Source: an uncultured virus (IMG/VR IMGVR_UViG_3300037067_004081)
Taxonomy: Duplodnaviria > Heunggongvirae > Uroviricota > Caudoviricetes
Length of the DNA stretch: 64,000 bases
Reading direction: 5' to 3' (one strand)
Virus record (IMG/VR): IMGVR_UViG_3300037067_004081
Positions within the stretch are counted from its first letter, which is position 1. Every line of letters starts with the position of its first letter. The notes beneath the pieces are model-generated. The model saw only the letters and a program-made list of their open reading frames with translations. It searched no databases and was not told the DNA's origin. The position numbers and the translations under genes were made by a program. Below, in pieces: positions 1 to 64,000 of this stretch.

Positions 1-222
1 TGATTATTTCTACATCAAGGTGCTCGATGTTCTTCAGAGTAAAGGGAACATGAGAGCAAAGAACCTGATTGAAGTCTTCTTATCAAAATGCGATGATCTG
101 CAGAATTGCTCAATGAAGCAACTGCGTGATATTTCTGGAATGAGTTCATCAGATTTCAAACTAGCATTAGCAGAGCTTTCACAATTTTGAAAATAACCTG
201 AACCAACTTACCACTTTGGAGG

Positions 223-229
223 TATAATA
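223..229 (+). promoter_or_regulatory. Candidate -10 box TATAATA (also at gene boundaries 14312, 18057, 27004, 34884)
   Basis: TATAATA preceded by G-rich bases at five gene boundaries; no clear -35; some copies also occur inside ORFs. Confidence 0.45.
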
Positions 230-234
230 ACAAC

Positions 235-1008
235 ATGGCAAAATCGACAGCGAAAGTGATTGACAAAAAGGTGCCTTGCGGCTTTTGTGGAAAAGAATTC
301 AATGTTCCTTCTGCAATCAAAGAAGGCTTGATTGATGAAAACCAGATCTGCAAGGGGTGTCACAAAAAGTTTGCGGATGATCCATCAAACTGTTTCGGCA
401 AGCAAGACCCCAAAACCGGCAAGACCTTGTCAAGTGATCCAAACTGCAAGGCTTGCGAATATCTGAAGGCTTGTGCCGCGTGGCCCAAGAATGTTGTAGT
501 ATTCATTGAACCGGCTGAAGAAGAAGACAAAGGAGAAGAGAATAACATGAGCACAGAGAAACCCACACCGCCCACTGCAGCTGCAAAAGGCAAAGGGAAA
601 GGTGCCAAAGCCACCACTGCAGCTGCAAAAGGCAAAGGGAAAGGTGCCAAAGCCACCACTGCCACCAAAACTCCTGAACCCCAGGCATCAACCAAGGGAA
701 AAGGAACCAAAGCTGCTGCAACCACCAAGACCAAGGAACCGGCTGAACCTAAAGGTGAGATGATTGAGTATGCTCCCAACTGCAGCTTCAGGAAGGGCAC
801 CAGCATCGAGATCGCCTGCAGCATTCTGACGGCAAAGAAGTCCATCACGTTGCCTGATGCTGTTGACAAATTCAAAGCCTCTGGTGCAGAATCCGGCAAT
901 CCTGATGCCAGAGTGCTGCGTGCATTCAAGTATCTCAAAGATGCTGGAGTCATGACCCGCGAAGTCAAAGGTGATGTTGTAACCTTCACATTCACAGGCA
1001 AGAAGTAG
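235..1008 (+). CDS. Putative DNA-binding protein: Cys-rich Zn-binding N-terminus, Lys/Ala-rich linker, C-terminal winged-helix-like domain
   Basis: CGFC...CKGC and C...CKAC...C motifs; AAAKGKGKGAKAT repeats; C-terminus ARVLRAFKYLKDAGVMTREVKGDVVTFTF resembles a wHTH; GGAGG upstream. Confidence 0.6.
   Translation: MAKSTAKVIDKKVPCGFCGKEFNVPSAIKEGLIDENQICKGCHKKFADDPSNCFGKQDPKTGKTLSSDPNCKACEYLKACAAWPKNVVVFIEPAEEEDKGEENNMSTEKPTPPTAAAKGKGKGAKATTAAAKGKGKGAKATTATKTPEPQASTKGKGTKAAATTKTKEPAEPKGEMIEYAPNCSFRKGTSIEIACSILTAKKSITLPDAVDKFKASGAESGNPDARVLRAFKYLKDAGVMTREVKGDVVTFTFTGKK
572..662 (+). repeat. Perfect 42-nt tandem duplication (TAAAKGKGKGAKAT x2)
   Basis: ccactgcagctgcaaaaggcaaagggaaaggtgccaaagcca at 572 and 614, partial copy at 656. 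Confidence 0.95.
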
Positions 1009-1037
1009 TCTGCCCTGTGCCGGCAATGAACCAACTC

Positions 1038-1080
1038 AAACAAGGTGCCCTGTAGTGTGTGGGTGCCTTGTTTAGTTTTT
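1038..1080 (+). terminator. Intrinsic terminator
   Basis: AAACAAGGTGCCC / GGGTGCCTTGTTT stem followed by a T-run. Confidence 0.7.
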
Positions 1081-1096
1081 GGAGAAAGGAATTGAC

Positions 1097-2062
1097 ATGT
1101 ACATTCTTGGGGCAGGATTGGCTGGGTGTATTGCTGGCATTCTGAATGGTGATGCGGTGATCCTAGAGAAGGCCAAATCAGCAGATGAAATCCCAGCCCA
1201 CAAAGCGCTGCTCAGATTCAGATCTGACAAGATTGCCCGAATAGCAGGAGTGGAATTTGACAAGGTGGTTGTCAGGAAGTCCATATGGTATGATGGCAAG
1301 GAGTATCGCCAGCCAACAATCCGATTTGCCAACATGTATTCAAGAAAGGTAAGCAATGGATATTTTGAGCGCTCCATCCTGAATCTGAATGATGCAGAGC
1401 GCTGGATTGCTCCAGACAACTTCCATGAGATACTGCTGCAACGATGCAAGCATCAGATCCAATATGGCAGTCAGGTTTCTTATATAAATGAGAACAAGAT
1501 AACAGTTGATGGCTCTGGACTCATGTATCTGGACCGAGCAGGAAGCGCAGTCATCAGCACTCTTCCTCTTCCATTCGTTTGCAAGCTGCTAGGCATCGAA
1601 ACAGAGCTGAAGTTTGAGCAAAAGCCTATCTGTGTCAGGCGATTCAGATTGGCCAACTGCAATCTATATCAAACCATATATTATCCTGCACCAGACTTCT
1701 CTGTGTATCGAGCATCCATCATAAGGGACAACCTGATCATTGAATATTTTGAAGACAGAAGTGATGCTGGTGAGATTGATATTATATTTAATAATTTTGG
1801 TATCAATCCAGCGGATATAATATCAACAGCAGGAAGGGTATCAAAGCAGCAAGGGAAGATATCCCCAGTTGATGACAGGATGCGAAAGGAATTGATTTTC
1901 AAAATGTCCGTTGAAAGAGGTGTCTACAGCCTGGGCAGATTCGGAGTTTGGCGCAACATCCTTCTTGATGATGTTTATGAAGATGTTCTGCAGATTCGCC
2001 GCATGATTGGAAAAACAGATTATGATAACAAACTTGCCTCTATGAAAGGAGACTCACAGTGA
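1097..2062 (+). CDS. FAD-dependent oxidoreductase (UDP-galactopyranose-mutase/HemY-like fold)
   Basis: YILGAGLAG...ILEK Rossmann motif; C-terminal SLGRFGVWR FAD motif; ATG 1097 after AAGGA. Confidence 0.8.
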   Translation: MYILGAGLAGCIAGILNGDAVILEKAKSADEIPAHKALLRFRSDKIARIAGVEFDKVVVRKSIWYDGKEYRQPTIRFANMYSRKVSNGYFERSILNLNDAERWIAPDNFHEILLQRCKHQIQYGSQVSYINENKITVDGSGLMYLDRAGSAVISTLPLPFVCKLLGIETELKFEQKPICVRRFRLANCNLYQTIYYPAPDFSVYRASIIRDNLIIEYFEDRSDAGEIDIIFNNFGINPADIISTAGRVSKQQGKISPVDDRMRKELIFKMSVERGVYSLGRFGVWRNILLDDVYEDVLQIRRMIGKTDYDNKLASMKGDSQ

Positions 2063-2907
2063 AGATAGTTGAACCAACAGTTGAAATAATAAACGCAACA
2101 CCGAATGCTCTGGAGCTGATGTTGCTCACCAAGTCCACCAGATTGAAAGGTGGAGCAGGATTGGCAGAGATCACCAGCTGGCCGATGGGAAAGAAGCTTT
2201 CTGAATTGGCCTACATGAAGGACACCATCAAGTCTTCATGGGAGTTTGTTGACTATGTGTTCCTGATCACAGGAGTCAGCAGGGTGTTCACTCATCAGTT
2301 TGTCCGCACTCGAACAATGGCTGGGGTTGATGATCCTGCCTTTGGTGCTCCAGAAGGGAATGCAGCAGTGGCCAGCTTTGCTCAGGAAGCCCAGAGAACC
2401 ATTGATGCATCTGACAACGGCTTCTCTATTCCGAATGGGGCCAAGCTGGCCCCAGTCTATGAGAATGCATATTTCATTGCCAATGAAGAATACAAGGCTG
2501 CGTTGGCCTCTGGTGAGAATTATCAGGATGCCAGGTCAATCCTTCCGAATGCCATCACCACCTCCATCATGGCCAAGATCAGTCTGCGGGTGCTCAGTGA
2601 TATGGCCAATGTTCGGCTGTGCACCAGAGCACAAGGAGAATATCAGAAGGTATTCAGAATGATGCGGCAGGCAGTATATCAGCTGCATCCCTGGACAGAA
2701 GGATGGATTGATGTATATTGCGTCAACCATGGCAGCTGCTGTTTCCCGCGATATGCCAAGTGCCCTATTCAGGCGCACACCTTCAATCCTGAAACCGGAG
2801 TTGCCTGTGATGGCCGATTGCCATACAACCGGAATGAACTGCGCAAATTCTGGGAGAAGACCATACATGAAGCCAATCCTGTGGCCAAAGATGGGAGGAC
2901 ACAATAA
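2059..2907 (+). CDS. thyX: Flavin-dependent thymidylate synthase (ThyX)-like protein, divergent active site
   Basis: WEFVDYVFLITGVSRVFTHQFVRTR, DARSILP, RLCTRAQGE; signature altered to RTR-x20-SFAQEAQR. Confidence 0.85.
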   Translation: MKIVEPTVEIINATPNALELMLLTKSTRLKGGAGLAEITSWPMGKKLSELAYMKDTIKSSWEFVDYVFLITGVSRVFTHQFVRTRTMAGVDDPAFGAPEGNAAVASFAQEAQRTIDASDNGFSIPNGAKLAPVYENAYFIANEEYKAALASGENYQDARSILPNAITTSIMAKISLRVLSDMANVRLCTRAQGEYQKVFRMMRQAVYQLHPWTEGWIDVYCVNHGSCCFPRYAKCPIQAHTFNPETGVACDGRLPYNRNELRKFWEKTIHEANPVAKDGRTQ

Positions 2908-3515
2908 TGCCAGGCAAGGATGGGAAGTTTGTTGCTTGCATTGACTTTGATGGGGTGATAAGCCAGTACCATTCTTGGAAAGGTGTTGATGAATTTGAAG
3001 AGCCTGTTGCTGGAGTGGCACAGGCTCTTTCCCTTTTGAAGAGTCTTGGCTGGATTATCATCATAAATACTTCGCGGGTTGAATCGGCGCTGCTGAGAAT
3101 GTATTTGGAAGAGAATGACATCCCATTTGATCACATCAATGAACCTCACCCTGGGTGGCAGGATAATCCTTGCAATAATGGTAAGCCACCGGCTGATGTA
3201 TATATTGATGACAAAGCGCACAGATTCAATGGCAGCTGGGCAGACACGCTGCGTTGGATTCTTCTGTCTGATATCAGGAGATGGGAGAAAAAGAAAGGCA
3301 ATCACATCCAGCATCCCAGCCACTATAATAAGGGTGGGATTGAAGTTGTTGAAGCAATTGAGGCGTGGGAGTTGGGCTGGAACCTGTCCAATGTTGTCAA
3401 GTATGTAGTAAGGGCAAGACACAAAGGACAACGGGTTGTTGACCTGAAGAAAGCTGCAGAGTACCTGCGCCGTGAAATAGTTGCAGCAGAAATCGAAAAG
3501 GAGTTGAAAGACTGA
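2907..3515 (+). CDS. HAD-family phosphatase fused to DUF3310 (T7 gp1.7-like nucleotide kinase) domain
   Basis: DFDGVI and KPPADVYIDDKA HAD motifs; HPSHYNKGGIE...NVVKYVVRARHKG...DLKKA DUF3310 pattern. Confidence 0.8.
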   Translation: MPGKDGKFVACIDFDGVISQYHSWKGVDEFEEPVAGVAQALSLLKSLGWIIIINTSRVESALLRMYLEENDIPFDHINEPHPGWQDNPCNNGKPPADVYIDDKAHRFNGSWADTLRWILLSDIRRWEKKKGNHIQHPSHYNKGGIEVVEAIEAWELGWNLSNVVKYVVRARHKGQRVVDLKKAAEYLRREIVAAEIEKELKD

Positions 3516-4276
3516 TGAGAAGGCTTTGGATAATAACAGGAGCGACGGCTGGGCTTGGTCAGCAGATATTGGCCTACATACCTGTTGAGGATATTGTCTT
3601 GAGAATTGGCAAAACCCCAATAGAGAACAGGCCTGTGGAGCGGCAGCAGATAGTTGAACTGCAAGCGGATCTTGGATTGCCCAGTCTTGTTGATGTCAAA
3701 CTTCAGCAGGCTTTTGATGAACTGTTGTGTACCAACATTGAAGTCAAACCGGCTGTGCTTATCAACTGTGCGGCAGAGAATCTAATTACACCAACCAGAT
3801 TTATTGAGGCTGATGACTTCGAAAGGATATTGAATGTCAATGTGGTTTCTCCTGCATTGATTGCTCGAACAATCCTGCATCGAGTCTGGAGGCCAGACAG
3901 TCTGGATCAATTTGTTGTTGTCAATATTGGATCCAATGCAGCAAAGGGTGCAGGTGCACATAGTCTGGCGTATGTGGCCAGCAAGCATGCACTCACTGGT
4001 GTTACAAGATCACTGGCCAGAGATTATGCTGGGCAGGCTATAATATTTCAGGTGAACTTTGGTAAGCTCGAAGGCACCAGGATGACCAATTATATTGATC
4101 AGCAGCAGGCAAAGCTAAAGGGAACATCTGTTGCTGAAGAGAGGTTGAGGCAGTCAAAGAGTTGGGCAGGTGGCATAGAGATATCGCTTGATGCAGCTGC
4201 CAACTTTGTTATGAATCTTATCTCTGATCCAGGAATCAGACAATTCAATGGAGGTATTTTTGACTATGGTTGCTGA
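3515..4276 (+). CDS. Short-chain dehydrogenase/reductase (SDR)
   Basis: ITGATAGLG, INCAA, NIGS, YVASK. Confidence 0.85.
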   Translation: MRRLWIITGATAGLGQQILAYIPVEDIVLRIGKTPIENRPVERQQIVELQADLGLPSLVDVKLQQAFDELLCTNIEVKPAVLINCAAENLITPTRFIEADDFERILNVNVVSPALIARTILHRVWRPDSLDQFVVVNIGSNAAKGAGAHSLAYVASKHALTGVTRSLARDYAGQAIIFQVNFGKLEGTRMTNYIDQQQAKLKGTSVAEERLRQSKSWAGGIEISLDAAANFVMNLISDPGIRQFNGGIFDYGC

Positions 4277-5075
4277 AAAAATAAAGATCCTTATTCTATT
4301 TGGCGGAGCAAGGCCAAACTCCATCGGCGCTGCAATCGCAAGGGCATTTGTCGATACAGACAAGTGGGCAGTTCACCTATTCGACAAGCCTGAAGTTGTC
4401 AAGGCTGAAAGCTGGGTGAATGATTATCCTGCAATAGTTATGCACAAATGCGATCTGCTGCGTGTTACAGATATCTTTGATGCCATCCAGTTGGTGGAAT
4501 CTTATGCCAATGATGATCATGAATTGGCAGGAATGATATATGCTGCAGGATTCAACCGGATCAATGCGGTGGTGGATTACCAACTTGATGATTTCGAAAA
4601 GACCATGCACCTGAATGTTACAGCTCCATTCCTCTGTATGCAGGCTGTGGTGAGACGTTTCACCAAAACAACTCCATCAGGAAAGCCATTCATCTATACC
4701 ATTCTGGGATCACAGACGGCATACATTGCCAAGACTCGCACAGCACCGTATGGAGCCAGCAAGGCAGCAGTCAACCACCTTGCAGCCTGTATGCACCGTG
4801 AACTGGCACCGGCTGGGTATCGGGTGAATGTCCTCAACTTTGGTCCTGTGCTTGATACTGACATGGATGTTATCACCCAGGATGAGCTGAAGCGGCAACG
4901 CGGTTGGGGCAAGGATGAATACCTGCATGAGTTGACAAAGAACATTCCTATCAAGCGCTTCACCAAGCCTGAAGAGATTGCCACACTGGCATTGTTCCTT
5001 CAGGAGCATCCTGAAGTTGGTGAGTTGTTTGGTGGTCGTGGTCTTAATTTTGACGGAGGTCAACTCCAAGGATAG
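4266..5075 (+). CDS. Second SDR oxidoreductase
   Basis: GGARPNSIG, YAAG, YGASK, RVNVLNFGPVLDT, PEEIA...FDGG; ATG 4266 after GGAGG. Confidence 0.85.
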   Translation: MVAEKIKILILFGGARPNSIGAAIARAFVDTDKWAVHLFDKPEVVKAESWVNDYPAIVMHKCDLLRVTDIFDAIQLVESYANDDHELAGMIYAAGFNRINAVVDYQLDDFEKTMHLNVTAPFLCMQAVVRRFTKTTPSGKPFIYTILGSQTAYIAKTRTAPYGASKAAVNHLAACMHRELAPAGYRVNVLNFGPVLDTDMDVITQDELKRQRGWGKDEYLHELTKNIPIKRFTKPEEIATLALFLQEHPEVGELFGGRGLNFDGGQLQG

Positions 5076-5080
5076 GAAGT

Positions 5081-5617
5081 TTGATGTTGTTTATATATGC
5101 CTTGATTGATCCAAGAGATAAATCAGTCAAATATATTGGTGTATCTAAGGATGTCAGGAGAAGATACAAAGAGCACTTGGCAGACTTTAGATACACCAAG
5201 AAGGCTGCTTGGATAAGAAAGATGAAAAGACTTGGTTTGGTCATAAAAGTGAAGTTGATTGAAATATGTACCAATAAAAATTGGAAATCAAGGGAGAGAT
5301 ATTGGATAAAATATTATAGCAATAATAAACTTGTCAACCTTACAAAAGGTGGAGAAGGAATATTTGGATATAGGCACTCTCAAAAAACAAAGGATAGAAT
5401 AGGAAAGGCTTCTCTTGGCGTAAAGAGAAGTGATGAGACTAAAGAGAAGCTGAGAGTTGCTGCTTTGAATAGCTGGTCAGATGATAGTTTCAGAGCAAGG
5501 CAAATTCAGAAGCTTATTGGTAACAAAAGAGGCAAGGGAAGAAAAGGAATCAAACACACAGAGGAATCGAAACAAAAGATGAGAGATTCAATAGCAAGGA
5601 GAAATAAATGCCACTAG
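5081..5617 (+). CDS. Free-standing GIY-YIG homing endonuclease with NUMOD3-like repeats
   Basis: IYALIDPRD...YIGVS...RRYKEH, ERYWI, NLTKGGEG, HTEESKQKM; AT-rich relative to neighbours. Confidence 0.85.
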   Translation: MMLFIYALIDPRDKSVKYIGVSKDVRRRYKEHLADFRYTKKAAWIRKMKRLGLVIKVKLIEICTNKNWKSRERYWIKYYSNNKLVNLTKGGEGIFGYRHSQKTKDRIGKASLGVKRSDETKEKLRVAALNSWSDDSFRARQIQKLIGNKRGKGRKGIKHTEESKQKMRDSIARRNKCH

Positions 5618-8600
5618 ATTTTGTTCATCTCCATTGTCATTCGCAATTTTCTATATTGGATGGCATTTGTAAAGTAACTGCCTTAGTTGCCAAGGCAAAA
5701 GAATTCGGAATGAAGGCTCTTGCTATCACTGATCACGGCAATGTTGATGGGGCAGTCAAATTCTATAAGGAATGCAAGAAGGCAGGCATCAAGCCTTTGG
5801 TTGGCTCTGAACTATATTGGGTGGATGAATTCGAAAAAAGCAAAGACATGAAGAGGTATCATGTGCTGGTGTTGGCCAAGAACTTCAATGGCCTGCGCAG
5901 CATAATGAAAGCCTTGACTGTTGCTCACCAGCAACAATTCTATTATCGGCCACTAGTAACATTTGATCAGGTGCTGGGCCTTGAGGATGTAGTTGTGATG
6001 ACTGCCTGTGCTTCTGGAGTCTTGGCCCATCCAGAATTTGAAGCAAAAGCAAAGAGCCTATACAGGAGATTTGGCAAGAACTTCTTTTTTGAGACCCAGC
6101 CTTGGCTGAAATTTCCTCCACAGGCTCTGGTGTATCAGAGAGCAATCCAGCTGATGAAAAAATCTGGTATTCCAATCATCGCCACCAATGATGTTCACTA
6201 TCTCAATAAGGATGAATACCTGGCCCATGAGGTGGCATTGGCAATCGGAACACACAAGCTGATGTCTGATAAGGACAGATACAAATTTGATGTGAGAGGA
6301 CTGCACCTGAGAACGGCTGCAGAGATGTATGAGACACTGATTGCAGAAGGTGCTGAAAAGAAGCTTGCCGGAATGATGGTGAATTCAAGTCTGATGGTTG
6401 CTGATAGAATTGACTTCACTATGGACAAGGTTGAAGTTGATCTGCCAATTCCTCATAGATTCAGATCCAATAAACCAAATACAAAGATCCTAGAAGACTT
6501 GGCCTGGGCAGGAATGCAGAAGAGAGGATTGACCAAAAAGAAGGAATATGTTGACCGGCTGAAACACGAATTGAATGAAGTCATCACTCTTGGTTTTGCA
6601 ACATATTTCCTTATATTGGCTGATGTCATCTGGTGGTGCAGGGAGAATGATCTGATGGTGGGCCCAGGAAGAGGGTCAGTTGGCGGCAGCATTCTGGCAT
6701 ATTGCCTATTCATCACAGAGGTTGATCCACTCCAGTATGGCCTATCATTTGAGCGCTTCATAAGTCCAGGCCGAATTGATTTGCCTGATATAGATGTTGA
6801 CTTCCAAGATGACAGAAGGGAAGAAATTGTCAGCTATTTCAGAGGCCAATATGGTGATGAGAATGTTCTGCAGGTAAGAACCTTCAATGAAATGCACGGA
6901 AGACAAGCATTGCGTGATGTGGCCAGAGTGTTCAGTGTTCCTGTTGAGGAAGTAGGGAAAGCAGCAAAGGCGATTGTCAAGCGCAGTGGTGGTGATGCTC
7001 GTGAGGATTATTCTATTGAGGATGCATTCACATTGTTTGAAGAGTGCAAGGCTTTTGCCAAGAAGTATCCAAAGGTGGTAAAGGTTGCCCAATCCCTAGA
7101 AGGGATTACAAGGCAGGGTGGTATCCATGCTGCTGGTGTTGTGATATCTGACAAGCCTCTGTATGATGGCCAGCGCTGTGTAGTGATCAGTGCCAAGGAT
7201 GGAGTGCAGTCAATCAACTGGGACAAAAAGGACTTGGATGACTTTGGCCTGATGAAGCTGGATGTGCTTGGCCTTTCCACCTTGACTGTTCTGCACAGGG
7301 CAAAGGAGTTGATAGAGAAGCATCATGGCAATACCAAGATTGTATTCGAGAATATCAACTTGGCTGATAAGAAAGTGATATTTGAATTCAACAGAGGCAA
7401 CACCATTGGTGTGTTCCAATTTGGCACCCCAGGTTTGGGGTCATATTGCAGAGAGATTGGGGTCAAATGCTTTGATGATCTTGTTGACATCAATGCACTG
7501 TGGAGGCCAGGGACACTCAAATCAGGTATGACAGCTGAGTTCAAAGAAATCAAGAATGGCAGAAAGGGTGTCACCCCAGTATCGGAATATTATGACAACA
7601 TCACCAAGGCAACCCTGGGCATCATGCTCTATCAGGAGCAGATCATGCAGGTGTTATATCAGGGTGCTGGTATTGGGTGGAGAACAGTTGACACAATTCG
7701 CAAGGCGATATCCAAGAGCGAAGGCAATGAGAAAATTGCCGGATTCAAAAAGGAGTTCACAGAAGGGTGTGCCAAGCTGGGCACCATGGCAGAGGATGAG
7801 GCTGCAGCAGTATTTGACAAGATGGTGTTCTTTGGTTCATATGGCTTCAACAAATCCCACGCTGTGGCATATACCAAAATTGGATTCTGGACTATGTGGC
7901 TGAAGGTCTATTATCCAACAGAGTTCTATTGCTCACTGATAAACTTTGCCACCCAGGATAAGCGGATGGAATATGTTGATGATGCTCGAAAGAATGGTAT
8001 CACAGTATTGCTGCCTGATGTAAACAAGTCAGGAAAGATCTGGACCATGGAAGGCCCAGGAGTAATCAGAGCAGGATTGTCAAGCATAACATCCATATCA
8101 GAAAGATCAGCAGAAGAAATCCTGAAGAGCAGATTGAAGCATTCTGACAGAATATTCCAAGACTTTGATTCATTCCTGAAGCAGGTGCCAAGGCGCACCA
8201 TCAATAAGAGAGTCATCCAGAATCTTGGCAAGAGTGGAGCATTGCGCAGTCTGGGCATCGGTGTTCTCTGCAGTCAGGATATTGATGCTGTGCTGAAAGG
8301 CAATTATGAGTTGGATGCTGATGAGAGCAACCCTGAGATTCTGCACATAGTTGGTGATGTAGTTGATTTCAGTCCATCAAGTGATCCGCTGTATAAGATA
8401 TCTGCCATTGTAGACAGGATCAAAAAGAAGATCCCATTGAATACCTTGAAGCAGGTAGCAGACAGAGAGGTGACAGGCGAATGCACCTTTGTCGGTAAGA
8501 TTGACAAGATCAAATTTTCATATCGGGATAAGGTATCAAAGGGAAGCAATGATCTTGGTGGAGCATATGGCAACTTCTATGATGGTAGTGACCATATGAT

Positions 8601-9387
8601 GATAACCTTTGACAACAGAGCCACCAATAGCGTTGATAACATAGATGTCAAAAAGAAGATTGAGACAGCAGAGGAATGTTGGGTGTTGATTCATGCAACA
8701 GTTGCACCGGATAAGAGAAGTGGCACCGATGTAAAGCTGTTGGTGCGCAAGATTGTGTTCCTAGAGGAACTGATTGGAGAGGTCAACTTGGCATTCTTTC
8801 CTGCAGCCAAAATAGGCTTCACATATAAAGGAGAAGGACAGCCATTTGATGATGAGGTGCTGGATTGTCATGAATGTACCTTGAGAGATACCTGTACAGC
8901 TCCAGTCAGGCCCAACAGAGGCAGGTTTGATGTCATGGTTGTAGCTGAAGCCCCAGGCAGAGAAGAAGATGAGCAGGGCATTGGACTCCTGGGGAAAGCA
9001 GGAAAGAATCTTTGGGATGAATTGGCCAAGTATCAGATCAAAAGAAACCTGCTGCACGTGAACAATGTGGTGAAGTGCCGACCACCAAACAACAAAATAC
9101 CTAACATCAACATGGCTCACAAATGTGCTTCTCTCTGGTTGGACAGAGAGATGGAGCAAATCAAACCACTGATTGTGTTGGCTGCTGGTGGTACAGCTGC
9201 TGACTATTTTATCAAGGATGCCAAGATCACAGAATTGAATGGCAAGGTTATTTGGAATGCCAAGCATTCGTGCTGGGTGGTATATTGTCTGCATCCGGCA
9301 AGCATTATATATGAGCAGTCAAACAAAGAAGCATTCTCGAAAGCTATTGGGACATTTGCAAACCTGATGTACTGCATCTATAAATAA
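5608..9387 (+). CDS. dnaE: DNA polymerase III alpha (DnaE-like) with C-terminal family-4-like uracil-DNA glycosylase domain
   Basis: PHP HLHCHS/TDHG; GRGS; PDIDVDF; KLDVLGL; YGFNKSH; C-terminus CHEC...AEAPG..EED...NVVKCRPP...LHPA. Confidence 0.93.
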   Translation: MPLDFVHLHCHSQFSILDGICKVTALVAKAKEFGMKALAITDHGNVDGAVKFYKECKKAGIKPLVGSELYWVDEFEKSKDMKRYHVLVLAKNFNGLRSIMKALTVAHQQQFYYRPLVTFDQVLGLEDVVVMTACASGVLAHPEFEAKAKSLYRRFGKNFFFETQPWLKFPPQALVYQRAIQLMKKSGIPIIATNDVHYLNKDEYLAHEVALAIGTHKLMSDKDRYKFDVRGLHLRTAAEMYETLIAEGAEKKLAGMMVNSSLMVADRIDFTMDKVEVDLPIPHRFRSNKPNTKILEDLAWAGMQKRGLTKKKEYVDRLKHELNEVITLGFATYFLILADVIWWCRENDLMVGPGRGSVGGSILAYCLFITEVDPLQYGLSFERFISPGRIDLPDIDVDFQDDRREEIVSYFRGQYGDENVLQVRTFNEMHGRQALRDVARVFSVPVEEVGKAAKAIVKRSGGDAREDYSIEDAFTLFEECKAFAKKYPKVVKVAQSLEGITRQGGIHAAGVVISDKPLYDGQRCVVISAKDGVQSINWDKKDLDDFGLMKLDVLGLSTLTVLHRAKELIEKHHGNTKIVFENINLADKKVIFEFNRGNTIGVFQFGTPGLGSYCREIGVKCFDDLVDINALWRPGTLKSGMTAEFKEIKNGRKGVTPVSEYYDNITKATLGIMLYQEQIMQVLYQGAGIGWRTVDTIRKAISKSEGNEKIAGFKKEFTEGCAKLGTMAEDEAAAVFDKMVFFGSYGFNKSHAVAYTKIGFWTMWLKVYYPTEFYCSLINFATQDKRMEYVDDARKNGITVLLPDVNKSGKIWTMEGPGVIRAGLSSITSISERSAEEILKSRLKHSDRIFQDFDSFLKQVPRRTINKRVIQNLGKSGALRSLGIGVLCSQDIDAVLKGNYELDADESNPEILHIVGDVVDFSPSSDPLYKISAIVDRIKKKIPLNTLKQVADREVTGECTFVGKIDKIKFSYRDKVSKGSNDLGGAYGNFYDGSDHMMITFDNRATNSVDNIDVKKKIETAEECWVLIHATVAPDKRSGTDVKLLVRKIVFLEELIGEVNLAFFPAAKIGFTYKGEGQPFDDEVLDCHECTLRDTCTAPVRPNRGRFDVMVVAEAPGREEDEQGIGLLGKAGKNLWDELAKYQIKRNLLHVNNVVKCRPPNNKIPNINMAHKCASLWLDREMEQIKPLIVLAAGGTAADYFIKDAKITELNGKVIWNAKHSCWVVYCLHPASIIYEQSNKEAFSKAIGTFANLMYCIYK

Positions 9388-9666
9388 ATATTCTCATTCA
9401 CATTGGTGATGGGAATAATATTAAAGGAGAAAGTCATGGGCTTGGATAGTTCTATTGAATTGCTGGGAAGGGCACAATCAAAGTACAATACCTTTTTGGC
9501 AAACATAGCAGTCGAAAGGCCTGTTGGAAAAGGAAGAGGCATCAACAAAAGAAACAGGCTCAAGATTGAAGCAACATTGCGCCTTGCTACTGTTAGGCAG
9601 ACTGATGACAGACTGGCTGGGATGCGAATTATTCACAGCTTGCGCTCAATCGAGTTCAACCAATAA

Positions 9667-10245
9667 ATGGAGGTGAATTGTATGGCAGGAATCCCACCGC
9701 GTCCCAATCAAAACAAAGGGGCAGCAGGTCAAACCAATAATCCATATATGGGTGTCACCATAGATGGAAATCAGATCCATGATGCCTTGATCATCACCCC
9801 AGACATCAGCACAGAGATGAGCAAGCAAGCGGCACTGTTCAGTCGTTATGCGATTGCTGCTGTATGGGCAAGAGACAAGATGGAAAGGCAAAAGACTGCG
9901 CTTTCAATCTTGGAAGCTGATCTGGATGCGGATGCCAGACTCACCTTGACCAACCGCGGTGACAAGGTTCGGGAAGCTTCTGTTGAGGCTATCATCCACC
10001 AGGATGAGAAGTGGCAAGCTGCCAACGAAAAGATTCTTGAGGCGAAAAGAGAGTTGGGCATATTGGAAGCAGCTGCTGGTGCATTCCAGCAACGTGCTAT
10101 GATGTTGTCTGGCCTTGGCGCAATCAAGCGGCAGGAAATGGAGCAGGAACTGAGCAGCTTTACAAAGAACCAGGCAGGGAAAGCTACACAAGCTGTTCAG
10201 AATAACTTCGCCAAAAATGCTCCCAAGCCTGGTGGAGGTTTCTAG
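9667..10245 (+). CDS. UvsY-like recombination mediator (coiled coil)
   Basis: Helical protein with EASVEAII...AFQQRAMML pattern; upstream of SSB-like and RecA genes. Confidence 0.55.
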   Translation: MEVNCMAGIPPRPNQNKGAAGQTNNPYMGVTIDGNQIHDALIITPDISTEMSKQAALFSRYAIAAVWARDKMERQKTALSILEADLDADARLTLTNRGDKVREASVEAIIHQDEKWQAANEKILEAKRELGILEAAAGAFQQRAMMLSGLGAIKRQEMEQELSSFTKNQAGKATQAVQNNFAKNAPKPGGGF

Positions 10246-10246
10246 T

Positions 10247-10402
10247 ATGAATGTGCAATGGTATTTGGCCATTGTACTTGCTTTTGCACTCCTTCTCTTT
10301 ATATTTGCACGCGTGATTATAAAGGGAATTTCCAACGGCATTGGCACATTTTTGGCCAAGGTAGCAAATAGGAAAAACAAAACTGACGAAAGGCAATATT
10401 GA
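10247..10402 (+). CDS. Small membrane protein
   Basis: GGAGG then MNVQWYLAIVLAFALLLFIF hydrophobic stretch. Confidence 0.5.
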   Translation: MNVQWYLAIVLAFALLLFIFARVIIKGISNGIGTFLAKVANRKNKTDERQY

Positions 10403-10403
10403 T

Positions 10404-11612
10404 ATGGCGGATAAAAGTTTGTCGGATTATGCCAATGATGCCAGACGGCAGGCTGATGAGGAAAGAGGAAAGAAGGATTTCTTCCAAACTCCGAATAATA
10501 TTGAAGCGCACATCAGGCTGCTTGAATGGCCAGGACACGTGCCTTGCTGGATCATGGGGCATGTTCACTTTTTGAAGACTGCAGAGGGCACCAAGGTGAT
10601 GACCTGTGGTGATGAAAACTGCTATTCTTGCGGCAGGTTGTCAGAGTACAGCCACAGTCAGAACAAGCAGGATTTGATCTTTGCAAAGGATACATCACGC
10701 AGGCTGCGCATTAACATGTTTCTGATTGACATGGACAATCGCAGCAAAGGTCCACAGCTCTGGGAACCAAAGAACACCCAGAATTGCTCCACCTGGACAT
10801 CCCTGCTGGCTCTGTTTACCAACCAGGATGACTACGGCGCAAAGGTCTACAAGTTCAATGAAGGAAGGGTCATCAGCCTCACAGTTGCAAAAGAGATGAG
10901 GAAGATGAAAACTGGGCAGCAGGAAATCAACATTCAGAAAAGCCTCATTCCTGGTGCCAGACCATTCCCAATTCAAATCCGACCCAGCGCTGATGGCCAC
11001 GGATATTATCAAGACCCTGAAGGCAACTACCAAATCAAATACCCAATGCCTGATGGCAGGATGGTGGCTTTCAAACTTCCTGATCTTGGTGCCCAAATCC
11101 CTATTTATGATGAGAACTTCCACCGTGAGTGCTGGGGTGATGCGCCTGCAGAATCTGCTGGTGAATATGTTGCTGCTGGCGAGCCTGAAGGTGGCTGGGA
11201 AGGTCAACAGGCTGCTGGTGGCGATGCGCCATGGGAAGAAACTGATGCTGGCCAGGTTGATGCTGCAACAGGTGAATTGATGGATGAGCCTGAGCCTTCA
11301 GATGGATCTCAAGCAGCAGAAGAAGATTGGGGAGCACAAGCTGAACCAGAAACAGGAGAGGATTGGGGAGCAGCTGAACCGGCTGCAGATCCTCCACCGG
11401 CTATTCCAAGACCACCGGCATCAAGCAGACCGCCAGCAAGACCAAGTGCACCTCCACCGGCTGCGGCAGCTGCACCACCAAGAAGGCCACCTGCTCCACC
11501 GGCATCAACAAGCAGGCCACCGGCAAGGCCAAGCGCTCCACCACCACCTCCAAACAGAAGAGGTGGAGTTCAACCGCCACCTGCAGCAAGGAAGCCTGCA
11601 GGGAAGAAATAG
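10404..11612 (+). CDS. Probable gp32-like single-stranded DNA-binding protein with acidic and Pro/Arg-rich tail
   Basis: IRLL...HVHF...TC...CYSC Zn motif; position between UvsY-like and RecA genes. Confidence 0.6.
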   Translation: MADKSLSDYANDARRQADEERGKKDFFQTPNNIEAHIRLLEWPGHVPCWIMGHVHFLKTAEGTKVMTCGDENCYSCGRLSEYSHSQNKQDLIFAKDTSRRLRINMFLIDMDNRSKGPQLWEPKNTQNCSTWTSLLALFTNQDDYGAKVYKFNEGRVISLTVAKEMRKMKTGQQEINIQKSLIPGARPFPIQIRPSADGHGYYQDPEGNYQIKYPMPDGRMVAFKLPDLGAQIPIYDENFHRECWGDAPAESAGEYVAAGEPEGGWEGQQAAGGDAPWEETDAGQVDAATGELMDEPEPSDGSQAAEEDWGAQAEPETGEDWGAAEPAADPPPAIPRPPASSRPPARPSAPPPAAAAAPPRRPPAPPASTSRPPARPSAPPPPPNRRGGVQPPPAARKPAGKK

Positions 11613-11647
11613 GGTTTCAATAGCAGATTGATCAGAAAGGAATAGCC

Positions 11648-12565
11648 ATGAGGAATCCCCCAAAAGCAGCAAAGAAAGTTGCAACCCCAGCACCAAATGC
11701 TCCAATTGACATAAGCAAGTTTGCAGCAGTTATCCGAAAGCAGTTTGGTGATACCGCTATTCAGGTGCCAGGAAAAGATGCAGATTTCATGTTGCGCCGA
11801 ATAAGTGATTGGCTGGATGTTGGCAAGTACAATGAAGTGTTCGGGAATGAAGCAAGGGGAATTCCTTGTGGCTATTATACTGAGTTGTCTGGTGAAGAGT
11901 CTGCAGGCAAGAGCACTCTTGGATATTGCATTCTTGCTTGGGCTCAAGCGGCTGGGTATGTTGCCTGGCTGGCTGATGTTGAGCACAGCTTTGATGTCCC
12001 ATGGGCAGTAAAGCAAGGTGTTGATACCAACAATCTTCTGATCATCGAGTCTGCATATGAGCAAGGCAAGAAGTTCATAGTGGACAATGTTGACAAATCA
12101 TTCGAGAAGTGGGAAGACTTGATCAGGCAGGCGTGGGCCATGTATCAGCGGCCACAGATTCTGCTGATTGATTCTATTGCTGCCTTGCTACCAAAGGAGC
12201 AGCTTGAAGGTGAATATGGGGAAAGGAGTGTTGGTGCTTTGGCAAGAGCGCTGGCTGTCAACCTTCCCAAATTCCATTCTGCACTTATCGAAACCAAGAC
12301 CGCCTGCATCATCGTCAATCAACTGCGTGATTCCATTGGGGTGATGTTTGGAGAGAAGGAGCACACCACCGGAGGAAGGGCAAAGAACTTTTATTTCAGC
12401 TCACGTGTTCAGGTGAAGAGAATGAAGACTCTTGCCGCCCAGATATCAAAGACAGAAAAGAAGCCATATGCAATCTTGTCAAGAGTCAAAAACAAAAAGA
12501 ACAAGGTTGGTGTTCCCTTCAGAGAGGTGAAGATGGAAATCAACTTTGATACAGGGATTGTATGA
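11648..12565 (+). CDS. recA: RecA/UvsX-like recombinase
   Basis: Walker A GEESAGKS, DVEH, LIDSIAAL, NQLR, TTGGRA, KNKV. Confidence 0.92.
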   Translation: MRNPPKAAKKVATPAPNAPIDISKFAAVIRKQFGDTAIQVPGKDADFMLRRISDWLDVGKYNEVFGNEARGIPCGYYTELSGEESAGKSTLGYCILAWAQAAGYVAWLADVEHSFDVPWAVKQGVDTNNLLIIESAYEQGKKFIVDNVDKSFEKWEDLIRQAWAMYQRPQILLIDSIAALLPKEQLEGEYGERSVGALARALAVNLPKFHSALIETKTACIIVNQLRDSIGVMFGEKEHTTGGRAKNFYFSSRVQVKRMKTLAAQISKTEKKPYAILSRVKNKKNKVGVPFREVKMEINFDTGIV

Positions 12566-13886
12566 TAGACAAACAGAAGGAAGATGACAGCAAAAACCCT
12601 GGTGGCCAGCGAAAGGTGACAGCTGCAGAATATAAGATGCTGCCTGCAGCCTCTCAGGGATTCGTATCGTATATGCAAGCTGAATGGAATCCTGATGTGC
12701 CAAAGGAATGTCCATATGCAGCTGGAACAAAGGCTGCGACAGAGTGGCATGAAGGTAGTCAACAAGCAATATTTGTAGTCATGGATGGAGAAGAGTGAAT
12801 GGCTGCTGATAAGATCGAAGAAGCTTGGAAATCATATTCAGAAAGGGTGCTCAATAAAGAGGCGAGTGCTATCCAGATTCATGAAACCAAACTTGCATTC
12901 TTTGCAGGTGCTGTTGCTCTCTGGTCAACAATTATGGGTGAAGAAATGTCCAAACTTTCTGAGAAAGAAAGTGAAGCTATTCTTGATGATATCCACCTAG
13001 AGATCGGTCAGTTCATTAAAAGTCTTGGTAAATCAATAATGATCAAATCCATGCTGATCAACAGCAAAACAACAAGCATCAACTGAAGGGATCATATGGT
13101 AAAATTTGGTGGTGGAATTCCCAGGCATACATTTCCGCAGGCCTTTGTTGTTATGGCCTTTGAATGTGCAGAAGGATGCTGCAAGGAACGGATATGGAAC
13201 AGCCGTGATGGTGCTGTACCGAATGTGATCATGAATCGGCGCACCAAGCACCCCATGTCATGGCAGAAGGGCAGAGGTGATCTGTATGCGCCAAGCTTTT
13301 TCCCAAAGCCTGGAATGCGGGTGTTCACTGATGCAACTCCAGCTTTGGTAAGGCCAACAGCAACAATGTGGGTGGAAGAGAAGTGGGCCAATTTGCCGGC
13401 ATTCCGAAACAATTTCAAGGATAAAGATGCTGCAATCAGTGGAGTCATAAAGGACTGGTGCCAGAATGGACAGCCTTGGATTGCTACCATTGAGCCTGAA
13501 CATAAGCTGCTGAACATGAAGGCTGGTGATACCTTCCCATTCATCTGTCCACAATGTGGCCAGACAACACCATATGATGCGGATCTGGAGACTGTATCAT
13601 GCATCTGCGGATTCATCGGAACAACTGCTGAATTCTCTGAGACAAGCTTTGAGATTCAGACCTGGGTGAACTGATGCTGCCTATATCTTTCAACTTCTAT
13701 CTTGGCAGGCTTGGTTGGAGACAGCCTTTCAAAAAACCAAAAATACATTGTTGGATAAACTCAAAAGTCAGGCATCAGGTGTCTGGCCATTGGAACTTCT
13801 TCAGGTTGATGTGGTTGCGCCTTGATCTTGTTATTGAGTGGAACATGAAAGGACCAAAAGATGTCAGGAAGAAAAAGCAAAAATAA
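12562..13886 (+). other. Four small hypothetical CDS (12562-12798, 12799-13086, 13096-13674 with Zn ribbon, 13674-13886)
   Basis: Abutting ORFs; CPQC...CICG motif in 13096-13674. Confidence 0.55.
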
Positions 13887-14307
13887 AGGATCATCATTCG
13901 AGCTGCAAGTCAAGAAGGTCATCTTGGCAGCAACTGGCATCGAACTGGAGCGCACCCCAGGAAGCGGCAGCTGGGGCAGGATGCAGACCAAAGGCGATTT
14001 GATTGCATCAGAAGAAGACAGGAAGCGCTGGCCATACTTTGTCGAGTGCAAGAAGGTTGAAGGTTGGGATCTTTGGAATCAATTGTTCAGTGGTGAAGGC
14101 CCAATGTTTGAATGGTGGAATAAGGCTTGCGATCAGGCCAAGGAAGAACACAAAGTGCCGCTGTTGATATTTGCCCAGAATCGGCGTGAGATCCTGCTGA
14201 TGGCTGCTTACAACAAGAGCTACAAGCTGCCATTGAATAGTGTCATCATTCCGCATGCTGGTGTTTTTATCACTCCGATTGAAAGCTGGATCAAGTGGGT
14301 GTTCTGA
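13861..14307 (+). CDS. Holliday junction resolvase (Hjc-like PD-(D/E)xK)
   Basis: KNKGSSFE...KGDL...FVECKK. Confidence 0.8.
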   Translation: MSGRKSKNKGSSFELQVKKVILAATGIELERTPGSGSWGRMQTKGDLIASEEDRKRWPYFVECKKVEGWDLWNQLFSGEGPMFEWWNKACDQAKEEHKVPLLIFAQNRREILLMAAYNKSYKLPLNSVIIPHAGVFITPIESWIKWVF

Positions 14308-14373
14308 TGGGTATAATACTTTTATATTGTTTGCTATTATTGGGCTGATTATTTCAGCGGATGATAGAAGCCT

Positions 14374-15222
14374 GTGATTGCATTTAACCAAATCATAGAC
14401 TTGATAAATGCTGTTTGTTGGAAAGGATTCTGTATGTTTAAATTTAAGATGGGTGATGGGCTGAAGTCAAAGGTGGTAGACCTTGACACCTATAATGAAA
14501 AAGGTGTTGAAACTCTTTTTTATCATTCGAAATGCATGGATTTTTATTTCTCGATGGAATTAAGAGCAATTCGGCTTGGTCTGCCGCGTTCAATTGGTAA
14601 GGTTGGAAGAGGTCAATACCATAAAAAGATGCTTTGTGATGTTCCTGAAGGGTATCTCAGGGTATATCAACAACGGGCATATTCTGATTCTGGGATATTG
14701 TACCGATATCTTTGCGCAAGAAAAGGAATTCCAATTGATGGTTTTGATAATCCAGTTGAAGATTGGAACAGTTTTCCTCAAAAGCCTGATGAAGAATGGG
14801 GATAATTGCCCATAATTGATTGAGCAAAAGCCAGGGTGAAAGCTCTGGCTTTTGTTTCTGGAGGTTATATGCAATATGTGATTTGGATTCCTGAATTGGA
14901 ATTGGTTTCATTGGTTGCTGTCAATAATAAGAAAGAGCTTTTTTGGGCAATTGATGAGTTGGGGTGTGATGATCCTTGGTCATGCTTTGGGGTTAAGGTT
15001 CGAAGGGTTAACATTTCTTTCATACTTGATGCAGAATCATTTATTGCAGAAGATACAACTGTTGAATCTGCTCCTTTGAAATTCACTACGGAATTTATTG
15101 GCGAAAGCACTGATACAATATTGGCAGATATTGCTGTAAATATTCTTGCAAAAAAACCACCTTCAGAATGGACAATTCATGGTTGGAAAAAACTATTCAG
15201 CAACAAATTTGATCCAGCATAG
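14374..15222 (+). other. Two AT-rich hypothetical CDS (~14374-14805, 14836-15222), probable recent insertion
   Basis: Visibly more T-rich codons than neighbours; TATAAT at 14312 upstream. Confidence 0.5.
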
Positions 15223-15231
15223 GGTGAGCAA

Positions 15232-16287
15232 ATGAAGATTCTTTTAACCGGCGATTGGCACATACATTCATATCCGCAATTTGCCAAACCTTGGATGCCA
15301 GGTTTGAATACCAGGGCAAAGCAGATTGCGGATGCTCTTGAGCCAATCCCACAAATCATTAAGCAGGAAAAGGTGAGATTGTTTGTGCACCTTGGTGACT
15401 GGAATTGGGTGTCATCAAATCCCTATCGGCTGGTGAACTTCACCAGACAATCAGCAAAGGCCTGCGAAACAGCTGTCAAGCACAATGGAGGAGTTGCACT
15501 GGGCATCCCAGGCAACCATGACACTGATGGTGTTGATGTTTCTGATCACAACAATCGTCCATATCTTGACAGCACTGATTGGGATGTGAAGGTGCATCAG
15601 GCAGAGAACATCAAATTTTATTCAGTTGGATACAACAGCCCACTTCCCAATCCTGATACCTTGGCCACCAATCATGCATTATCAATATTCTTGATTCATA
15701 AGGATATTGCTGGCGGCAAGGCTTCTTCTGGATTCATCTATAAGACAGATAATTCAATTCCAATGTCTTGGTTCTCTGCTGTGGCCAAGCGGCTGGGCAA
15801 AAATGTGAAGTTCTTTGCTGGCCATTACCATTCACCACAGACGATTGGGCCTGTGAATGTCATTGGTGCCCCAGTTCAGCACAATAGAGGTGATGCTGGT
15901 GATGAGCGAGGATTTGCCATCTATGATACAGAAAAGAGAATCTTGACAAAGGTGGCTCTGCCTGGGCCAGAGTTCATGGATGTGCCTTGGAAAACTATCT
16001 ATGACGGCAAGCTGAAGATCCACAGAGTTGATAAGGCATACATCACCATCCTGTGCAATGATGCTATCGAGTATCGAGATGCAGGCGAATGGAAAAAGAC
16101 GGTCAACATGAACATACAGAGGTTGATTGTCAAGAAGGAAGAAAGCAAGATCAAAACAGCAACCAAGTCTGATGTTGGTATGCTATCAGAAGAGGAATTG
16201 TTGGTGAAGTATCTGCAGGAAAAGGAGTGCATCACCAGCAAGCAGGCCATCAAGGATCTGATCAAGATTGCAAAGGATATCCAATGA
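15232..16287 (+). CDS. sbcD: SbcD/Mre11-like metallophosphoesterase nuclease
   Basis: DWHI, LGD, GNHD, GHYH motifs. Confidence 0.88.
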   Translation: MKILLTGDWHIHSYPQFAKPWMPGLNTRAKQIADALEPIPQIIKQEKVRLFVHLGDWNWVSSNPYRLVNFTRQSAKACETAVKHNGGVALGIPGNHDTDGVDVSDHNNRPYLDSTDWDVKVHQAENIKFYSVGYNSPLPNPDTLATNHALSIFLIHKDIAGGKASSGFIYKTDNSIPMSWFSAVAKRLGKNVKFFAGHYHSPQTIGPVNVIGAPVQHNRGDAGDERGFAIYDTEKRILTKVALPGPEFMDVPWKTIYDGKLKIHRVDKAYITILCNDAIEYRDAGEWKKTVNMNIQRLIVKKEESKIKTATKSDVGMLSEEELLVKYLQEKECITSKQAIKDLIKIAKDIQ

Positions 16288-18050
16288 TTGAGTTCATCGC
16301 AATCGAGTGCCAAAACTTTTTGTCATTTCAGAAGCTGCCAAAGACAAGCCTGAAGGGTGCTGGGCTGGTATTTGTCAGAGGAAGGAATATGGATGACCCA
16401 GAAACAGACTCCAATGACAGCGGCAAAAGCAACCTGTTCAATCTCATCACTTGGGTGCTGTTCGAAAGGCTTGCCAAAACAGGTCAGGTTGCAGTGGGTG
16501 ATGATGTCGTCAACTCAAAAGCAGGAAGTGATTGCTGGGGTACTGTCTGGCTTGAGAGAGATGGAAAAGAGTTTGAAATCACTCGCAGCAGAAATAGAAA
16601 AGGCATCAAGAATTCTGCCACTATTACGGGTGCAATTACAGCGCAAGGCAAAAGGGTTGCCACCAATGAAGAAATAGAGAAGCTGTTGGGAATGAAATAT
16701 AAGATGTTCCTGTCATCAGTCTTCTGGGCCCAGGGTGAGCAATCAAGAAGACTGATCCAATTGAGTGATGCTGAATATAAAGAGTTGTTTGATGAGTTGG
16801 TTGGCACAGAGGATTTTGCCGACAAGCGCAAGAAGCTTCTGGCACAGACCAACAAATTGGCAACAGAGATTGCCCAGTATGATATGCAGATCAGCAGACT
16901 GATTGGAAGCATCGAGACAGCCCAGAGCTTTCTGAAGCCTGATGATGAGCCTGAGATTGCTGTTGACTTCGAAGCGCTGCGCAAAGTCTGGGAAGATATC
17001 TGTGCCAAGTATGAGGCCTGGGAAGAAGTGAAAGGCAATCTGGCTGCTCAGGCAAGAATCATCACAGAGCGCACCCAATGGATAACAGAGAAGGATCAGC
17101 AAGGCAAGAATGTAGCTGCACGGCTGGCCAATGTTGACAAGGAGTATAAGAAAAAGATCTGCAGCCAGTGTAAGCAGGATCTGAAAACAAAAGAAGCAAT
17201 GGCAGAGATAAAGAATTTGAAAACAGAACTTGAGGAAGGGATGGTGAAGATCAGCGATGAGAAAACCAGGCTTCAAGGTGAGAAGGACACAGCAGAAAAA
17301 CAGGCGCAGAAACTATCTGCTAAAAACAAACAGCTCGAATCAGAATACAACAGACTCTGGGAAGGTGCCCGACAACTGCTGCCAGAGGATTTGCAAGACA
17401 CCGACATCCCAACAGTCTTAGGGATGGAGAAAACCAAAAGAAGCCAGGATGAGCTGGCTGAAGCAGAGAGCAAGCTGACTGCCCTTGAAAAGAATCTTGA
17501 GGTGCAATCCAGATTGCGGCTGGAGAAGCAGGCAGAAGTTGACAAGCTGGAAATCCTGAAAAGAGCATATGGCCCAGCTGGCATGAAGTCTATGCGCATG
17601 GCCATCATCAATCCATTGCTTAATCAGAAGGCAGAGGAATACAGCCAACTGCTATCTGGTGGAGTGCTCAAGATCATATTCAATAACCTATCAGAAACGA
17701 AAGGTGGTGAAATCCGTGAGCGCTATTCTGTGGTTGTAGAGAAGGATGCAGGAGTGAACTTCAGATTGTCTGGTGGTGGCATGATCACAAGAGCCAACCT
17801 GATTGCAGCCTTTGCCCTTGATGAAGTAAGAAGCATGATGACAGGGAAAGAGCTGTCACTGAAGATATATGATGAACCAACTGAAGGCCTGGATGCATCT
17901 GGTGAATCAGTTGTTGTTGAATTGATCAGAGAGAAGCTGAAAGGGACAAGCTTTTTTGTATCCCACCGCAGCATTGTTGGTGACAATCTTTCTGATCAGG
18001 TATGGACTGTTGTGAGGAAAGATAACATTTCTGTTTTGGAAGCAAGGTGA
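16284..18050 (+). CDS. sbcC: SbcC/Rad50-like ATPase
   Basis: NDSGKS Walker A, coiled coil with CSQC hook, LSGG signature, IYDEPTEGLD Walker B; ATGA overlap with sbcD. Confidence 0.9.
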   Translation: MIEFIAIECQNFLSFQKLPKTSLKGAGLVFVRGRNMDDPETDSNDSGKSNLFNLITWVLFERLAKTGQVAVGDDVVNSKAGSDCWGTVWLERDGKEFEITRSRNRKGIKNSATITGAITAQGKRVATNEEIEKLLGMKYKMFLSSVFWAQGEQSRRLIQLSDAEYKELFDELVGTEDFADKRKKLLAQTNKLATEIAQYDMQISRLIGSIETAQSFLKPDDEPEIAVDFEALRKVWEDICAKYEAWEEVKGNLAAQARIITERTQWITEKDQQGKNVAARLANVDKEYKKKICSQCKQDLKTKEAMAEIKNLKTELEEGMVKISDEKTRLQGEKDTAEKQAQKLSAKNKQLESEYNRLWEGARQLLPEDLQDTDIPTVLGMEKTKRSQDELAEAESKLTALEKNLEVQSRLRLEKQAEVDKLEILKRAYGPAGMKSMRMAIINPLLNQKAEEYSQLLSGGVLKIIFNNLSETKGGEIRERYSVVVEKDAGVNFRLSGGGMITRANLIAAFALDEVRSMMTGKELSLKIYDEPTEGLDASGESVVVELIREKLKGTSFFVSHRSIVGDNLSDQVWTVVRKDNISVLEAR

Positions 18051-18105
18051 TTCGGATATAATATGCGCTGCTAATCTTTCGCTGGATTGGCTGACTGCTC
18101 TGCTG

Positions 18106-18156
18106 GGGCAGTCTGAATCGGTTTCCTGTTCCGATACAGACTGCCCTTTTTTATTT
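18106..18156 (+). terminator. Intrinsic terminator
   Basis: GGGCAGTCTGAATCGG / CCGATACAGACTGCCC followed by TTTTTT. Confidence 0.85.
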
Positions 18157-19987
18157 CATATAAGGAGAAATCAAAATGACAAAGGATGATAGAAGTGCAG
18201 CAATGCTTGTTGATAGATATGAGAGTGACCATGAAAGACTTGCCAACACCATCATGAACCTTTTCCCTGATTACCCAGGCAATGATGGCGAGACAGAAGG
18301 CACGATTGACTGCGCTATTCGGATCATCACAGCCTATAAGGAGAAATTGCGCAAGACTGATATCAGCAGGTGTGTTGCTGACTTCTATCAGACAAGGAAG
18401 AAACCCAGCCTGGGAGAAAAGCAGAGACAGCTGATTGATGCTATGGCAAAGCTGCTGGGATCATTCCAGGCAAATGGGGAAGAGCTGACGAATAAAAAAC
18501 GGCTGCAGGCCAGCTTGATGGGGGCTATAATAATGGATGTGGCGACCATGGCAGCAATCCTTGATGTAGACCTTTCAAAAGCCTGGGAAGAAGTCCAGAA
18601 GGCTATGAAAGAGGATGACAGTCAGAAAAACGGGTGAAACCGCTATTCTGACCGGCTATTTCCAGCCTGGATGCGGCTGGCGTACAACTTTTAGGCGTGT
18701 TTTAAGGCACAAAGCCATGCAAAGATGCCCACAAAAGCACTCTGGCCAAATAAAACGATAAAAAGATTGGCATAAAGCATGGCAGAAAGAAATCCACCTG
18801 TCCGAAAGTATCCAAAATCAGACAGGTTTCTGAAGGAGTTGTTGGACATTCTTGAGGAAGCAAACAGCGAATTGAGCGATGATGATTTTGAAGAGCTTCT
18901 GATTGATGCTGGAGCAGAGCTGAACAAATGGCTGAAGAGGTGGAAATGAATACAATCTATGCTTGTGAAGGTTGTCATAAATTGGCAAAGGAAGTTGAAA
19001 GATTGACTCTTGAACTTGCGGCGCTGAAAGGTGTGAAGGGCAAGAAGCAGGAAAGCAAAAGCTGGAGAGATTTGGATTTCATTTTCAGATATCTTAACAA
19101 ACATGCAAATGAATTGAAGGCCAATGATGCGGATTGGATCATCAAACTTGAAGAGAGATTCAGAGCGAATGATGATCTGTCCGAAAAGGAATCAAAGATT
19201 GTATCTGACATATTCAAGAGGTACTGACTATGATACCACTGGTGCTCAAAATCAAGATGAAAAAGAGTGCAGCCAACTGCATCCTGTATCTGTTCTGGAT
19301 GTCCCTGGTTGGAATTATAATTTATTCAATATCGAGTAAGTAAGGACTTCAATGCCAACTTATCTGCGCACAATTATGAAGCTTGTTATCAAAGAAGAGA
19401 ATGGTGATGTGGCAGTTCTTGGTGGTCTGAAGCATCCCAGAAAAAAGAAGGTTGGTCACTATTACTTGTCACCCTGTCATCATATTGTTAGCAAGCCTGT
19501 CCGTGATATCGGATCAAAGATTGGCAAGATCAAAAGGATGATTTGTATCTGGTGTGAATCTGGCGAAGCTGGGCCCAAATGGAGGAAGTTGCCGAAATGA
19601 ACATTCAAACAAAAGTCTATCTCAAGTGGAGTATGCTGCGGCATGATATCAGAAGGCGCATTTACAGGATCAAACTTGCGCTTTGCAAAGACATAGTGAA
19701 TGAAGAGATGGTGCAATGCCTGCATCCTGATTTCGGGTGGTATTGGCAGGAAGATGGTGATGGCCACCGGCTGCTGGAGCAGGCACACCAAGATGGAATT
19801 CAAGAAGGCAGAGTGCAGGCAATGAAGATTGTTGATGACAGCGTACTTGTCAAGGACAATCTGCTGCAGCTGGTCATCGAGCTGCGCAACAAACTCCTGA
19901 TCAAATATGAAGGACCAATTCCAGAGGGAATCGCGGCAGCAGAGCGGAAAGCGCTGTTGGATATTGATCTTGAAAATGGGAAATGAG

Positions 19988-20632
19988 ATGGATAATATCA
20001 AAAGAGTCTATGATGCCGCTGATGGACATGAGCGGAATTTTGGATTCAAATATTATGACTGGCAGAGAGGCATCCTGGCCAAAATTGCAGAAAATAATGA
20101 TCTGCCTGTGAGCGGTGTGGTTGCTGCCTTCTGTGCTCTGACTCCCAACAACAGTGAAAAGAATACCTATATCGCCCTGATGACCTGCATAGAAATTGTC
20201 AAGGGTAGAATCCCATTCAATCAGGGTACATCAGCATTCCCTAGAAACAAGAGGAAAGCTATTGTGCTGCTCTGCGGTGATCCTGTTCATAGAGTTCTGT
20301 CAGGACTGAAGGTGGTTTCATTCTATCACAACACTATGAATCCTGATTCAAACAAGCACGTGACAGTTGATGGGCATATGATCAACCTGATCAAAAATGA
20401 GAGGCTGCGGCTGACCTTCACCAGAAAGCTGGACCCAAAAATATATCAAGAGTATTCGAATCATATCAGGGCAGCAGCAAAAGAATTTGGCATCCCAGCT
20501 CCAAGGTTGCAGTCGATATTGTGGATGACTTGGAAACGGCTGAACAAGATACTCTGGACACCTCAACATGAATTTGATTTTATGCACCCTAGTGAGGCAA
20601 TGCAATGGAATATCCTAAATGGGAAGATATGA
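19988..20632 (+). CDS. Alpha-helical DNA-glycosylase-like phage protein
   Basis: KVVSFYHN...VTVDGHM...LQSILW pattern reminiscent of the HhH-GPD/OGG superfamily. Confidence 0.45.
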   Translation: MDNIKRVYDAADGHERNFGFKYYDWQRGILAKIAENNDLPVSGVVAAFCALTPNNSEKNTYIALMTCIEIVKGRIPFNQGTSAFPRNKRKAIVLLCGDPVHRVLSGLKVVSFYHNTMNPDSNKHVTVDGHMINLIKNERLRLTFTRKLDPKIYQEYSNHIRAAAKEFGIPAPRLQSILWMTWKRLNKILWTPQHEFDFMHPSEAMQWNILNGKI

Positions 20633-21745
20633 GCTATCCAATTGTCACACAGCACACGCACGCCTGTGTGTATTGTGGCAAGCGACAAATCTGTGAATAT
20701 CCTCCAAAGCCTTGCCTGAGAGTTGGGCCAAGAGTCTGCAGAGATTGTATCGGGCTGGATAAAGATCACCCAAAGATGAAATTGTATCATGTAAGAAAGC
20801 CACCCCAGAAGGTGGAATTCATCAGTGGCGAGACTCTTGCGCAGGTGGCAGAGCGATGCCGCAATGATAAGCATCATGGTTGCTTTTGTGGTTGTCACAT
20901 AGCAGAAATTGACGGCAATGATTGGACTCCAAAGGAGAGATGATATGGGATATCAATCAGGGAATGGTATGGATTCACCTTCAGCAGGCAAAGACAACAA
21001 TGGTGAAGATATTGATTATTCATCAAGAACCCCAACAGAAAGAGCTAAAAAATAAAAGAAGAAAATTGAATTGGCTGTTCGGCATGTTGAGTGCAAGAAA
21101 TATGATCCAAACAAACACAAGGATGCACCATTCATGACAGAGGTTGACAGAGGTGATAATTGTGTCACCCTGCGCTGTCTCAAGTGCAAGGATGAAATCA
21201 CCATAGAGGGCAGGGTGGATCTGATTCATTGTGCCTGGATTGATTCATCGAGAATAACTGGCAAGAAGAAGATTGCTGTTGTTTGTGGCAATCGTGATGA
21301 CTGGAACTATTGGCAACCAGAAAAAGGGGTTGGTGTCAAAAGAGACAACAACCGGATGATTCTTGACTGCCTTGAAACTACTTACTATGGGATTACAAGA
21401 GCACGGCAGGCTTGGGGAACAGAATTTGATTCTATGATGATTGTAGGTAAGCCTAGCAGTATCCTGATTGATGTTGTTCAGAGTAGGCTGCGATGAAATA
21501 TATTGTGCTTGATGATGGGGAAAGGGAGTTGCCAATCATCTTTCCTGATGATATGAATCATATTGATATAGCAACAGCCATCACCAATCTGGATGAGTAT
21601 AAGAGCTGCAGGCTGGTTGCTGGAGGGTTCATTCAGGTGGGGCCATCACTCTGCTCAGGGTCATCCAAGACTTTGGCAATCAACAGCAGGCCTGAAGACC
21701 AAGCACTGATAAATGGTTATGATTATTCACATGGCATCAAGGATT

Positions 21746-21839
21746 GCATTGATGATATTGATGTGATCTTGAAAGGCATTGATGATATTGATGTGATCTT
21801 GAAAGGCATTGATGATATTGATGTGATCTTGAAAGGCAT
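21746..21839 (+). repeat. Perfect 30-nt tandem repeat x3 (IDDIDVILKG)
   Basis: gcattgatgatattgatgtgatcttgaaag three times. Confidence 0.97.
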
Positions 21840-21857
21840 AGAATTCAAGAGGCCAAT

Positions 21858-22445
21858 ATGAAGACTGTTGATGATTTGATTGATGCCTGGCACCATGGTC
21901 AGACAGATAAACCATTGCCTGAATACTTGGGGATGACAGAAGAGCAATATGCAGATTTCATGGTCAATGGCCTTGGCTATCTGTACTGATATGAAGATCA
22001 ACAATACTCTGTTGGACTTGATGATGATGAGGAATATTCACAGCGCTTGCATATGATGAGGCTGGTGTGCAGGAAATTTGAGATTGTCAAGCGCACACCA
22101 AAGGGTGTGTGGATAAAGTTGCCTATGTCGAACCAAAAATTCATACTGTTGAATGCTCACAGGCGCTTTGCCTGTCCAACCAAGATGGAGGCTATACAAT
22201 CCTGCAGAGCCAGAAAGAATAAGTACAACCGGATTCTGCAGGGAAAGATTGACTATAATAATAGAGTGTTGATTGCCTGTGATCAGGAGTCATCTCGAAT
22301 AACAAAGGAGCAGGAAGATGCTGACAGAAAAAGAAAAGCGGCTGAAGATCCTTCTCAACAATCTCAAGGTTCATCACCAAGCCTACAAGAGGATAGAGAG
22401 GCAGTTGAAAGAACTCAGATTGAAGATGGTGGATATCAGATCTGA
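21858..22445 (+). pseudogene. Single reading frame interrupted by an in-frame TGA at 21987-21989
   Basis: ...GLGYLY*YEDQQYSV... continues in frame into RTPKGVWI...RRFACPT. Confidence 0.55.
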
Positions 22446-24882
22446 GTTGGTGAACGATTATGGCTTGGACCTTCCTGAACTTCCTGAGTCTCCAAGGACA
22501 TGAAAGGAGCAAATTTCATGAGCAAGAAAATAAGGGTGCTTGTGCCAAAGAATAAGAACAAATTGCCTGATTGGTATAAGAAGCTGGTCAAGGAAAATCG
22601 CGTGCCGTGGTATCAAAGATTGCACAGTCACTGGCGAGTGCTGGCCAGAAGGGTTCATATCGAATTCAAGAAAGAAGATTGCTGGATTGGCGTGTATTGG
22701 GAGCATGAGTGGATGACCTATAGAGGCAACCCAGACAAAAGAGAACGGTTGTTCACCAGTCTCTATATCTGCATCATTCCCTGTCTGCCAATCAAGATCA
22801 CATTTCTGTAAAGGAGAGCAGATGGTGACATATAGGGTTCATTTGACATACTTCAAAAAGTCTGGCAAGTATTATTGCACAGGCGAATATACATCCAACA
22901 AGGAACAGCTATTTGAAATCTGGCAGGAAGTCAGGGACATGAAAGGCGAACACCCAGGATTGGTTGGGTTGCATACTGATGGGCCCATAATGGTTGATAT
23001 CCCCAGTCACCCGCATTCCCACCCGCACTTGCTGATGCCGGCACCAGAAACAAGCAATATGAAAGTGATGTGGAATTTGTTGAATGATTCCAATGCTGCA
23101 ACCATGAGCATGAAATTCTATAAGAAGGATGGTGATGAAAGGCCATACAGATACATGCTCTTGGCTGAAGGGGAAGATGAGGTGCAGGAAATCATCGAAG
23201 CAGTAAGAAGGGTTGAGAACAGCTGGGAAAGTGATCAGGCTGGGATCACCATCAGCACGAAAGAGTAATTGCTATGAACGAAAGAGCAGAAGCAGTGATG
23301 GCGGCAAAGCGGCAGTACAATCAGCAAGTGAAAGATTACATGAAGGAACTCAGCATTGCTGCCAAGAAGGCGAAAGCTGCAAGAAAGGCTGCAGATGCTG
23401 AAATCAAAAAGGCTATTGATGAGTTGATCAGAAGCATCAAGGCTGCGTATGGGATAAAGTGATGGCCATTGATGATCAGTTCAAAGAGGATTCATTTGAT
23501 TTGATATTGAACACGCTGCGCAACATCGTGGAGTCAATTGATGACCTTGATGAGCTGTGGGACAAAGGCCAGCTGATCGGCAGCATGTTTGATGAACAGC
23601 AAGGGCTGTTGGAAGCTCGAATCAATGACAGGAAGAAACATGATAAGCAACAATCCAAAAACAATCGCAAGAATAAAAGAGCTGTTCTGGCAGATCAAGC
23701 CTGAGCACTATGAGATAAGCGGCTGCTGTATCATCTGGGCCATGGCAGTCATCAAAGCCTGTGTTGAACAAAATGAAAAGGTATTGATGCAGGCAGGAAG
23801 TTGCCAATGGCCAAGGATAACAAGAGAGCAGGATGATGGAGTGATGGCAACGCATTTTGGATATGTCTGGCAACCCAATCATCCAGCAACAGAATTGGCA
23901 ATTGCTGAACACAGGATACCAGAGATGCACTGCTGGGTGGTGCTGCCAGAGAGAAGAGAATTGATTGATATGTCATCCAGCAGCTTTCCAGAGCAGTGCA
24001 TGAAACTGATAGGAAAGGATTGGCCAGGAATCAAGCCACCTGATTATCTCTGGTGCAGCTTTGATAATCTGCCAAAGGATGTAATCTACAGGGCAGACAG
24101 GGAAGCAATAGATTTGGCCATCATTGTGGCAAGGAACATCCTTGAGCAGATATACATCAGCACCGGAATAAAAGAGCTGCAAAAGCAGAGAGCAAAAGAG
24201 GATCTCAGGGAAGGCATCAGAGAGATTAACCTGATCCCAGGAGTCTGATATGAATAAATTAAGCTGGAGGAAGGCTACCAGAGATGAAGCACGTGGATGG
24301 GGTTCATACATTGGTGGCTGGTGGCAAGATGAAGTCTATGTGTTAGCTGGTATTGATAAGTTGAAAGGAATTCGTTGCGCCAATGATCTAAAGTCTAGTG
24401 ATCTTCCTAAAGTTCCTGATGGCTTTCCAAGACCATTTATGGCAAATTGCAAATGGTGGACACATCTACCAAATAAGGGATTGAAGGAGAGTCACCCTGA
24501 ATGGTATGCAGAGCGGCTGGCATATTATTCAAGACCACCATTTGATGAATAGGAAGCTGATATGGCAGATATAATTGCAGGGATCATCGCTGCAGGATTG
24601 GCAATTGGTTTGCTGAGATATCTTGACAAACTTGATGGCGCTGATTGAAAGGAAATCAAATGATCAATGAGAACTATAAGCCCAGCATGAAGGCAGAGCT
24701 GCAGCCAAATGATGGAGTGATCAGAATAACAGCAGAGTATCTGGACAGCCTGCCAATATTCTCAGAGGCTGATCAAAACTATCTGCAAAACAATCTCGAA
24801 GGCATCTGCATTTGCCCAGGGATATATTGGTTGAAGGACACACCAAGAGTCAGAGAACTGCTGCAGTATAAAGGAGAAGAGA

Positions 24883-25104
24883 ATGAAACAGCCGAAAGCA
24901 ATCGACATGATCATCGAGATGCATCTGAATGTAAAGATAGTTGATGCTGATCACTGCCATCCTAGTTGTCCATTCTATAGGGTATCAGACTGGTGGTGCG
25001 ATGTATTCCGAAAGCATCTGAAGGTAAAGAGAGATGAAAATGGTGATCACATTGAAAGATATAATGAGTGCAAAGATGCAACCGCTGATTGCCAGAATCA
25101 CTAG
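24883..25104 (+). CDS. Small Cys/His-rich protein, paralog 1
   Basis: MKQPKAID...DHCHPSC...WC...ECK. Confidence 0.65.
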   Translation: MKQPKAIDMIIEMHLNVKIVDADHCHPSCPFYRVSDWWCDVFRKHLKVKRDENGDHIERYNECKDATADCQNH

Positions 25105-25122
25105 AGGATGGGAGAGAAGAGA

Positions 25123-25365
25123 ATGAAACGACCAAAAGCAATCAACATGGCAGTGAGGATACTGCTGCACGTAAAGATTGAAGATGATGATCATTGCCAT
25201 CCCAGGTGTCTGCACTATAGTGCATCTGCTGATTATTGCAAGGCATTCAAAAAGATCTTGAGAGTGAAACAGGAAAGGAATGGATTGAGCATCAAAAGAA
25301 CAAAAGAGTGCAGAGAGTCAGATCAATTCATCACAGATGAGGAACCGGCTGATGGAAAAGAATAG
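25123..25365 (+). CDS. Small Cys/His-rich protein, paralog 2
   Basis: MKRPKAIN...DHCHPRC...YC...ECR; duplicated gagaagagaatgaaac start context. Confidence 0.65.
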   Translation: MKRPKAINMAVRILLHVKIEDDDHCHPRCLHYSASADYCKAFKKILRVKQERNGLSIKRTKECRESDQFITDEEPADGKE

Positions 25366-26233
25366 AATCAAATATGCCATCAGCAAAGATCCTGACAAGG
25401 GATTCACGAGTGGCCCATTCAGCAGTCTGAAAGAAGCATTAGAGGAATATGGGAGAGAAGGAGACTGCATATATGAAATGGACAGCAGACAGCATAAGGC
25501 AGTAGCGCGATGGGATAGGATTGGATGGGTTGAAGTGGAGTAATCCCCAGACAGGATAAATGTGTTGGTAAGTTGCTAATGATAAGTTGGTATACCAAAA
25601 CCAATATTGTCAAATCATTATGGTGTTGCCAATAGGACAAGATGGAGCAATAATAATTGATGGTGGGGATAAAGGGAGTTGATATAGGGGTGAGAGGTTG
25701 GGAGAAAATGCACGCAAACCTTTACTGCACACGTGCTCGTAATCTCCCAACAAATAATTCAAGTTGAATGTCTTGACAGCTTCTCTGGCCTGTCCAACCA
25801 AAAAGAAAGAGGTGCAACGATGGTGAGAACAGAGAAGAGCAAACAGCTGGTCAAAAAATAATGTCCAAAAGAGTTGCTGGAGAGGCTATCCAGATATTCA
25901 ATAGAGGTGAGTGATGGAACAAATCAGTTATGAAGAGAAGCTTAATATTGTTGACATGTTGGCAGTCCATTCAAAGATGGCAGCGATGACTTTGCCAAAG
26001 TCTGGCCAGTGCACGGTTGGTGAAGAGACTGCAATAATGGACACAGAATATTTCAGGCAGTTGGCTGAATATGATTGCTCATTACCAACAGGAACATTCA
26101 TTGGCAAGAGATGGAAGCGCACTGTGTGCAGAACCAACAGAGTCGATCAATCATATTGGGTGATGGGCGAGTTTGTTTATATTGGCAGCACATCAGAAGT
26201 TGGAATCAAGTGGAGAAGGATTGAGGTGATTTA

Positions 26234-26995
26234 ATGGCAAAGCCATTCAGGAAACCGCCACCAAAGCCACTCAAGGCTCAGATGGCAGCAGCAGCAAAAC
26301 AACGGCTGAAGAATCTTGCCAAGGCCAGAGCTGTTCACAAGGCAAGCGGCAAGGGCAACAACTGCGGCAGATCACCCATTCAGAGGCAGCAGGATGACAT
26401 CATATTATCAAGAATGATAGATGAGGGTGCATCCTATGATGCTATGGGAAAGGCTCTTGGCCTATCAACGGGTCACGCCCACAGGGAAGCAAAGCGCATA
26501 CTGAATGCCCGATTAGAAGAGCAGGACAGCAACATAGAAGTACATCGCCAAAAGATGCTCAGTCACATTGATCACGTCTACAGAGAGGCCAACCAAGGCT
26601 GGCAAAGAAGTCAGGAAGACAAGCAGAGCATCGAGACAACAAAGCGGGTGGCTGACGCTATGGCCAAAGGCAACATCATCCCTACTGGACCAAATAAGGC
26701 AGGGAAGACAGCAAAGCTGGGACAGAAGAAATCAGAGGCAACCATTGTCAAGGTTGAAGGGCAGGTTGGTGATCCAAGGTTTCTGGCTGTCATGATAAAG
26801 TGCAAAGAGGTTGAAGCCAAACTGAGAGGATTGGAAGCACCTGCACAAGGCAAACCGGATGACATGTACAAAACCACAGAGGACACCAGAGCGCTTATCG
26901 AAAGCAGACTGCAATCCTTGTCCCACCCTGTCATGGTTGCCCAGCCACCAGATCCTGATGATGGACAGGAAGAAAAGAAAGAAACAATCAACTGA
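26234..26995 (+). CDS. Terminase small subunit (probable)
   Basis: HTH (GASYDAMGKALGLS) and GDPRFL...AKLRGLEAP motif typical of TerS. Confidence 0.65.
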   Translation: MAKPFRKPPPKPLKAQMAAAAKQRLKNLAKARAVHKASGKGNNCGRSPIQRQQDDIILSRMIDEGASYDAMGKALGLSTGHAHREAKRILNARLEEQDSNIEVHRQKMLSHIDHVYREANQGWQRSQEDKQSIETTKRVADAMAKGNIIPTGPNKAGKTAKLGQKKSEATIVKVEGQVGDPRFLAVMIKCKEVEAKLRGLEAPAQGKPDDMYKTTEDTRALIESRLQSLSHPVMVAQPPDPDDGQEEKKETIN

Positions 26996-27008
26996 TGCAT
27001 GGATATAA

Positions 27009-27128
27009 TATAGGATGAACATGGTGATTCTCCTGTATGGCTGGTGCACCTTATAGAAGGTGCTTCAATGTCTGATCTGCTGGCTGCTTTGGGCTTCCTT
27101 CACAGTCAGCAGTGTAAATTGACAGCCA
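27009..27128 (+). ncRNA. Candidate structured RNA or leader
   Basis: A 5' hairpin plus a branched four-helix structure just downstream of TATAAT (see findings). Confidence 0.35.
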
Positions 27129-27138
27129 GTTAAAAACT

Positions 27139-30100
27139 ATGAACAAGGAGAAGCGTATGCTGAGGCAATTGAAGCGGTTGTTATTGATCACAACAGCAGT
27201 TGGGTTCGGTGTTATCGCATTTCTGCTGATTGTTGTCCTGGCCAGCCTGAAACTGATCAGGACTTTGCTGCCTGCCATATCAACATTCTTCCTGCTTTGG
27301 TCAATATACGAGTTGACAGAAAAGCATGAGATGTGTTGCTTGATATCCCTGGGATATGCGGCTGTGTTCCTTTTGCTTGCTGCTGATGCAAAGTTGGATG
27401 AGATCAAAGGTGGCAAGGACAATCTGTCTGATATGATTGAAAGGGTTGTTGGATGGTTTGACAACAGGACAAAGGAGAAGACTAATGACCAACACGCTGG
27501 ACAGCCAGTATTACACGATGAGACACTGGCCAGAACGATTCAATAAGAAACAAAAGGCCATCATCTGGACATTCATCCTGATGAGAGGCATACTTTGGCG
27601 TGGTCCCTGGTGCATCACTGCCATGATTATAATCTTCCTGCTCTGCATCTGTACCTTCATGCTAACATTCCGATGGCAGGCTGCAGTTGATTGCTGGCAG
27701 AACAACCGATGATGCCCAGCGATTTGACCACACCAGAACAGCCAGAAGAGTACAACAACATTCTGGCCCAGTTCAAGTATGCAAAGAAGGGTGAAACAGT
27801 ATATCTGACCACCAGGCAGATAATGATCCTTTCCAAACACACCCAACACAACGCTCAACAAGTCAATGTCACAAGGCTGCTGCTTGATATAGCAAACCAG
27901 ACAGCATTTGGCCACCCGATAAAGGAGAGAAAATGAGAGCGCCAAAGAAGATGGATGTTGGCCAGACGATGCGCCACAAGATGGTGATGAAAGAGATTCA
28001 AGAGGAATATGAATCTGATGAATCCATCCACCAGGAAGCAAGAGAGAACAGCAGCGGCATAAGGTCATCCCAGATATCGGCGCTGGTGGCATACTTGATC
28101 AAAAAGGGTGTGATATGATCAGGCTTGAGATCTGGCTGCAGCCTTCCCGATGGAACCTGGCGCCAAGATATGATGACTGCAGCCGTGTGTATTCTGTCAG
28201 CTGGCTGATGTTCTGTGTTGAATGGTATTGGCCAGAAGGTGCTCCATGACAGAAGATGACAAGCTGAATGATGTGCTCAAAACAATCTATTGCACATGGT
28301 GCAAAAGGACTCCAAAGACAAAAGAAGAGTTGTTGTCATCATGGTTCATAAGCAGGATGGAAAAAGACAAGCACTTCTGCAGCGAGAATTGTGCCGCAAG
28401 AGAGTATGGCATCAATCTGCTATCCCAGCAAACCACAGTCAAGACTATCAAGAACAGAGATGGCAGCTTTGAGCACAAGGCTACATTCCAAGATCCTGTT
28501 GATGCCAGAATAACAGAGCAGGATCACCGGCTGTTGAAAGCTTACAATATCATTTGGCCAATAGATGGGTATAATATTCTCACAGGAGAAAAGGTGAGAT
28601 GAATCCATATTATGAAGCTTTGATAGAGATTGCAATAGCACTGGTGATTGTTGGTGTCATGGTCATCAGTCTGAAGATCAGGGAAAGAAGAAAGCAGAAG
28701 GTTGTCCACCCTGCACCAGTGCAACATGTAAATTGCCGCTGCACTTTGCCAACAGAACATGATGTCTATAAAAAGAGTTGTCACTGTGGTGGCCAACGTG
28801 AGGGAAGACCATGCCGCTGAATTCAAAGGACAGGGAAGTGCTGAGACACATCGAGCATGATGGCCTGAGCAATGCAAGCAGTGAAGCAACTAGAATTGCT
28901 CAGCTGGCAGGAGTCATCAAGCATCTCAGCATGCAGGTCAACAATCTGGAAAAGAAGCTGGAGAGAATCAATGACAACAGAGCAAGTGCTTGCACTGGTA
29001 AGGAAGCTGAACAAATCGCTGGAGCTGCAAAAGAAGTATTATCGCGTCAGGCCTGAGTTTGAATTTGCTGCGGTGTTGTCCCAGTCAGAGGATGTCATCA
29101 ACCTGGGCCCACTTCGAGTCACCAAATGTGTTGGTGGAACTGTTGAGAATGCTATCTGGCAGATCAATGATGAGTTGAATGAGTTCAAGGAAACCATTGA
29201 TGTTGCCAGCGATGCGGTTGGGGCATTGATCAAGGGGTTGAACAAGGCCAAGAAGAAACCTGCGTTCATCCCAGTCAAAAAGGAGAAACCATGAGGAATT
29301 GGATAGCAAGATTCATAGCATCACACCTGCCCAAGCGGGTGGTGCATCAGGCTGCAATCAGGATATGGGCATTCGGCACCACAGGCCAATACTCCAATCA
29401 GGAAGTGCCAGCATTGACCGTTGTTGAAGCAGCTTCACGATGGGACAAGGAATACAAAACCACATAAGGACTTGACATGCTTCTTAGAGTAACAGCCAAC
29501 CATTTCATTGCCGGCATCATAGTCAGACCTAAGAACAGAGGCAACAACTGCGCTCCAATTCTTTCATACATGTCAAGCTGGACAGTTGACAAGATCAAGG
29601 CATATTGCCTGCAGAAGGGTTGGAAGGTTGAGACCATACCAACAGGAGACTCCCATGGAAAAGGGAAACATCATAAAAAGTAATCCAATTGGTTCAAAGG
29701 ATACACCAGGGCCAATTCAAATATATGTCATCTATGATCACCCAAAGGATTACCCTGATCACTATGTAGTCAGGAGATGGTATGTGATGAGAGATGATAA
29801 CAGCCTGTATGCAGAAATCAGTCCAACCGCAGTCTGCACAACAAGAAAAGAGGCAAGGCTTGCCATCCCAGCAGGCTGTTACCCTGTTGATGCTCCTGCT
29901 GAATATGATCCTGTGATAATTGAAAGATGGATGAAGATATAAAATTATGATGCGAAATAGATTTGCGTTGTGTAACATCATATAGACTTCCCACGCTGGC
30001 CTGGACACCCAGCAAGGTGAATCTCCTTATCCGGCACCCCAGCTGCTTTTTGCGCAACTTAAAGCGGCTGGGGTGTTCGCATTTATAGAGGTGATTATGG

Positions 30101-30497
30101 GAAAAGAGCACAAGATTATACAGGAAGTGGAAGAAAACACACCTCCGATGGGCCTAGCAGAGAGAATCCGGCAATTAGAGGCCAGCTGGCCAGGGGATTT
30201 CAAGGTGTGGGAACAGGAAAACAGGCTGAAAAGGATCAGGACACAGGAAGTGGCAAATCAGATTGTGTTGGATTAGAGGTGAACATGAGAGAATGGACTG
30301 TTGTGATGCAGGAAAGTGGGAGCCCAGCAACCAAGCAACTTGTGATCAGAGAAGTCAAGGTGAATGCTGCAGGAAGTGATGGCGAGTATGAGGTGGAGAA
30401 GGATGGCAGCAAGTATCTGTATGAATCCAGGCCTGAGTATCCTTGGCTCATATTGAGCGATGCACTTGACACACTTGACTTGTTGGGGTTGATCTGA
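27139..30497 (+). other. About a dozen small hypothetical CDS between TerS and TerL, several hydrophobic (27139-27546, 27485-27712, 28599-28820)
   Basis: Coupled ORFs with hydrophobic stretches; includes 29291-29467, which is not in the ORF track. Confidence 0.55.
29946..30075 (+). ncRNA. Candidate structured intergenic RNA (four consecutive hairpins)
   Basis: TATGATG/CATCATA, GCTGG/CCAGC, AAGG/CCTT and the 15-bp CACCCCAGCTGCTTT/AAAGCGGCTGGGGTG. Confidence 0.35.
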
Positions 30498-31807
30498 TGG
30501 GAACCACGGTTGCAGATTTCAGCAGGGCACAGCAGATAGCTCAGTTGCCGGAATATGACAGGAACCTTGTGCTTGCAGGCTTGAGTAAAGAGCAGCTGTT
30601 GGCACTGCAGTATGATTGGCACTTCTGGGCAAGAGAGAAACAGAAATGGCCTTTGTTCCAATGGTCAACCTGGCTGCTGATGGCAGGCAGAGGATTTGGC
30701 AAGACTCGCACCGGCGCTGAGTGGGTGCGTGATCAGGTTGAGAAGCAGGGCAAGATGCGTCTTGCGTTGGTTGGGGCCACCGCTGCAGATGCCAGAGACA
30801 TCATGGTTGAAGGTGAGTCTGGCATATTGGCCATATCACCTCCATGGTTCAAGCCGATATACAAGCCCAGCAAAAGAAGGTTGATTTGGCCCAACGGCGC
30901 AATAGCAACGGTGTACTCTTCAGAGAAGCCAGACAGGTTGCGTGGTCCATCACATGATGGTGCCTGGGCTGATGAGCTTGCGGCATGGAGAAACCCTGAA
31001 GCCTGGGACATGTTGCAGATGACGTTGCGCCTTGGTAAGGAGATGGCAAGAGTTTGTGTCACCACAACACCCAAGCCAGTGCCTCAGGTGAAAGATTTGA
31101 TTCACAAGAATGGCGTAGTGATAACGCATGGCACCACCTATGAGAATCTGCTCAACCTGTCACCAAGATTCAGAGAAGAGGTGCTTGCCAAGTATGAAGG
31201 CACAAGGCTGGGAAGACAGGAAATCAATGCAGAGCTATTAGAGGATGCACCTGGCAGTCTTTGGAAAAGATGGCAGATTGAAAAGCATCGAGTCAAGCAG
31301 GCACCGGATTTGCGCAAGGTGGTTATTGCTGTTGATCCTGAAGCAACATCCACAGATCAGTCTGCAGAGACAGGAATCATTGGGTGCGGTGAAGGTGTTG
31401 ATGGAGATGGTTACTGCATTGGTGATTTCACTATGCGCGGCACACCATTGGTATGGGGCAGACAGGTTTGTGCAGCGTATCACCGGCTGAAAGCCAACCA
31501 TGTTGTTGCAGAGTCTAATCAGGGTGGAGAAATGGTTGAGTATGTTATCAAGTCAATTGATAAGTCCATCCCAGTAACCTTGGTGCATGCATCCAGAGGA
31601 AAGTTCACCAGAGCAGAGCCTATTGCTGCGCTGTCTGAACAGGGAAAGATCCATCATGTTGGCTATTATCCAGAGCTTGAAGACCAACAGTGCCAATGGA
31701 CTCCTGGGGAAGACAGCCCAGATAGGATGGATGCATTTGTATGGGGATTCACAGAGTTGTTTGTAACAGGTGTGACAGGTGGAGCAAGAAAACTGAGAGG
31801 AATCTAA
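30497..31807 (+). CDS. Terminase large subunit
   Basis: AGRGFGKT Walker A, LRGP, WADE, TTTPK, VIAVDP nuclease motif, SPDRMDA. Confidence 0.95.
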   Translation: MGTTVADFSRAQQIAQLPEYDRNLVLAGLSKEQLLALQYDWHFWAREKQKWPLFQWSTWLLMAGRGFGKTRTGAEWVRDQVEKQGKMRLALVGATAADARDIMVEGESGILAISPPWFKPIYKPSKRRLIWPNGAIATVYSSEKPDRLRGPSHDGAWADELAAWRNPEAWDMLQMTLRLGKEMARVCVTTTPKPVPQVKDLIHKNGVVITHGTTYENLLNLSPRFREEVLAKYEGTRLGRQEINAELLEDAPGSLWKRWQIEKHRVKQAPDLRKVVIAVDPEATSTDQSAETGIIGCGEGVDGDGYCIGDFTMRGTPLVWGRQVCAAYHRLKANHVVAESNQGGEMVEYVIKSIDKSIPVTLVHASRGKFTRAEPIAALSEQGKIHHVGYYPELEDQQCQWTPGEDSPDRMDAFVWGFTELFVTGVTGGARKLRGI

Positions 31808-31821
31808 TCAAAGGAGATTGT

Positions 31822-32121
31822 ATGAGCTATATTGTGGATTCAAAATGCCGTGAATGCAACAAAGAAGATAGATGTGTCGATCTGGCTGTGCTGATGGGTG
31901 GCGTCTCTGGCATCCATGGTATCAATGGCTGGTCCACCAAGGCAAATCAATGTGTCACCAAAGGGCATTTGGGAGGTGGGACCATCACGCTGAATTGTAT
32001 CAACTTCGAACCACAACCAGCAAAGCCAATTCCGCCGATGCCACCACCAAAGGTTGAAGCTGAATCTGTTTCTGCCGTGCCTCAAACTATGAACACAGCA
32101 GAAACAGCTTTCATGATATGA
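31822..32121 (+). CDS. Small Cys-rich hypothetical protein
   Basis: AAGGAG RBS; CREC...C...C. Confidence 0.55.
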   Translation: MSYIVDSKCRECNKEDRCVDLAVLMGGVSGIHGINGWSTKANQCVTKGHLGGGTITLNCINFEPQPAKPIPPMPPPKVEAESVSAVPQTMNTAETAFMI

Positions 32122-32151
32122 ACAACGATTAACAAAACACCAATTTCTGCA

Positions 32152-32194
32152 GAAATGACCACTGGTTCTGATGGGCTAGTGGTCATTTCATTTT
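32152..32194 (+). terminator. Intrinsic terminator
   Basis: GAAATGACCACTGGTTC / GGGCTAGTGGTCATTTC followed by ATTTT. Confidence 0.75.
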
Positions 32195-32256
32195 AGGCCA
32201 AAATAAGTGATCCAAATAATGAATGAATGATCTATACTCCAGACTTGGAGGCAATT

Positions 32257-33855
32257 ATGGCAGATACAATCACAGCAGTAAAGAAAAGTGTTCAACAATC
32301 AGTGTCAGCAACCAATCCTGATTATGACATCGCATATCCAACATGGATTAAATGCAGAGATGTACTGCAAGGCGCAACCCAGATAAAAAACAAGGGCACA
32401 GAATACCTGCCACAACTTGATGGACAGGATGAAAAGGCATACACTGCCTACAAAGCCAGAGCTTGTTTCTATCCTGCAGTCAAGCGCACCATCAAGGGCA
32501 TGAGTGGGATGGTATTCATGAAGGATCTTGCCATCAATGGCCTTCCTGAAAAGCTTGACTATCTAAAGGCAGATGCCACCTTCACCGGCAAGCCTCTGAT
32601 TGGACTATCCAAGAACATATTTGATGAGACGATGGGAGTTGGGCGCACCGGCATCCTGGTTGACATGCCAGAGAAGGGTGCACCAGAACAAAGGCCATAT
32701 CTCACCATGTATAAAGCAGAGCAGATCATCAATTGGCGTGAAGAGCGGCGCAACGGCAAGATGACCACTGTCATGGTGGTGCTCTATGAGCTGTATAATG
32801 AGGTTGATCCTGCTGACCCATATGTCATCGAGACATGCGAGCAATACAGGGTGCTTGAATTGGTGACAAGTGATGATGAAGGCAACAACTTTGCCACACC
32901 CAGGTATCGACACAGGGTGTATCGGGTGGAATTGGAAGATGACCCAGCCAACCCGAATGAGAAAAAGAAAGTCTATTGGCTGTATCAGGAATTCTGGCCA
33001 GTGCGCAATGGCACACCTCTTGATTTCATCCCATTTGTCACCATAGGCTCTGAATCAATCGGATGGGAAGTGCAGGCACCTCCAACAGAGGACATGGCAG
33101 ATGTTGTCCTCAATCATTATCGCAACTCAGCAGATCTTGAGAATGGACGACACTGGTGCGGCATACCACAGCCGTATTTGTCTGGGTTTCCTGACAAGGC
33201 TGAATACAAGATTGGTGGCAATGAAATCTGGATCAGCAGTGATCCACAAGCCAAAGCTGGGATGATGGAGTTCACCGGCCAAGGCCTGCAGCCTCTGGAG
33301 AATGCACTGAAGGAAAAAGAAGAGAAGTTGGCCATATTGGGCATGCGCCTGCTGGAGTCACAGAAGAAAACAGCAGAGGTTGCAGAAACCCTGCGCATAC
33401 GCATGCTGGCTGATGTGTCAACCTTGCAGTCTGTGGTTCGAACAATCAGCCAAGGAATGACGGTTGCTGTCAACTGGGCAATCTGGTGGGCATCGGCGCA
33501 GGGACAGGAAGCCATGGTGGTGCTGAACCTTGATTATGATGAATCTGTTCTGTCTGCCCAGGATTTGACTGCACTGGTTACATTATGGCAGTCTGATGGC
33601 ATCAGCTACAAGACCTTGTACTTCAATCTGCAGAAGGGTGAGATCACCAGAGAAGATATTGATGCGGATCAGGAACTTGAGGACATTCAGACAGAGAAGG
33701 AAGAAGCAGACAAGCTCAACAGGGAATTGAACCCACAACTATATGATGAGGATGGCAACCCGATTGAAGCCAAACCACCGGCTGAAGGTGCTCCTGTTGA
33801 TGAACCCAATCCAAAACCAACATCAGACAACACAGCCGATGATCAGGTTGCATAA
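32257..33855 (+). CDS. Portal protein (DUF4055-type)
   Basis: YLP...Y..YKARA.FY, GRTGILVD, YKAEQIINW, IPFV, HYRNSADLE; follows TerL. Confidence 0.9.
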   Translation: MADTITAVKKSVQQSVSATNPDYDIAYPTWIKCRDVLQGATQIKNKGTEYLPQLDGQDEKAYTAYKARACFYPAVKRTIKGMSGMVFMKDLAINGLPEKLDYLKADATFTGKPLIGLSKNIFDETMGVGRTGILVDMPEKGAPEQRPYLTMYKAEQIINWREERRNGKMTTVMVVLYELYNEVDPADPYVIETCEQYRVLELVTSDDEGNNFATPRYRHRVYRVELEDDPANPNEKKKVYWLYQEFWPVRNGTPLDFIPFVTIGSESIGWEVQAPPTEDMADVVLNHYRNSADLENGRHWCGIPQPYLSGFPDKAEYKIGGNEIWISSDPQAKAGMMEFTGQGLQPLENALKEKEEKLAILGMRLLESQKKTAEVAETLRIRMLADVSTLQSVVRTISQGMTVAVNWAIWWASAQGQEAMVVLNLDYDESVLSAQDLTALVTLWQSDGISYKTLYFNLQKGEITREDIDADQELEDIQTEKEEADKLNRELNPQLYDEDGNPIEAKPPAEGAPVDEPNPKPTSDNTADDQVA

Positions 33856-34850
33856 TGGAACTTTGGGAGAAGCTTCACCAGATTGCTGATGTAGCAAGAC
33901 CAAAGCTGCAGCGTGAATTCCTGAGAACAGTCTACAGCACTCAGGATAAAGTCAACCTGTCTGTATTGCGCAAGGCCATATCCACAGGCGATATCTCCAA
34001 GGCATGGAAGGCCATGAACTGGGAGAAGGCAATGCAGGCAGAAATGACTCCCATGATTCAATCCCACCTGTTGAAGATCATTGCAGACTCAGGCCCAGCA
34101 GCACTAGGTGGAGTGCCAGACCTGCAGATGAGCTTTGATGTTCAGAATCCTGAAGTATATGATGCAATAAAGAAGGAAACAGGCAAGCTGATCACCCAGA
34201 TCACAGAGCAGACAAGAAGAGGTGTGGTTGATGCAGTGACACAAGCCTTCCGAATGGGATTGGGCCCACCAGAAGGCCAAATATTTGATATCCTGAAGAA
34301 TGCTGCCAACATCCAAGAGTCTTTGGGCTTGAATGCCAGGCAGATGGGGGCATTGAACAAGTATCGGATGGAGCTGGCCAAGAAGGGAATCACAGGCACA
34401 TCATACACCAAGATGGTTGGTCAGTATCGCACCACTCTGCTCAAGCAAAGAGCAGTAATGATTGCTCGAACAGAGACAATACAGGCTGCGTGTGAAGGAC
34501 AGCGGCTGGCCTGGGATCAGGCAATCAGTTCAGGAGAGCTTGACCCCAACAGATTCGAGGTTGAATGGATTGTCACCCCAGATGATATCACCTGCAAGCG
34601 CTGCATGTCTATGAAGGGACAGCGCAGGCCGATGCAGGGCATCTATATGATGGGTGATGCCAGAGGGACAAAAGGACCAACACTGCATCCGCATTGCCGA
34701 TGTGGAGAGAAGATTGTCAAGAAACGTGGTGTGAAGGATGTTGTCATCAAATCCAAAAGGCCTGGGCAGGTCAAGCCACCTTCTGTTGTCATCCAGCCTT
34801 GGTTTGAAGCAACAGGCCACAGAGTATCTGAACAAAAAGCGCACATATAG
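33855..34850 (+). CDS. Mu gpF/SPP1 gp7-like minor head protein
   Basis: RAVMIARTE, TCKRC, HPHCRC. Confidence 0.85.
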   Translation: MELWEKLHQIADVARPKLQREFLRTVYSTQDKVNLSVLRKAISTGDISKAWKAMNWEKAMQAEMTPMIQSHLLKIIADSGPAALGGVPDLQMSFDVQNPEVYDAIKKETGKLITQITEQTRRGVVDAVTQAFRMGLGPPEGQIFDILKNAANIQESLGLNARQMGALNKYRMELAKKGITGTSYTKMVGQYRTTLLKQRAVMIARTETIQAACEGQRLAWDQAISSGELDPNRFEVEWIVTPDDITCKRCMSMKGQRRPMQGIYMMGDARGTKGPTLHPHCRCGEKIVKKRGVKDVVIKSKRPGQVKPPSVVIQPWFEATGHRVSEQKAHI

Positions 34851-34909
34851 AATTCCAGAATCCCAGCAGCTTAAAGTGGTGGCTATAATAGTTGTGGAGG
34901 TGAAAAGGG

Positions 34910-35089
34910 ATGACAACAGATGGATACGAAAAGCCTGATGTGATTGCAATTGAATACCTGCCTGACACCTGCGCCATTGAGTGCTCTATCTGTGATAGAG
35001 AAATTTGTGATGTGCCATTCTTCTACAAAATTGATGATGCTACCCAAATCTGCAGTAATTGCAAAGAAAGAGAGCGGCTGCGAGAATGA
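34910..35089 (+). CDS. Small Zn-finger protein (59 aa, not in ORF track)
   Basis: GGAGG RBS; CSIC...CSNC; ATGA overlap with next gene. Confidence 0.6.
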   Translation: MTTDGYEKPDVIAIEYLPDTCAIECSICDREICDVPFFYKIDDATQICSNCKERERLRE

Positions 35090-35742
35090 AAAACCAAGAT
35101 CAAATTGTGCCCATGTTCTATGGGGTTGTTGCTATCTGCACACGTGGAGCTGTTCTGACAGAAGTTCTCCAAGGAGTTGTTGACAACATAATGGGCTTCA
35201 ACCTGGGTGGTGTTCGAATTCAATGGACCATCAGAACCACCCACAATCTGCCAATCCCAGATGCACAGAACCAAGCCACCAAGGATGCATTGCTGTTCCA
35301 GCCAAAATATGTCTGGTATGTTGAAGAGGATACTGTGCCACCTCCAGGCATATTGCTTGATATGATTCGGGTGGACAAGCCGGTTGTGGTTGCTGATTAC
35401 AATCTTGAGCAGGGTGACACAGCTGTCAAGCTGAACAAGAAGGGAATTGTGGTGAATGCCGGAATGGGCTGTATGCTTGTCAAATCTCAGGTGCTTCTGA
35501 ACATGAGCATCGAAGGCCCATGGTTTGATGACAAAACATGGATTCTTCAGGAAGATGGTGGCTTTGCTGCCTCAGATTTGAAGCTTGCAGGGAAACAGGA
35601 CACTTCTTTTGTGAAACGGCTGCGCGATTACGGCATAATACCATGTGTCATTCCAACAGGGCAGCGTTGTAGGCATCTCAGGCTTGTAGGACTAGGGGAA
35701 AGAGGAAAGAATTGTGGCCTGCACCAGATAAAGGAGTTGTAA
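35086..35742 (+). CDS. GT-A/GT2-like glycosyltransferase (paralog of 48487-49140)
   Basis: WYVEEDTVPPPG, GMGCMLVKSQV, QDTSF. Confidence 0.75.
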   Translation: MKNQDQIVPMFYGVVAICTRGAVLTEVLQGVVDNIMGFNLGGVRIQWTIRTTHNLPIPDAQNQATKDALLFQPKYVWYVEEDTVPPPGILLDMIRVDKPVVVADYNLEQGDTAVKLNKKGIVVNAGMGCMLVKSQVLLNMSIEGPWFDDKTWILQEDGGFAASDLKLAGKQDTSFVKRLRDYGIIPCVIPTGQRCRHLRLVGLGERGKNCGLHQIKEL

Positions 35743-35747
35743 GCCAC

Positions 35748-36221
35748 ATGATATCCTTCAAAATATACCCAAACAGGAAGGTGGATCAGGTTTATTGGCT
35801 GGTTCAGGTATTTGACACTAAGCCTGCCATGCTCGAATATTGCAAAGCAAATTGTGGCAATCCGATGGTGAAAAAGGATGCAGCAGTTTGTCACAACTTC
35901 TTTGAAGTGAAGTTTAAGGGCAAGAAAGTCAGCCACCTGAAAAGTCGGCAAGGCATCATCCACCTCTATAGAGGCAGATGCAGCAACAGCATCGTTGCTC
36001 ATGAGTGTGGTCATGCTGCCATCAGCTATGTAATGTCAAAAAGAAAAACAGATCTTGTATTCAAGAGAGGTGATCTTGCTGCTGTTCTGAAAGAGCACCA
36101 TCACCCAAAGAAACGTGTTCGATATCTGGTGTCAAAAGGTGAAGAGGACATTTGCTATGCCTTGGGCAACCTCTTGCGCCAATGTGTCATCAAGTTCTAT
36201 GAAAAGAAAGTCTGGCCATGA
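35748..36221 (+). CDS. Hypothetical protein with HExxH motif
   Basis: IVAHECGHAA and downstream EE. Confidence 0.5.
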   Translation: MISFKIYPNRKVDQVYWLVQVFDTKPAMLEYCKANCGNPMVKKDAAVCHNFFEVKFKGKKVSHLKSRQGIIHLYRGRCSNSIVAHECGHAAISYVMSKRKTDLVFKRGDLAAVLKEHHHPKKRVRYLVSKGEEDICYALGNLLRQCVIKFYEKKVWP

Positions 36222-36420
36222 TCAATCTTGATAGCTTCAATGCAGACAAAGGCCAACCATATGCCAATTGGGAGAAGGTGGGCCAAGAGGCAATCTGTTT
36301 TTGCTGTAGCAGTCCAATCAAAATCAGTGTATCTGCTCTGCCAACAACGATGGGTGAAGAGTTCACCTATGAATGCTGGTGTGGGCAGGTGCACCAATTC
36401 AAAAGAGAGGATGTTTCATA

Positions 36421-36750
36421 ATGGAGTTGAATGAATACCAACATCGAGCAAGAGCAACCGCTGTGTATCCCAGAATTGGTCAAAATCTTCAGTATCCTGT
36501 GCTTGGCCTTGCAGGTGAGGCTGGTGAAATATGCAATAAGGTAAAGAAGATTGAAAGGGATTGTGGAGGGAAGATCACCCCAGAGATAAGAGAGAAGATT
36601 CTCAAGGAAGTTGGTGACACACTCTGGTATGTTTCCATGATCTGCCAGGAATTGGCAGCGAATCTGGATGATGTTGCACGCGACAACCTTATGAAGCTGC
36701 TGGACAGGCAATCACGCGGTGTGCTGAAGGGTTCAGGTGATGAGAGATGA
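36421..36750 (+). CDS. MazG-like nucleotide pyrophosphohydrolase
   Basis: LGLAGEAGE...KEVGDTLWY...NLMKLLDR. Confidence 0.9.
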   Translation: MELNEYQHRARATAVYPRIGQNLQYPVLGLAGEAGEICNKVKKIERDCGGKITPEIREKILKEVGDTLWYVSMICQELAANLDDVARDNLMKLLDRQSRGVLKGSGDER

Positions 36751-37373
36751 GTGAAACGGTATCCGTCATCATTGCGACATTTGGAGACAGAAAGAACTGG
36801 GACAGGATTGTACAGAGGGCAATCAATTCTGTCATCACTCAATCAGTCAGACCCAACCAATTGATCAGAAGCCACGGCAAGGATTTGCAGCAGGCCAGGA
36901 ATGAGGCTGTCAAGAAGTCATATTCAGACTGGCTTTGCTTCCTTGATGCTGATGATGAGCTTGAACCTGGCTACATAGAAGCGATGTTGAAAGGCCAAGG
37001 TGATTTGAGATACCCTATGGTGAGGTATCTTGATGTTGAGCAATTCAACATTGATCACCGGCTGACTGATCCGGTTGCGCTCAAAGAGATTCACATATTG
37101 GATGGCAACTGGATGGTCATTGGGACATTTGTCAGGCGTGAACAATTCCTGCGTGTCGGTGGCTTCCCAGACTATTCAGCATATGAGGATTGGGCGCTGT
37201 GGATCAAGTGTTGGATTGATGGTGCCCAATGGCAACTTTGTAATGACGCCATCTATCGAGTATACAGGAGCAAATCCGGCAGGAATCATATGCCTGGGAA
37301 TGTTGCCCAGAAGCTTCATGATGACATCTCAGGATACTTCAGGCCTATTGCCAAAGAAAGAGGATTGATATGA
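36747..37373 (+). CDS. Family 2 glycosyltransferase
   Basis: VSVIIATF, ARN, CFLDADD, GGF...EDWALW. Confidence 0.9.
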   Translation: MSETVSVIIATFGDRKNWDRIVQRAINSVITQSVRPNQLIRSHGKDLQQARNEAVKKSYSDWLCFLDADDELEPGYIEAMLKGQGDLRYPMVRYLDVEQFNIDHRLTDPVALKEIHILDGNWMVIGTFVRREQFLRVGGFPDYSAYEDWALWIKCWIDGAQWQLCNDAIYRVYRSKSGRNHMPGNVAQKLHDDISGYFRPIAKERGLI

Positions 37374-38182
37374 AAGACATGGTTGTTGGTGCAGCATCTG
37401 GGTATGACTGGGCCAAGATTTCATCATGGGCAAACAGTCTTGATCAATGCGGCTTCACCGGACACAAGGTGATCCTCTATTATGGGTGGGATCAGGATTT
37501 CATTCGGCGTGCAACAAAGAGAGGTTATCAGGTTGTTGGCTGCTCTCAAAGGGAAAAGACTGTTCATGTTGACAGATTCTTGAAATTGGCGCTGCATCTT
37601 TCAACCCACAATGTTGTTGTCAATAGAGTGATGATCACTGACACCCGTGACATCATATTTCAAGGCAATCCATCAGACTGGCTTGATGAGAACCTCACCG
37701 GCGCTCAACAGCTCTGTGCAGTCACAGAGGGAATCAGATATCAGGATGAGCCTTGGGGTTCAGGAAATGTATTGGCAGGCTTTGGGCCCATATGGCTCAA
37801 GCAGCTTGCTGATAAGGTGATTGTCAATGCAGGCTGCATCTGCGGATATCAGGCGGACATGGACAGGTTGTTTTGGGCCTTGGTTCAGTTGGCATCCAGT
37901 GCAGCTATTCCTTTGGCTGATCAGTCAGCGCTGAATGTTTTGCTGGCAGATCCTGAATGGGCCCAGCGCATTAGGATATTTGAACCTGATGCTGGACTCT
38001 GTGCAAACCTTGGCACGCTGGCTGTTGATGAATTCAAGCCAAAGCTGGTGAGCCCACAGCCTACATGGGATGACAAAGGTGTTGTGTTTACATCTGAAGG
38101 CAAACCATTTATACTGGTTCATCAATATGACAGAATACCAGGCTTGAAAGAAAAGATCTGGAACAAATACTGGGAGGCATAA
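37370..38182 (+). CDS. GT-A fold glycosyltransferase-like protein
   Basis: MITDTRDIIFQGNP, NAG, DQSALN, VHQYDR. Confidence 0.75.
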   Translation: MKDMVVGAASGYDWAKISSWANSLDQCGFTGHKVILYYGWDQDFIRRATKRGYQVVGCSQREKTVHVDRFLKLALHLSTHNVVVNRVMITDTRDIIFQGNPSDWLDENLTGAQQLCAVTEGIRYQDEPWGSGNVLAGFGPIWLKQLADKVIVNAGCICGYQADMDRLFWALVQLASSAAIPLADQSALNVLLADPEWAQRIRIFEPDAGLCANLGTLAVDEFKPKLVSPQPTWDDKGVVFTSEGKPFILVHQYDRIPGLKEKIWNKYWEA

Positions 38183-38889
38183 TGATCAGAACAGGATTGA
38201 CAACAGACAAATCAAGAGTCTGCTTGCTATTGATCACGGATGGCAGGGCAGAGTGTATCGAGAAGACATTATTGTCATGGGCAGAGCAGCTTGATGGGGC
38301 ATTCACAGACTTCATTGTGGTGAATGACTCTGGTGATATGGAGTATGCCTGCTGGCTTGATCGCAAGCTGCCATACTTCACAAGGATACATCATCCAAGG
38401 CGATTAGGATTTGGTGAAACAATAAGAGATGCATGGGCCAACATTCCTGGTCACTGTGATTTCATCTTCCACCTTGAGGATGACTTCCTGCTCAATCGCT
38501 CATTCAAGCTGGATGACTGGATTGCTGTTCTGAAGGCCAACCCAGATGTCATATCCATCACAGCATATCGGCAACCGTGGTCACAGGCTGAAATATTTGC
38601 TGGTGGTTTCATCCCTATGCGCCCAGGCTGCTATCAAGACAAGAAATATGTTGGGGATAATGATGTCGAGTATGATGTCATCGAGCATACAAACAACTTC
38701 TCAACAAATCCCTGTCTATATCCAAGTTGGTTGACCAATATCGACTGGCCTGAAAGTCCAGAGAGTGAAGGCAAGTTTGGTTTTGTTTTGAAAGAGTTGA
38801 ACCCCAATTCGAAATACCTGCTCTGGGGTAAGACAACAGATGAACCGTTGGTGCACCACTTTGGTGCAAGAAAGGGCACAGGCTATTAG
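38182..38889 (+). CDS. Family 2-like glycosyltransferase
   Basis: IVVNDS, FIFHLEDDF, FSTNPCLY, VHHFG. Confidence 0.8.
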   Translation: MIRTGLTTDKSRVCLLLITDGRAECIEKTLLSWAEQLDGAFTDFIVVNDSGDMEYACWLDRKLPYFTRIHHPRRLGFGETIRDAWANIPGHCDFIFHLEDDFLLNRSFKLDDWIAVLKANPDVISITAYRQPWSQAEIFAGGFIPMRPGCYQDKKYVGDNDVEYDVIEHTNNFSTNPCLYPSWLTNIDWPESPESEGKFGFVLKELNPNSKYLLWGKTTDEPLVHHFGARKGTGY

Positions 38890-38890
38890 C

Positions 38891-39541
38891 ATGATGATTG
38901 TTGTGGTCACTTCCCGCAGACCATTGATGTGGGGGAATGTTCTTGATAATATCAACCGGCAATCAAGAAAGCCTGATGCTCTCATATTTGTCGCACACAG
39001 AACAAATGTTGTACCAAGACTGATGCTGTCAACTTGCATCGGCAATGGTATCCCCAGCACATTCTTCAGAGCCAATGATTCCTTGAGTTATACCTTTGCA
39101 GCCGAACAAGGGTTTAATGAGGCTGCAAAGCTGGACTCAGAAGGGATGATGTGCAACTTTGATGATGATGACTTCTATGGCAAGGATTATTTGAAAGAAA
39201 TAGAAGATTTGCACAAGGTGTTTCCAAGTGCAGGCATCATCGGGAAAGCTGGATACTTCATGTGGCAATTTGGCAAGAAGGTTGAACCAACCAGAGAAGG
39301 ATACAAAGATATTGAGCCCATGTCAATAGTTGATTGGGTTGCTGGACCAACAATCTCAATCAATATCAAGACTTGGATTGAGAGGCCTGATTTCAGGCAT
39401 GATCATCTCAAGCCATATGCTGATGCCGCCATCATCAGTGTGGCAAATACTTTTAGAATTCCAATCAGGACAACAGGTGATCAGAACTTCCTGCTGCAGC
39501 GCTATTCAAATAAGGAGCATAAGCACACATGGCCAATGTAA
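38891..39541 (+). CDS. Family 2-like glycosyltransferase
   Basis: TSRRP...RQ, CNFDDDDFYGKDYL, GPTI. Confidence 0.7.
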   Translation: MMIVVVTSRRPLMWGNVLDNINRQSRKPDALIFVAHRTNVVPRLMLSTCIGNGIPSTFFRANDSLSYTFAAEQGFNEAAKLDSEGMMCNFDDDDFYGKDYLKEIEDLHKVFPSAGIIGKAGYFMWQFGKKVEPTREGYKDIEPMSIVDWVAGPTISINIKTWIERPDFRHDHLKPYADAAIISVANTFRIPIRTTGDQNFLLQRYSNKEHKHTWPM

Positions 39542-40392
39542 AACAGGTTTGGGCTGTTGGCCTTGTTCTGAATGAGGCTGACATTATTGAGTACACGCTC
39601 AAGAATTTTGAGGCCCAGGGTGTCAATGGGATCATTGTGCAGGATAATGGTTCAACAGATGATACCATCAAGAAGCTTGAGCACTTTCAAAACACAACAG
39701 GTATCAAGGCCACTCTGATATTAGAAGGAAAGAACACCGGATATTTTCAGAGCAGGAACATGACTGCACTGGCTCACTTCGCAGCATCGCTTGGGGCAGA
39801 ATACATCATCCCATTCGATGCTGATGAGCTGTGGTATGCTCCTGGTCATGAACGGCTGGCTGATCTGATAAGAGAAGCGGATGCAGGCTGTATTCATGCT
39901 GAGCAATACTTCTATTATTCAACCAGAGAAGATATTCAGCATGAAATGAACCCATACAAAAGGATTGTATGGCGCACCAAGGAAGTCAGGCCATGGAAGA
40001 AAGTCTGCTTCAAATGGTTTCCTGGTGCTCACATTGGTGGTGGCAATCACTCGCTGCAGGATGCTGATGGCAATGAGGTGTCAAGAGGAAGATACATTGA
40101 CATCAAGATTGGCCATTTCCCATGCAGGAGTTTTGAGCAGATGCTGGACAAGGTTGTCAGGCATGGAAGGTCTATGGACCTGCAACACCCAGATGATCCC
40201 ACATGGGGCGGTGATGGGCCAGCTCACAACTATCTATATCGCAAGTTTGTCAATGAAGGTGCAGCAGCTCTGAAGCAGATCTGGGAATGGGGTGACAAAC
40301 AAACAGACTATTCAGGATTCTGCCTATCCAGAAATTACAAATCATTAGGGCTGGTGAATTCTCCAGCTCCATATAAAGAGGTGACAAGATGA
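39529..40392 (+). CDS. Glycosyltransferase (GT2_4-like), paralog A
   Basis: NEADII, DNGSTDDT, IPFDADELW, GNH, HFPCRS. Confidence 0.85.
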   Translation: MANVKQVWAVGLVLNEADIIEYTLKNFEAQGVNGIIVQDNGSTDDTIKKLEHFQNTTGIKATLILEGKNTGYFQSRNMTALAHFAASLGAEYIIPFDADELWYAPGHERLADLIREADAGCIHAEQYFYYSTREDIQHEMNPYKRIVWRTKEVRPWKKVCFKWFPGAHIGGGNHSLQDADGNEVSRGRYIDIKIGHFPCRSFEQMLDKVVRHGRSMDLQHPDDPTWGGDGPAHNYLYRKFVNEGAAALKQIWEWGDKQTDYSGFCLSRNYKSLGLVNSPAPYKEVTR

Positions 40393-40997
40393 GCAAGGTT
40401 GTCTATCTTCTCTGTGATCCAAGGGACAATAGACCCAGATATGTTGGAGTGACAGACAACCTAAAGGAAAGATTCTACAATCACCTTAAAGACAAGGCTA
40501 GAAACCACAGAACAAATTGGATTAAATCTTTATCGAGATTGAATTTGGTTCCTTTTGCTGTCACTCTTGAAAGCGACTGCAAAGGTGACTGGAGGAATTC
40601 AGAGAAGTATTGGATCAGATTGTTTATTGATCTTGGGGCCAATCTTGTTAATGCAACAGAAGGCGGTGATGGTTGTGAAGGATATCATCACAAGAGATCG
40701 GTCAAGCAGTCATTTAGCAAAAGGATGATGGGGAACAAAATTGGTATTGGGAATAAGAACACCCTTGGAAGGAAGCTTTCTGGTGATCATAAAGCAAAAG
40801 TTTCAGCTTCTCTAATAGGGAATCATCGAACACTTGGCAAGAAGCTTCCTCCATTCACCACAGAACACAAATCCAAAATTAGTTTGGGGCAGATGGGTAA
40901 CAAAAGAGCACTAGGTTATGTCAAGTCTGAAGAATCTAAGAATAAGATAAGAGCTGCAAGGCTCAAATATTGGGCAGAAAGAAGGGTAAATGAGTAA
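40389..40997 (+). CDS. Second free-standing GIY-YIG homing endonuclease
   Basis: VYLLCDPRD...YVGVT...RFYNH, EKYWI, NATEGGDG, NUMOD3-like repeats. Confidence 0.85.
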   Translation: MSKVVYLLCDPRDNRPRYVGVTDNLKERFYNHLKDKARNHRTNWIKSLSRLNLVPFAVTLESDCKGDWRNSEKYWIRLFIDLGANLVNATEGGDGCEGYHHKRSVKQSFSKRMMGNKIGIGNKNTLGRKLSGDHKAKVSASLIGNHRTLGKKLPPFTTEHKSKISLGQMGNKRALGYVKSEESKNKIRAARLKYWAERRVNE

Positions 40998-41550
40998 TTT
41001 GAATAGATGGAACTATATCTATGCTGGTGCAAAAAAATCAGCAGATTTTATCAGAACATACGGTAATGATGATGTTACATACAAGAAAGGCTATGAATGG
41101 CTGCAACATTGCAACACCATAGAAGATTGGGGTTGTGGATTTGCATTTTTTTCAAAGCTCTGCAAGCCAAAGCAATACAGAGGGATTGATGGCAGCAATA
41201 CTCCATTTGCTGATGAGCAGGTTGATTTTGCTGTCTACAAATCCAACAAGTATCCTGGCATCTTCATGCGGCATGTCATCGAGCACAATGAAGATTGGGC
41301 TGTGGTCTTGCGCAATGCTCTTGAGAGCTTCCAATACCGAATGTGTCTGGTGTTGTTCACGCCATGGGCTGAAAAGACCTATGATTATGAGCCACCTGAA
41401 AGAGGCTCTGAACATCGTTGCTTCTTTTTCAACCGGCAGGATATACTTGATGTGATCACCAGCATCCCTGGCATCAGTTGGCAGTCTGAAGAGAACATTC
41501 AGACGTGCACCCAATTTGGCGTGGAACATGTTTTCTATTTGGAGAAATAA
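40990..41550 (+). CDS. Class I SAM-dependent methyltransferase
   Basis: IEDWGCG motif I, YRGID, RHVIEH. Confidence 0.75.
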   Translation: MSNLNRWNYIYAGAKKSADFIRTYGNDDVTYKKGYEWLQHCNTIEDWGCGFAFFSKLCKPKQYRGIDGSNTPFADEQVDFAVYKSNKYPGIFMRHVIEHNEDWAVVLRNALESFQYRMCLVLFTPWAEKTYDYEPPERGSEHRCFFFNRQDILDVITSIPGISWQSEENIQTCTQFGVEHVFYLEK

Positions 41551-42372
41551 ATGAACAATGAACTTTGGGGTGTCACAATGGTAGCTGATGAAGAAGATAT
41601 CATGGGCTACAATCTGAGCCATATGTTTGAGCAGGGTGTCGAAAAGATAATTGTTGCAAACAATCTATCAACTGATAACACTGCCAAGGTGCTCGATGAT
41701 ATGGCTTGGAGATATCCAGGCAGGCTGATTGTGCAGCAGGATGATGATCCTGCCCACTATCAAAGCAGGAAGATAACTGCAATGGCTGAATTTGCCTACA
41801 AGCACGGCGCAAGATTCATCATACCATTTGATGCTGATGAGCTGTGGTATGCATTTGATGGCGAGACATTGCATGATGCCATCTGCAGGCACCCCAAGGT
41901 TCAATGTATTGGTGTTCCGATGTGGAATCATTTCTGCACCAGTAAGGATGATGACACAGCCGTCAATCCTTTCAAGAGAATGTTGTGGCGCACAAAAGAA
42001 AGGAATGCTCTGGACAAGATTGCTGTCAGATTCAAGCCTGGGATGATCATTGATGAAGGCAATCACATGGTGAGAGGGATTGATGGCAGATTCTTATCAG
42101 GCGCTGCTGTTGGGTTGGGCATTCGGCACTTCCCATACAGAAGTGCAGAGCATTTTATAAGGAAGGCTGAAAGAGGGGGCAAAGCGCTTGAGCTTGCGAA
42201 GGGTATTCCAGAAACTGTTGGGTTGCATTGGAGGCAATACAGGCAGTCAATCATTGAACACGGCGCTGAGGCTGTCAAGGAGCACTACAAGAGGTGGTTC
42301 ACCGCTGCTGACCCAGAGGCGGAAACCTCAGAGGTGATGTATGACCCAGCTCCATACAAAGGACTGATATGA
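41551..42372 (+). CDS. Glycosyltransferase (GT2_4-like), paralog B
   Basis: DEEDI, NNLSTDNT, IPFDADELW, GNH, HFPYRS. Confidence 0.85.
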   Translation: MNNELWGVTMVADEEDIMGYNLSHMFEQGVEKIIVANNLSTDNTAKVLDDMAWRYPGRLIVQQDDDPAHYQSRKITAMAEFAYKHGARFIIPFDADELWYAFDGETLHDAICRHPKVQCIGVPMWNHFCTSKDDDTAVNPFKRMLWRTKERNALDKIAVRFKPGMIIDEGNHMVRGIDGRFLSGAAVGLGIRHFPYRSAEHFIRKAERGGKALELAKGIPETVGLHWRQYRQSIIEHGAEAVKEHYKRWFTAADPEAETSEVMYDPAPYKGLI

Positions 42373-43028
42373 TGAGCAAATACATGGTGGTTATTCCAAA
42401 CAGATACCCTGATGTGATCGCACCTCTGGTGGATTCAATCAAGAGATGGACAGCAAAACCCTATCCAGTTGTTGTCATAGCCAATGGGCATCAGAATGGG
42501 TATGGGTTTTGGAGGATGGACTATCCACCAATCAACTTTGTTTATGCCAAGGCAGTCAACTATGGCATCAGGCACTATGTAGACAAGGATGTAATCCTGC
42601 TGAATGATGATTGTGTTCTGCTGGAGATGGATTTCTTTGATCAACTTTCTTACTTTGCACATCTTGATCCAAAAGTTGGTATCCTGTCACCTCTTATTAA
42701 AGGTGGTGTTGGAAACAAGTTCCAATATTGGTATGACAGAAACAAACTCTGGTTGCCTGGGCAAGGGTTCAAGGAGATTATAGGAATTGATCCTGTTTGT
42801 TTTCCGTGCGTATATATAAAGAGGCGGATGATCAGTGAGATTGGAGTGCTATCAGAAACAATCCCTGGCTATGGTGGTGAGGATAATGAATATTGCATCA
42901 GAGCCAGGGAACATGGATGGAAAACTGCAGTAACAAGCTACCTGACGGTGCAGCACGGCGATGGTGGACCAGAGTTGGATGACGGATGGGGCAAAACCTG
43001 GTCCAAAAGCTTCGCACGCAATAAATAA
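42369..43028 (+). CDS. Family 2 glycosyltransferase
   Basis: VVIPN, AVNYG, LLNDD, GYGGEDNEYCIRA. Confidence 0.85.
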   Translation: MMSKYMVVIPNRYPDVIAPLVDSIKRWTAKPYPVVVIANGHQNGYGFWRMDYPPINFVYAKAVNYGIRHYVDKDVILLNDDCVLLEMDFFDQLSYFAHLDPKVGILSPLIKGGVGNKFQYWYDRNKLWLPGQGFKEIIGIDPVCFPCVYIKRRMISEIGVLSETIPGYGGEDNEYCIRAREHGWKTAVTSYLTVQHGDGGPELDDGWGKTWSKSFARNK

Positions 43029-43156
43029 TTTTGTTGACTTTTCTGTTTACATAACCAACCAGCCAACTTATTCTCCAAAACAAGTATATAGAACCAACAT
43101 GTCAAGTGATGCTTGACTATTTCCGGTTTCACTGAGGGTGAAACTGAAAGGACAGT

Positions 43157-43984
43157 ATGGGTAAGTTTAAGAAAGGTGTTTTGAAAAAGGATGAATTCGA
43201 AGCTCTCGATGAGACGCTGAGACCATTCTATGTCCCCAATGCAGCTGGTGATCAGTTTGTTCTTGATCTCGATTCAGCTGAGGATCTTCCAAGTGTTGCT
43301 GGCATGCGAAGTGCTCTTGCCAAACAGAAAGAAGAGACAACCAAGCTGAAGAAGGAACTGCAGGAAACCATCGACCGATACAAAGACATTGACCCTGCAA
43401 AAGCCAAAGAAGCTTTCGACAAGCTTCAGAAGCTTGAGGACAAAACTCTGTTGGATGCCGGCAAGATTGATGAGCTGGTTGCTACCAAGACAGAGCGTAT
43501 GAAAGTTGATCACGACAATCAGATCAAAGGCTTTCAAACACAGATTTCTGAAAAGGATAACGCCATTGCTCAAGCCAATCAGCGGCTGGCAAATCTTCAG
43601 ATTGAGACTGGTATCACTCGTGTGCTGACTTCCAAGGTTGGCCAAGAGCTGGGAATCATTCCCCAGGCAATTCCTGATATTATTAGACGTGCTCATGACA
43701 TCTACAAGCTTGATGCCAAGACTGGTGCGATAATTCCATACAGGCCTGATGGTGCAATTTGGTATGGTAAAGATCCCAGCCAGCCCATGGGCATTGATGA
43801 ATGGCTTGGAATGTTGAAGCCCGATTGCCCTCATTATTTTGCTCCATCAGGTGGCGCTGGTGCCGGCAATGATGGCAAGGGTGGTGGCGGCCAGAAGAAG
43901 AAACGGTCAGAGATGAATGCGGCTGAAAAGTCAGCATACATCAAAGAACACGGACAGGACAAATTTTTCGAGCTTCCTGCTTAA
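43157..43984 (+). CDS. Capsid scaffolding protein
   Basis: Coiled coil, HYF..SGGAGAG, KRSEMNAAEKSAYIKEHG; precedes capsid gene. Confidence 0.8.
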   Translation: MGKFKKGVLKKDEFEALDETLRPFYVPNAAGDQFVLDLDSAEDLPSVAGMRSALAKQKEETTKLKKELQETIDRYKDIDPAKAKEAFDKLQKLEDKTLLDAGKIDELVATKTERMKVDHDNQIKGFQTQISEKDNAIAQANQRLANLQIETGITRVLTSKVGQELGIIPQAIPDIIRRAHDIYKLDAKTGAIIPYRPDGAIWYGKDPSQPMGIDEWLGMLKPDCPHYFAPSGGAGAGNDGKGGGGQKKKRSEMNAAEKSAYIKEHGQDKFFELPA

Positions 43985-44030
43985 ACAACACACGTTGCGT
44001 TGTGGGAAGCGCTAACAATAAGGAGTCTAT

Positions 44031-45002
44031 ATGACGGCAGGAACGAAATCAGATTTTGTCATTTACCAGGAAGAGTTTTTTGGTGGGATGACAGAAACAC
44101 TCATGCAGAATACGGATGCATTCAATGGTGCTTCCCGCAATGCAGTAAGAATGGTGCCGGCACGCAAAAAGGGTGACTATGAAAAGGAATCCTTTGTGAA
44201 GGAAGTCGCCGGCTTGATTTCCCGCAGAGATATAACCAGTGTTGAGGATGCTGAAGACCTGAAGCTTGAACAGGATGAGTTCATTGCGGTGAAGTTGAAT
44301 CGCAAGATTGGTCCTGTCACTCAGAGCCGTGATGCATTCAAGAAAATCAGCGCTGATCCTTCCACCTTCAGCTTCATCCTGGGCCAACAGTGGGGTGTTG
44401 CTGTTCTTGTTGACTATCTGAACAGCGCCATTCGTGCTTTGGCAGCTGCTCTTTCTGGTGTCGCCACCAACAGCTTGACGGCATATGCTGGCGCAACCCT
44501 GGTACATACTCACCTTGCTGAATCCTTGGCAAAGATGGGTGACAGCTCTCGCAATGTTGTATGCTGGGTCATGCACTCCAAGCCTTATCATGATTTGGTG
44601 AAACAGTCCATCACTGATAAGATCACCAATGTGGCCGATGTTACCATTCAACAGGGCACAGCAGCAACTCTTGGCAGACCTGCGATTGTTGTGGATAGTC
44701 CTGCGTTGATCATCTCCAGCTCACCGTACACCTATATCACCCTTGGGCTGGTTGCGGATGCGGCTGTTGTTGAGGAATCAGAGAGCAGGGATATTCTGAG
44801 CCAGGACATCACCGGAAAAGAAAACATCCTGATGAGAATCCAGGGCGAATATGCCTTCAACCTGAAGTTGAAAGGATTTGCCTGGGATACCTCAACTGGT
44901 GGCGTCAACCCCACGGATGCCTCTGTGGCAACATCGGGCAACTGGGACAGCGTTGTCAATGATCCCAAGGCGCTTGGTGGCGTGTACCTGGTGACTCTGT
45001 AA
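44031..45002 (+). CDS. Major capsid protein
   Basis: 323 aa after scaffold; WVMHSK, TLGRPAIVVDSP, QGEY...KGFAWD. Confidence 0.85.
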   Translation: MTAGTKSDFVIYQEEFFGGMTETLMQNTDAFNGASRNAVRMVPARKKGDYEKESFVKEVAGLISRRDITSVEDAEDLKLEQDEFIAVKLNRKIGPVTQSRDAFKKISADPSTFSFILGQQWGVAVLVDYLNSAIRALAAALSGVATNSLTAYAGATLVHTHLAESLAKMGDSSRNVVCWVMHSKPYHDLVKQSITDKITNVADVTIQQGTAATLGRPAIVVDSPALIISSSPYTYITLGLVADAAVVEESESRDILSQDITGKENILMRIQGEYAFNLKLKGFAWDTSTGGVNPTDASVATSGNWDSVVNDPKALGGVYLVTL

Positions 45003-45052
45003 TCCCAGATGACTGCTCCAGGCTAACATCAATATAACAATAAGTGCATGCA

Positions 45053-45087
45053 TGGGGCACCGGAGGATTGGTGCCCCAGCATTGTTT
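45053..45087 (+). terminator. Hairpin/terminator after capsid gene
   Basis: TGGGGCACC / GGTGCCCCA followed by TTGTTT. Confidence 0.55.
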
Positions 45088-45098
45088 AAGGAGATTGA

Positions 45099-45536
45099 AT
45101 GATGATGGAAAAGATGAGAAAAACCATTCTGGTGTTTGCGCCGAATGGTGACAGAGCGCTCCAACAGAACATGATTGATTATGTCAAGAGACGTGATCCT
45201 GAAGCCAACATCTTTGTCAGAGCCAATCTTGCTGCTGACAAAAACCAAATCGAAAAGTGTGATGCAATTCTGATTCTTGATAATGACTTCCCCAAGATCG
45301 GTCTGCAGTATGAAACTGCCAAGATTACAGTGTTCAAATACAGGCCTGAAGACTTTGGTAGCACAGATAAGAAGGATGGCAAGCCATTCATCCCTGTACC
45401 AGTCAAAACTGAGGATCTTGGTGCACCAGGAGCAGCAGTGAGTGACCTTGATACATCAACTGGTGCAGAGAAAGCGGCACCGGCTGCGGCAACAAAACGG
45501 ACACCTCCAGGCGCTGCCAAAAAAGGGGCCAAATAA
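45099..45536 (+). CDS. Head-associated hypothetical protein with Pro/Ala/Thr-rich tail
   Basis: AAGGAG RBS; position after capsid gene. Confidence 0.6.
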   Translation: MMMEKMRKTILVFAPNGDRALQQNMIDYVKRRDPEANIFVRANLAADKNQIEKCDAILILDNDFPKIGLQYETAKITVFKYRPEDFGSTDKKDGKPFIPVPVKTEDLGAPGAAVSDLDTSTGAEKAAPAAATKRTPPGAAKKGAK

Positions 45537-45545
45537 GGAGCAATT

Positions 45546-46076
45546 ATGGCAGTCACAATTGATGCAACCGTTGGTGGAGAGAATTCAAACAGCTATCTCA
45601 CCCTTGAGGAAGCTGAAGAATATTTTGCCACACGGATGCCTGCTCCAACAAATTGGGCAGCAACCCCAGTGCCATCCAATGATGACAAATCAAAGGCTCT
45701 GATCACTGCAACTAGGATTATTGATCAGATGGCAGACTGGAAAGGTGAAGTGGCTGCTGATGAACAAGCGCTGCTGTGGCCCAGAGAGGACATGGTTGAT
45801 TTAAAAGGGCTGGACATGGACAACGATGTCATCCCGAATGAACTGAAGTATGCCACTTGTGAATTTGCTGATGCACTTCTTGGCACAGACAAGACAGCAG
45901 ACCTGAGTTCAATGGGACTGAGTGAGTTGGGTGTTGGCTCAATCAAAATCAAGTTCTCTGATAATGCACCTCCAATAAGGAAGGTGTTGCCGGATATCTC
46001 ATGGGACTTTATCAAACGATGGTGTGATCTGCGGTTGGACTCTAATAGAGGTTCAGCAAAGCTTGTAAGAGGATAA
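45546..46076 (+). CDS. Head-tail adaptor (DnaT-like phage family)
   Basis: NSYLTLEEAEEYF, ALITAT, QALLWPR, IP.ELKYATCE. Confidence 0.8.
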   Translation: MAVTIDATVGGENSNSYLTLEEAEEYFATRMPAPTNWAATPVPSNDDKSKALITATRIIDQMADWKGEVAADEQALLWPREDMVDLKGLDMDNDVIPNELKYATCEFADALLGTDKTADLSSMGLSELGVGSIKIKFSDNAPPIRKVLPDISWDFIKRWCDLRLDSNRGSAKLVRG

Positions 46077-46077
46077 C

Positions 46078-46446
46078 ATGGGAATGCTTAAACAGCTTGT
46101 CAACAGTGCTCTGGGAACAGCAAAGAGCATGTTGAATGCAGATCTGCCAACCATCACCTGGGAGCAATGCACAGGCCCAGAGGTTGAAGATGAGAAAAGG
46201 GCTGGCACCAGAACATATGCCAGCCCAATCTCATACAAAGTTGTCATCAATAAGAAAGCAAGATTTGTTCAATCAGAGGATGGTGTGATGGCGGCTGATA
46301 TATCATCCATTCAATTCTTGGATTCAGTTGAAGTAACCACCAGGGACAGGATCACGCTGCCAGATGGATCACAGCCACAAATTATGGTTGTTGAAGGCGC
46401 AAAGGATGCAAACGGAAAGTTCTATGCACCAACGGTGTTATTCTAA
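46078..46446 (+). CDS. Head closure protein (probable)
   Basis: Size and synteny. Confidence 0.55.
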   Translation: MGMLKQLVNSALGTAKSMLNADLPTITWEQCTGPEVEDEKRAGTRTYASPISYKVVINKKARFVQSEDGVMAADISSIQFLDSVEVTTRDRITLPDGSQPQIMVVEGAKDANGKFYAPTVLF

Positions 46447-46952
46447 TGGCCACACTTAATGATGTGCTGCAAAAAGCTTTCAAGGCATGGTATCGAGCTG
46501 CAGCAGAATATACCAAAGGTGTGGTCAAGACAGATTGGCTACATGGACCAAGACCAAGCAAGCTTGGAGTGAAGTCAGGTAATTTGCGCAATAGAGTTGA
46601 TGCAAAGATCCTTCCTGATGGATATGCCATCGGCACCAATGTTGCATATGGTATATATTGGGAAAAGGGCATAAAAGCACACAAGGTAGTGGCCAAGGCA
46701 GGAAAAGTTCTTGCGATACCGATGGGCCTAGCAGCTGGCGTAACAAAGAAAGGTGCTGCTAAAATGGGGATTCTGAAGACAGGCAAGCAGAAAGGCTTGA
46801 TCTTTAGAAAGTCTGTGAACATCCCAGCCCAGGCACCAAGAAAGTGGTTGGAGCCAGGAGTGAGACAAGCAACACCGATGGCAATGCAGATTGGACACCA
46901 GGAGATGCTTCAGGTTGTGAAGTATTTCCCAAACAAGACAGTGGGGCACTGA
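46446..46952 (+). CDS. HK97 gp10-like tail completion protein
   Basis: SGNLR, GTNVAYGIYWEKG, PRKWLEP. Confidence 0.7.
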   Translation: MATLNDVLQKAFKAWYRAAAEYTKGVVKTDWLHGPRPSKLGVKSGNLRNRVDAKILPDGYAIGTNVAYGIYWEKGIKAHKVVAKAGKVLAIPMGLAAGVTKKGAAKMGILKTGKQKGLIFRKSVNIPAQAPRKWLEPGVRQATPMAMQIGHQEMLQVVKYFPNKTVGH

Positions 46953-46953
46953 T

Positions 46954-47394
46954 ATGGGACTGAAATTGGCATTCGAAGCAATCAGAACACAATTGAATGA
47001 TGCGCTGGTGCCAACCACATTCAGTAATCCTATGTCAATGGCACCAAAACATCCCGATTTGGCATTGGAGGATGGTGACACCTTTCCTTATTGGGGCATC
47101 AAATTTGCTGGCTTTGCTCACGACTATGAAGGATCTGATCAGCGTTGGACAAAGCCTTCGCAAAGGCTGGCGCAATTCAACCTTTGGCTTTGTATCAAGC
47201 CCAGTGATGCTGAGTGCTTGTCTGTTGATATGATGACCCTGGTTGAGACGGTTGAAGCTGCTGTTGCTGCAGTTTCAGCAAATAGAGGCAATTCATTCCG
47301 TGTAAGAACCCAATCAGGAGAGGCCGAATTTGATCCAGCTGATCGCTGGGGGATGATAAGGTTGCAACTGGTTGTTGGTGCATACGGCACATAA
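46954..47394 (+). CDS. Tail terminator (probable)
   Basis: Size and synteny before tail tube. Confidence 0.55.
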   Translation: MGLKLAFEAIRTQLNDALVPTTFSNPMSMAPKHPDLALEDGDTFPYWGIKFAGFAHDYEGSDQRWTKPSQRLAQFNLWLCIKPSDAECLSVDMMTLVETVEAAVAAVSANRGNSFRVRTQSGEAEFDPADRWGMIRLQLVVGAYGT

Positions 47395-47433
47395 CTGCTG
47401 GGATAAAATCCAGCTTCAATTATTGGAGAACAT

Positions 47434-48474
47434 ATGAGAGGCATAGACCTTGAAGTTGCATTTAGCCTGAATAAGCAGAGCGCAATTGGAACAGCTATCG
47501 CAGCTGCATCCATTGACCGTGTGCTGCCATACACCGGATTTGCGCCTGTTGTAGGTGAGCATCCTGATTCCAACAGTGATAAGGATTACTATGGCAAAGG
47601 GCATTCGTTTGCCACCAGATGGAATCCTATCACCAAGCGCTTTGTAATTGGCAGTCGTGAGTTTGATCTGTCCAATCTTTCGGCGCTGTTTGCTCCTGCA
47701 TTCGTGATGGGTGATCTGACCACAACCAATCCATCAACGGCGGCACCAACCGTATATGATCACAAGTTTGTGTTCCAAGATCCTTCTACCAATGAAGAGT
47801 GCCTGTACACTTCTCTCATTGAAAAGCTGGCTGGTGTGGAACAGAACCTGATCAGTGGTGCGGTGATTGAACAGTTCACTCTCACCGGATCATTGAAAGA
47901 CCATGTCAAGATTGGGTGGCAGGGTTTTGCGCGGCAGATGGTTGCCAATGCGGCTGCAATGCCGGCATTGTCCGCTGAATCAAGCTTCTTCACTACTCTT
48001 GGTGGGACATTCACATTCGGCGCAACCGGCGCTGCTATTGATATCTCCACAAAGCTGACTCAGTGGAACATGACCTTCAACCAAAATCCTTCACCATGGT
48101 TCCTGCCTGGCAATCCGGCTGGTCAAAAGGATCTGCTCACCAAAGCCAAGGTTGGGAAACAGTCTGTGTCTGGTCAGATTGTTGTGTTGTTCGAAAGCAC
48201 AGCACAGCGCACTCTGTTCAGAAACAACACCGAATGCACGCTGAGCATTGTGCTGTTGGGCTCACAGATCGGAACCACCGGATTGTATTACACCATAACA
48301 CTCACCATTCCTCACCTGAAGATTCCATCTGAGTCTTTTGCAGAGGAACAAGAGCAAGCAACGCTCACCATTCCTTTCACAGAGCAGTCTGTGCTGAAGG
48401 CCACCGGCGATGACTATGTTTCAATGACGGTGCGTTGTGATGAGGATGACACCAAACTTCTGGTGGCGGCATAA
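47434..48474 (+). CDS. Major tail tube protein
   Basis: Beta-rich 346 aa; VYDHKF, TLTIPHLK; upstream of chaperone and tape measure. Confidence 0.75.
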   Translation: MRGIDLEVAFSLNKQSAIGTAIAAASIDRVLPYTGFAPVVGEHPDSNSDKDYYGKGHSFATRWNPITKRFVIGSREFDLSNLSALFAPAFVMGDLTTTNPSTAAPTVYDHKFVFQDPSTNEECLYTSLIEKLAGVEQNLISGAVIEQFTLTGSLKDHVKIGWQGFARQMVANAAAMPALSAESSFFTTLGGTFTFGATGAAIDISTKLTQWNMTFNQNPSPWFLPGNPAGQKDLLTKAKVGKQSVSGQIVVLFESTAQRTLFRNNTECTLSIVLLGSQIGTTGLYYTITLTIPHLKIPSESFAEEQEQATLTIPFTEQSVLKATGDDYVSMTVRCDEDDTKLLVAA

Positions 48475-48486
48475 AAGGAGTCTGAT

Positions 48487-49140
48487 ATGATCGGTGTGGC
48501 AAGGCCAACACGTGGTGTCGAATTTGCTGAATCTGCCCAGTCAATCGAACGGAATTTGGCAGGATTCCAATATGTAACAGAGAGAAGCTGGGACAAGAGC
48601 ATTCCTGATTGCTTCAATGATGTTACATCTGCGCTGTTGGCCCAGCCCACTGATCTTATCTGGTTTGTGGAGGAAGATGTTGTTGTACCTCCAGGCGCAT
48701 TTGCTCTGCTCCTGAATGAAATCAATAATGGGGCAGATATTGCTGTTGTCAATTACTTCCTGAAGAAACAGGAAGGTGTGTTGTCAGTAAAGAAGGATGA
48801 AGATGACAACATTCTCTGGGTTTCTCTGGGGTGCACCCTGGTCAAGGCTTCTGTATTCAGCAAGATTGAATACCCTTGGTTCAGGATTGGATACACAGGA
48901 GCACAGAGACATTGTGGAAGTTCCTGCATCAAGAGGACATGGCACCTGGTCAAGAATGACTATCCATACGGTGGCCAGGACTGCTATTTCAGCTGGAAAG
49001 CCAGAGAAGCAGGATGCAAGATTGTATCGGTGGATGCTGTTGTGGCAGATCACTTAATCATTGAAGAGTTGGGGATGCCTGATAATAATGTTGGGTGTCA
49101 TAAAATCAAACGTGTTAAAAGAATAAGGGGAAGCAAATAA
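48487..49140 (+). CDS. GT-A/GT2-like glycosyltransferase inside the tail module
   Basis: IWFVEEDVVVPPG, SLGCTLVKASVF, PWF, GGQDCYF. Confidence 0.75.
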   Translation: MIGVARPTRGVEFAESAQSIERNLAGFQYVTERSWDKSIPDCFNDVTSALLAQPTDLIWFVEEDVVVPPGAFALLLNEINNGADIAVVNYFLKKQEGVLSVKKDEDDNILWVSLGCTLVKASVFSKIEYPWFRIGYTGAQRHCGSSCIKRTWHLVKNDYPYGGQDCYFSWKAREAGCKIVSVDAVVADHLIIEELGMPDNNVGCHKIKRVKRIRGSK

Positions 49141-49142
49141 TT

Positions 49143-49964
49143 ATGAATAACACTGAATCAACCGCCAAGACAATTGTTGACAGCGGAATGCTTTACAACT
49201 TGGATGCAGAATTCTTGGACTTCCAATTTCGTCTGCGCCATGACAAGCTATCTTCTCCACTGGTCATTGATGTGCGCATGAAGCCTTATGACAACCGCGA
49301 TATGATCCTGATGTTGCGGGAAAGAACAGGCATGATGCAGGCCGCAAAAGATGAGATGGATGCATGGGACATCAAAGAAGGAAAGCCCACTGCTGCACAT
49401 GATCTGTTCGAGAAATACAATGTGCAGGTAAAGGCCATGGGCAAAGTTCTGACTGAAGCCCAGATTGCCCAGTTGGATGCTCGATATGGCATCAAGGATA
49501 TTGTGGTTGATCAAGGATACAATGGCATCACCCGTTGCATTCCTGAATATGAAGTGGAAGAGGATAAGCTTGACATTGATGCTCTTCTTGGAGATGCTTC
49601 TATCAACCTCAGCTTTTCGCTGGTTGATCCAAAAGATGGCATCGAGAAATCTATCATCATACCTCAGAACTTCACACCACCGAGTGCCATGGACTCCATC
49701 AACTGGAACCGCGCACAGAGACAGCAAGGCTTGCGGCAGGGCGCTATGAGAGTGATCTATGATCATGAATCTCTCAACACACTCTACAACAAGCTGATCC
49801 GTGACAGCTATCAGGACAACAAAGGAATGGTGCTTGAAGGCAGCATCCCTTGTGTTGCTGATAATAAGGAAGATTGGAAAAACAAAGTTCCTTATCTCAT
49901 CAAAAGGGCTGGGCTCAGTTTCCTCTTCAGCAGAGCTGAGAGGGCTGTAAGGGGAAACGGATAA
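49143..49964 (+). CDS. Tail assembly chaperone (gpG-like)
   Basis: Upstream of tape measure; ends at slippery G GGA AAC. Confidence 0.75.
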   Translation: MNNTESTAKTIVDSGMLYNLDAEFLDFQFRLRHDKLSSPLVIDVRMKPYDNRDMILMLRERTGMMQAAKDEMDAWDIKEGKPTAAHDLFEKYNVQVKAMGKVLTEAQIAQLDARYGIKDIVVDQGYNGITRCIPEYEVEEDKLDIDALLGDASINLSFSLVDPKDGIEKSIIIPQNFTPPSAMDSINWNRAQRQQGLRQGAMRVIYDHESLNTLYNKLIRDSYQDNKGMVLEGSIPCVADNKEDWKNKVPYLIKRAGLSFLFSRAERAVRGNG

Positions 49965-50365
49965 CACTTGAGGGTTTCATAAAAGCTCTCAAGGTATATC
50001 TGGCTGGAGGTTCAAATGGCTGCTCTGATGAACCAAATTGGAAAAACATATTTCCTTATGTTGCCAAGCCCAATGATGATCCAGACAAAAAGGCTTATTG
50101 CAAAGCAGCTCTGGCAGAATTAAAGCCAGTATGCAAGAAGCTCTTGATGTCAGTAACAGCTTGTCACGGTTGTGAAAAGAATCCAGTGAAGGCAGAGAAG
50201 GCAGAGGACACAATGGCATATCAAATGTACGGTGGGCTGGTGGATACTATCGGGAAGATGGTTGATGCTGCCTCATTCAATATGCTTGACCTGTCAACTG
50301 TTGATGCGCTGGAATTTGATCTGATGAGATTGTACAGAAGAGCATCACAGCCACGGCTATTCTAA
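49952..50365 (+). CDS. -1 frameshift extension of the chaperone (gpGT-like)
   Basis: GGGAAAC at 49952-49958; -1 frame open to TAA at 50365 and includes track ORF 50144-50365. Confidence 0.75.
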   Translation, partial: GKRITLEGFIKALKVYLAGGSNGCSDEPNWKNIFPYVAKPNDDPDKKAYCKAALAELKPVCKKLLMSVTACHGCEKNPVKAEKAEDTMAYQMYGGLVDTIGKMVDAASFNMLDLSTVDALEFDLMRLYRRASQPRLF

Positions 50366-50375
50366 AGAGGTCATC

Positions 50376-53300
50376 ATGCCTGACTTATATTTCAAAGTTG
50401 GTGTTCAAGGTGGCAAGGCAACAATATCTGAATTGAACAATCTGGATGCTGCCTATCAAAAGGTGGGCAGCTCCAGCACCAAACATTTTCAGGAAGGCGA
50501 GAAAGCTGCCAGCGTGTTTGGTGGTTCATTGACCAACCTTAAACATATTGCAATCGGCCTGGGTGCTACATTCGGATTGATGGGTGGAGCATCCATGATT
50601 GAGCATTGGGTTGAAGGTGCGATGGAGGCTGAAAAGGTCTGGGCCAACGTCACCACGCTGCTCGATACCACCACAGAAGAGACAAAAGCACTATATCACG
50701 AGCTAAAAGGGGTCAGTTCTCAGCTTGGTACCACTGCTGAGCTGGCCCAGGGCATGTATTTCGCTCTGTCTGCTAACATAGCACCAGATAAAGCTGTAAA
50801 GTTTGTAGAAACGGCTGCAAAGTTTGGTAAAGCAGCGTTGGTGGACATTGCGACATCAACAGATTTGCTGACAACTGTCACCAATGCATATGGCTTGTCG
50901 GTTGAGCAGGCAGGTGAGGCTGCAGACAAACTGTTCCAAATGGTGAGAAAAGGAAAGACAACCGGCGCTGAATTGGCTGGGTCGCTGGGTATGGTTATCC
51001 CAACTGCAGCAGCGTTGAAGGTTGACATCAATCAGTTGGGTGCAGCATTCGTCACCATGACACAGATGGGTATCAATGCCCATATGGCAACAACTTCATT
51101 AAACCAGGCATTGGTGACATTCCTGAAGCCCACCAAGCAGGCGAAAGAACTTGCAAAGGAATATGGCATTGAGTTGACTGCTGATGCACTCAAATCCAAA
51201 GGACTTGCAAAGGCGATGGGTGAATTGGCCTTTGCTGTTCAGGATAATGATGAAGCAATTGCTACCATATTCGGCAACATCAGAGCAATGCGTGCAGCTA
51301 TGGCGCTGACAGGAAGCCAAGCAAAGGTATATGAAAAGACACTGATTGATCTTGCTGATGCTCACGGAACAGTTGATGTTGCCGTCAAGAAGCAGGTAGA
51401 AACAACTGGTGCCCAGCTTAGTGCACTATGGACCAATATTGCAAAAATCATGAAGGGTGTTGTCAACAGCGGCACTGGGCCATTGTTCAACTTCCTGACA
51501 GATCTGAATGGTGTATTTGAAAAAGGAAAGGCACCTGTTCACGCTCTGACATATGAGATCATACTGTTTGGGCTGGCGCTGACTGGCCTGAAGCTGGCAT
51601 CAACAATAAGTGATATGAAGAAGTTGACCATGACGTTTGGCATATTCACAACCTTCATGGATGCCAGAAAGGTGTTGGACTTTGGAAGCGCTCTGAAGCT
51701 CACACTGAATGGGATGGGATTGCTGGGCAAGGCAATAGCGGTTGTGGCTGTTGCTACTGCTGCATGGAGCTTCACCAGACTTATCATGGAAACATTTGAT
51801 CTTGATAAGAAGATGGAAAGCTTGTACAAGCGCATTGGCCTGTTCCAAGGCAGAGTTGCAGAAGCAACTGAACTGGCAAACAAAGGACTCCAGAAAGCTT
51901 CTGAGGCCATGAGCAAGAATGCTGAATCTGTTGCCATGGCAGCAAAGATGGGAGAAACCCTTGAGCGCAATGGCAGGAGTGCAGAGGAATGGGCTGCAGC
52001 TCTTGGCAGAGTAAGCATGGCTGTCAGCAAGGTCCATCAGGATGCTGCCAATGCTTCCCTGATAGCAGAGCTGACAAAGAAGTCTGCTGATTTGACTGCT
52101 CAATATGGGGACAAACTGAAGTTGCTCAATATAGATGTTACACGCGGCACAAGATCATTGAAGGATTGGAGTGATGTCATTGCTGAAGCGGCTGTGAAGG
52201 TCAAGCAAAAGATACCTCTTACAGAAGAGGAAAGACAGAAGGTCAAGGAGTTGGCAGAGGCTATGCACAAGGCTGTCAATCCTGCTGCAGAATTGGCTGA
52301 ACAATTATCCTTGCTGCAGAGAGCAGGAAAAGATGTGACTGGATTTGCCCATGCATATAGCAAGCAGATCCTTGATGCCATTGACTTGACAGAACAGATG
52401 AACGGGAAGGTGCCCAAATCCATATCAGCGTTGAAGGCTGAAGCCCAGGCATTTGAGGATGCAAAGCAGAAGGTTGCTGACCTGCAGGCAGAGAAAAAGA
52501 AGTTGAAGGATTTGAATGAGAAGGGGATTCCAAGAGCTATTGCTGGCATTGAGAACCCAGAGTTGCAGGCGAATGCAAGAGCATGGATTGAACATGCTGC
52601 TGCTGTAGCCAAATCAAAAGATGCTACCTTGACAGAATCAGAGGCCATCAATGTTGCCATTGAAAAGTTGAAATGGTATGATGGCATCGTCACCAAGAAC
52701 AAAGAGAATCTGAAAGAGCAGCTTGATGTCTGGATTGATCAGCATACCCAGATGGCAATCATGAAGAAGGATTATGATGAGCTGGGAATCAGTATGGACA
52801 AATCCACCCTGTTGATGGAAAAGGCATACAGGGATCAAAGAGATAAGGGCGCGATGTCCACAAAGGAGCAGACTGATGCCATATCGAACATGGTCAAAAC
52901 TACAGCAGAGCAGCACAGCAAGCTGAGTGCAGATGTTTTGAATGATCTGAATGACATGGCATTCGGCACCGATGTCAATGTGCGGGAAAAGATGCAGCCG
53001 GTTTGGGCAGAGTATTACAAGAGCCTGCGCACAGCGAATGGTCAATGGCCAGCTGAATACTCTCAGAAGTTGACAGAGGTGATGAAGGGCAATAACAGAC
53101 TTCTGAAGAAAGAGATGTTGCCTGCATGGAATGATTACATTGCCGCGATAAAGGCTGCATATGGCAAACTTCCTCCCAACATCGAAAAGATGGACAAGCA
53201 GATTCAAGCCCAGTTTGAGGATACTGCAGGCAAGATGGCAGAGGTTTGGAAAGAACAGGTGAGCACCATCTTCACTGACTTCAGCAAGGGTATTGCTGAT

Positions 53301-55859
53301 ATGATCTTTGAAGCCAAGTCTATGAGTGATGTCATTGTTGGCATCTTCAAAGAGTTTGGCAAGATGGTGATCAGAACCATAACTGAAACACTGATGAGCC
53401 CATTCAAAAAGATCCTGACTGATTTGGCTGGTGATCTCTCCAAATCGTTGACCAAGCTGCTGAAGAAATCCTCTGGTGGAGATACTGCCAGCGACACTGG
53501 TGGTGCTGGAGATGTTCTTGGTGGTGCTGGAGGCATCAGCGGCATATTCTCTATGTTCACCAAGAAGGGCAATGAAGGTGATAGTTCTATGGCTGATTTG
53601 TCATCTGTTACTGGTGGTGATTCTGGTGGCACAGGAACAGGCGCAGGCACTTCTAGTGGTGGATTCATGGGCATGGGAGATAAGGTTGGAAGCCTTGTTC
53701 AGACAGGATTGATGATGGGTGGATCCATGCTGGCCATGAGCGGGATATCCAATTGGAAGAGCAACAGCGTATCATCCTGGCTGAAGTCTGTTGGTGGTGG
53801 TGCAATGATCGGCACAGCTATAATGCCTGGGATTGGAACCATAGCTGGTGCAGCTGTTGGTGCTCTTGCAAAAGGAATTGGATCATTGGTAAGTTGGGCA
53901 AAGGGCAAGACCAATGCAGAGGCTGGCACTGATGAGATTGCTCGTGACTTTGGTGGAGTCAAGATGTCACAGGATTTGTACAGTCAGATGACATCATCAT
54001 TTGGGTTTGATCCGAATGGTGGCCAGCTTTGGAGGGCGCGCGGTGATGTCGCAGGTGGCCCACAGATGCTTGATCAGATATTCCAGCTTGCCAAACAGCA
54101 AGGCAAACTGAAGGCCATGTATGATGATATGAATACTGCCTGGAGCGGATTCCACAAGAACTTCACTGAAGGTCTGGAGATTGGTGAATTGACTGGCGAT
54201 TGGACCCAGCTGAATGAAGAGTGGAAGAAGTCAACATCATATGCAGACATGGTCAAACGCGGATTGAAGGCAGAAGCTGATGCCATGGTGATGGGTGGTG
54301 ATGCTGCCTTTGAAGCTGCTAAGCAATTCGAGACATATTATCAGGAAGCGCTGAAGACTGGCAGTGTGACAAAGGAGTTCACAAAATACATAGAAGACAA
54401 TAGATCAAAGTTGGAAGAGTATGCCAAGACATCAAACATCATGACAGGACAACTGGCCAAGATGGATCAGGTGATGGCAGAGATGAAACTGCATGCAGCC
54501 GATCTTGCTGGGCTTGAGAATCTCACCACTGGATTCCAGACATTGAAAGATGGATTGGAGGCATTTGCGCCTGCAATCAAATCCAGTCTTGATCTTTTCC
54601 TTGAGGATGGAGTCATCACAGAGGATCTGAGACAGAAGATTGAGAAGCTTGGCGGCAGCGTGGCAGACTTTGAAACGCTGGCAGGATCACTCAAGACATC
54701 CAACTATTTCGGCACCCTTGTTGCTCAGTTCAAGGAGACAGGCGAAGTGCTGCCTGATTTGAAGGTGTTGTTCTCTGAGTTTGGTGGCAGTCTTGATGAG
54801 CTCAAAAAGGCTTCTGAACTGAAGGATCTGAAAACTGCTGCAACTGGGCTCACTGAATTCGCAAGTGGGATAAAGGAATTGATACCTGAGACAACCGGAT
54901 TGCAGGATGCTTTGAATGGCATATATGATGCCCAAAAGCTTTCTGCTCAGGGATTGGATGCAGGAATGTTCAAGAGCATAACCAATATCATCGGTGCTAT
55001 GGGCAAGTGGGATGCTGCTGTTGCAGACTTCCAACAGACAGGAAGGTTGACTGAAGGTGGTATCCCAGAGGTGGCCAGACAGGTGATGGATGCTGCTGGG
55101 CTGACATCAGGACAGCTTGACAAGGTTGAAGCGCTGTTCAGCGGAAACACCAAGAAGCTTACATCAAGCGGCAAGCTGATCACTGATATGCTCACCCAGT
55201 ATGGTGGCGCAGAAGGCCAGCATGCGGTGGATATGATGAAGTCAGGATTCAATGTTGTCACCTCTGATCTGTTGGCATCAACCAAGACCAACATGGATAA
55301 TGCCTACAAGACAGAAAGAGAAAAAGTGCTTGGCTACATTGAACAACAGCAGAATGAAATCCTTGAAAGATCCAATGCTATTGAGACTGCAATTGAATCT
55401 CAATTCCAGATTGTCAGCGAGAATATCACAGCAGCTTTCGTGAGAGCAAGAGAGGCTGTCATCCCACAACTTGATGCTATCTTGACCAAGATTGAAGATA
55501 TCACCAAGGCAACTATCGGTTTGGGAACTGCTCCTGCTGGAACACCAAGCGCTTCAGATATTCTGAACACCACCACAACAACATCGAGTGGAGTGGCCGC
55601 GCTTGACTTCTCTCAGTTGATGACTGATCTGCAAGGCAGCAATGCAGACATGATGGCGAAATTTTCAGATGCTGTTAGCAACCTGAGTGCTGAGGTTGTT
55701 GCTGCCAAGGATGAGGCAGAGAGCAAGCCCAAAGTTATTCAGTTGAATCTCAACATCGAGAATAATGGCAACATATATCAGAATGATCTTGAAACCAGAG
55801 TGCTGCAGATTATGAAGGATGCACTGGCTGGTGGCGGGTTCACAGGGGTGGTACAATGA
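50376..55859 (+). CDS. Tape measure protein (TP901-like core)
   Basis: 1827 aa helical, Ala-rich; GKTTGAELAGSLG, FGNIRA. Confidence 0.92.
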   Translation: MPDLYFKVGVQGGKATISELNNLDAAYQKVGSSSTKHFQEGEKAASVFGGSLTNLKHIAIGLGATFGLMGGASMIEHWVEGAMEAEKVWANVTTLLDTTTEETKALYHELKGVSSQLGTTAELAQGMYFALSANIAPDKAVKFVETAAKFGKAALVDIATSTDLLTTVTNAYGLSVEQAGEAADKLFQMVRKGKTTGAELAGSLGMVIPTAAALKVDINQLGAAFVTMTQMGINAHMATTSLNQALVTFLKPTKQAKELAKEYGIELTADALKSKGLAKAMGELAFAVQDNDEAIATIFGNIRAMRAAMALTGSQAKVYEKTLIDLADAHGTVDVAVKKQVETTGAQLSALWTNIAKIMKGVVNSGTGPLFNFLTDLNGVFEKGKAPVHALTYEIILFGLALTGLKLASTISDMKKLTMTFGIFTTFMDARKVLDFGSALKLTLNGMGLLGKAIAVVAVATAAWSFTRLIMETFDLDKKMESLYKRIGLFQGRVAEATELANKGLQKASEAMSKNAESVAMAAKMGETLERNGRSAEEWAAALGRVSMAVSKVHQDAANASLIAELTKKSADLTAQYGDKLKLLNIDVTRGTRSLKDWSDVIAEAAVKVKQKIPLTEEERQKVKELAEAMHKAVNPAAELAEQLSLLQRAGKDVTGFAHAYSKQILDAIDLTEQMNGKVPKSISALKAEAQAFEDAKQKVADLQAEKKKLKDLNEKGIPRAIAGIENPELQANARAWIEHAAAVAKSKDATLTESEAINVAIEKLKWYDGIVTKNKENLKEQLDVWIDQHTQMAIMKKDYDELGISMDKSTLLMEKAYRDQRDKGAMSTKEQTDAISNMVKTTAEQHSKLSADVLNDLNDMAFGTDVNVREKMQPVWAEYYKSLRTANGQWPAEYSQKLTEVMKGNNRLLKKEMLPAWNDYIAAIKAAYGKLPPNIEKMDKQIQAQFEDTAGKMAEVWKEQVSTIFTDFSKGIADMIFEAKSMSDVIVGIFKEFGKMVIRTITETLMSPFKKILTDLAGDLSKSLTKLLKKSSGGDTASDTGGAGDVLGGAGGISGIFSMFTKKGNEGDSSMADLSSVTGGDSGGTGTGAGTSSGGFMGMGDKVGSLVQTGLMMGGSMLAMSGISNWKSNSVSSWLKSVGGGAMIGTAIMPGIGTIAGAAVGALAKGIGSLVSWAKGKTNAEAGTDEIARDFGGVKMSQDLYSQMTSSFGFDPNGGQLWRARGDVAGGPQMLDQIFQLAKQQGKLKAMYDDMNTAWSGFHKNFTEGLEIGELTGDWTQLNEEWKKSTSYADMVKRGLKAEADAMVMGGDAAFEAAKQFETYYQEALKTGSVTKEFTKYIEDNRSKLEEYAKTSNIMTGQLAKMDQVMAEMKLHAADLAGLENLTTGFQTLKDGLEAFAPAIKSSLDLFLEDGVITEDLRQKIEKLGGSVADFETLAGSLKTSNYFGTLVAQFKETGEVLPDLKVLFSEFGGSLDELKKASELKDLKTAATGLTEFASGIKELIPETTGLQDALNGIYDAQKLSAQGLDAGMFKSITNIIGAMGKWDAAVADFQQTGRLTEGGIPEVARQVMDAAGLTSGQLDKVEALFSGNTKKLTSSGKLITDMLTQYGGAEGQHAVDMMKSGFNVVTSDLLASTKTNMDNAYKTEREKVLGYIEQQQNEILERSNAIETAIESQFQIVSENITAAFVRAREAVIPQLDAILTKIEDITKATIGLGTAPAGTPSASDILNTTTTTSSGVAALDFSQLMTDLQGSNADMMAKFSDAVSNLSAEVVAAKDEAESKPKVIQLNLNIENNGNIYQNDLETRVLQIMKDALAGGGFTGVVQ

Positions 55860-58800
55860 CAGTCTGGGCAGATTACAAGCTGTATGTAGACTGGGATAAT
55901 GATTTGCTATTCGCAAATGCCTATTCTGATATCACCGCTGATTGGCAGGGTGATCTGACCTTCACTCGTGGTCGTGATCGCAACTCACAGCTGGTGGGCA
56001 GGAGTGTTGCTGGCACTATCAATGTTCAGCTTAACAACTTTGCAAGGAAGTATTCAAAATTCAATTCTGCCAGCCCAATCTATGGTGACATCAAACCAGG
56101 CAGAGCTATCAAGCTCACCATGAAGATTGGAACAGGATCAGAAGTGACTATCTGTTATGGTGTGCTGAGAAACATCACAACAGAAGGTGGAGCGCAGAGG
56201 CAGGATTACACAGCCAACCTGACTGGCATTGGAATTCTTGGTGTCTTCAAAAAGACAAACAAGGTCAACATCCCTATGCAGACTGCCATCAAATCAGGCA
56301 CAGCTGCAGATATTGTTTTGGATCAGATTGGCTGGGCTGATTCGGCAAGATTGATTGATGATGGCCAATCAACATTGGTAAGATTTTGGACAGGTGGAGA
56401 GATTGATGCACTCCAGGCCTTGCGTGACATAGAGGACACAGAGGCAGGATTCATCAGAGAGAGCAAGGATGGCAAGCTGATATTTGAAGACAGGGCGCAC
56501 CGCTTTGCATCACCGCACACCGTCTCACAGGCCACCTATACTCACACACCTGGCAGCGCCATCACCTATAAAGAGATTCATCCAGTTGACACCATGGATG
56601 ATATATATAATGTGGTGACTGCAAGGATCAGGACATTCAACCTGAGTGAAGAAAAACAGATCATCTCTCTAGTTGATCTCTATGACCTGACTGGCAACAC
56701 TGGTGATCCTATTGCAATTGGTGTTGGTGAGACCATAAGCATCGAGTTGAAGTTCCCAACCAAGAACTCTGGCACAAATGAAATATCTGTTTCGAGCTGG
56801 GAGACTATCACCTATGAAGCCAACAGCGCTATTGATGCAGAGGGCACAGATGTAACTGTTGACATAGTTCCTGTTGATGGAGCTGGCGTCCAGATATCAG
56901 CAGAAAATGAAAATCTTGACTATGGCAAGTTTGACAACAAGAGATATCTGAATTTCAGGAATGATTCAGGAGCAACAGCCTATTTGGTAGTGCTCAAGGC
57001 TGATGCCATTCTGGTGATTGAAGGTGATGGCTATGAAGTAAGTTCAAGAGATGATACCAGCATTGGTGATTACAATCTTGAAAGCACATACCCTTTCCCT
57101 GGCAAATATATCACATCACCAGAGGAAGGTCAGGCATTCTGTGACTACTTTGTTGCTCTGTATAAAGACCCTAGAATGGCTGTTGATGTGGTCATTGAAG
57201 GCTGCATGGCCACAGCACACCTGACAGAGATTCAAACAAGAGATATTTCTGACAGAGTAACCATAATCAATGATGAAGGCATGAGCGGGGATTATTTCAT
57301 TGAGAATGAACGGCACCGGATAGTCAAGAATGGTGTGCACGATGTCACATATCTCTGCTCTCAGGTTGCTGGCACTTCCTGGGCTGCAAGCAATGTCACC
57401 TATACTCCAAAAGAAGTGCCTGATGTCAGCACAGATGTTCCTGATCAGCTGATTTGGACAAATGCTTTGCCCATGACATCATCTGTGCTGTTCCTTTGCG
57501 GCGCTGAGAAGTGGAATGCCAATATTGACAAGGCTGAATTCAGAGCAAAACGAATCACCCCAGGGACTACAGTATTGAGTGTTGATTTGCGGACACCATC
57601 AGAGAATGGGACATTTGCTCACAACGGAACAGATAGCTTTATTGTTGAGGATATATTTGCTGACTGGCGTGGATTCAGATATGAACACTTCTATGGTAAT
57701 TATTCTGGCATCTGGTATTGGGCAATTAGACTGCACAATGATAAAGGTTGGAGCAACTGGACAGATGGCAACAAAGATCCTCAATATGTTGTTGATAATA
57801 TCAACACTGAAGCCACTGCTCTGTTTGATATCGGACCACCGGCTGACTGGGACATAACGCTGAATGCTGGGGTGCAGTCAGGAACTGCTGTTGTGATGGT
57901 GACCAGACCAAGAACAAACGGCAACCGGATAATGTCAATTGCCTTCCAGATCAGGGATGCCACCTCTGGTGCCTGGCGGAATATTGATGCGGATACTGGT
58001 GCAGCAGATACTCTGTATGATGGATCTGAAATCAACCATACTTATAACCCGATCACAGGAGTGTTGCGAAAGGATTCAGGCACCTATGGAGATGCTGCAA
58101 CCTATGGTGGATTGATGCTGATTGATGTCCGTAGTGATGCCTTTGATCATCGCTGCTGCATATGGCGGGAAGTATCGCCTGATCAATTTGATGGGGCAAA
58201 CATCACAGGCATACAGGCATTTGCTGCAGCCTTCTCCATCAATGCCAATAGCGAATACAACAAACTGAGGATCAGGATTGTCAGAGCGCCATGGACATGG
58301 AATGCCGCTGCACCTGTAGCCAACCTTGATGGCTTTCTGGCTGGTGCAGGATTCTCTTCGAGAGGGTTTGTTTCAGCAGAGCAAATTGGTGATATTGATT
58401 CTGACAACTTCATCAGTATGCCATTCACAATTCCAACAGGCAAGACTCTTGGTGATCTGGGTGCCAGGGTGTGGTTTGAGAACACATACAGCATATCAGA
58501 TGATGAGAACACCACCATATCAACAGTTGATGCTGTTACCCAGTCTGTTCAGATTCCAATCATCCTGCATGCTACAGCTGCAGGAAGTCCACCGGCTGCT
58601 GGCGAAATAGCGATGGTCAGGATACCTTGTAATATGCACCTTGAAGGTGTGACCATACTTGCTGATGTCTCTGGTGATATTTCATTTGATATTAAGATGG
58701 GATCATTTGCAGACTATCCAACAAACACCACAATAGTAAGTGGCACTCTGGGTATGACTGGTGCACAAAAGTATCAGGATTTCACCTTGACTGGATGGAC

Positions 58801-59797
58801 AAGGAATTTGATCAAGGATGATTGTTTGGTGCTTTCTGTCAAGGCAGGAGCAGCAACCATAACAAAAGCAACATTGACTCTTTATTGCACCAAGACACAG
58901 GCTGTCGGAATAGGATCAACCCCAGGCGGAGTTGAACTGCCTGAACCTTGGGCATATTGGTCAATGGATGAGATATCAACATTTGATATTGTTGGTGGCC
59001 CATCAATCTGGTGGGAAGGTCTTGGGCCTTCAGGCAGAGGAAGATATATTTGGATCAAGCACACATATCAGATTGCTGGTGATGTTGAGAGTCTGGCCAA
59101 TGGTGATGCTTATGGGCCCATATATATCCCACCTCTCAAGGCCATCAATGGATTCTGGAAATCAGCATCAAGAACAATTGGTGTTGGTGCATGGGCTGGT
59201 GGTGGTGCTGGTACTCATTTTTATGATGACTCCTATGCGCTGCAGAATGTTCGGTTGATTGGATACAAGATCTGGACAAACTCTGTTGATGGTGGTCCTG
59301 TTGGGATAAAGGGCTGGCAAGCAATCTATAGAGATTCTGCTGGTGCCACAGTATATGGGACAATCAGAGGAACAACATCTGGTGAAACAGAGAACCAATT
59401 CATCATGGATGATGATGAATATATCACAGGCATCAAAGGATATCATGGATGGAATGATCAGTCTGCATTCAAGCAGAAGATCATCCAGTTGGAATTTGTT
59501 ACCAATCTTGGATCATATAAATATGGATCAGCATATGACACAGCATTCACCATCAATGTTCCAACAGGACCAACAGGACAGGCTTACACCTTTGCTGGTC
59601 TGCATGGGTCTTATGCTGGTGATCCAAGAGCCATGCGAGTTGTTGGCATCCTTTATTATATTGACACCTATAATTCTGCTGATGTGATTCCTGATGATGT
59701 GACTGCTTGGAATCTTTATACCAGTGAAGATGGTGAAACCTATACAAAGAGCAATGCTGTAGCTCTTGGTTTATCTGCGATATTTCAGGAGACATAA
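55856..59797 (+). CDS. Tail tip/hub protein with jacalin-like lectin domain near the C-terminus
   Basis: Follows TMP; TRGRD...AGT, EAGFI...GKLIFEDR, DISDRVTI; jacalin-like GGGAGTHF...EYITGIKGYHG...LEFVTN...FAGLHG. Confidence 0.75.
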   Translation: MTVWADYKLYVDWDNDLLFANAYSDITADWQGDLTFTRGRDRNSQLVGRSVAGTINVQLNNFARKYSKFNSASPIYGDIKPGRAIKLTMKIGTGSEVTICYGVLRNITTEGGAQRQDYTANLTGIGILGVFKKTNKVNIPMQTAIKSGTAADIVLDQIGWADSARLIDDGQSTLVRFWTGGEIDALQALRDIEDTEAGFIRESKDGKLIFEDRAHRFASPHTVSQATYTHTPGSAITYKEIHPVDTMDDIYNVVTARIRTFNLSEEKQIISLVDLYDLTGNTGDPIAIGVGETISIELKFPTKNSGTNEISVSSWETITYEANSAIDAEGTDVTVDIVPVDGAGVQISAENENLDYGKFDNKRYLNFRNDSGATAYLVVLKADAILVIEGDGYEVSSRDDTSIGDYNLESTYPFPGKYITSPEEGQAFCDYFVALYKDPRMAVDVVIEGCMATAHLTEIQTRDISDRVTIINDEGMSGDYFIENERHRIVKNGVHDVTYLCSQVAGTSWAASNVTYTPKEVPDVSTDVPDQLIWTNALPMTSSVLFLCGAEKWNANIDKAEFRAKRITPGTTVLSVDLRTPSENGTFAHNGTDSFIVEDIFADWRGFRYEHFYGNYSGIWYWAIRLHNDKGWSNWTDGNKDPQYVVDNINTEATALFDIGPPADWDITLNAGVQSGTAVVMVTRPRTNGNRIMSIAFQIRDATSGAWRNIDADTGAADTLYDGSEINHTYNPITGVLRKDSGTYGDAATYGGLMLIDVRSDAFDHRCCIWREVSPDQFDGANITGIQAFAAAFSINANSEYNKLRIRIVRAPWTWNAAAPVANLDGFLAGAGFSSRGFVSAEQIGDIDSDNFISMPFTIPTGKTLGDLGARVWFENTYSISDDENTTISTVDAVTQSVQIPIILHATAAGSPPAAGEIAMVRIPCNMHLEGVTILADVSGDISFDIKMGSFADYPTNTTIVSGTLGMTGAQKYQDFTLTGWTRNLIKDDCLVLSVKAGAATITKATLTLYCTKTQAVGIGSTPGGVELPEPWAYWSMDEISTFDIVGGPSIWWEGLGPSGRGRYIWIKHTYQIAGDVESLANGDAYGPIYIPPLKAINGFWKSASRTIGVGAWAGGGAGTHFYDDSYALQNVRLIGYKIWTNSVDGGPVGIKGWQAIYRDSAGATVYGTIRGTTSGETENQFIMDDDEYITGIKGYHGWNDQSAFKQKIIQLEFVTNLGSYKYGSAYDTAFTINVPTGPTGQAYTFAGLHGSYAGDPRAMRVVGILYYIDTYNSADVIPDDVTAWNLYTSEDGETYTKSNAVALGLSAIFQET

Positions 59798-59798
59798 A

Positions 59799-62700
59799 AT
59801 GGCCTATGATTTTACAAATGATGCTCGCTGTGTTTCTCTTTATAGATTTGAATCTGGTGCTTTAACAACAGATTCAAAAGGGACAAACACACTCACAGCA
59901 ACAGGCACTCCTGGCACAAGCACTGCAGATAAAAAGGAAGGTGGAGCTTGTGTCGATCTTGAGTGTGATAGCAATCAGATGTTCTCAAGAACTGATGCAA
60001 ATCTTTCAGCAGACTTTCCATTAAAAAGTGGCACCACAAACAAAACAATTACAGTGTGTTGCTGGTTCAAGGAAGAGTCACAGAATGGTGCCTCTGCAAG
60101 GGATCTTGTAACCAGATATGATACTGGTGGCAACAAACGGACATATGGTCTTCATGTTGTGGGTGCAAATGTTCAGCTATTCATAGGGCAAGGAGCAACA
60201 ACTGATACAAATTTGCTTTTTACAGGTCTTTCCACAGGAGTTTGGTATTGGCTTTGTGTTCAGTATCGGGATTCTGACAAATACATCTATGCCAGACTCT
60301 GGGATGACACAGCAAAAACAATGAAAGAAATCTGGCGGACTGGGGCCAATAATATAGTTCTATCTGATACTCCATTTGGAATTGGCGGAAGTTATACCAG
60401 CGGATCAATGAACACAAGTACAGGTTTTGATGGGTTGATTGATCAGGTGGCAATATTCAAGGATTTGATCTCTGGTGAAGATATGAATCAGATCCTTGCA
60501 GATGGTTACTCTGGTGCCCCAGCTTATATCAACTATGTCGGTTATGAGGCTGCTGTTCCGACATATGCAGAACAGGCTACAATTATTCAGGCAATCTGCA
60601 CAAGAAATGGATGGTCATATACAAACTTTGGTAATTCTGCCAAGGATAACCCAATTGTTGGGGTGATCATATCTCCTGCAGGATATGAAAAGACAGTTGT
60701 TGTTGGTGGATCCATTCATGGTCTGGAGAAGGTGGGCTGTCAAGGATTGATTGCATTTTTGCATTACTTGGAAATGAATCCATCAAGAATCAACAACAAA
60801 GTCAGATATGTGATTGTCCCCATCCAGAATCCTGATGGCTATATCAATGGCACAAGAAAGAATGACAATGATACTCATGATGACAGCTTAGAGCCATGGC
60901 CCAGATCAGTTGATATCAGCAGGAACTTCCCTACAGGTTTTGGAGCAGGTGATCCTGATGATGCCAATTCAGCCAGCGAGTATTACCATGGGCCTTCTGC
61001 TTTATCAGAGCCAGAGACTGTAAGGCTTGCTGCCATCTTTGCAGATTATGATCCAAGCTTCTATGTTGATGTTCACGGGCAAAGCAATTATGTTGACTAC
61101 TCCATTCCAGACTCAACAGCAAGAGAGACTGCAACAAATGCAGCACTCACAGCTGGCGGATTTGATGCCTGGGCTTGGCAACTTGGATGGATTGGTGGAG
61201 AAGCCTATAATGAAGCTTATGCAATATATGATATTGAATCTTATCTTGTGGAACTTGCAACCTATACAGATATAGGCCATGAAGATGCCAACAGACTCAT
61301 ATGCTGGCTTCAGACCATTATTGGTTTGGTGGCAGATGGAACAACCGGCAGCATTGGTGGCCCATATAGAGTTCCTGTTACCATTCCAGCAGCAAGTGTT
61401 TCAGCTTCGCTGAATTCATTTCCTGTCTATATTGATTTATCAACTCTGCCCTCTGAATTTTGGACAAATCTTCACGATGACTGTGGTGCAGATTTGCACG
61501 TTCAGAATAATGATGGTGATGAAATACCTTTTGATCTTGTTTATATCTCAAAGGTGTCACAAAAGGGTACGCTGTTTGTTAAGACAAATTTGAGCAGCTC
61601 ATCATCTACCATTGTTTGGATATGTTTTGGGTCATCAGTCTATACAAGAGTTGCCCCAACTGCAACGAATGGACGCAATGCTGTCTGGTCAGATTACCAT
61701 CGCGTGTTTATGTTTGGGGATTCTCTGACTGACAGAACTGGTTCAGGAGAAACCTTGAATTTCCCTGCCAGCATCAATTATCAATTCAAGGCAACAGCTA
61801 TCTCAGGAGACATTGGCTGTCATCAAGGTCTTGTCTTTGATGGGACACACTACTATTGCATTGATACAAATAAGATAAGAAAGTATGATCTCAGCTGGAA
61901 CCTAGTGACTGCAAACACATCTCCATTCACAGGCATAACTGGGCATACAGTTAATCACATAAGTGATGGCTGTATATATGATGGCCAGCTTATTGCCTTC
62001 CTGAGTGATTGGCCAGCAAATACAGATTATCCTGTTATTGGGAAATACAATTTGTCTGATCTCAGTCTTGAGTCATGGTTTGATTATGGGACAAATGCTG
62101 TTGATGGCGCTGGTATGTGCTATGTTCCTGAGTGGGATAAATTTGTCACCGTAGGGTACAGTGCTGTTGGAGAGCACTTATATGTCCTCAATAACGATGC
62201 CACCATGAGCTTGAATGGCTATATTGATCTTGAGACTCCTTTGCCATGGTGTCAAGGAATTGAGTATTGGCGTGGAGCCTTTTGGATCAATCAAGACAAA
62301 ACAAGTGAAGCAGAAACAACTCACAACACCACCTATAGAGTAGAATTGGATGGGACAGGAATCACCCCAATGGCTCAGGTTACAAATTTTGATTTTCATG
62401 AAGGCATCTGTGGCTATGGTGATCATCTTTATATTACAAGCTCAACAGGGAATGGAAATGGAACCATATTCAGATATGACCTGCCTACACAGATGGGTGC
62501 CTCTGAAGGAATAAAATTTGAAGACTCTGCACCTGATCACAGAGCCTATATTCCATCCAGCCGATTTACCCAATGGACTATTGGTGTTGGTCAGAGCGTC
62601 TGCTGGCGGCAATCATATAATCAGAATATTGTCGGATATGGAAAGGTTTCAGAAGTTGATAACAATAAAAGAGAGTCTATCCAGTGGACGATGGATGTTG

Positions 62701-64000
62701 ATAAATATCAATTGTACAACGGAGTTGATGGATCAATCCAGATTGATCCTCTGACAGCAATCACAGCTTATTTCAAGGATAACTTTTCTAGTCAGACTGT
62801 TGGGAGTGCTCCAACAGGATGGACTGAGCGCTGGAACGCTGCTTCAGGTGCCATAACCACTCGCAAAGATGGTGTGTTTGGTATGAATACCATTGAGCAA
62901 GTGACAACAGATGTATACCGATATGCAGCCTCCATAGATGCTCTTGGGACAGCAAATGCTGATTGTGAAATTCTTGCATTATGCAGGCCAGATACAAATG
63001 ATAATCACTATGTCCGTCTCTATGTAAGAGGTGCTGGGGCAGCAGGAGCAGAGAGTTGTTATTTTGCATACATTCAGCTTTCTGGTGATGCAATAGGGAT
63101 TCATAAATATACAGCACCAACATCGACTGCTGTTGGTAGTACTGCGAAGACAATAAATACTGGTACTTGGTACTACATGCGCTTTCGTGTTGTCGGAACA
63201 TCACTCAAATTAAAGGTTTGGGCAAAGGGAACTGATGAACCGGCTGCATGGGATTTGGAATTCACTGACTCTAGTGTTACAGCAGCAGGATGGATTGGCA
63301 TTGGTTCTGCCAATACTGGTTGTGAAGTGAACTATGATTATATCGGAATAAATGTTGGTTCATCAGCAGCAACTGTCCCACTGCCTGTGAGTGATGTGGT
63401 TGCAACTACTACAGGGAATTATGTTGAAAAATTCAAAAGACTTCATGCTGTTCATAATGGAGCAATAGAACGGATATTTTATTTTGATGGGGTGGCTCAT
63501 ACTGATGCCATCTGTTCAGTCCAGCCTGATGCTACAGCAGATGCATTATTTCTTGGATTCAATGATGCCGATCTCAACAATGGAACCTATGGATACCTTG
63601 ATTTTCTTTATTTGAGAAATTCAATTCTGACTGCAGCCTGGATTACAGCAGAACTTCTCAACCTAAAAACACCAGCATCATTTTATACAGTAGGTGCAGT
63701 TGAATCTGATGGTGGATTGCCAACAGAGGTGCGGCAGGCAAGAATCGATATCAGCGGCAATGCTCGTAATCTTTCTGATACAGGAACAGTTTCGACTGGT
63801 GATGTCTTAGGGAAGATTGGCAATGGTGCATATTTTAGCGGATCAGGACAGCAGCTGCTAACAAGAACAACTGCACCAGACTTAACAGGTGATGCCAATT
63901 TCACAGTTGCATTCAGAGTGAAGCCTCATCGCATATCAAATCCTGCCGCTGATGATTACTGGCATTTCAAGATAGGGACAGAATTTGAAATAAGAGTTGG
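59799..64000 (+). CDS. Large multidomain tail fibre/adhesin, truncated by window end: LamG, M14 Zn-carboxypeptidase, DUF2341-like, beta-propeller and lectin domains
   Basis: Translated by hand: open from ATG 59799 to the end (>1400 codons); FDGLIDQVAIF; IHGLE, NPDG, VDISRNFP, SEPET, VDVHG. Confidence 0.85.
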   Translation, partial: MAYDFTNDARCVSLYRFESGALTTDSKGTNTLTATGTPGTSTADKKEGGACVDLECDSNQMFSRTDANLSADFPLKSGTTNKTITVCCWFKEESQNGASARDLVTRYDTGGNKRTYGLHVVGANVQLFIGQGATTDTNLLFTGLSTGVWYWLCVQYRDSDKYIYARLWDDTAKTMKEIWRTGANNIVLSDTPFGIGGSYTSGSMNTSTGFDGLIDQVAIFKDLISGEDMNQILADGYSGAPAYINYVGYEAAVPTYAEQATIIQAICTRNGWSYTNFGNSAKDNPIVGVIISPAGYEKTVVVGGSIHGLEKVGCQGLIAFLHYLEMNPSRINNKVRYVIVPIQNPDGYINGTRKNDNDTHDDSLEPWPRSVDISRNFPTGFGAGDPDDANSASEYYHGPSALSEPETVRLAAIFADYDPSFYVDVHGQSNYVDYSIPDSTARETATNAALTAGGFDAWAWQLGWIGGEAYNEAYAIYDIESYLVELATYTDIGHEDANRLICWLQTIIGLVADGTTGSIGGPYRVPVTIPAASVSASLNSFPVYIDLSTLPSEFWTNLHDDCGADLHVQNNDGDEIPFDLVYISKVSQKGTLFVKTNLSSSSSTIVWICFGSSVYTRVAPTATNGRNAVWSDYHRVFMFGDSLTDRTGSGETLNFPASINYQFKATAISGDIGCHQGLVFDGTHYYCIDTNKIRKYDLSWNLVTANTSPFTGITGHTVNHISDGCIYDGQLIAFLSDWPANTDYPVIGKYNLSDLSLESWFDYGTNAVDGAGMCYVPEWDKFVTVGYSAVGEHLYVLNNDATMSLNGYIDLETPLPWCQGIEYWRGAFWINQDKTSEAETTHNTTYRVELDGTGITPMAQVTNFDFHEGICGYGDHLYITSSTGNGNGTIFRYDLPTQMGASEGIKFEDSAPDHRAYIPSSRFTQWTIGVGQSVCWRQSYNQNIVGYGKVSEVDNNKRESIQWTMDVDKYQLYNGVDGSIQIDPLTAITAYFKDNFSSQTVGSAPTGWTERWNAASGAITTRKDGVFGMNTIEQVTTDVYRYAASIDALGTANADCEILALCRPDTNDNHYVRLYVRGAGAAGAESCYFAYIQLSGDAIGIHKYTAPTSTAVGSTAKTINTGTWYYMRFRVVGTSLKLKVWAKGTDEPAAWDLEFTDSSVTAAGWIGIGSANTGCEVNYDYIGINVGSSAATVPLPVSDVVATTTGNYVEKFKRLHAVHNGAIERIFYFDGVAHTDAICSVQPDATADALFLGFNDADLNNGTYGYLDFLYLRNSILTAAWITAELLNLKTPASFYTVGAVESDGGLPTEVRQARIDISGNARNLSDTGTVSTGDVLGKIGNGAYFSGSGQQLLTRTTAPDLTGDANFTVAFRVKPHRISNPAADDYWHFKIGTEFEIRV

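Follow-up and report, generated by a model that had tools for sequence, protein, structure and literature searches.

What does a phage make with a ThyX homolog that is encoded next to an additional flavoprotein, a HAD-DUF3310 protein and two SDRs, a short distance upstream of its own DnaE? The question is raised by a 64,000-nt stretch of DNA from an uncultured virus (the window), outside which lie ~16 kb of a roughly 80-kb genome. The phage is siphovirus-like, as the window encodes a very long tape measure and no sheath protein. In public sequencing runs it was found in assembled contigs, and not in raw reads. An earlier note on this DNA, made from the sequence alone, had proposed a thymidine-replacement pathway coupled to the phage polymerase, in which a C5-substituted dUMP, possibly bearing a sugar- or polyol-derived chain, is made, phosphorylated and incorporated.

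Organization of the Locus

The genes of the locus lie on the + strand in the order flavoprotein, divergent ThyX, HAD-DUF3310, SDR1, SDR2, GIY-YIG homing endonuclease and DnaE-UDG. The first five are real genes in tight succession, and the translational coupling claimed for them in the earlier note is borne out. An intrinsic-terminator-like hairpin (1038..1082, + strand), comprised of a 13-bp stem, a 10-nt loop and a U-rich tail, is located between the preceding gene (235-1008) and the cassette, and marks the upstream limit of the cassette unit. Its predicted RNA fold has an energy of -22.8 kcal/mol (z -3.7), which none of 200 shuffled sequences equaled; the terminator pattern scan passed over this hairpin because its loop is longer than 8 nt.

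The five-gene operon had also been described as lying directly upstream of DnaE, which is not the case, because a gene for a 178-aa GIY-YIG/NUMOD3 homing endonuclease (5081..5617, + strand; PF01541, PF07460, phrog_314) intervenes. The GC content of this gene is 0.356 vs. 0.44-0.50 in the neighboring genes, it is found in one of 80 related loci, a near-identical contig, and it has a paralog at 40389-40997 (33% identical, E 2e-26). It is an insertion between the cassette and DnaE and stands outside the pathway.

A Widespread Phage Cassette

Conservation was counted over 80 IMG/VR loci containing the flavoprotein. The ThyX variant is encoded just downstream, on the same strand, in 79 of them, and the sequence of the only exception (L034) ends about 580 bp past the flavoprotein match; the arrangement thus occurs far more often than expected by chance. 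DnaE is present in 55 of the 80 loci. The co-occurrence of these families, for which the earlier note had suggested a gene-neighborhood search, is very strong. A HAD and/or a DUF6378-like helical domain was found in 61/80 sources, and other versions of the cassette include a VOC/glyoxalase (19/80 sources), a methyltransferase (9) or a radical-SAM protein (6). Among cultured phages, the order flavoprotein, ThyX, HAD protein, (SDR), exonuclease and DnaE occurs in Pseudomonas phages 14-1 and F8, Wifcevirus FEC19 and Carpasinavirus, which confirms the statement in the earlier note that sets of ThyX, flavoprotein and DnaE occur in PB1-like phages. The Vibrio podophage PVA7 has the same gene run minus the SDR, and in the jumbo Rhizobium phage Y65 the flavoprotein, ThyX and HAD-like genes are scattered among others. 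All six cultured-phage records inspected annotate the ThyX variant as a thymidylate synthase. In the window, as in the Pbunavirus-type cassette, a phrog_4828 flavoprotein precedes a ThyX of the Phe/RTR type on one strand, next to a phage DnaE. The block is the version, in the window phage, of a modular cassette that is widespread among phages. Four features are clade-specific, namely SDR2, the fusions to DUF3310 and to a UDG, and a glycosyltransferase cluster.

The ThyX Variant

The divergent ThyX homolog (2059..2907, + strand; 282 aa) starts with a GTG codon that overlaps the flavoprotein stop codon (GTGA). It matches PF02511 (Thy1) at 88.3 bits, far over the cut-off of 24.8, across profile positions 46-191 of 191, and falls below the TIGR02170 equivalog cut-off in NCBIfam (66.7 vs. 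87.9 bits). The ThyX motif, RHRxxSxxxxSxR, contains a His. In an alignment with Mycobacterium tuberculosis ThyX, RHR is replaced by RTR, and the His of LEH, which we take to be the folate-stacking His53 of Thermotoga maritima ThyX, is replaced by Phe63; the Ser and Tyr of SQRY are replaced by Ala and Thr, respectively, and His194 and His203 of the canonical enzyme by Asp and Arg. The RTR segment is followed by an 18-aa insert and then by S-F-A-Q-E-A-Q-R, and the C-terminal tail is Cys-rich. These traits extend to the family: Phe occupies the LEH His position in 66/69 ThyX variants, and the middle residue of RxR is T, S or N in 53/69 and H in 2/69. The enzyme is thus altered, as the earlier note had it, in the hallmark His and the Ser/Tyr positions as well as in its equivalog score.

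Other positions are retained. Arg83/85/113/159/177/186, which align to the dUMP-binding R95, R97, R107, R172, R190 and R199 of M. tuberculosis ThyX, are invariant across 50 relatives, and these intact arginines are compatible with the ordinary chemistry of ThyX. Furthermore, the variant is the sole thymidylate-synthase-family gene in the five cultured carriers checked, each of which yields one Thy1 match and no ThyA; therefore, it may simply be the dTMP synthase of these phages.

The Associated Enzymes

The flavoprotein (1097..2062, + strand; phrog_4828) has 321 aa from its ATG, with an alternative TTG start at 1079. It is a distant UDP-galactopyranose-mutase (UGM)/protoporphyrinogen-oxidase-fold FAD protein, which has the FAD Rossmann motif, gives UGM as its best fold match and retains UGM-type motifs. 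The motifs near Y317, R327 and R447 of Aspergillus fumigatus UGM align with Y195, R205 and R281, which are invariant in the flavoprotein family, at an E value of only 0.03. No Pfam or NCBIfam match was obtained, a phmmer search of the PDB returned no UGM, and the protein has neither the full-length three-domain architecture of UGM nor sequence-level membership of that family.

The HAD-DUF3310 fusion (2907..3515, + strand) joins a capless HAD phosphatase (residues ~1-125) to a DUF3310 domain (134-187; E 2e-16). The HAD assignment in the earlier note is weak by HMM (E 0.005) and is sustained by motifs common to the homologs and by the modeled fold. Motifs I-IV (DxDGV / T / K / DD) are present as DFDGV, NTSR and GK..ADVYIDDK, which are kept across the homologs, and the model of the HAD part has block-mean pLDDT values of 63-94 over its first 80 residues. 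The folds that match it best do so weakly (E 1e-3 to 2e-2) and comprise 1xpj, GmhB, BT0820 and AfhF of phage HY126, so that the predicted fold best, if weakly, resembles capless sugar-phosphate HAD phosphatases in what is a generic assignment. One HAD homolog was pre-annotated with NT5C (PF06941). As for the other domain, the T7 gp1.7 nucleotide kinase contains DUF3310 at residues 122-184 (E 4.5e-23) and aligns with the HAD-DUF3310 protein at E 3e-5.

SDR1 (3515..4276, + strand; 253 aa) is a classical SDR (PF00106, E 1e-17) for which neither the PDB nor NCBIfam gave a specific subfamily. It is likely an ortholog of the SDR in many versions of the cassette: an SDR1-like gene lies between ThyX and DnaE in 33/80 IMG/VR loci, and tblastn gave matches in 41 phage records, including Wifcevirus, Myosmarvirus and Carpasinavirus phages, in which the matches checked adjoin ThyX and HAD genes. 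No Pseudomonas phage is among these 41 records, which implies that SDRs are not needed for the modifications measured in Pbunavirus. SDR2 (4266..5075, + strand; 269 aa; PF13561, E 1e-26) starts at an ATG at 4266 after GGAGG, or has 275 aa if read from 4248. Its best NCBIfam match is the GolD/DthD family (100 bits, far under the cut-off of 286), its best PDB matches are generic, and its phage-database matches lie in unrelated contexts. Among the 80 IMG/VR loci, SDR2 accompanies SDR1 only in L013 and the near-identical contig (L008), and one further locus (L009) has a single SDR that is nearer SDR2. Of the two SDRs that the earlier note took for an elaboration, the second can be so regarded, whereas one SDR is a common member of the cassette.

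DnaE (5608..9387, + strand) comprises the PHP, palm, fingers and HhH regions of a Pol III alpha subunit and a C-terminal UDG (PF02811, PF07733, PF17657, PF14579, PF03167). The uracil-binding domain that had been noticed here is, by profile, a probable family-4 UDG domain at about nt 8929-9348 (PF03167, E 4e-18), which scores 103.3 bits with TIGR00758, under the cut-off of 125.3, and 108 with Arch_udg. Its translation contains AEAPG and HPAS segments and Cys pairs, presumably the catalytic and 4Fe-4S motifs. The fusion occurs in only three of the 55 loci in which DnaE was matched (L008, L009 and L013). Rhizobium phage RHph_N1_10, in which no cassette precedes DnaE, has such a fusion as well; therefore, the fusion is not specific evidence for modification. 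UDG-fused polymerases occur in T-modified phages (PMC13697223).

A possible accessory block (36373..43028, + strand) was delimited by Pfam and PHROG matches between the head-morphogenesis and scaffold genes. It encodes a MazG-like pyrophosphohydrolase, at least four GT2 glycosyltransferases, a galactosyltransferase-like and a methyltransferase-like protein, and a second homing endonuclease. GT2 genes are also present in the two close relatives whose DnaE is likewise fused to a UDG (G003, five matches; G004, four) and were not found in three other records searched, all of which are incomplete. Their location inside the head-gene region resembles the arrangement in mycobacteriophages with glycosylated virions.

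Modified Thymidine in Carriers of the Cassette

Chemistry has been measured in two phages that carry the cassette. In the virion DNA of the Pbunavirus phages F8 and 14-1, roughly one T in four is replaced by thymidine derivatives with masses of 362 and 390 Da, which were read as tetrose sugar-alcohol (tetritol-type) and cyclic aldopentose derivatives (Yee et al., 2025, preprint, PMC12191111); the modification occurs in a TG context, and about three quarters of T is canonical. No genes are named for the modification in the preprint, and no assignment of biosynthetic genes was found in the literature. The pathway was called undescribed in the earlier note, and this stands for the genes, but modified thymidines of this kind have already been measured (PMC12191111). 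The TG context and the partial replacement imply at least one step that reads sequence and acts on DNA, for which none of the cassette enzymes is an obvious candidate; the purely pre-replicative route of the earlier note, phosphorylation and then incorporation, is a putative one.

A scan of 32 non-structural 14-1 proteins found no glycosyltransferase, dioxygenase or kinase, which leaves the cassette as the only recognizable candidate enzymology among them. The only sizeable proteins common to 14-1 and the window are the flavoprotein, ThyX and DnaE. F8 and 14-1 differ in their modifications, and 18 of the 24 proteins compared between them are 92-99% identical; more divergent are the HAD protein (79%), three of the small ORFs that border ThyX (78-82%, with 89% for a fourth), gp67 in its N-terminal half, and gp71 (57%). 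We infer that the Pbunavirus cassette makes the modified thymidine of Pbunavirus.

Proposed Function and Alternatives

We consider it about an even chance (a probability of roughly 0.5) that the cassette tailors the thymidine position of phage DNA, beyond the supply of dTMP alone, with sugar- or polyol-bearing thymidines as the end product. A feasible model may be that the ThyX variant, whose retained arginines suggest that it still binds dUMP and flavin, activates C5 and yields a C5-functionalized dUMP instead of, or besides, dTMP; an altered product is suggested by the changes at the conserved His and Ser/Tyr positions. From their folds and from precedents in phage DNA glycosylation, the UGM-like flavoprotein would act on a nucleotide-sugar or sugar phosphate, the capless HAD domain would strip a phosphate from the sugar/polyol moiety, and the SDR(s) would reduce or epimerize one of its carbonyls. 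DUF3310, which is common to the T7 gp1.7 dNMP kinase, may curate the dNMP pool together with the HAD domain. The phage DnaE would then replicate the genome, and its fused UDG may remove dU leaking from an enlarged dU pool, by analogy with the PolA-UDG of T-modified phages. Some of the thymidines would be expected to bear a sugar or polyol in the end, in keeping with the measurements on F8 and 14-1, which have a homologous core.

It is also conceivable, if rather unlikely, that the locus serves ordinary nucleotide supply and that the DNA is canonical: ThyX would be a working thymidylate synthase, the HAD-DUF3310 protein a pool balancer and the UDG a guard against dU, with the flavoprotein and SDRs as redox helpers or unrelated genes. 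The high Thy1 score, the invariant dUMP-contacting arginines and the status of the variant as the only enzyme of its kind in the five cultured carriers, labeled accordingly in all six records, agree with this, as do the predominance of canonical T in Pbunavirus, the DUF3310 shared with a T7 dTMP/dGMP kinase and the HAD homolog annotated as an NT5C deoxynucleotidase. However, ThyX requires no additional flavoprotein or SDR, and nucleotide supply would leave unexplained both why the UGM-like flavoprotein is almost always paired with the variant (79/80) and why the conserved His residues are lost across the family and the score is sub-equivalog; moreover, Pbunaviruses that bear the cassette have modified T and no other recognizable enzymes for it.

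A division of labor, in which ThyX is ordinary and the flavoprotein, HAD protein and SDRs provide virion proteins (via the GT2 cluster), the host envelope or another target outside DNA with an activated sugar, seems improbable. The UGM-like fold and motifs, the sugar-phosphate-type HAD fold and the SDRs would suit sugar-nucleotide metabolism, and the clade has four to five GT2 genes in its head-gene region, but the cassette lies in the replication module, is translationally coupled to ThyX and accompanies DnaE in phages of unrelated types. In addition, no glycosyltransferase was found among the 32 scanned 14-1 proteins or in two distant cassette-bearing contigs (both incomplete), and the flavoprotein thus cannot generally serve a glycosyltransferase cluster. 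Slighter still is the prospect of another product, namely a modified base not derived from thymidine, or a protective metabolite or cofactor that is directed at host defense and stays out of the DNA. The VOC/glyoxalase, radical-SAM and methyltransferase genes of some cassettes do speak for chemical diversity; against it, the ThyX fold with intact uracil-/phosphate-binding arginines points to dUMP, and in carriers chemistry has been measured on thymidine alone.

Comparison with Known Systems

If it tailors thymidine, the cassette would differ in its founding enzyme from the known pathways. T4 and SPO1 employ ThyA-family dCMP or dUMP hydroxymethylases, and the 5-hmdU-based hypermodification of M6 and ViI, in work by Lee and co-workers from 2018, reportedly involves a ThyA-like dUMP hydroxymethylase, 5-HMUDK and aGPT-Pplase. 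In RB69, DLP3, HY126 and RL38J1, arabinose or galactofuranose donors accompany a 5-hydroxy-dCMP synthase, and the phage HAD sugar-bisphosphate phosphatase AfhF and a UGM (RL38J1) act in DNA glycosylation pathways (PMC13326640). Such pathways resemble the cassette in repurposing a thymidylate-synthase homolog at C5 and in encoding enzymes that curate the nucleotide pool and prepare sugars, but they use the ThyA fold and the window cassette the ThyX fold. Among the 74 window ORFs, searches with Pfam and PHROGs found no ThyA homolog, nucleotide-sugar pyrophosphorylase or conventional P-loop dNMP kinase, nor a ThyA-fold hydroxymethylase or a DNA 5-hmdU kinase of the 5-hmdU type of pathway.

The individual enzymes stand at various distances from their relatives. 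Canonical ThyX (T. maritima TM0449 and M. tuberculosis ThyX; PF02511, TIGR02170) shares the domain family and the dUMP-binding arginines with the window variant, which differs in its RTR, Phe, Ala/Thr, 18-aa insert and Cys-rich tail. The flavoprotein is a remote and shortened relative of UDP-galactopyranose mutase (Glf/UGM; 321 vs. 365-510 aa). Only the C-terminal 60-residue DUF3310 domain of the T7 gp1.7 nucleotide kinase is common to the window protein, in which it is instead fused to a HAD phosphatase; any kinase activity of the domain alone would be putative. The T-modified phages SP-15, YerA41 and Carin-5 likewise join a replicative polymerase to a UDG (Missoury et al., 2026, PMC13697223); their polymerases are of the A-family, whereas that of the window is a C-family enzyme (DnaE) with a C-terminal UDG, and T modification is only suspected in the window phage.

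The closest parallel is the Pbunavirus cassette, in which the flavoprotein (35% identity), the ThyX variant (38%) and DnaE (32%) are kept in the same order, with a HAD-domain protein after ThyX. Pbunavirus is a myovirus, unlike the siphovirus-like window phage; its HAD domain is fused to a C-terminal domain other than DUF3310, and its DnaE has no UDG and is accompanied by a separate RNase T exonuclease gene. The Pbunavirus product is a sugar- or polyol-bearing thymidine, which is the class of product that the earlier note had proposed.

Organization of the Gene Run Upstream of DnaE

The window represents one arm of a tailed phage in which the + strand holds almost all genes, and its structural genes encode a terminase, a portal, a scaffold, a major head protein, and a tape measure of 1827 aa; neither a sheath gene nor a tRNA gene was found in the window. 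The phage occurs only as assembled contigs in public runs from groundwater and landfill metagenomes of three studies. The stretch 60000-64000 contains short ORFs only, on both strands, with a GC content of ~0.42 and an AT skew near zero, unlike the remainder.

The cassette comprises, on the + strand, the genes for a flavoprotein of 321 aa (1097-2062, from an ATG, with an alternative TTG start at 1079), a ThyX homologue (2059-2907), a HAD-DUF3310 fusion protein of 202 aa (2907-3515), and two SDR proteins, SDR1 (3515-4276) and SDR2 (4248 or 4266-5075). Successive genes overlap by 4 nt (GTGA), 1 nt (TAATG), 1 nt (TGATG), and 11 nt, and purine-rich ribosome sites lie upstream of the cassette genes. 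Between the cassette and the upstream gene (235-1008) lies a hairpin of 13 bp that ends in a U-rich tail (-22.8 kcal/mol, z -3.7). The 257-aa product of this upstream gene carries N-terminal CxxC pairs and a Lys/Gly/Ala/Thr-rich tandem stretch in which AAAKGKGKGAKATT is present twice; it is kept in two close relatives (cluster f31) and received no family assignment.

The earlier note had placed five coupled genes directly upstream of DnaE (1259 aa; 5608-9387, +). The overlaps of 1-11 nt bear out the coupling, but not the word “directly,” because a GIY-YIG/NUMOD3 homing endonuclease gene (5081-5617, +) intervenes. Its GC content is 0.356, compared with 0.44-0.50 in its neighbors, and among the best 80 of 430 related loci it is missing from all except the near-identical contig. 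A paralogue (33% identical, E 2e-26) is encoded at 40389-40997, within the glycosyltransferase cluster. The endonuclease gene at 5081-5617 is a mobile insertion, and the operon is thus near DnaE rather than immediately upstream of it.

A UGM-like Flavoprotein and a Variant ThyX

The flavoprotein has no Pfam or NCBIfam match and falls in phrog_4828, annotated as “unknown function,” and phmmer searches of the PDB with the flavoprotein, ThyX, and HAD-DUF3310 returned no useful match. It begins with an N-terminal GxGxxG motif, and modeling from a 60-sequence alignment was confident (pLDDT 92.7). The family profile weakly matches the UDP-galactopyranose mutase (UGM) of A. fumigatus (E 0.03) through two motifs, YFP..YRA(T/S)I and GRF..WR; in this E 0.03 match, with residue numbers counted from the construct, the invariant Tyr195, Arg205, and Arg281 of the family correspond to Tyr317, Arg327, and Arg447 of UGM, and PDB titles include UGM mutants of Y317 and R327. 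The flavoprotein is therefore best described as a shortened, remote relative of UGM rather than as a demonstrable mutase. The family is large, with 894 proteins at E <= 1e-5 among 2543 candidates and at least 1206 clusters or representatives at 50% identity, and none of the 120 matches listed bears an informative name.

The ThyX homologue matches PF02511 at 88 bits, whereas its score against the NCBIfam equivalog (66.7) is below the cut-off of 87.9. In a family-profile alignment, the arginines corresponding to R95, R97, R107, R172, R190, and R199 of M. tuberculosis ThyX are retained, and all six are invariant across 50 relatives. Other positions are changed relative to the M. tuberculosis enzyme: RHR is RTR; the His of the LEH segment, which we take to be the folate-stacking His53 of T. 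maritima, is Phe63; the Ser and Tyr of SQRY are Ala and Thr; and His194 and His203 are Asp and Arg, respectively. An 18-aa insert following RTR and a Cys-rich tail are further features of the window protein. The LEH His is replaced by Phe in 66 of 69 variant ThyX ORFs; across the 69, the middle residue of RxR is T in 39, S in 13, H in 2, and N in 1, with 14 unmatched. The residue changes of the window protein are traits of the variant family. The Cys-rich C-terminal extension (C..G.C.FPR....KCP plus the Cys in RLC) occurs in 26 of the 69, including those of loci L005 and L006, and is lacking in the versions of Rhizobium phage Y65 and Vibrio phage PVA7. It may form a metal or Fe-S site.

The HAD-DUF3310 Fusion, the SDRs, and DnaE

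The DUF3310 part of the fusion protein is solid (E 2e-16), and the same domain is present in the T7 gp1.7 nucleotide kinase (residues 122-184). HMM support for the HAD half is weak (E 0.005); this half contains the four HAD motifs, common to its few homologues (seven proteins found and aligned), and the block-mean pLDDT of its model is 63-94 across the first 80 residues. Its best fold matches are weak (E 1e-3 to 2e-2) and are to capless sugar-phosphate phosphatases, namely 1xpj, GmhB, BT0820, and AfhF, the last being the arabinose-1,5-bisphosphate phosphatase of phage HY126. One sequence homologue of the HAD half carries a prior annotation as a member of the NT5C deoxynucleotidase family.

SDR1 and SDR2 are classical SDRs in which the cofactor and Ser..YxxxK segments are visible in the translation. 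Matches in PDB and NCBIfam are generic and assign neither to a specific subfamily; the top match of SDR2, GolD/DthD (threitol/galactitol dehydrogenase), was far below the cut-off and was rejected.

DnaE contains PHP, palm, finger, and HhH domains, and the uracil-binding domain noticed in the first reading is a C-terminal uracil-DNA glycosylase (UDG) domain, probably of the family-4 type. A DnaE-UDG fusion is also encoded at 8115-11522 in the cultured Rhizobium phage RHph_N1_10 (L090), in which the order after DnaE (SSB, exonuclease, RecA, SbcCD) resembles that of the window (RecA 11648, RusA 13861, SbcC 16227). The flavoprotein-ThyX cassette is absent upstream of the RHph_N1_10 DnaE; the fusion was therefore rejected as specific evidence of thymidine modification.

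Distribution of the Cassette

tblastn searches of 50,697 phage records matched the flavoprotein in 362 (292 Pseudomonas, 27 Escherichia, 9 Serratia, 8 Rhizobium, 6 Xanthomonas, and others) and ThyX in 432, with the same counts for Pseudomonas, Escherichia, Serratia, and Xanthomonas. The Pbunavirus phages 14-1 and F8, Wifcevirus FEC19, and Carpasinavirus share one gene order: flavoprotein, ThyX, HAD-domain protein, (SDR), exonuclease, and DnaE. This bears out the statement in the earlier note that some Pseudomonas PB1-like phages carry ThyX, a flavoprotein, and DnaE together. The Vibrio podophage PVA7 has the same run minus the SDR, and in Rhizobium phage Y65 (207 kb) the flavoprotein, ThyX, and HAD-like genes are scattered among other genes. 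SDR1 matched 41 records, including Wifcevirus, Myosmarvirus, and Carpasinavirus, and the matches checked lay within the cassette; the 66 records matched by SDR2 showed unrelated contexts. At the nucleotide level, megablast of the 8.3-kb block against the 50,697 records gave zero matches, and the cassette region is absent from the nearest available record (G001, 18 kb).

In IMG/VR, a profile scan located relatives in 430 stretches, of which the best 80 loci were analyzed. A ThyX variant lies downstream of the flavoprotein gene on the same strand in 79 of these best 80, so the predicted co-occurrence of the two families in gene neighborhoods was found; the remaining locus (L034) stops about 580 bp past the flavoprotein match. 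DnaE was matched in 55 of the best 80 of 430, many contigs ending early. Of the two SDRs, which had been regarded as an elaboration, the second fits that description, being clade-specific, but the first does not, since an SDR1-like gene lies between ThyX and DnaE in 33 of the same best 80 of 430 loci. Two adjacent SDRs occur in 2 of the best 80 (the near-identical contig L008, and L013), the UDG fusion in 3 (L008, L009, and L013), and DUF3310 in 3; single-protein scans of IMG/VR with SDR1 and SDR2 gave nothing beyond the near-identical contig.

ORFs were clustered across 80 sources, comprising 79 of the best 80 of 430 loci and the window. Of these sources, 61/80 encode a HAD domain, a helical DUF6378-like domain, or both, either fused or in adjacent genes, and 48/80 encode an RNase T exonuclease. 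Homology between the DUF6378-like domain and the DUF3310 of the window is not claimed, as hhalign detected no relationship between them (probability 0.1). Some of the 80 sources have a VOC/glyoxalase protein (19, e.g., L026), a small SAM methyltransferase (9, e.g., L010/L011), or a radical-SAM/SPASM protein (6, e.g., L017) encoded between ThyX and the exonuclease gene, and these additions suggest lineage-specific chemistry.

The only sizeable proteins common to 14-1 and the window are the flavoprotein (35%), ThyX (38%), and DnaE (32%), implying that this core is passed on as a module among phage types that are unrelated. Beyond the cassette and DnaE, the only common protein is a small ORF (21490-21735) with 34% identity over 101 aa to 14-1 gp15.

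The second SDR, HAD-DUF3310, DnaE-UDG, and a MazG and GT2 cluster in the head-gene region are specific to the window clade. Two close relatives, G004 and G003 (the latter 81 kb and rated complete), have the UDG fusion and 4-5 GT2 genes, as in the window. In the window, the cluster (36373-43028) lies between head-morphogenesis and scaffold genes of the structural module and encodes a MazG-like protein, at least four GT2 proteins, galactosyltransferase-like and methyltransferase-like proteins, and two ORFs without assignment. The GT2 genes, which recur in G003 and G004, have virion proteins or DNA as candidate targets.

Thymidine Modification in Pbunavirus

In the main text of Yee et al. (2025, PMC12191111), F8 virion DNA withstands enzymes with TG-containing sites, digests of F8 and 14-1 DNA yield new nucleosides of 362 and 390 Da with T:A <1, and ~1/4 of thymidines are replaced; that main text identifies no biosynthetic genes and does not contain the words “thymidylate,” “ThyX,” or “flavin.” Literature searches found no paper that ties the Pbunavirus modification to ThyX or thymidylate synthase. 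When 32 non-structural proteins of 14-1 were scanned against Pfam, no glycosyltransferase, dioxygenase, or kinase was found among them; the enzymes that can be recognized in 14-1 apart from those of core replication comprise the ThyX variant and the flavoprotein together with the HAD protein and a MazG-like protein.

In the replication region, 18 of 24 compared proteins are 92-99% identical between 14-1 and F8. Greater divergence is seen in the HAD protein (79%, with indels) and in the small ORFs that flank ThyX (78, 78, 82, and 89%), as well as in the N-terminal half of gp67, whose gene adjoins that of the flavoprotein, and in gp71 of 14-1 (434 aa, no family; 57%). Within this region, these proteins are tentative candidates for the determinants of the differing thymidine modifications, and their divergence, in a comparison confined to this region, is weak evidence for a location of the 362/390 determinants in or near the cassette.

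Possible Functions of the Cassette

The arrangement described in the earlier note is confirmed in part, and its interpretation, a thymidine-replacement pathway, is supported in part. The most likely reading, with a probability of roughly one half, is tailoring of thymidine by the cassette. In this scheme, C5 of dUMP would be the site at which the ThyX variant acts, and a sugar or polyol part would fall to the UGM-like flavoprotein together with the HAD phosphatase and the SDRs; DUF3310 and the HAD domain would assist in curating dNMP pools; and DnaE-UDG would replicate the genome and keep dU out. No Pseudomonas phage is among the 41 records matching SDR1, so the products that were measured do not require the SDRs. 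The TG context in Pbunavirus requires a DNA-reading step, which no cassette enzyme obviously supplies. Two further observations count against tailoring: three quarters of Pbunavirus thymidines are canonical, and RHph_N1_10 has its polymerase fusion with no cassette upstream. The ThyX variant, which keeps all dUMP-binding arginines and is the sole thymidylate-synthase-family gene in 5/5 cultured carriers, may simply make dTMP, and ordinary dTMP supply combined with pool hygiene is accordingly a possibility of some weight, though an unlikely one. It is doubtful that the cassette prepares a sugar donor for a target other than DNA, for example for virion glycosylation by the GT2 cluster, and the chance that it makes another product altogether is very slim.

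It is also tempting to speculate, although such a mechanism is improbable, that the ThyX variant and the UGM-like flavoprotein jointly perform a folate-independent carbon transfer. ThyX and UGM both use an adduct at N5 of the reduced flavin: in ThyX it is a methylene iminium, and in UGM the iminium involves C1 of the sugar. A flavin-bound, ring-opened sugar could substitute for the methylene that folate supplies and become attached to C5 of dUMP, giving a C-C-linked polyhydroxyalkyl- or C-glycosyl-deoxyuridine that the SDRs, the VOC enzyme, or the HAD phosphatase would then trim differently in each lineage. The computed masses of 5-(tetrahydroxypentyl)-dU (362.3) and C-hexosyl-dU (390.3) equal the values for F8 and 14-1; O-linked ether and glycoside isomers of 5-hmdU have identical masses, so mass alone does not discriminate between C-C-linked and O-linked products.

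Thymidine tailoring by the cassette would give a function to the flavoprotein family and would assign genes to the newly found Pbunavirus modification, which decides sensitivity to END nucleases; Pbunaviruses are widely used therapeutic Pseudomonas phages. The cassette would then be a genomic marker predicting modified DNA in many uncultured phages, and the additions of each lineage (two SDRs, DUF3310, the UDG fusion, and the GT2 cluster in the window; VOC, radical-SAM, and methyltransferase genes elsewhere) would predict a family of differing sugar or polyol decorations. If the ThyX variant instead turns out to be an ordinary synthase, what is left of the finding is a flavoprotein partner that is conserved but lacks an explanation.

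Comparison with Known Hypermodification Systems

Several elements of the proposed pathway have precedents. Enzymes that prepare sugars for DNA glycosylation, including the HAD phosphatase AfhF, are described in phages, as is a true UGM in Rhizobium phage RL38J1, and these enzymes operate alongside a repurposed ThyA homologue (PMC13326640). A-family polymerases fused to an active UDG, which clear dU ahead of the fork, are reported to mark a group of T-modified phages (PMC13697223). Hypermodified thymidines and repurposed thymidylate-synthase homologues are thus already known as a kind, and to this extent the pathway is not “undescribed,” as the earlier note had it; that term holds for the pairing of a ThyX-fold founder with a UGM-like flavoprotein, of which the literature searched contains no description. 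If a modified thymidine is what the cassette makes, a DNA-hypermodification route would for the first time have a ThyX-fold enzyme at its base in place of a ThyA-fold one.

Follow-up and report, generated by a model that had tools for sequence, protein, structure and literature searches.

The DNA polymerase gene of this uncultured phage encodes a C-family (DnaE-type) enzyme that ends in a family-4-type uracil-DNA glycosylase (UDG) domain. The domain is probably a glycosylase tethered in cis, working together with the phage's own replicase, and its Ala/Leu pocket would be a tolerated departure from the standard Gly/Phe pocket that compensates for volume, with no new specificity. The basic picture is unchanged by this result; the DnaE–UDG architecture is already in print. 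All coordinates refer to the window, that is, the whole stretch of 64,000 nucleotides that was analysed.

The gene is one uninterrupted open reading frame (ORF) of 1259 codons with zero internal stops, and its product is referred to here as P0001. The ATG at 5608 is preceded at 8 nt by a Shine–Dalgarno sequence, AAGGAG. P0001 matches phrog_405 'DNA polymerase' with E 2.3e-296. Its domain order is PHP, Pol III alpha core, fingers, helix-hairpin-helix (HhH), OB fold, short disordered linker and family-4 UDG (Table 1). P0002, the gene call in the database (1243 aa), is 16 residues shorter and would therefore miss residues 1-16 with the HLHCH motif.

Table 1. Features of the polymerase–UDG gene, with positions in the window
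Feature	Position	Strand	Basis
Whole gene, phage C-family (DnaE-type) DNA polymerase with C-terminal UDG	5608..9387	+	ORF, Pfam, phrog_405
PHP domain, residues 7-163, including N-terminal HLHCH motif	5626..6096	+	PF02811, E 2.8e-36
Pol III alpha catalytic core and fingers, residues 294-723	6487..7776	+	PF07733 E 2.9e-79, PF17657 E 1.4e-40
DNA_pol3_alpha, residues 294-555; fingers, residues 558-723		+	Pfam
PDIDVD	6784-6801	+	in catalytic core
Helix-hairpin-helix (HHH_6), residues 797-883	7996..8256	+	PF14579, E 1.1e-17
OB fold, residues ~957-1051	8476..8760	+	AF2 models, VIA-align
Flexible OB–UDG linker, residues 1057-1069	8776..8814	+	pLDDT <50, model residues 174-186
Family-4-type [4Fe-4S] UDG domain, residues ~1077-1259	8836..9384	+	PF03167 (residues 1108-1247), E 4.1e-18
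CHEC; C1087 and C1090, first two cluster Cys	8866..8877	+	aligned to C..C of 1ui0
Motif A variant AEAPG (8944-8958), then REED (8959-8970); A1113, E1114, E1120	8944..8970	+	aligned to GEGPGEEED of 1ui0
GIGLLGKAG; L1127 (8986-8988) at uracil-stacking Phe position	8977..9003	+	aligned to GRPFVGKAG of 1ui0
NVVKCRPP; uracil-binding Asn1153, third cluster Cys1157	9064..9087	+	aligned to NIVKCRPP of 1ui0
Fourth cluster Cys, C1173	9124..9126	+	aligned to fourth Cys of 1ui0
Motif B LHPASIIY, H1229 (LHPAS 9289-9303)	9289..9312	+	aligned to HPAYLLR of 1ui0, HPAAALY of S. tokodaii 4zbx

The polymerase part has what is expected of a DnaE-type C-family enzyme: PHP, a Pol3 core with its acidic residues, fingers, (HhH)2 and a C-terminal OB fold. 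The residues D394, D396 and D398 of PDIDVD, together with D552, were invariant in all eight aligned DnaE–UDG proteins. Pfam gave no OB match in P0001 at E <= 0.01. AF2 models of this region showed five strands with pLDDT mostly 82-96, and a VIA-align comparison with 48,161 PDB representatives matched them to the OB folds of PolC (3f2b_A; Z 12.1, 98 aligned residues, rmsd 3.0) and of Mycobacterium tuberculosis DnaE1 (7pu7_A residues 991-1099; Z 11.9, 107 aligned, rmsd 2.7), followed by those of RPA, Teb1 and AsnRS. The tau-binding C-terminal domain (CTD) of DnaE1 is missing, as the UDG domain occupies the sequence after the OB fold and no further domain follows it. In E. coli, this CTD binds the tau subunit of the clamp loader, according to the available text of PMC3919608.

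The first-pass annotation had described the fusion from the interval 8860-9387, which opens at L1085 (LDCHEC...) and extends to the stop, and had named a sequencing error joining two genes as a finding that would refute it. The fusion itself is borne out by five Pfam domains in a single ORF and by its recurrence across many independent assemblies. It is widespread, lying in one ORF at 54 of 80 related IMG/VR loci. Of the 150 representatives that best matched the UDG domain, 100 are DnaE proteins, and 94 combine DnaE homology with a C-terminal UDG domain. GenBank phage records annotate a single CDS covering both parts, and the P0001 protein cluster, 100% identical, was drawn from two contigs and is present on a metagenome contig too. 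An assembly or sequencing artefact that fused two distinct genes, one for DnaE and one for UDG, could appeal to L040 and L042, where the UDG part is in a separate ORF (the gene being in pieces), and to L061, with a UDG ORF 9.5 kb downstream. Against the single-ORF loci and GenBank CDSs, this explanation is refuted as far as sequence data allow, and its probability is negligible.

Megablast of the gene against GenBank phages gave zero matches, and the nearest virus record (G001, an 18-kb fragment) gave no match. Besides the phage's own contig, a metagenome scan found only distant relatives (<=35% identity), while a genome scan with the related protein P0003 found one relative at 38%.

The assignment of the C-terminal domain to a family-4-like UDG held on both sequence and structure. 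Pfam PF03167 scored 66 bits (cut-off 24.3), and phmmer matched the region to Thermus thermophilus UDG 1ui0 with E 2e-22, well outside what chance would give. The model of the domain (pLDDT >90) was aligned to 1ui0 by VIA with Z 25.9 and rmsd 1.8 over 181 of 192 residues, and to 1ui1 by Foldseek with E 1.2e-13 and TM 0.83. The VIA scores were Z 17.8 for family 5 (2d3y), Z 15.4 over 151 residues for the phiLo PolA UDG domain (9qhs_A) and Z ~14 for MUG/TDG. Across the UdgA structures of T. thermophilus (1ui0), Thermotoga maritima (1l9g) and Sulfolobus tokodaii (4zbx), which are free-standing enzymes, the shared fold gave Z 24-26. The four Cys, the motif-A Glu, the Asn and the motif-B His are also shared.

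All motif strings quoted in the first-pass annotation were located (CHEC, AEAPG, REED, GIGLLGKAG, NVVKCRPP, the fourth Cys and LHPAS). C1087, C1090, C1157 and C1173 align with the four [4Fe-4S] Cys of 1ui0 and are predicted cluster ligands; among 161 DnaE-fused rows, Cys was found in 137 and 140 at the first two positions and in 137 at the fourth. The close clade P0003-P0005, with 56-68% identity in the UDG domain, retains both the catalytic and the cluster residues. Asn1153 is equivalent to N80 of 1ui0 and to N91 of UdgX, which hydrogen-bonds uracil (PMC10359453). Family-4 motif B is HPS(S/A)(L/V)(L/V)R (PMC10359453); HPASIIY retains its His, Pro and hydrophobic pair (Ile-Ile) and has Tyr for the final Arg, the HPA..Y form also seen in the S. 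tokodaii chain. Motif A of the family is GE(A/G)PG (PMC10359453), from which AEAPG departs by Ala for the first Gly, keeping the Glu, Pro and Gly.

The second departure lies in the pocket. Alignment of GIGLLGKAG with GRPFVGKAG places Leu1127 at Phe54 of 1ui0, which we take to be the aromatic residue that stacks on uracil, and Pro53 is replaced by Gly. The aromatic stacking residue of family-4 UDGs is thus missing in P0001, and the altered pocket noticed in the first pass, with Ala1113 at the start of motif A, was confirmed by the 1ui0 alignment.

The two pocket positions change together. Among the 161 DnaE-fused rows, whose automatic alignment places at least L016, L019, L027 and L041 wrongly, position 1127 is Phe in 99, Leu in 31 and another residue in 31; Leu rows are over-represented because the sample was ranked by similarity to the Ala/Leu query. 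The Glu, Asn and His and all four Cys are retained in 22 of the 31 Leu rows. In 168 rows with Glu, Asn and His intact, the residues at 1113 and 1127 were (Gly,Phe) in 132, (Ala,Leu) in 19, (Gly,Leu) in 5, (Cys,Leu) in 3, (Met,Leu) in 1 and (Ala,Phe) in 0. Position 1113 was therefore Gly in 132/132 Phe rows and Ala, Cys or Met in 23/28 Leu rows. Shorter family-4 homologs (n = 120) gave 118 (Gly,Phe), 2 (Ala,Leu) and no mixed pairs. Of all columns, 1113 shared the most mutual information with 1127 (0.476, compared with 0.223 for the second-best column).

On a FastTree tree of 169 rows, 15 changes between Phe and Leu were required. Six independent pairs could be formed on well-supported branches, and position 1113 shifted in the same way in ~5.3 of these and in the opposite way in 0 (median p 0.06). 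As read from the alignments, Gly/Phe to Ala/Leu is a recurrent coupled swap that appeared on several occasions in domains intact in other respects. The literature search turned up no paper linking 'AEAPG' to uracil. The swap offers a simple, testable structure–function handle on the family-4 pocket.

It had been suggested in the first pass that the domain may read a modified T, discriminating phage from host DNA. This was not supported: Asn1153, His1229, the motif-A Glu and REED are all kept, and the coupled swap, the sole alteration of the pocket, is recurrent. More broadly, a pocket shifted in specificity to 5-substituted uracil (hmU, hypermodified T) or to thymine, for telling phage from host DNA, is very unlikely. 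Such a shift would fit the replacement of an aromatic stacking residue by Leu, and the divergent ThyX-like protein, the DUF3310 protein, two SDRs, MazG and the glycosyltransferase block that the phage also encodes could form a DNA-modification pathway. PolA–UDG fusions are linked to T-modified genomes in the available text of PMC13697223. The same text, however, describes the UDG of the PolA system as cutting dU only and sparing modified T. Here the Asn and His that bind uracil are unaltered, as is the acidic run that follows motif A. No further pocket column strongly co-varies with Leu, and the Ala/Leu pair is sporadic over the tree. The glycosyltransferases are encoded amid head genes and may instead serve to decorate the virion.

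The proposed correlation of the altered pocket with the upstream operon was also not found. The upstream module (phrog_4828/ThyX-like/DUF3310/SDR) adjoins DnaE–UDG genes with canonical Gly/Phe pockets at L011, L014, L019, L027, L036 and L037, and it is absent from the surroundings of L006, the other Ala/Leu locus with flanks. Slightly less improbable than a shifted specificity, but still quite unlikely, is that Ala/Leu marks a functionally distinct family-4 variant that evolved repeatedly on UDGs tethered to polymerases. Through weakened stacking it could act as a uracil sensor, excising slowly or not at all, that makes the replicase pause; otherwise the pocket could be widened to 5-substituted uracils. 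If this were true, the Ala/Leu variant together with the ThyX-like protein, MazG and glycosyltransferases would be the signature of a genome with modified T, in which base identity is policed at the fork by the replicase.

The missing stacking Phe could lower or abolish catalysis, and its loss is consistent with relaxed catalytic constraint. The domain might be mainly non-catalytic, serving as a DNA-binding or processivity element or as a replisome docking surface in place of the tau-binding CTD, with any activity incidental; we consider this rather unlikely. A clearly dead UDG-like domain, with Glu replaced by Asp and without the Asn, His and Cys, is found in Rhizobium phages and in ~20 of 56 fused IMG/VR ORFs. 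Retention of dead tails by so many relatives indicates that the domain has value without catalysis. The Rhizobium phages RHph_N1_10, B1VFA and RHEph10 share the DnaE part with a C-terminal UDG-like domain (annotated in GenBank as DNA polymerase III alpha only), but differ from P0001 in lacking the OB region and the four Cys, in a motif A of the form (T/A)DAP(N/G) and in NPG/SPG in place of HPA; overall identity is ~30%. Catalytic residues are likewise described as lost in N4-like PolA fusions (available text of PMC13697223), and a processivity role was proposed for the UDG-like domains of SPO1 and T5 by analogy with vaccinia D4 (PMC3201878). Nevertheless, P0001 and its clade keep the Glu, Asn, His, REED and four Cys, all of them dispensable in a domain acting purely as a scaffold. 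The swap from Gly/Phe to Ala/Leu is not random but compensated, and scaffold and catalytic roles can coexist. At L041, an intein-like insert lies within motif A. Inteins usually target functionally critical sites.

In the preferred reading, the gene is the phage's own replicative C-family polymerase, in which a family-4 Fe-S UDG takes the position of the DnaE1 tau-binding domain on a short flexible linker behind the retained OB fold. The UDG is most likely an active glycosylase carried along by the polymerase. Uracil would be flipped out and cut either from single-stranded template in front of the active site or from the newly made duplex in its wake. In the proposed pocket, Glu1114 lies in motif A, Asn1153 and His1229 would hold the base, Leu1127 would form the floor instead of Phe and Ala1113 would fill the space freed by the smaller Leu. 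Abasic sites generally block polymerases of the Pol III type, and read-ahead excision could therefore be harmful unless coupled to restart. Family-4 UDGs are active on both single- and double-stranded DNA, as stated in the available text of PMC5295032.

The first-pass proposal that the domain might remove U at the fork fared better than its modified-T counterpart and is the best-supported function, by analogy with the biochemically shown PolA–UDG. In the available text of that 2026 study (PMC13697223), SP15-like PolA–UDG enzymes with conserved catalytic residues excise template dU ahead of the polymerase. They share with P0001 a replicative phage polymerase, a cis-linked, family-4-like UDG whose catalytic residues are conserved, and the proposed job of replication-coupled uracil surveillance. 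The SP15-like and SPO1-like enzymes are A-family polymerases with an N-terminal UDG, whereas P0001 is C-family with a C-terminal UDG, and PolA-fused and DnaE-fused UDG domains formed separate branches (FastTree support 97). The PolX and ligase partners of the PolA–UDG system were not seen here, nor was an AP endonuclease, in the 64-kb window and 4.4 kb further upstream (genome ~79.8 kb). The terms 'C-family', 'DnaE' and 'Pol III' have zero occurrences in the available text of PMC13697223.

The DnaE–UDG combination, whose novelty the first pass implied, had been reported previously. The available text of Timinskas et al. [quoted passage not shown] DnaEX and P0001 share the PHP-Pol3-(HhH)2 DnaE core and the C-terminal PF03167, and neither has the tau-binding CTD. 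In DnaEX both OB and CTD are replaced, whereas P0001 keeps the OB fold and only the CTD position is taken. Yersinia and Salmonella were absent among the best 25 of 199 matches in a tblastn search of plasmids with the C-terminal part. Besides Timinskas et al. 2014, our literature search on DnaE–UDG found nothing beyond Kazlauskas & Venclovas 2011.

UDGs on replicative polymerases are so far represented by family A (phage fusions, biochemically shown) and family B (poxviruses). In poxviruses, the UDG (D4/E4, a holoenzyme subunit) likewise lies next to the template (PMC3201878; available text of PMC13697223). As described, that system differs in having a family-1-type UDG in trans with the B-family polymerase of a eukaryotic virus. 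The phage enzymes described here form a large uncharacterised set of C-family polymerases with an intact-looking Fe-S UDG in cis, and would make polymerase-borne UDG recurrent across all three polymerase families. They raise the question of how a Pol III-type enzyme copes with abasic lesions made by its own tail.

The downstream ORF at 9667-10245 gave no PDB sequence match and no significant Pfam match. The polymerase–UDG gene is flanked by a sigma factor upstream and by a phrog_1069-like ORF and RecA downstream, a neighbourhood similar to that in the Rhizobium phages.

The window is a segment of a phage genome, with almost all genes on the + strand, including those for terminase, portal, a MuF-like protein, major capsid, tail tube and tape measure. 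The polymerase ORF in it matched the PHROGs family phrog_405 'DNA polymerase' (E 2.3e-296). Residues 884-1259 were modelled with AlphaFold2 from 41 aligned input sequences (mean pLDDT 82). Its three parts are a beta domain of five strands, a disordered segment (residues 1057-1069) and the UDG domain (pLDDT >90). The beta domain was remodelled alone (pLDDT 84) and compared by structure with 48,161 PDB representatives. The top matches were the PolC OB domain (3f2b_A, Z 12.1) and residues 991-1099 of M. tuberculosis DnaE1 (7pu7_A, Z 11.9, 107 aligned), while the OB folds of RPA, Teb1 and AsnRS ranked lower among the representatives. As modelled, the domain between HhH and UDG is an OB fold, giving the predicted architecture PHP-Pol3-fingers-HhH-OB-linker-UDG. 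Compared with DnaE1, the UDG occupies the place of the tau-binding C-terminal domain (CTD), a role of the DnaE CTD described in the available part of PMC3919608. The database gene call of the same protein (1243 aa) is 16 residues shorter and would miss residues 1-16 with the HLHCH motif of the PHP domain (window 5608-5655). A strong SD sequence precedes the ATG at 5608, and the HLHCH motif is kept in relatives.

Features of the polymerase gene and its surroundings (window positions, or residues of the 1259-residue protein)
Feature	Location	Strand	Remarks
DnaE-UDG ORF	5608-9387	+	1259 residues, no stop; AAGGAG before ATG
PHP domain	residues 7-163		Pfam
Pol III alpha core	residues 294-555		Pfam, E 2.9e-79
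Fingers	residues 558-723		Pfam
HHH_6	residues 797-883		Pfam
UDG PF03167	residues 1108-1247		Pfam, E 4.1e-18
phrog_4828 protein, ThyX-like protein, DUF3310 protein, two SDRs	1079-5075	+	upstream module
GIY-YIG/NUMOD3 homing endonuclease, free-standing	5081-5617	+	overlaps polymerase gene start by 10 bases
phrog_1069 ORF, 192 aa	9667-10245	+	E 4e-23; one small ORF between it and polymerase
MazG-like pyrophosphatase, at least 5 glycosyltransferase-like genes, weak methyltransferase match	36373-43028	+	between MuF-like head gene and scaffold/major capsid genes
Second free-standing GIY-YIG/NUMOD3 homing endonuclease	40389-40997	+

The first-pass annotation had described a DnaE polymerase fused to a family-4-like UDG with an altered pocket, and its interval, 8860-9387, proved to be the UDG part, with all quoted motifs present at verified coordinates. 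The fusion is real and common. Eight aligned DnaE-UDG proteins served as query in an IMG/VR scan, which gave 557 relatives, and 80 loci were kept. DnaE and a UDG-like domain share a single ORF in 54 of these; the gene is split in 2 (the last piece carrying the UDG), the UDG is a separate ORF in 3, DnaE is complete and has no UDG-like domain in 16, and 5 run off the contig. In GenBank Rhizobium phages, one 'DNA polymerase III alpha' CDS spans both parts. Against these recurrent single ORFs and CDSs, an artefactual joining of two genes can practically be discounted. A word-seeded search of long proteins gave 13 matches among 797 candidates, comprising 7 PolA-UDG fusions and 6 proteins with DnaE and UDG Pfam domains, one of which is the window's own protein, from two contigs. 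A phmmer scan of 1.84 billion representatives with the UDG domain returned 15,008 matches at E <= 0.001, of which 86 reached E <= 1e-30. In 100 of the best 150 representatives there is also a match to residues 1-884 of the window's DnaE, with the UDG at the C-terminal end in 94; the other 50 are mostly short, possibly fragments. The window's phage was also found as a 79,772-base metagenome contig (L083, L084). Both of its ends lie in the polymerase gene and share residues 794-833, which points to a circular or terminally redundant assembly.

One locus (L061:22374-22829) has a separate family-4 UDG ORF 9.5 kb downstream of a tail-less DnaE, possibly an in-trans arrangement. Another DnaE-UDG gene (L137:10001-13645) is 38% identical to a close-clade relative of the window's protein. 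It comes from an 84.6-kb contig in a MAG that bears the label Candidatus Thorarchaeota; this contig is possibly a phage contig that was placed in the archaeal bin.

Sequence and model comparisons both assign the UDG domain to family 4, as first proposed. Among solved structures, 1ui0 (T. thermophilus UDG) is the closest by sequence (E 2e-22); 4zbx (S. tokodaii) and 1l9g (T. maritima) come next, and UdgX is weaker (29 distinct PDB sequences at E <= 0.1). The model superposes on 1ui0 with Z 25.9 (rmsd 1.8, 181 aligned), ahead of family-5 2d3y (Z 17.8), the phiLo PolA UDG domain (Z 15.4) and MUG/TDG (about Z 14). The Foldseek result was consistent with this assignment. In the sequence alignment all four Cys pair with those of 1ui0, which we take to be the cluster ligands; E1114, N1153 and H1229 correspond to E41, N80 and H155, and the REED run to EEED. 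Three deviations were found: G40 to A1113, P53 to G1126, and F54, presumably the uracil-stacking residue, to L1127. The altered pocket positions are A1113 and L1127. Motif B, HPASIIY, ends in Tyr as it does in the S. tokodaii chain. For the definitions of the motifs, and for Asn and His as uracil-binding residues, we follow the available part of Aroli et al. 2023 (PMC10359453).

Fused UDG domains split into two states. In the intact state Glu, Asn, His and four Cys are present; automatic alignment assigned it to 29 of the 56 fused ORFs from IMG/VR. Canonical motifs were also seen in L016, L019 and L027, a further three that this alignment misplaced. In the degenerate state, which includes the Rhizobium phages, Glu is replaced by Asp, and Asn, His and Cys are all missing. 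These states parallel those of PolA fusions, active in SPO1/SP15-like and inactive in N4-like phages (PMC13697223, available part). The window's protein is of the intact type, and a mainly non-catalytic tether or processivity role for its tail appears unlikely; a UDG as processivity factor is discussed only for PolA in the available part of Kazlauskas & Venclovas 2011 (PMC3201878). A 1477-aa DnaE-UDG (L041:9992-14422) has an insert within UDG motif A (GE...VFVHN-S...) that looks like an intein.

The first residue of motif A (1113) is tightly coupled to the stacking position (1127). Of 161 DnaE-fused rows, 99 have Phe at the latter, 31 have Leu and 31 another residue; Glu, Asn, His and all four Cys are kept in 22 of the 31 Leu rows. 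The 168 triad-intact rows comprise the pairs (Gly,Phe) in 132, (Ala,Leu) in 19, (Gly,Leu) in 5, (Cys,Leu) in 3 and (Met,Leu) in 1, with (Ala,Phe) in none, raw counts that are inflated by relatedness, some rows being near-duplicates, and the best-representative sample from the UDG-domain phmmer search is biased towards the Ala/Leu query. In a separate search, 118 of 120 shorter family-4 homologs were (Gly,Phe) and 2 (Ala,Leu). Of all columns, 1113 shared by far the most mutual information with 1127 (0.476 vs 0.223 for the runner-up). On a FastTree phylogeny of 169 rows (163 of them distinct), built after the trait columns were taken out, Phe<->Leu requires 15 changes. Well-supported branches yielded 6 independent pairs; the motif-A position co-moved in about 5.3 of them and moved the opposite way in 0 (sign test median p 0.06, limited by pair number). 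The two positions are read as a steric pair, in which Gly would be required beside Phe, while with Leu a small side chain would be allowed and tend to fill the space. Gly with Leu looks like a viable intermediate and Ala with Phe looks forbidden.

The first-pass annotation had also proposed checking for a correlation with the upstream operon. Neighbour proteins were compared with all fetched loci by local phmmer, and the module recurs beside DnaE-UDG in about 10 IMG/VR loci. The phrog_4828/ThyX/DUF3310(/SDR) genes adjoin Gly/Leu pockets (L007, L008) and canonical Gly/Phe pockets (L011, L014, L019, L027, L036, L037); L016 and L017 have DUF3310 and SDR. The sole other Ala/Leu locus with flanks (L006) has only a weak ThyX match. 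The module is absent within 10 kb of many intact fusions in the fetched loci. Presence of the operon therefore does not go with the pocket variant, and the fusion is far more widespread than the operon. The observations of that annotation stood and its interpretation was partly supported. A UDG of altered specificity, such as the modified-T reader suggested there, seems improbable. The ThyX-like protein (PF02511, 88 bits) carries RTR...SFAQEAQR; the canonical ThyX signature is RHR..S....S.R.

Judged from its model and conserved catalytic and cluster residues, the protein is a C-family replicase with a family-4 UDG on a flexible tether behind the OB fold. In DnaE, the OB domain is close to where the single-stranded template enters. 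The UDG tail would scan DNA at the fork for uracil and remove it, a role that we cautiously favor by analogy with PolA. According to the available part of PMC13697223, those PolA-UDG fusions whose residues are conserved remove template dU ahead of the active site, leave a 5-substituted T analogue untouched and bypass the resulting abasic site. Family-4 enzymes accept both ssDNA and dsDNA (PMC5295032, available part). AP endonuclease, PolX and ligase genes were not found within the 64-kb window and 4.4 kb further upstream. Downstream of the polymerase are a conserved phrog_1069-type ORF, RecA, a PDDEXK nuclease and Mre11/Rad50-like genes; it is speculated that the adjacent RecA, nuclease and Mre11/Rad50-like genes support recombination-dependent restart.

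Divergent C-terminal regions in viral C-family polymerases were noted by Kazlauskas & Venclovas 2011 (PMC3201878, available part). The available part of Timinskas et al. 2014 (PMC3919608) describes a DnaE variant with an archaeal-type UDG domain replacing OB and CTD; the OB is lost there and retained here. C-family polymerases are not mentioned by Missoury et al. 2026 (PMC13697223). In the literature covered, with most subscription journals outside it, no description was found of an intact Fe-S UDG on DnaE, an OB-retaining DnaE-UDG or an Ala/Leu pocket. What appears new is an OB-retaining, catalytically intact-looking DnaE-UDG with a putatively compensated Ala/Leu pocket.

The phrog_1069-type ORF has homologs in 34 fetched loci, Rhizobium phages included, and is a candidate replisome accessory protein; searches against PDB sequences gave nothing for it, and those against Pfam nothing significant. 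Upstream of the phrog_4828/ThyX-like module, the phage's own metagenome contig carries an SNF2 helicase and a sigma factor. The methyltransferase match beside the glycosyltransferase-like genes is below Pfam's cut-off, and the genes of that region could serve virion glycosylation or DNA hypermodification.
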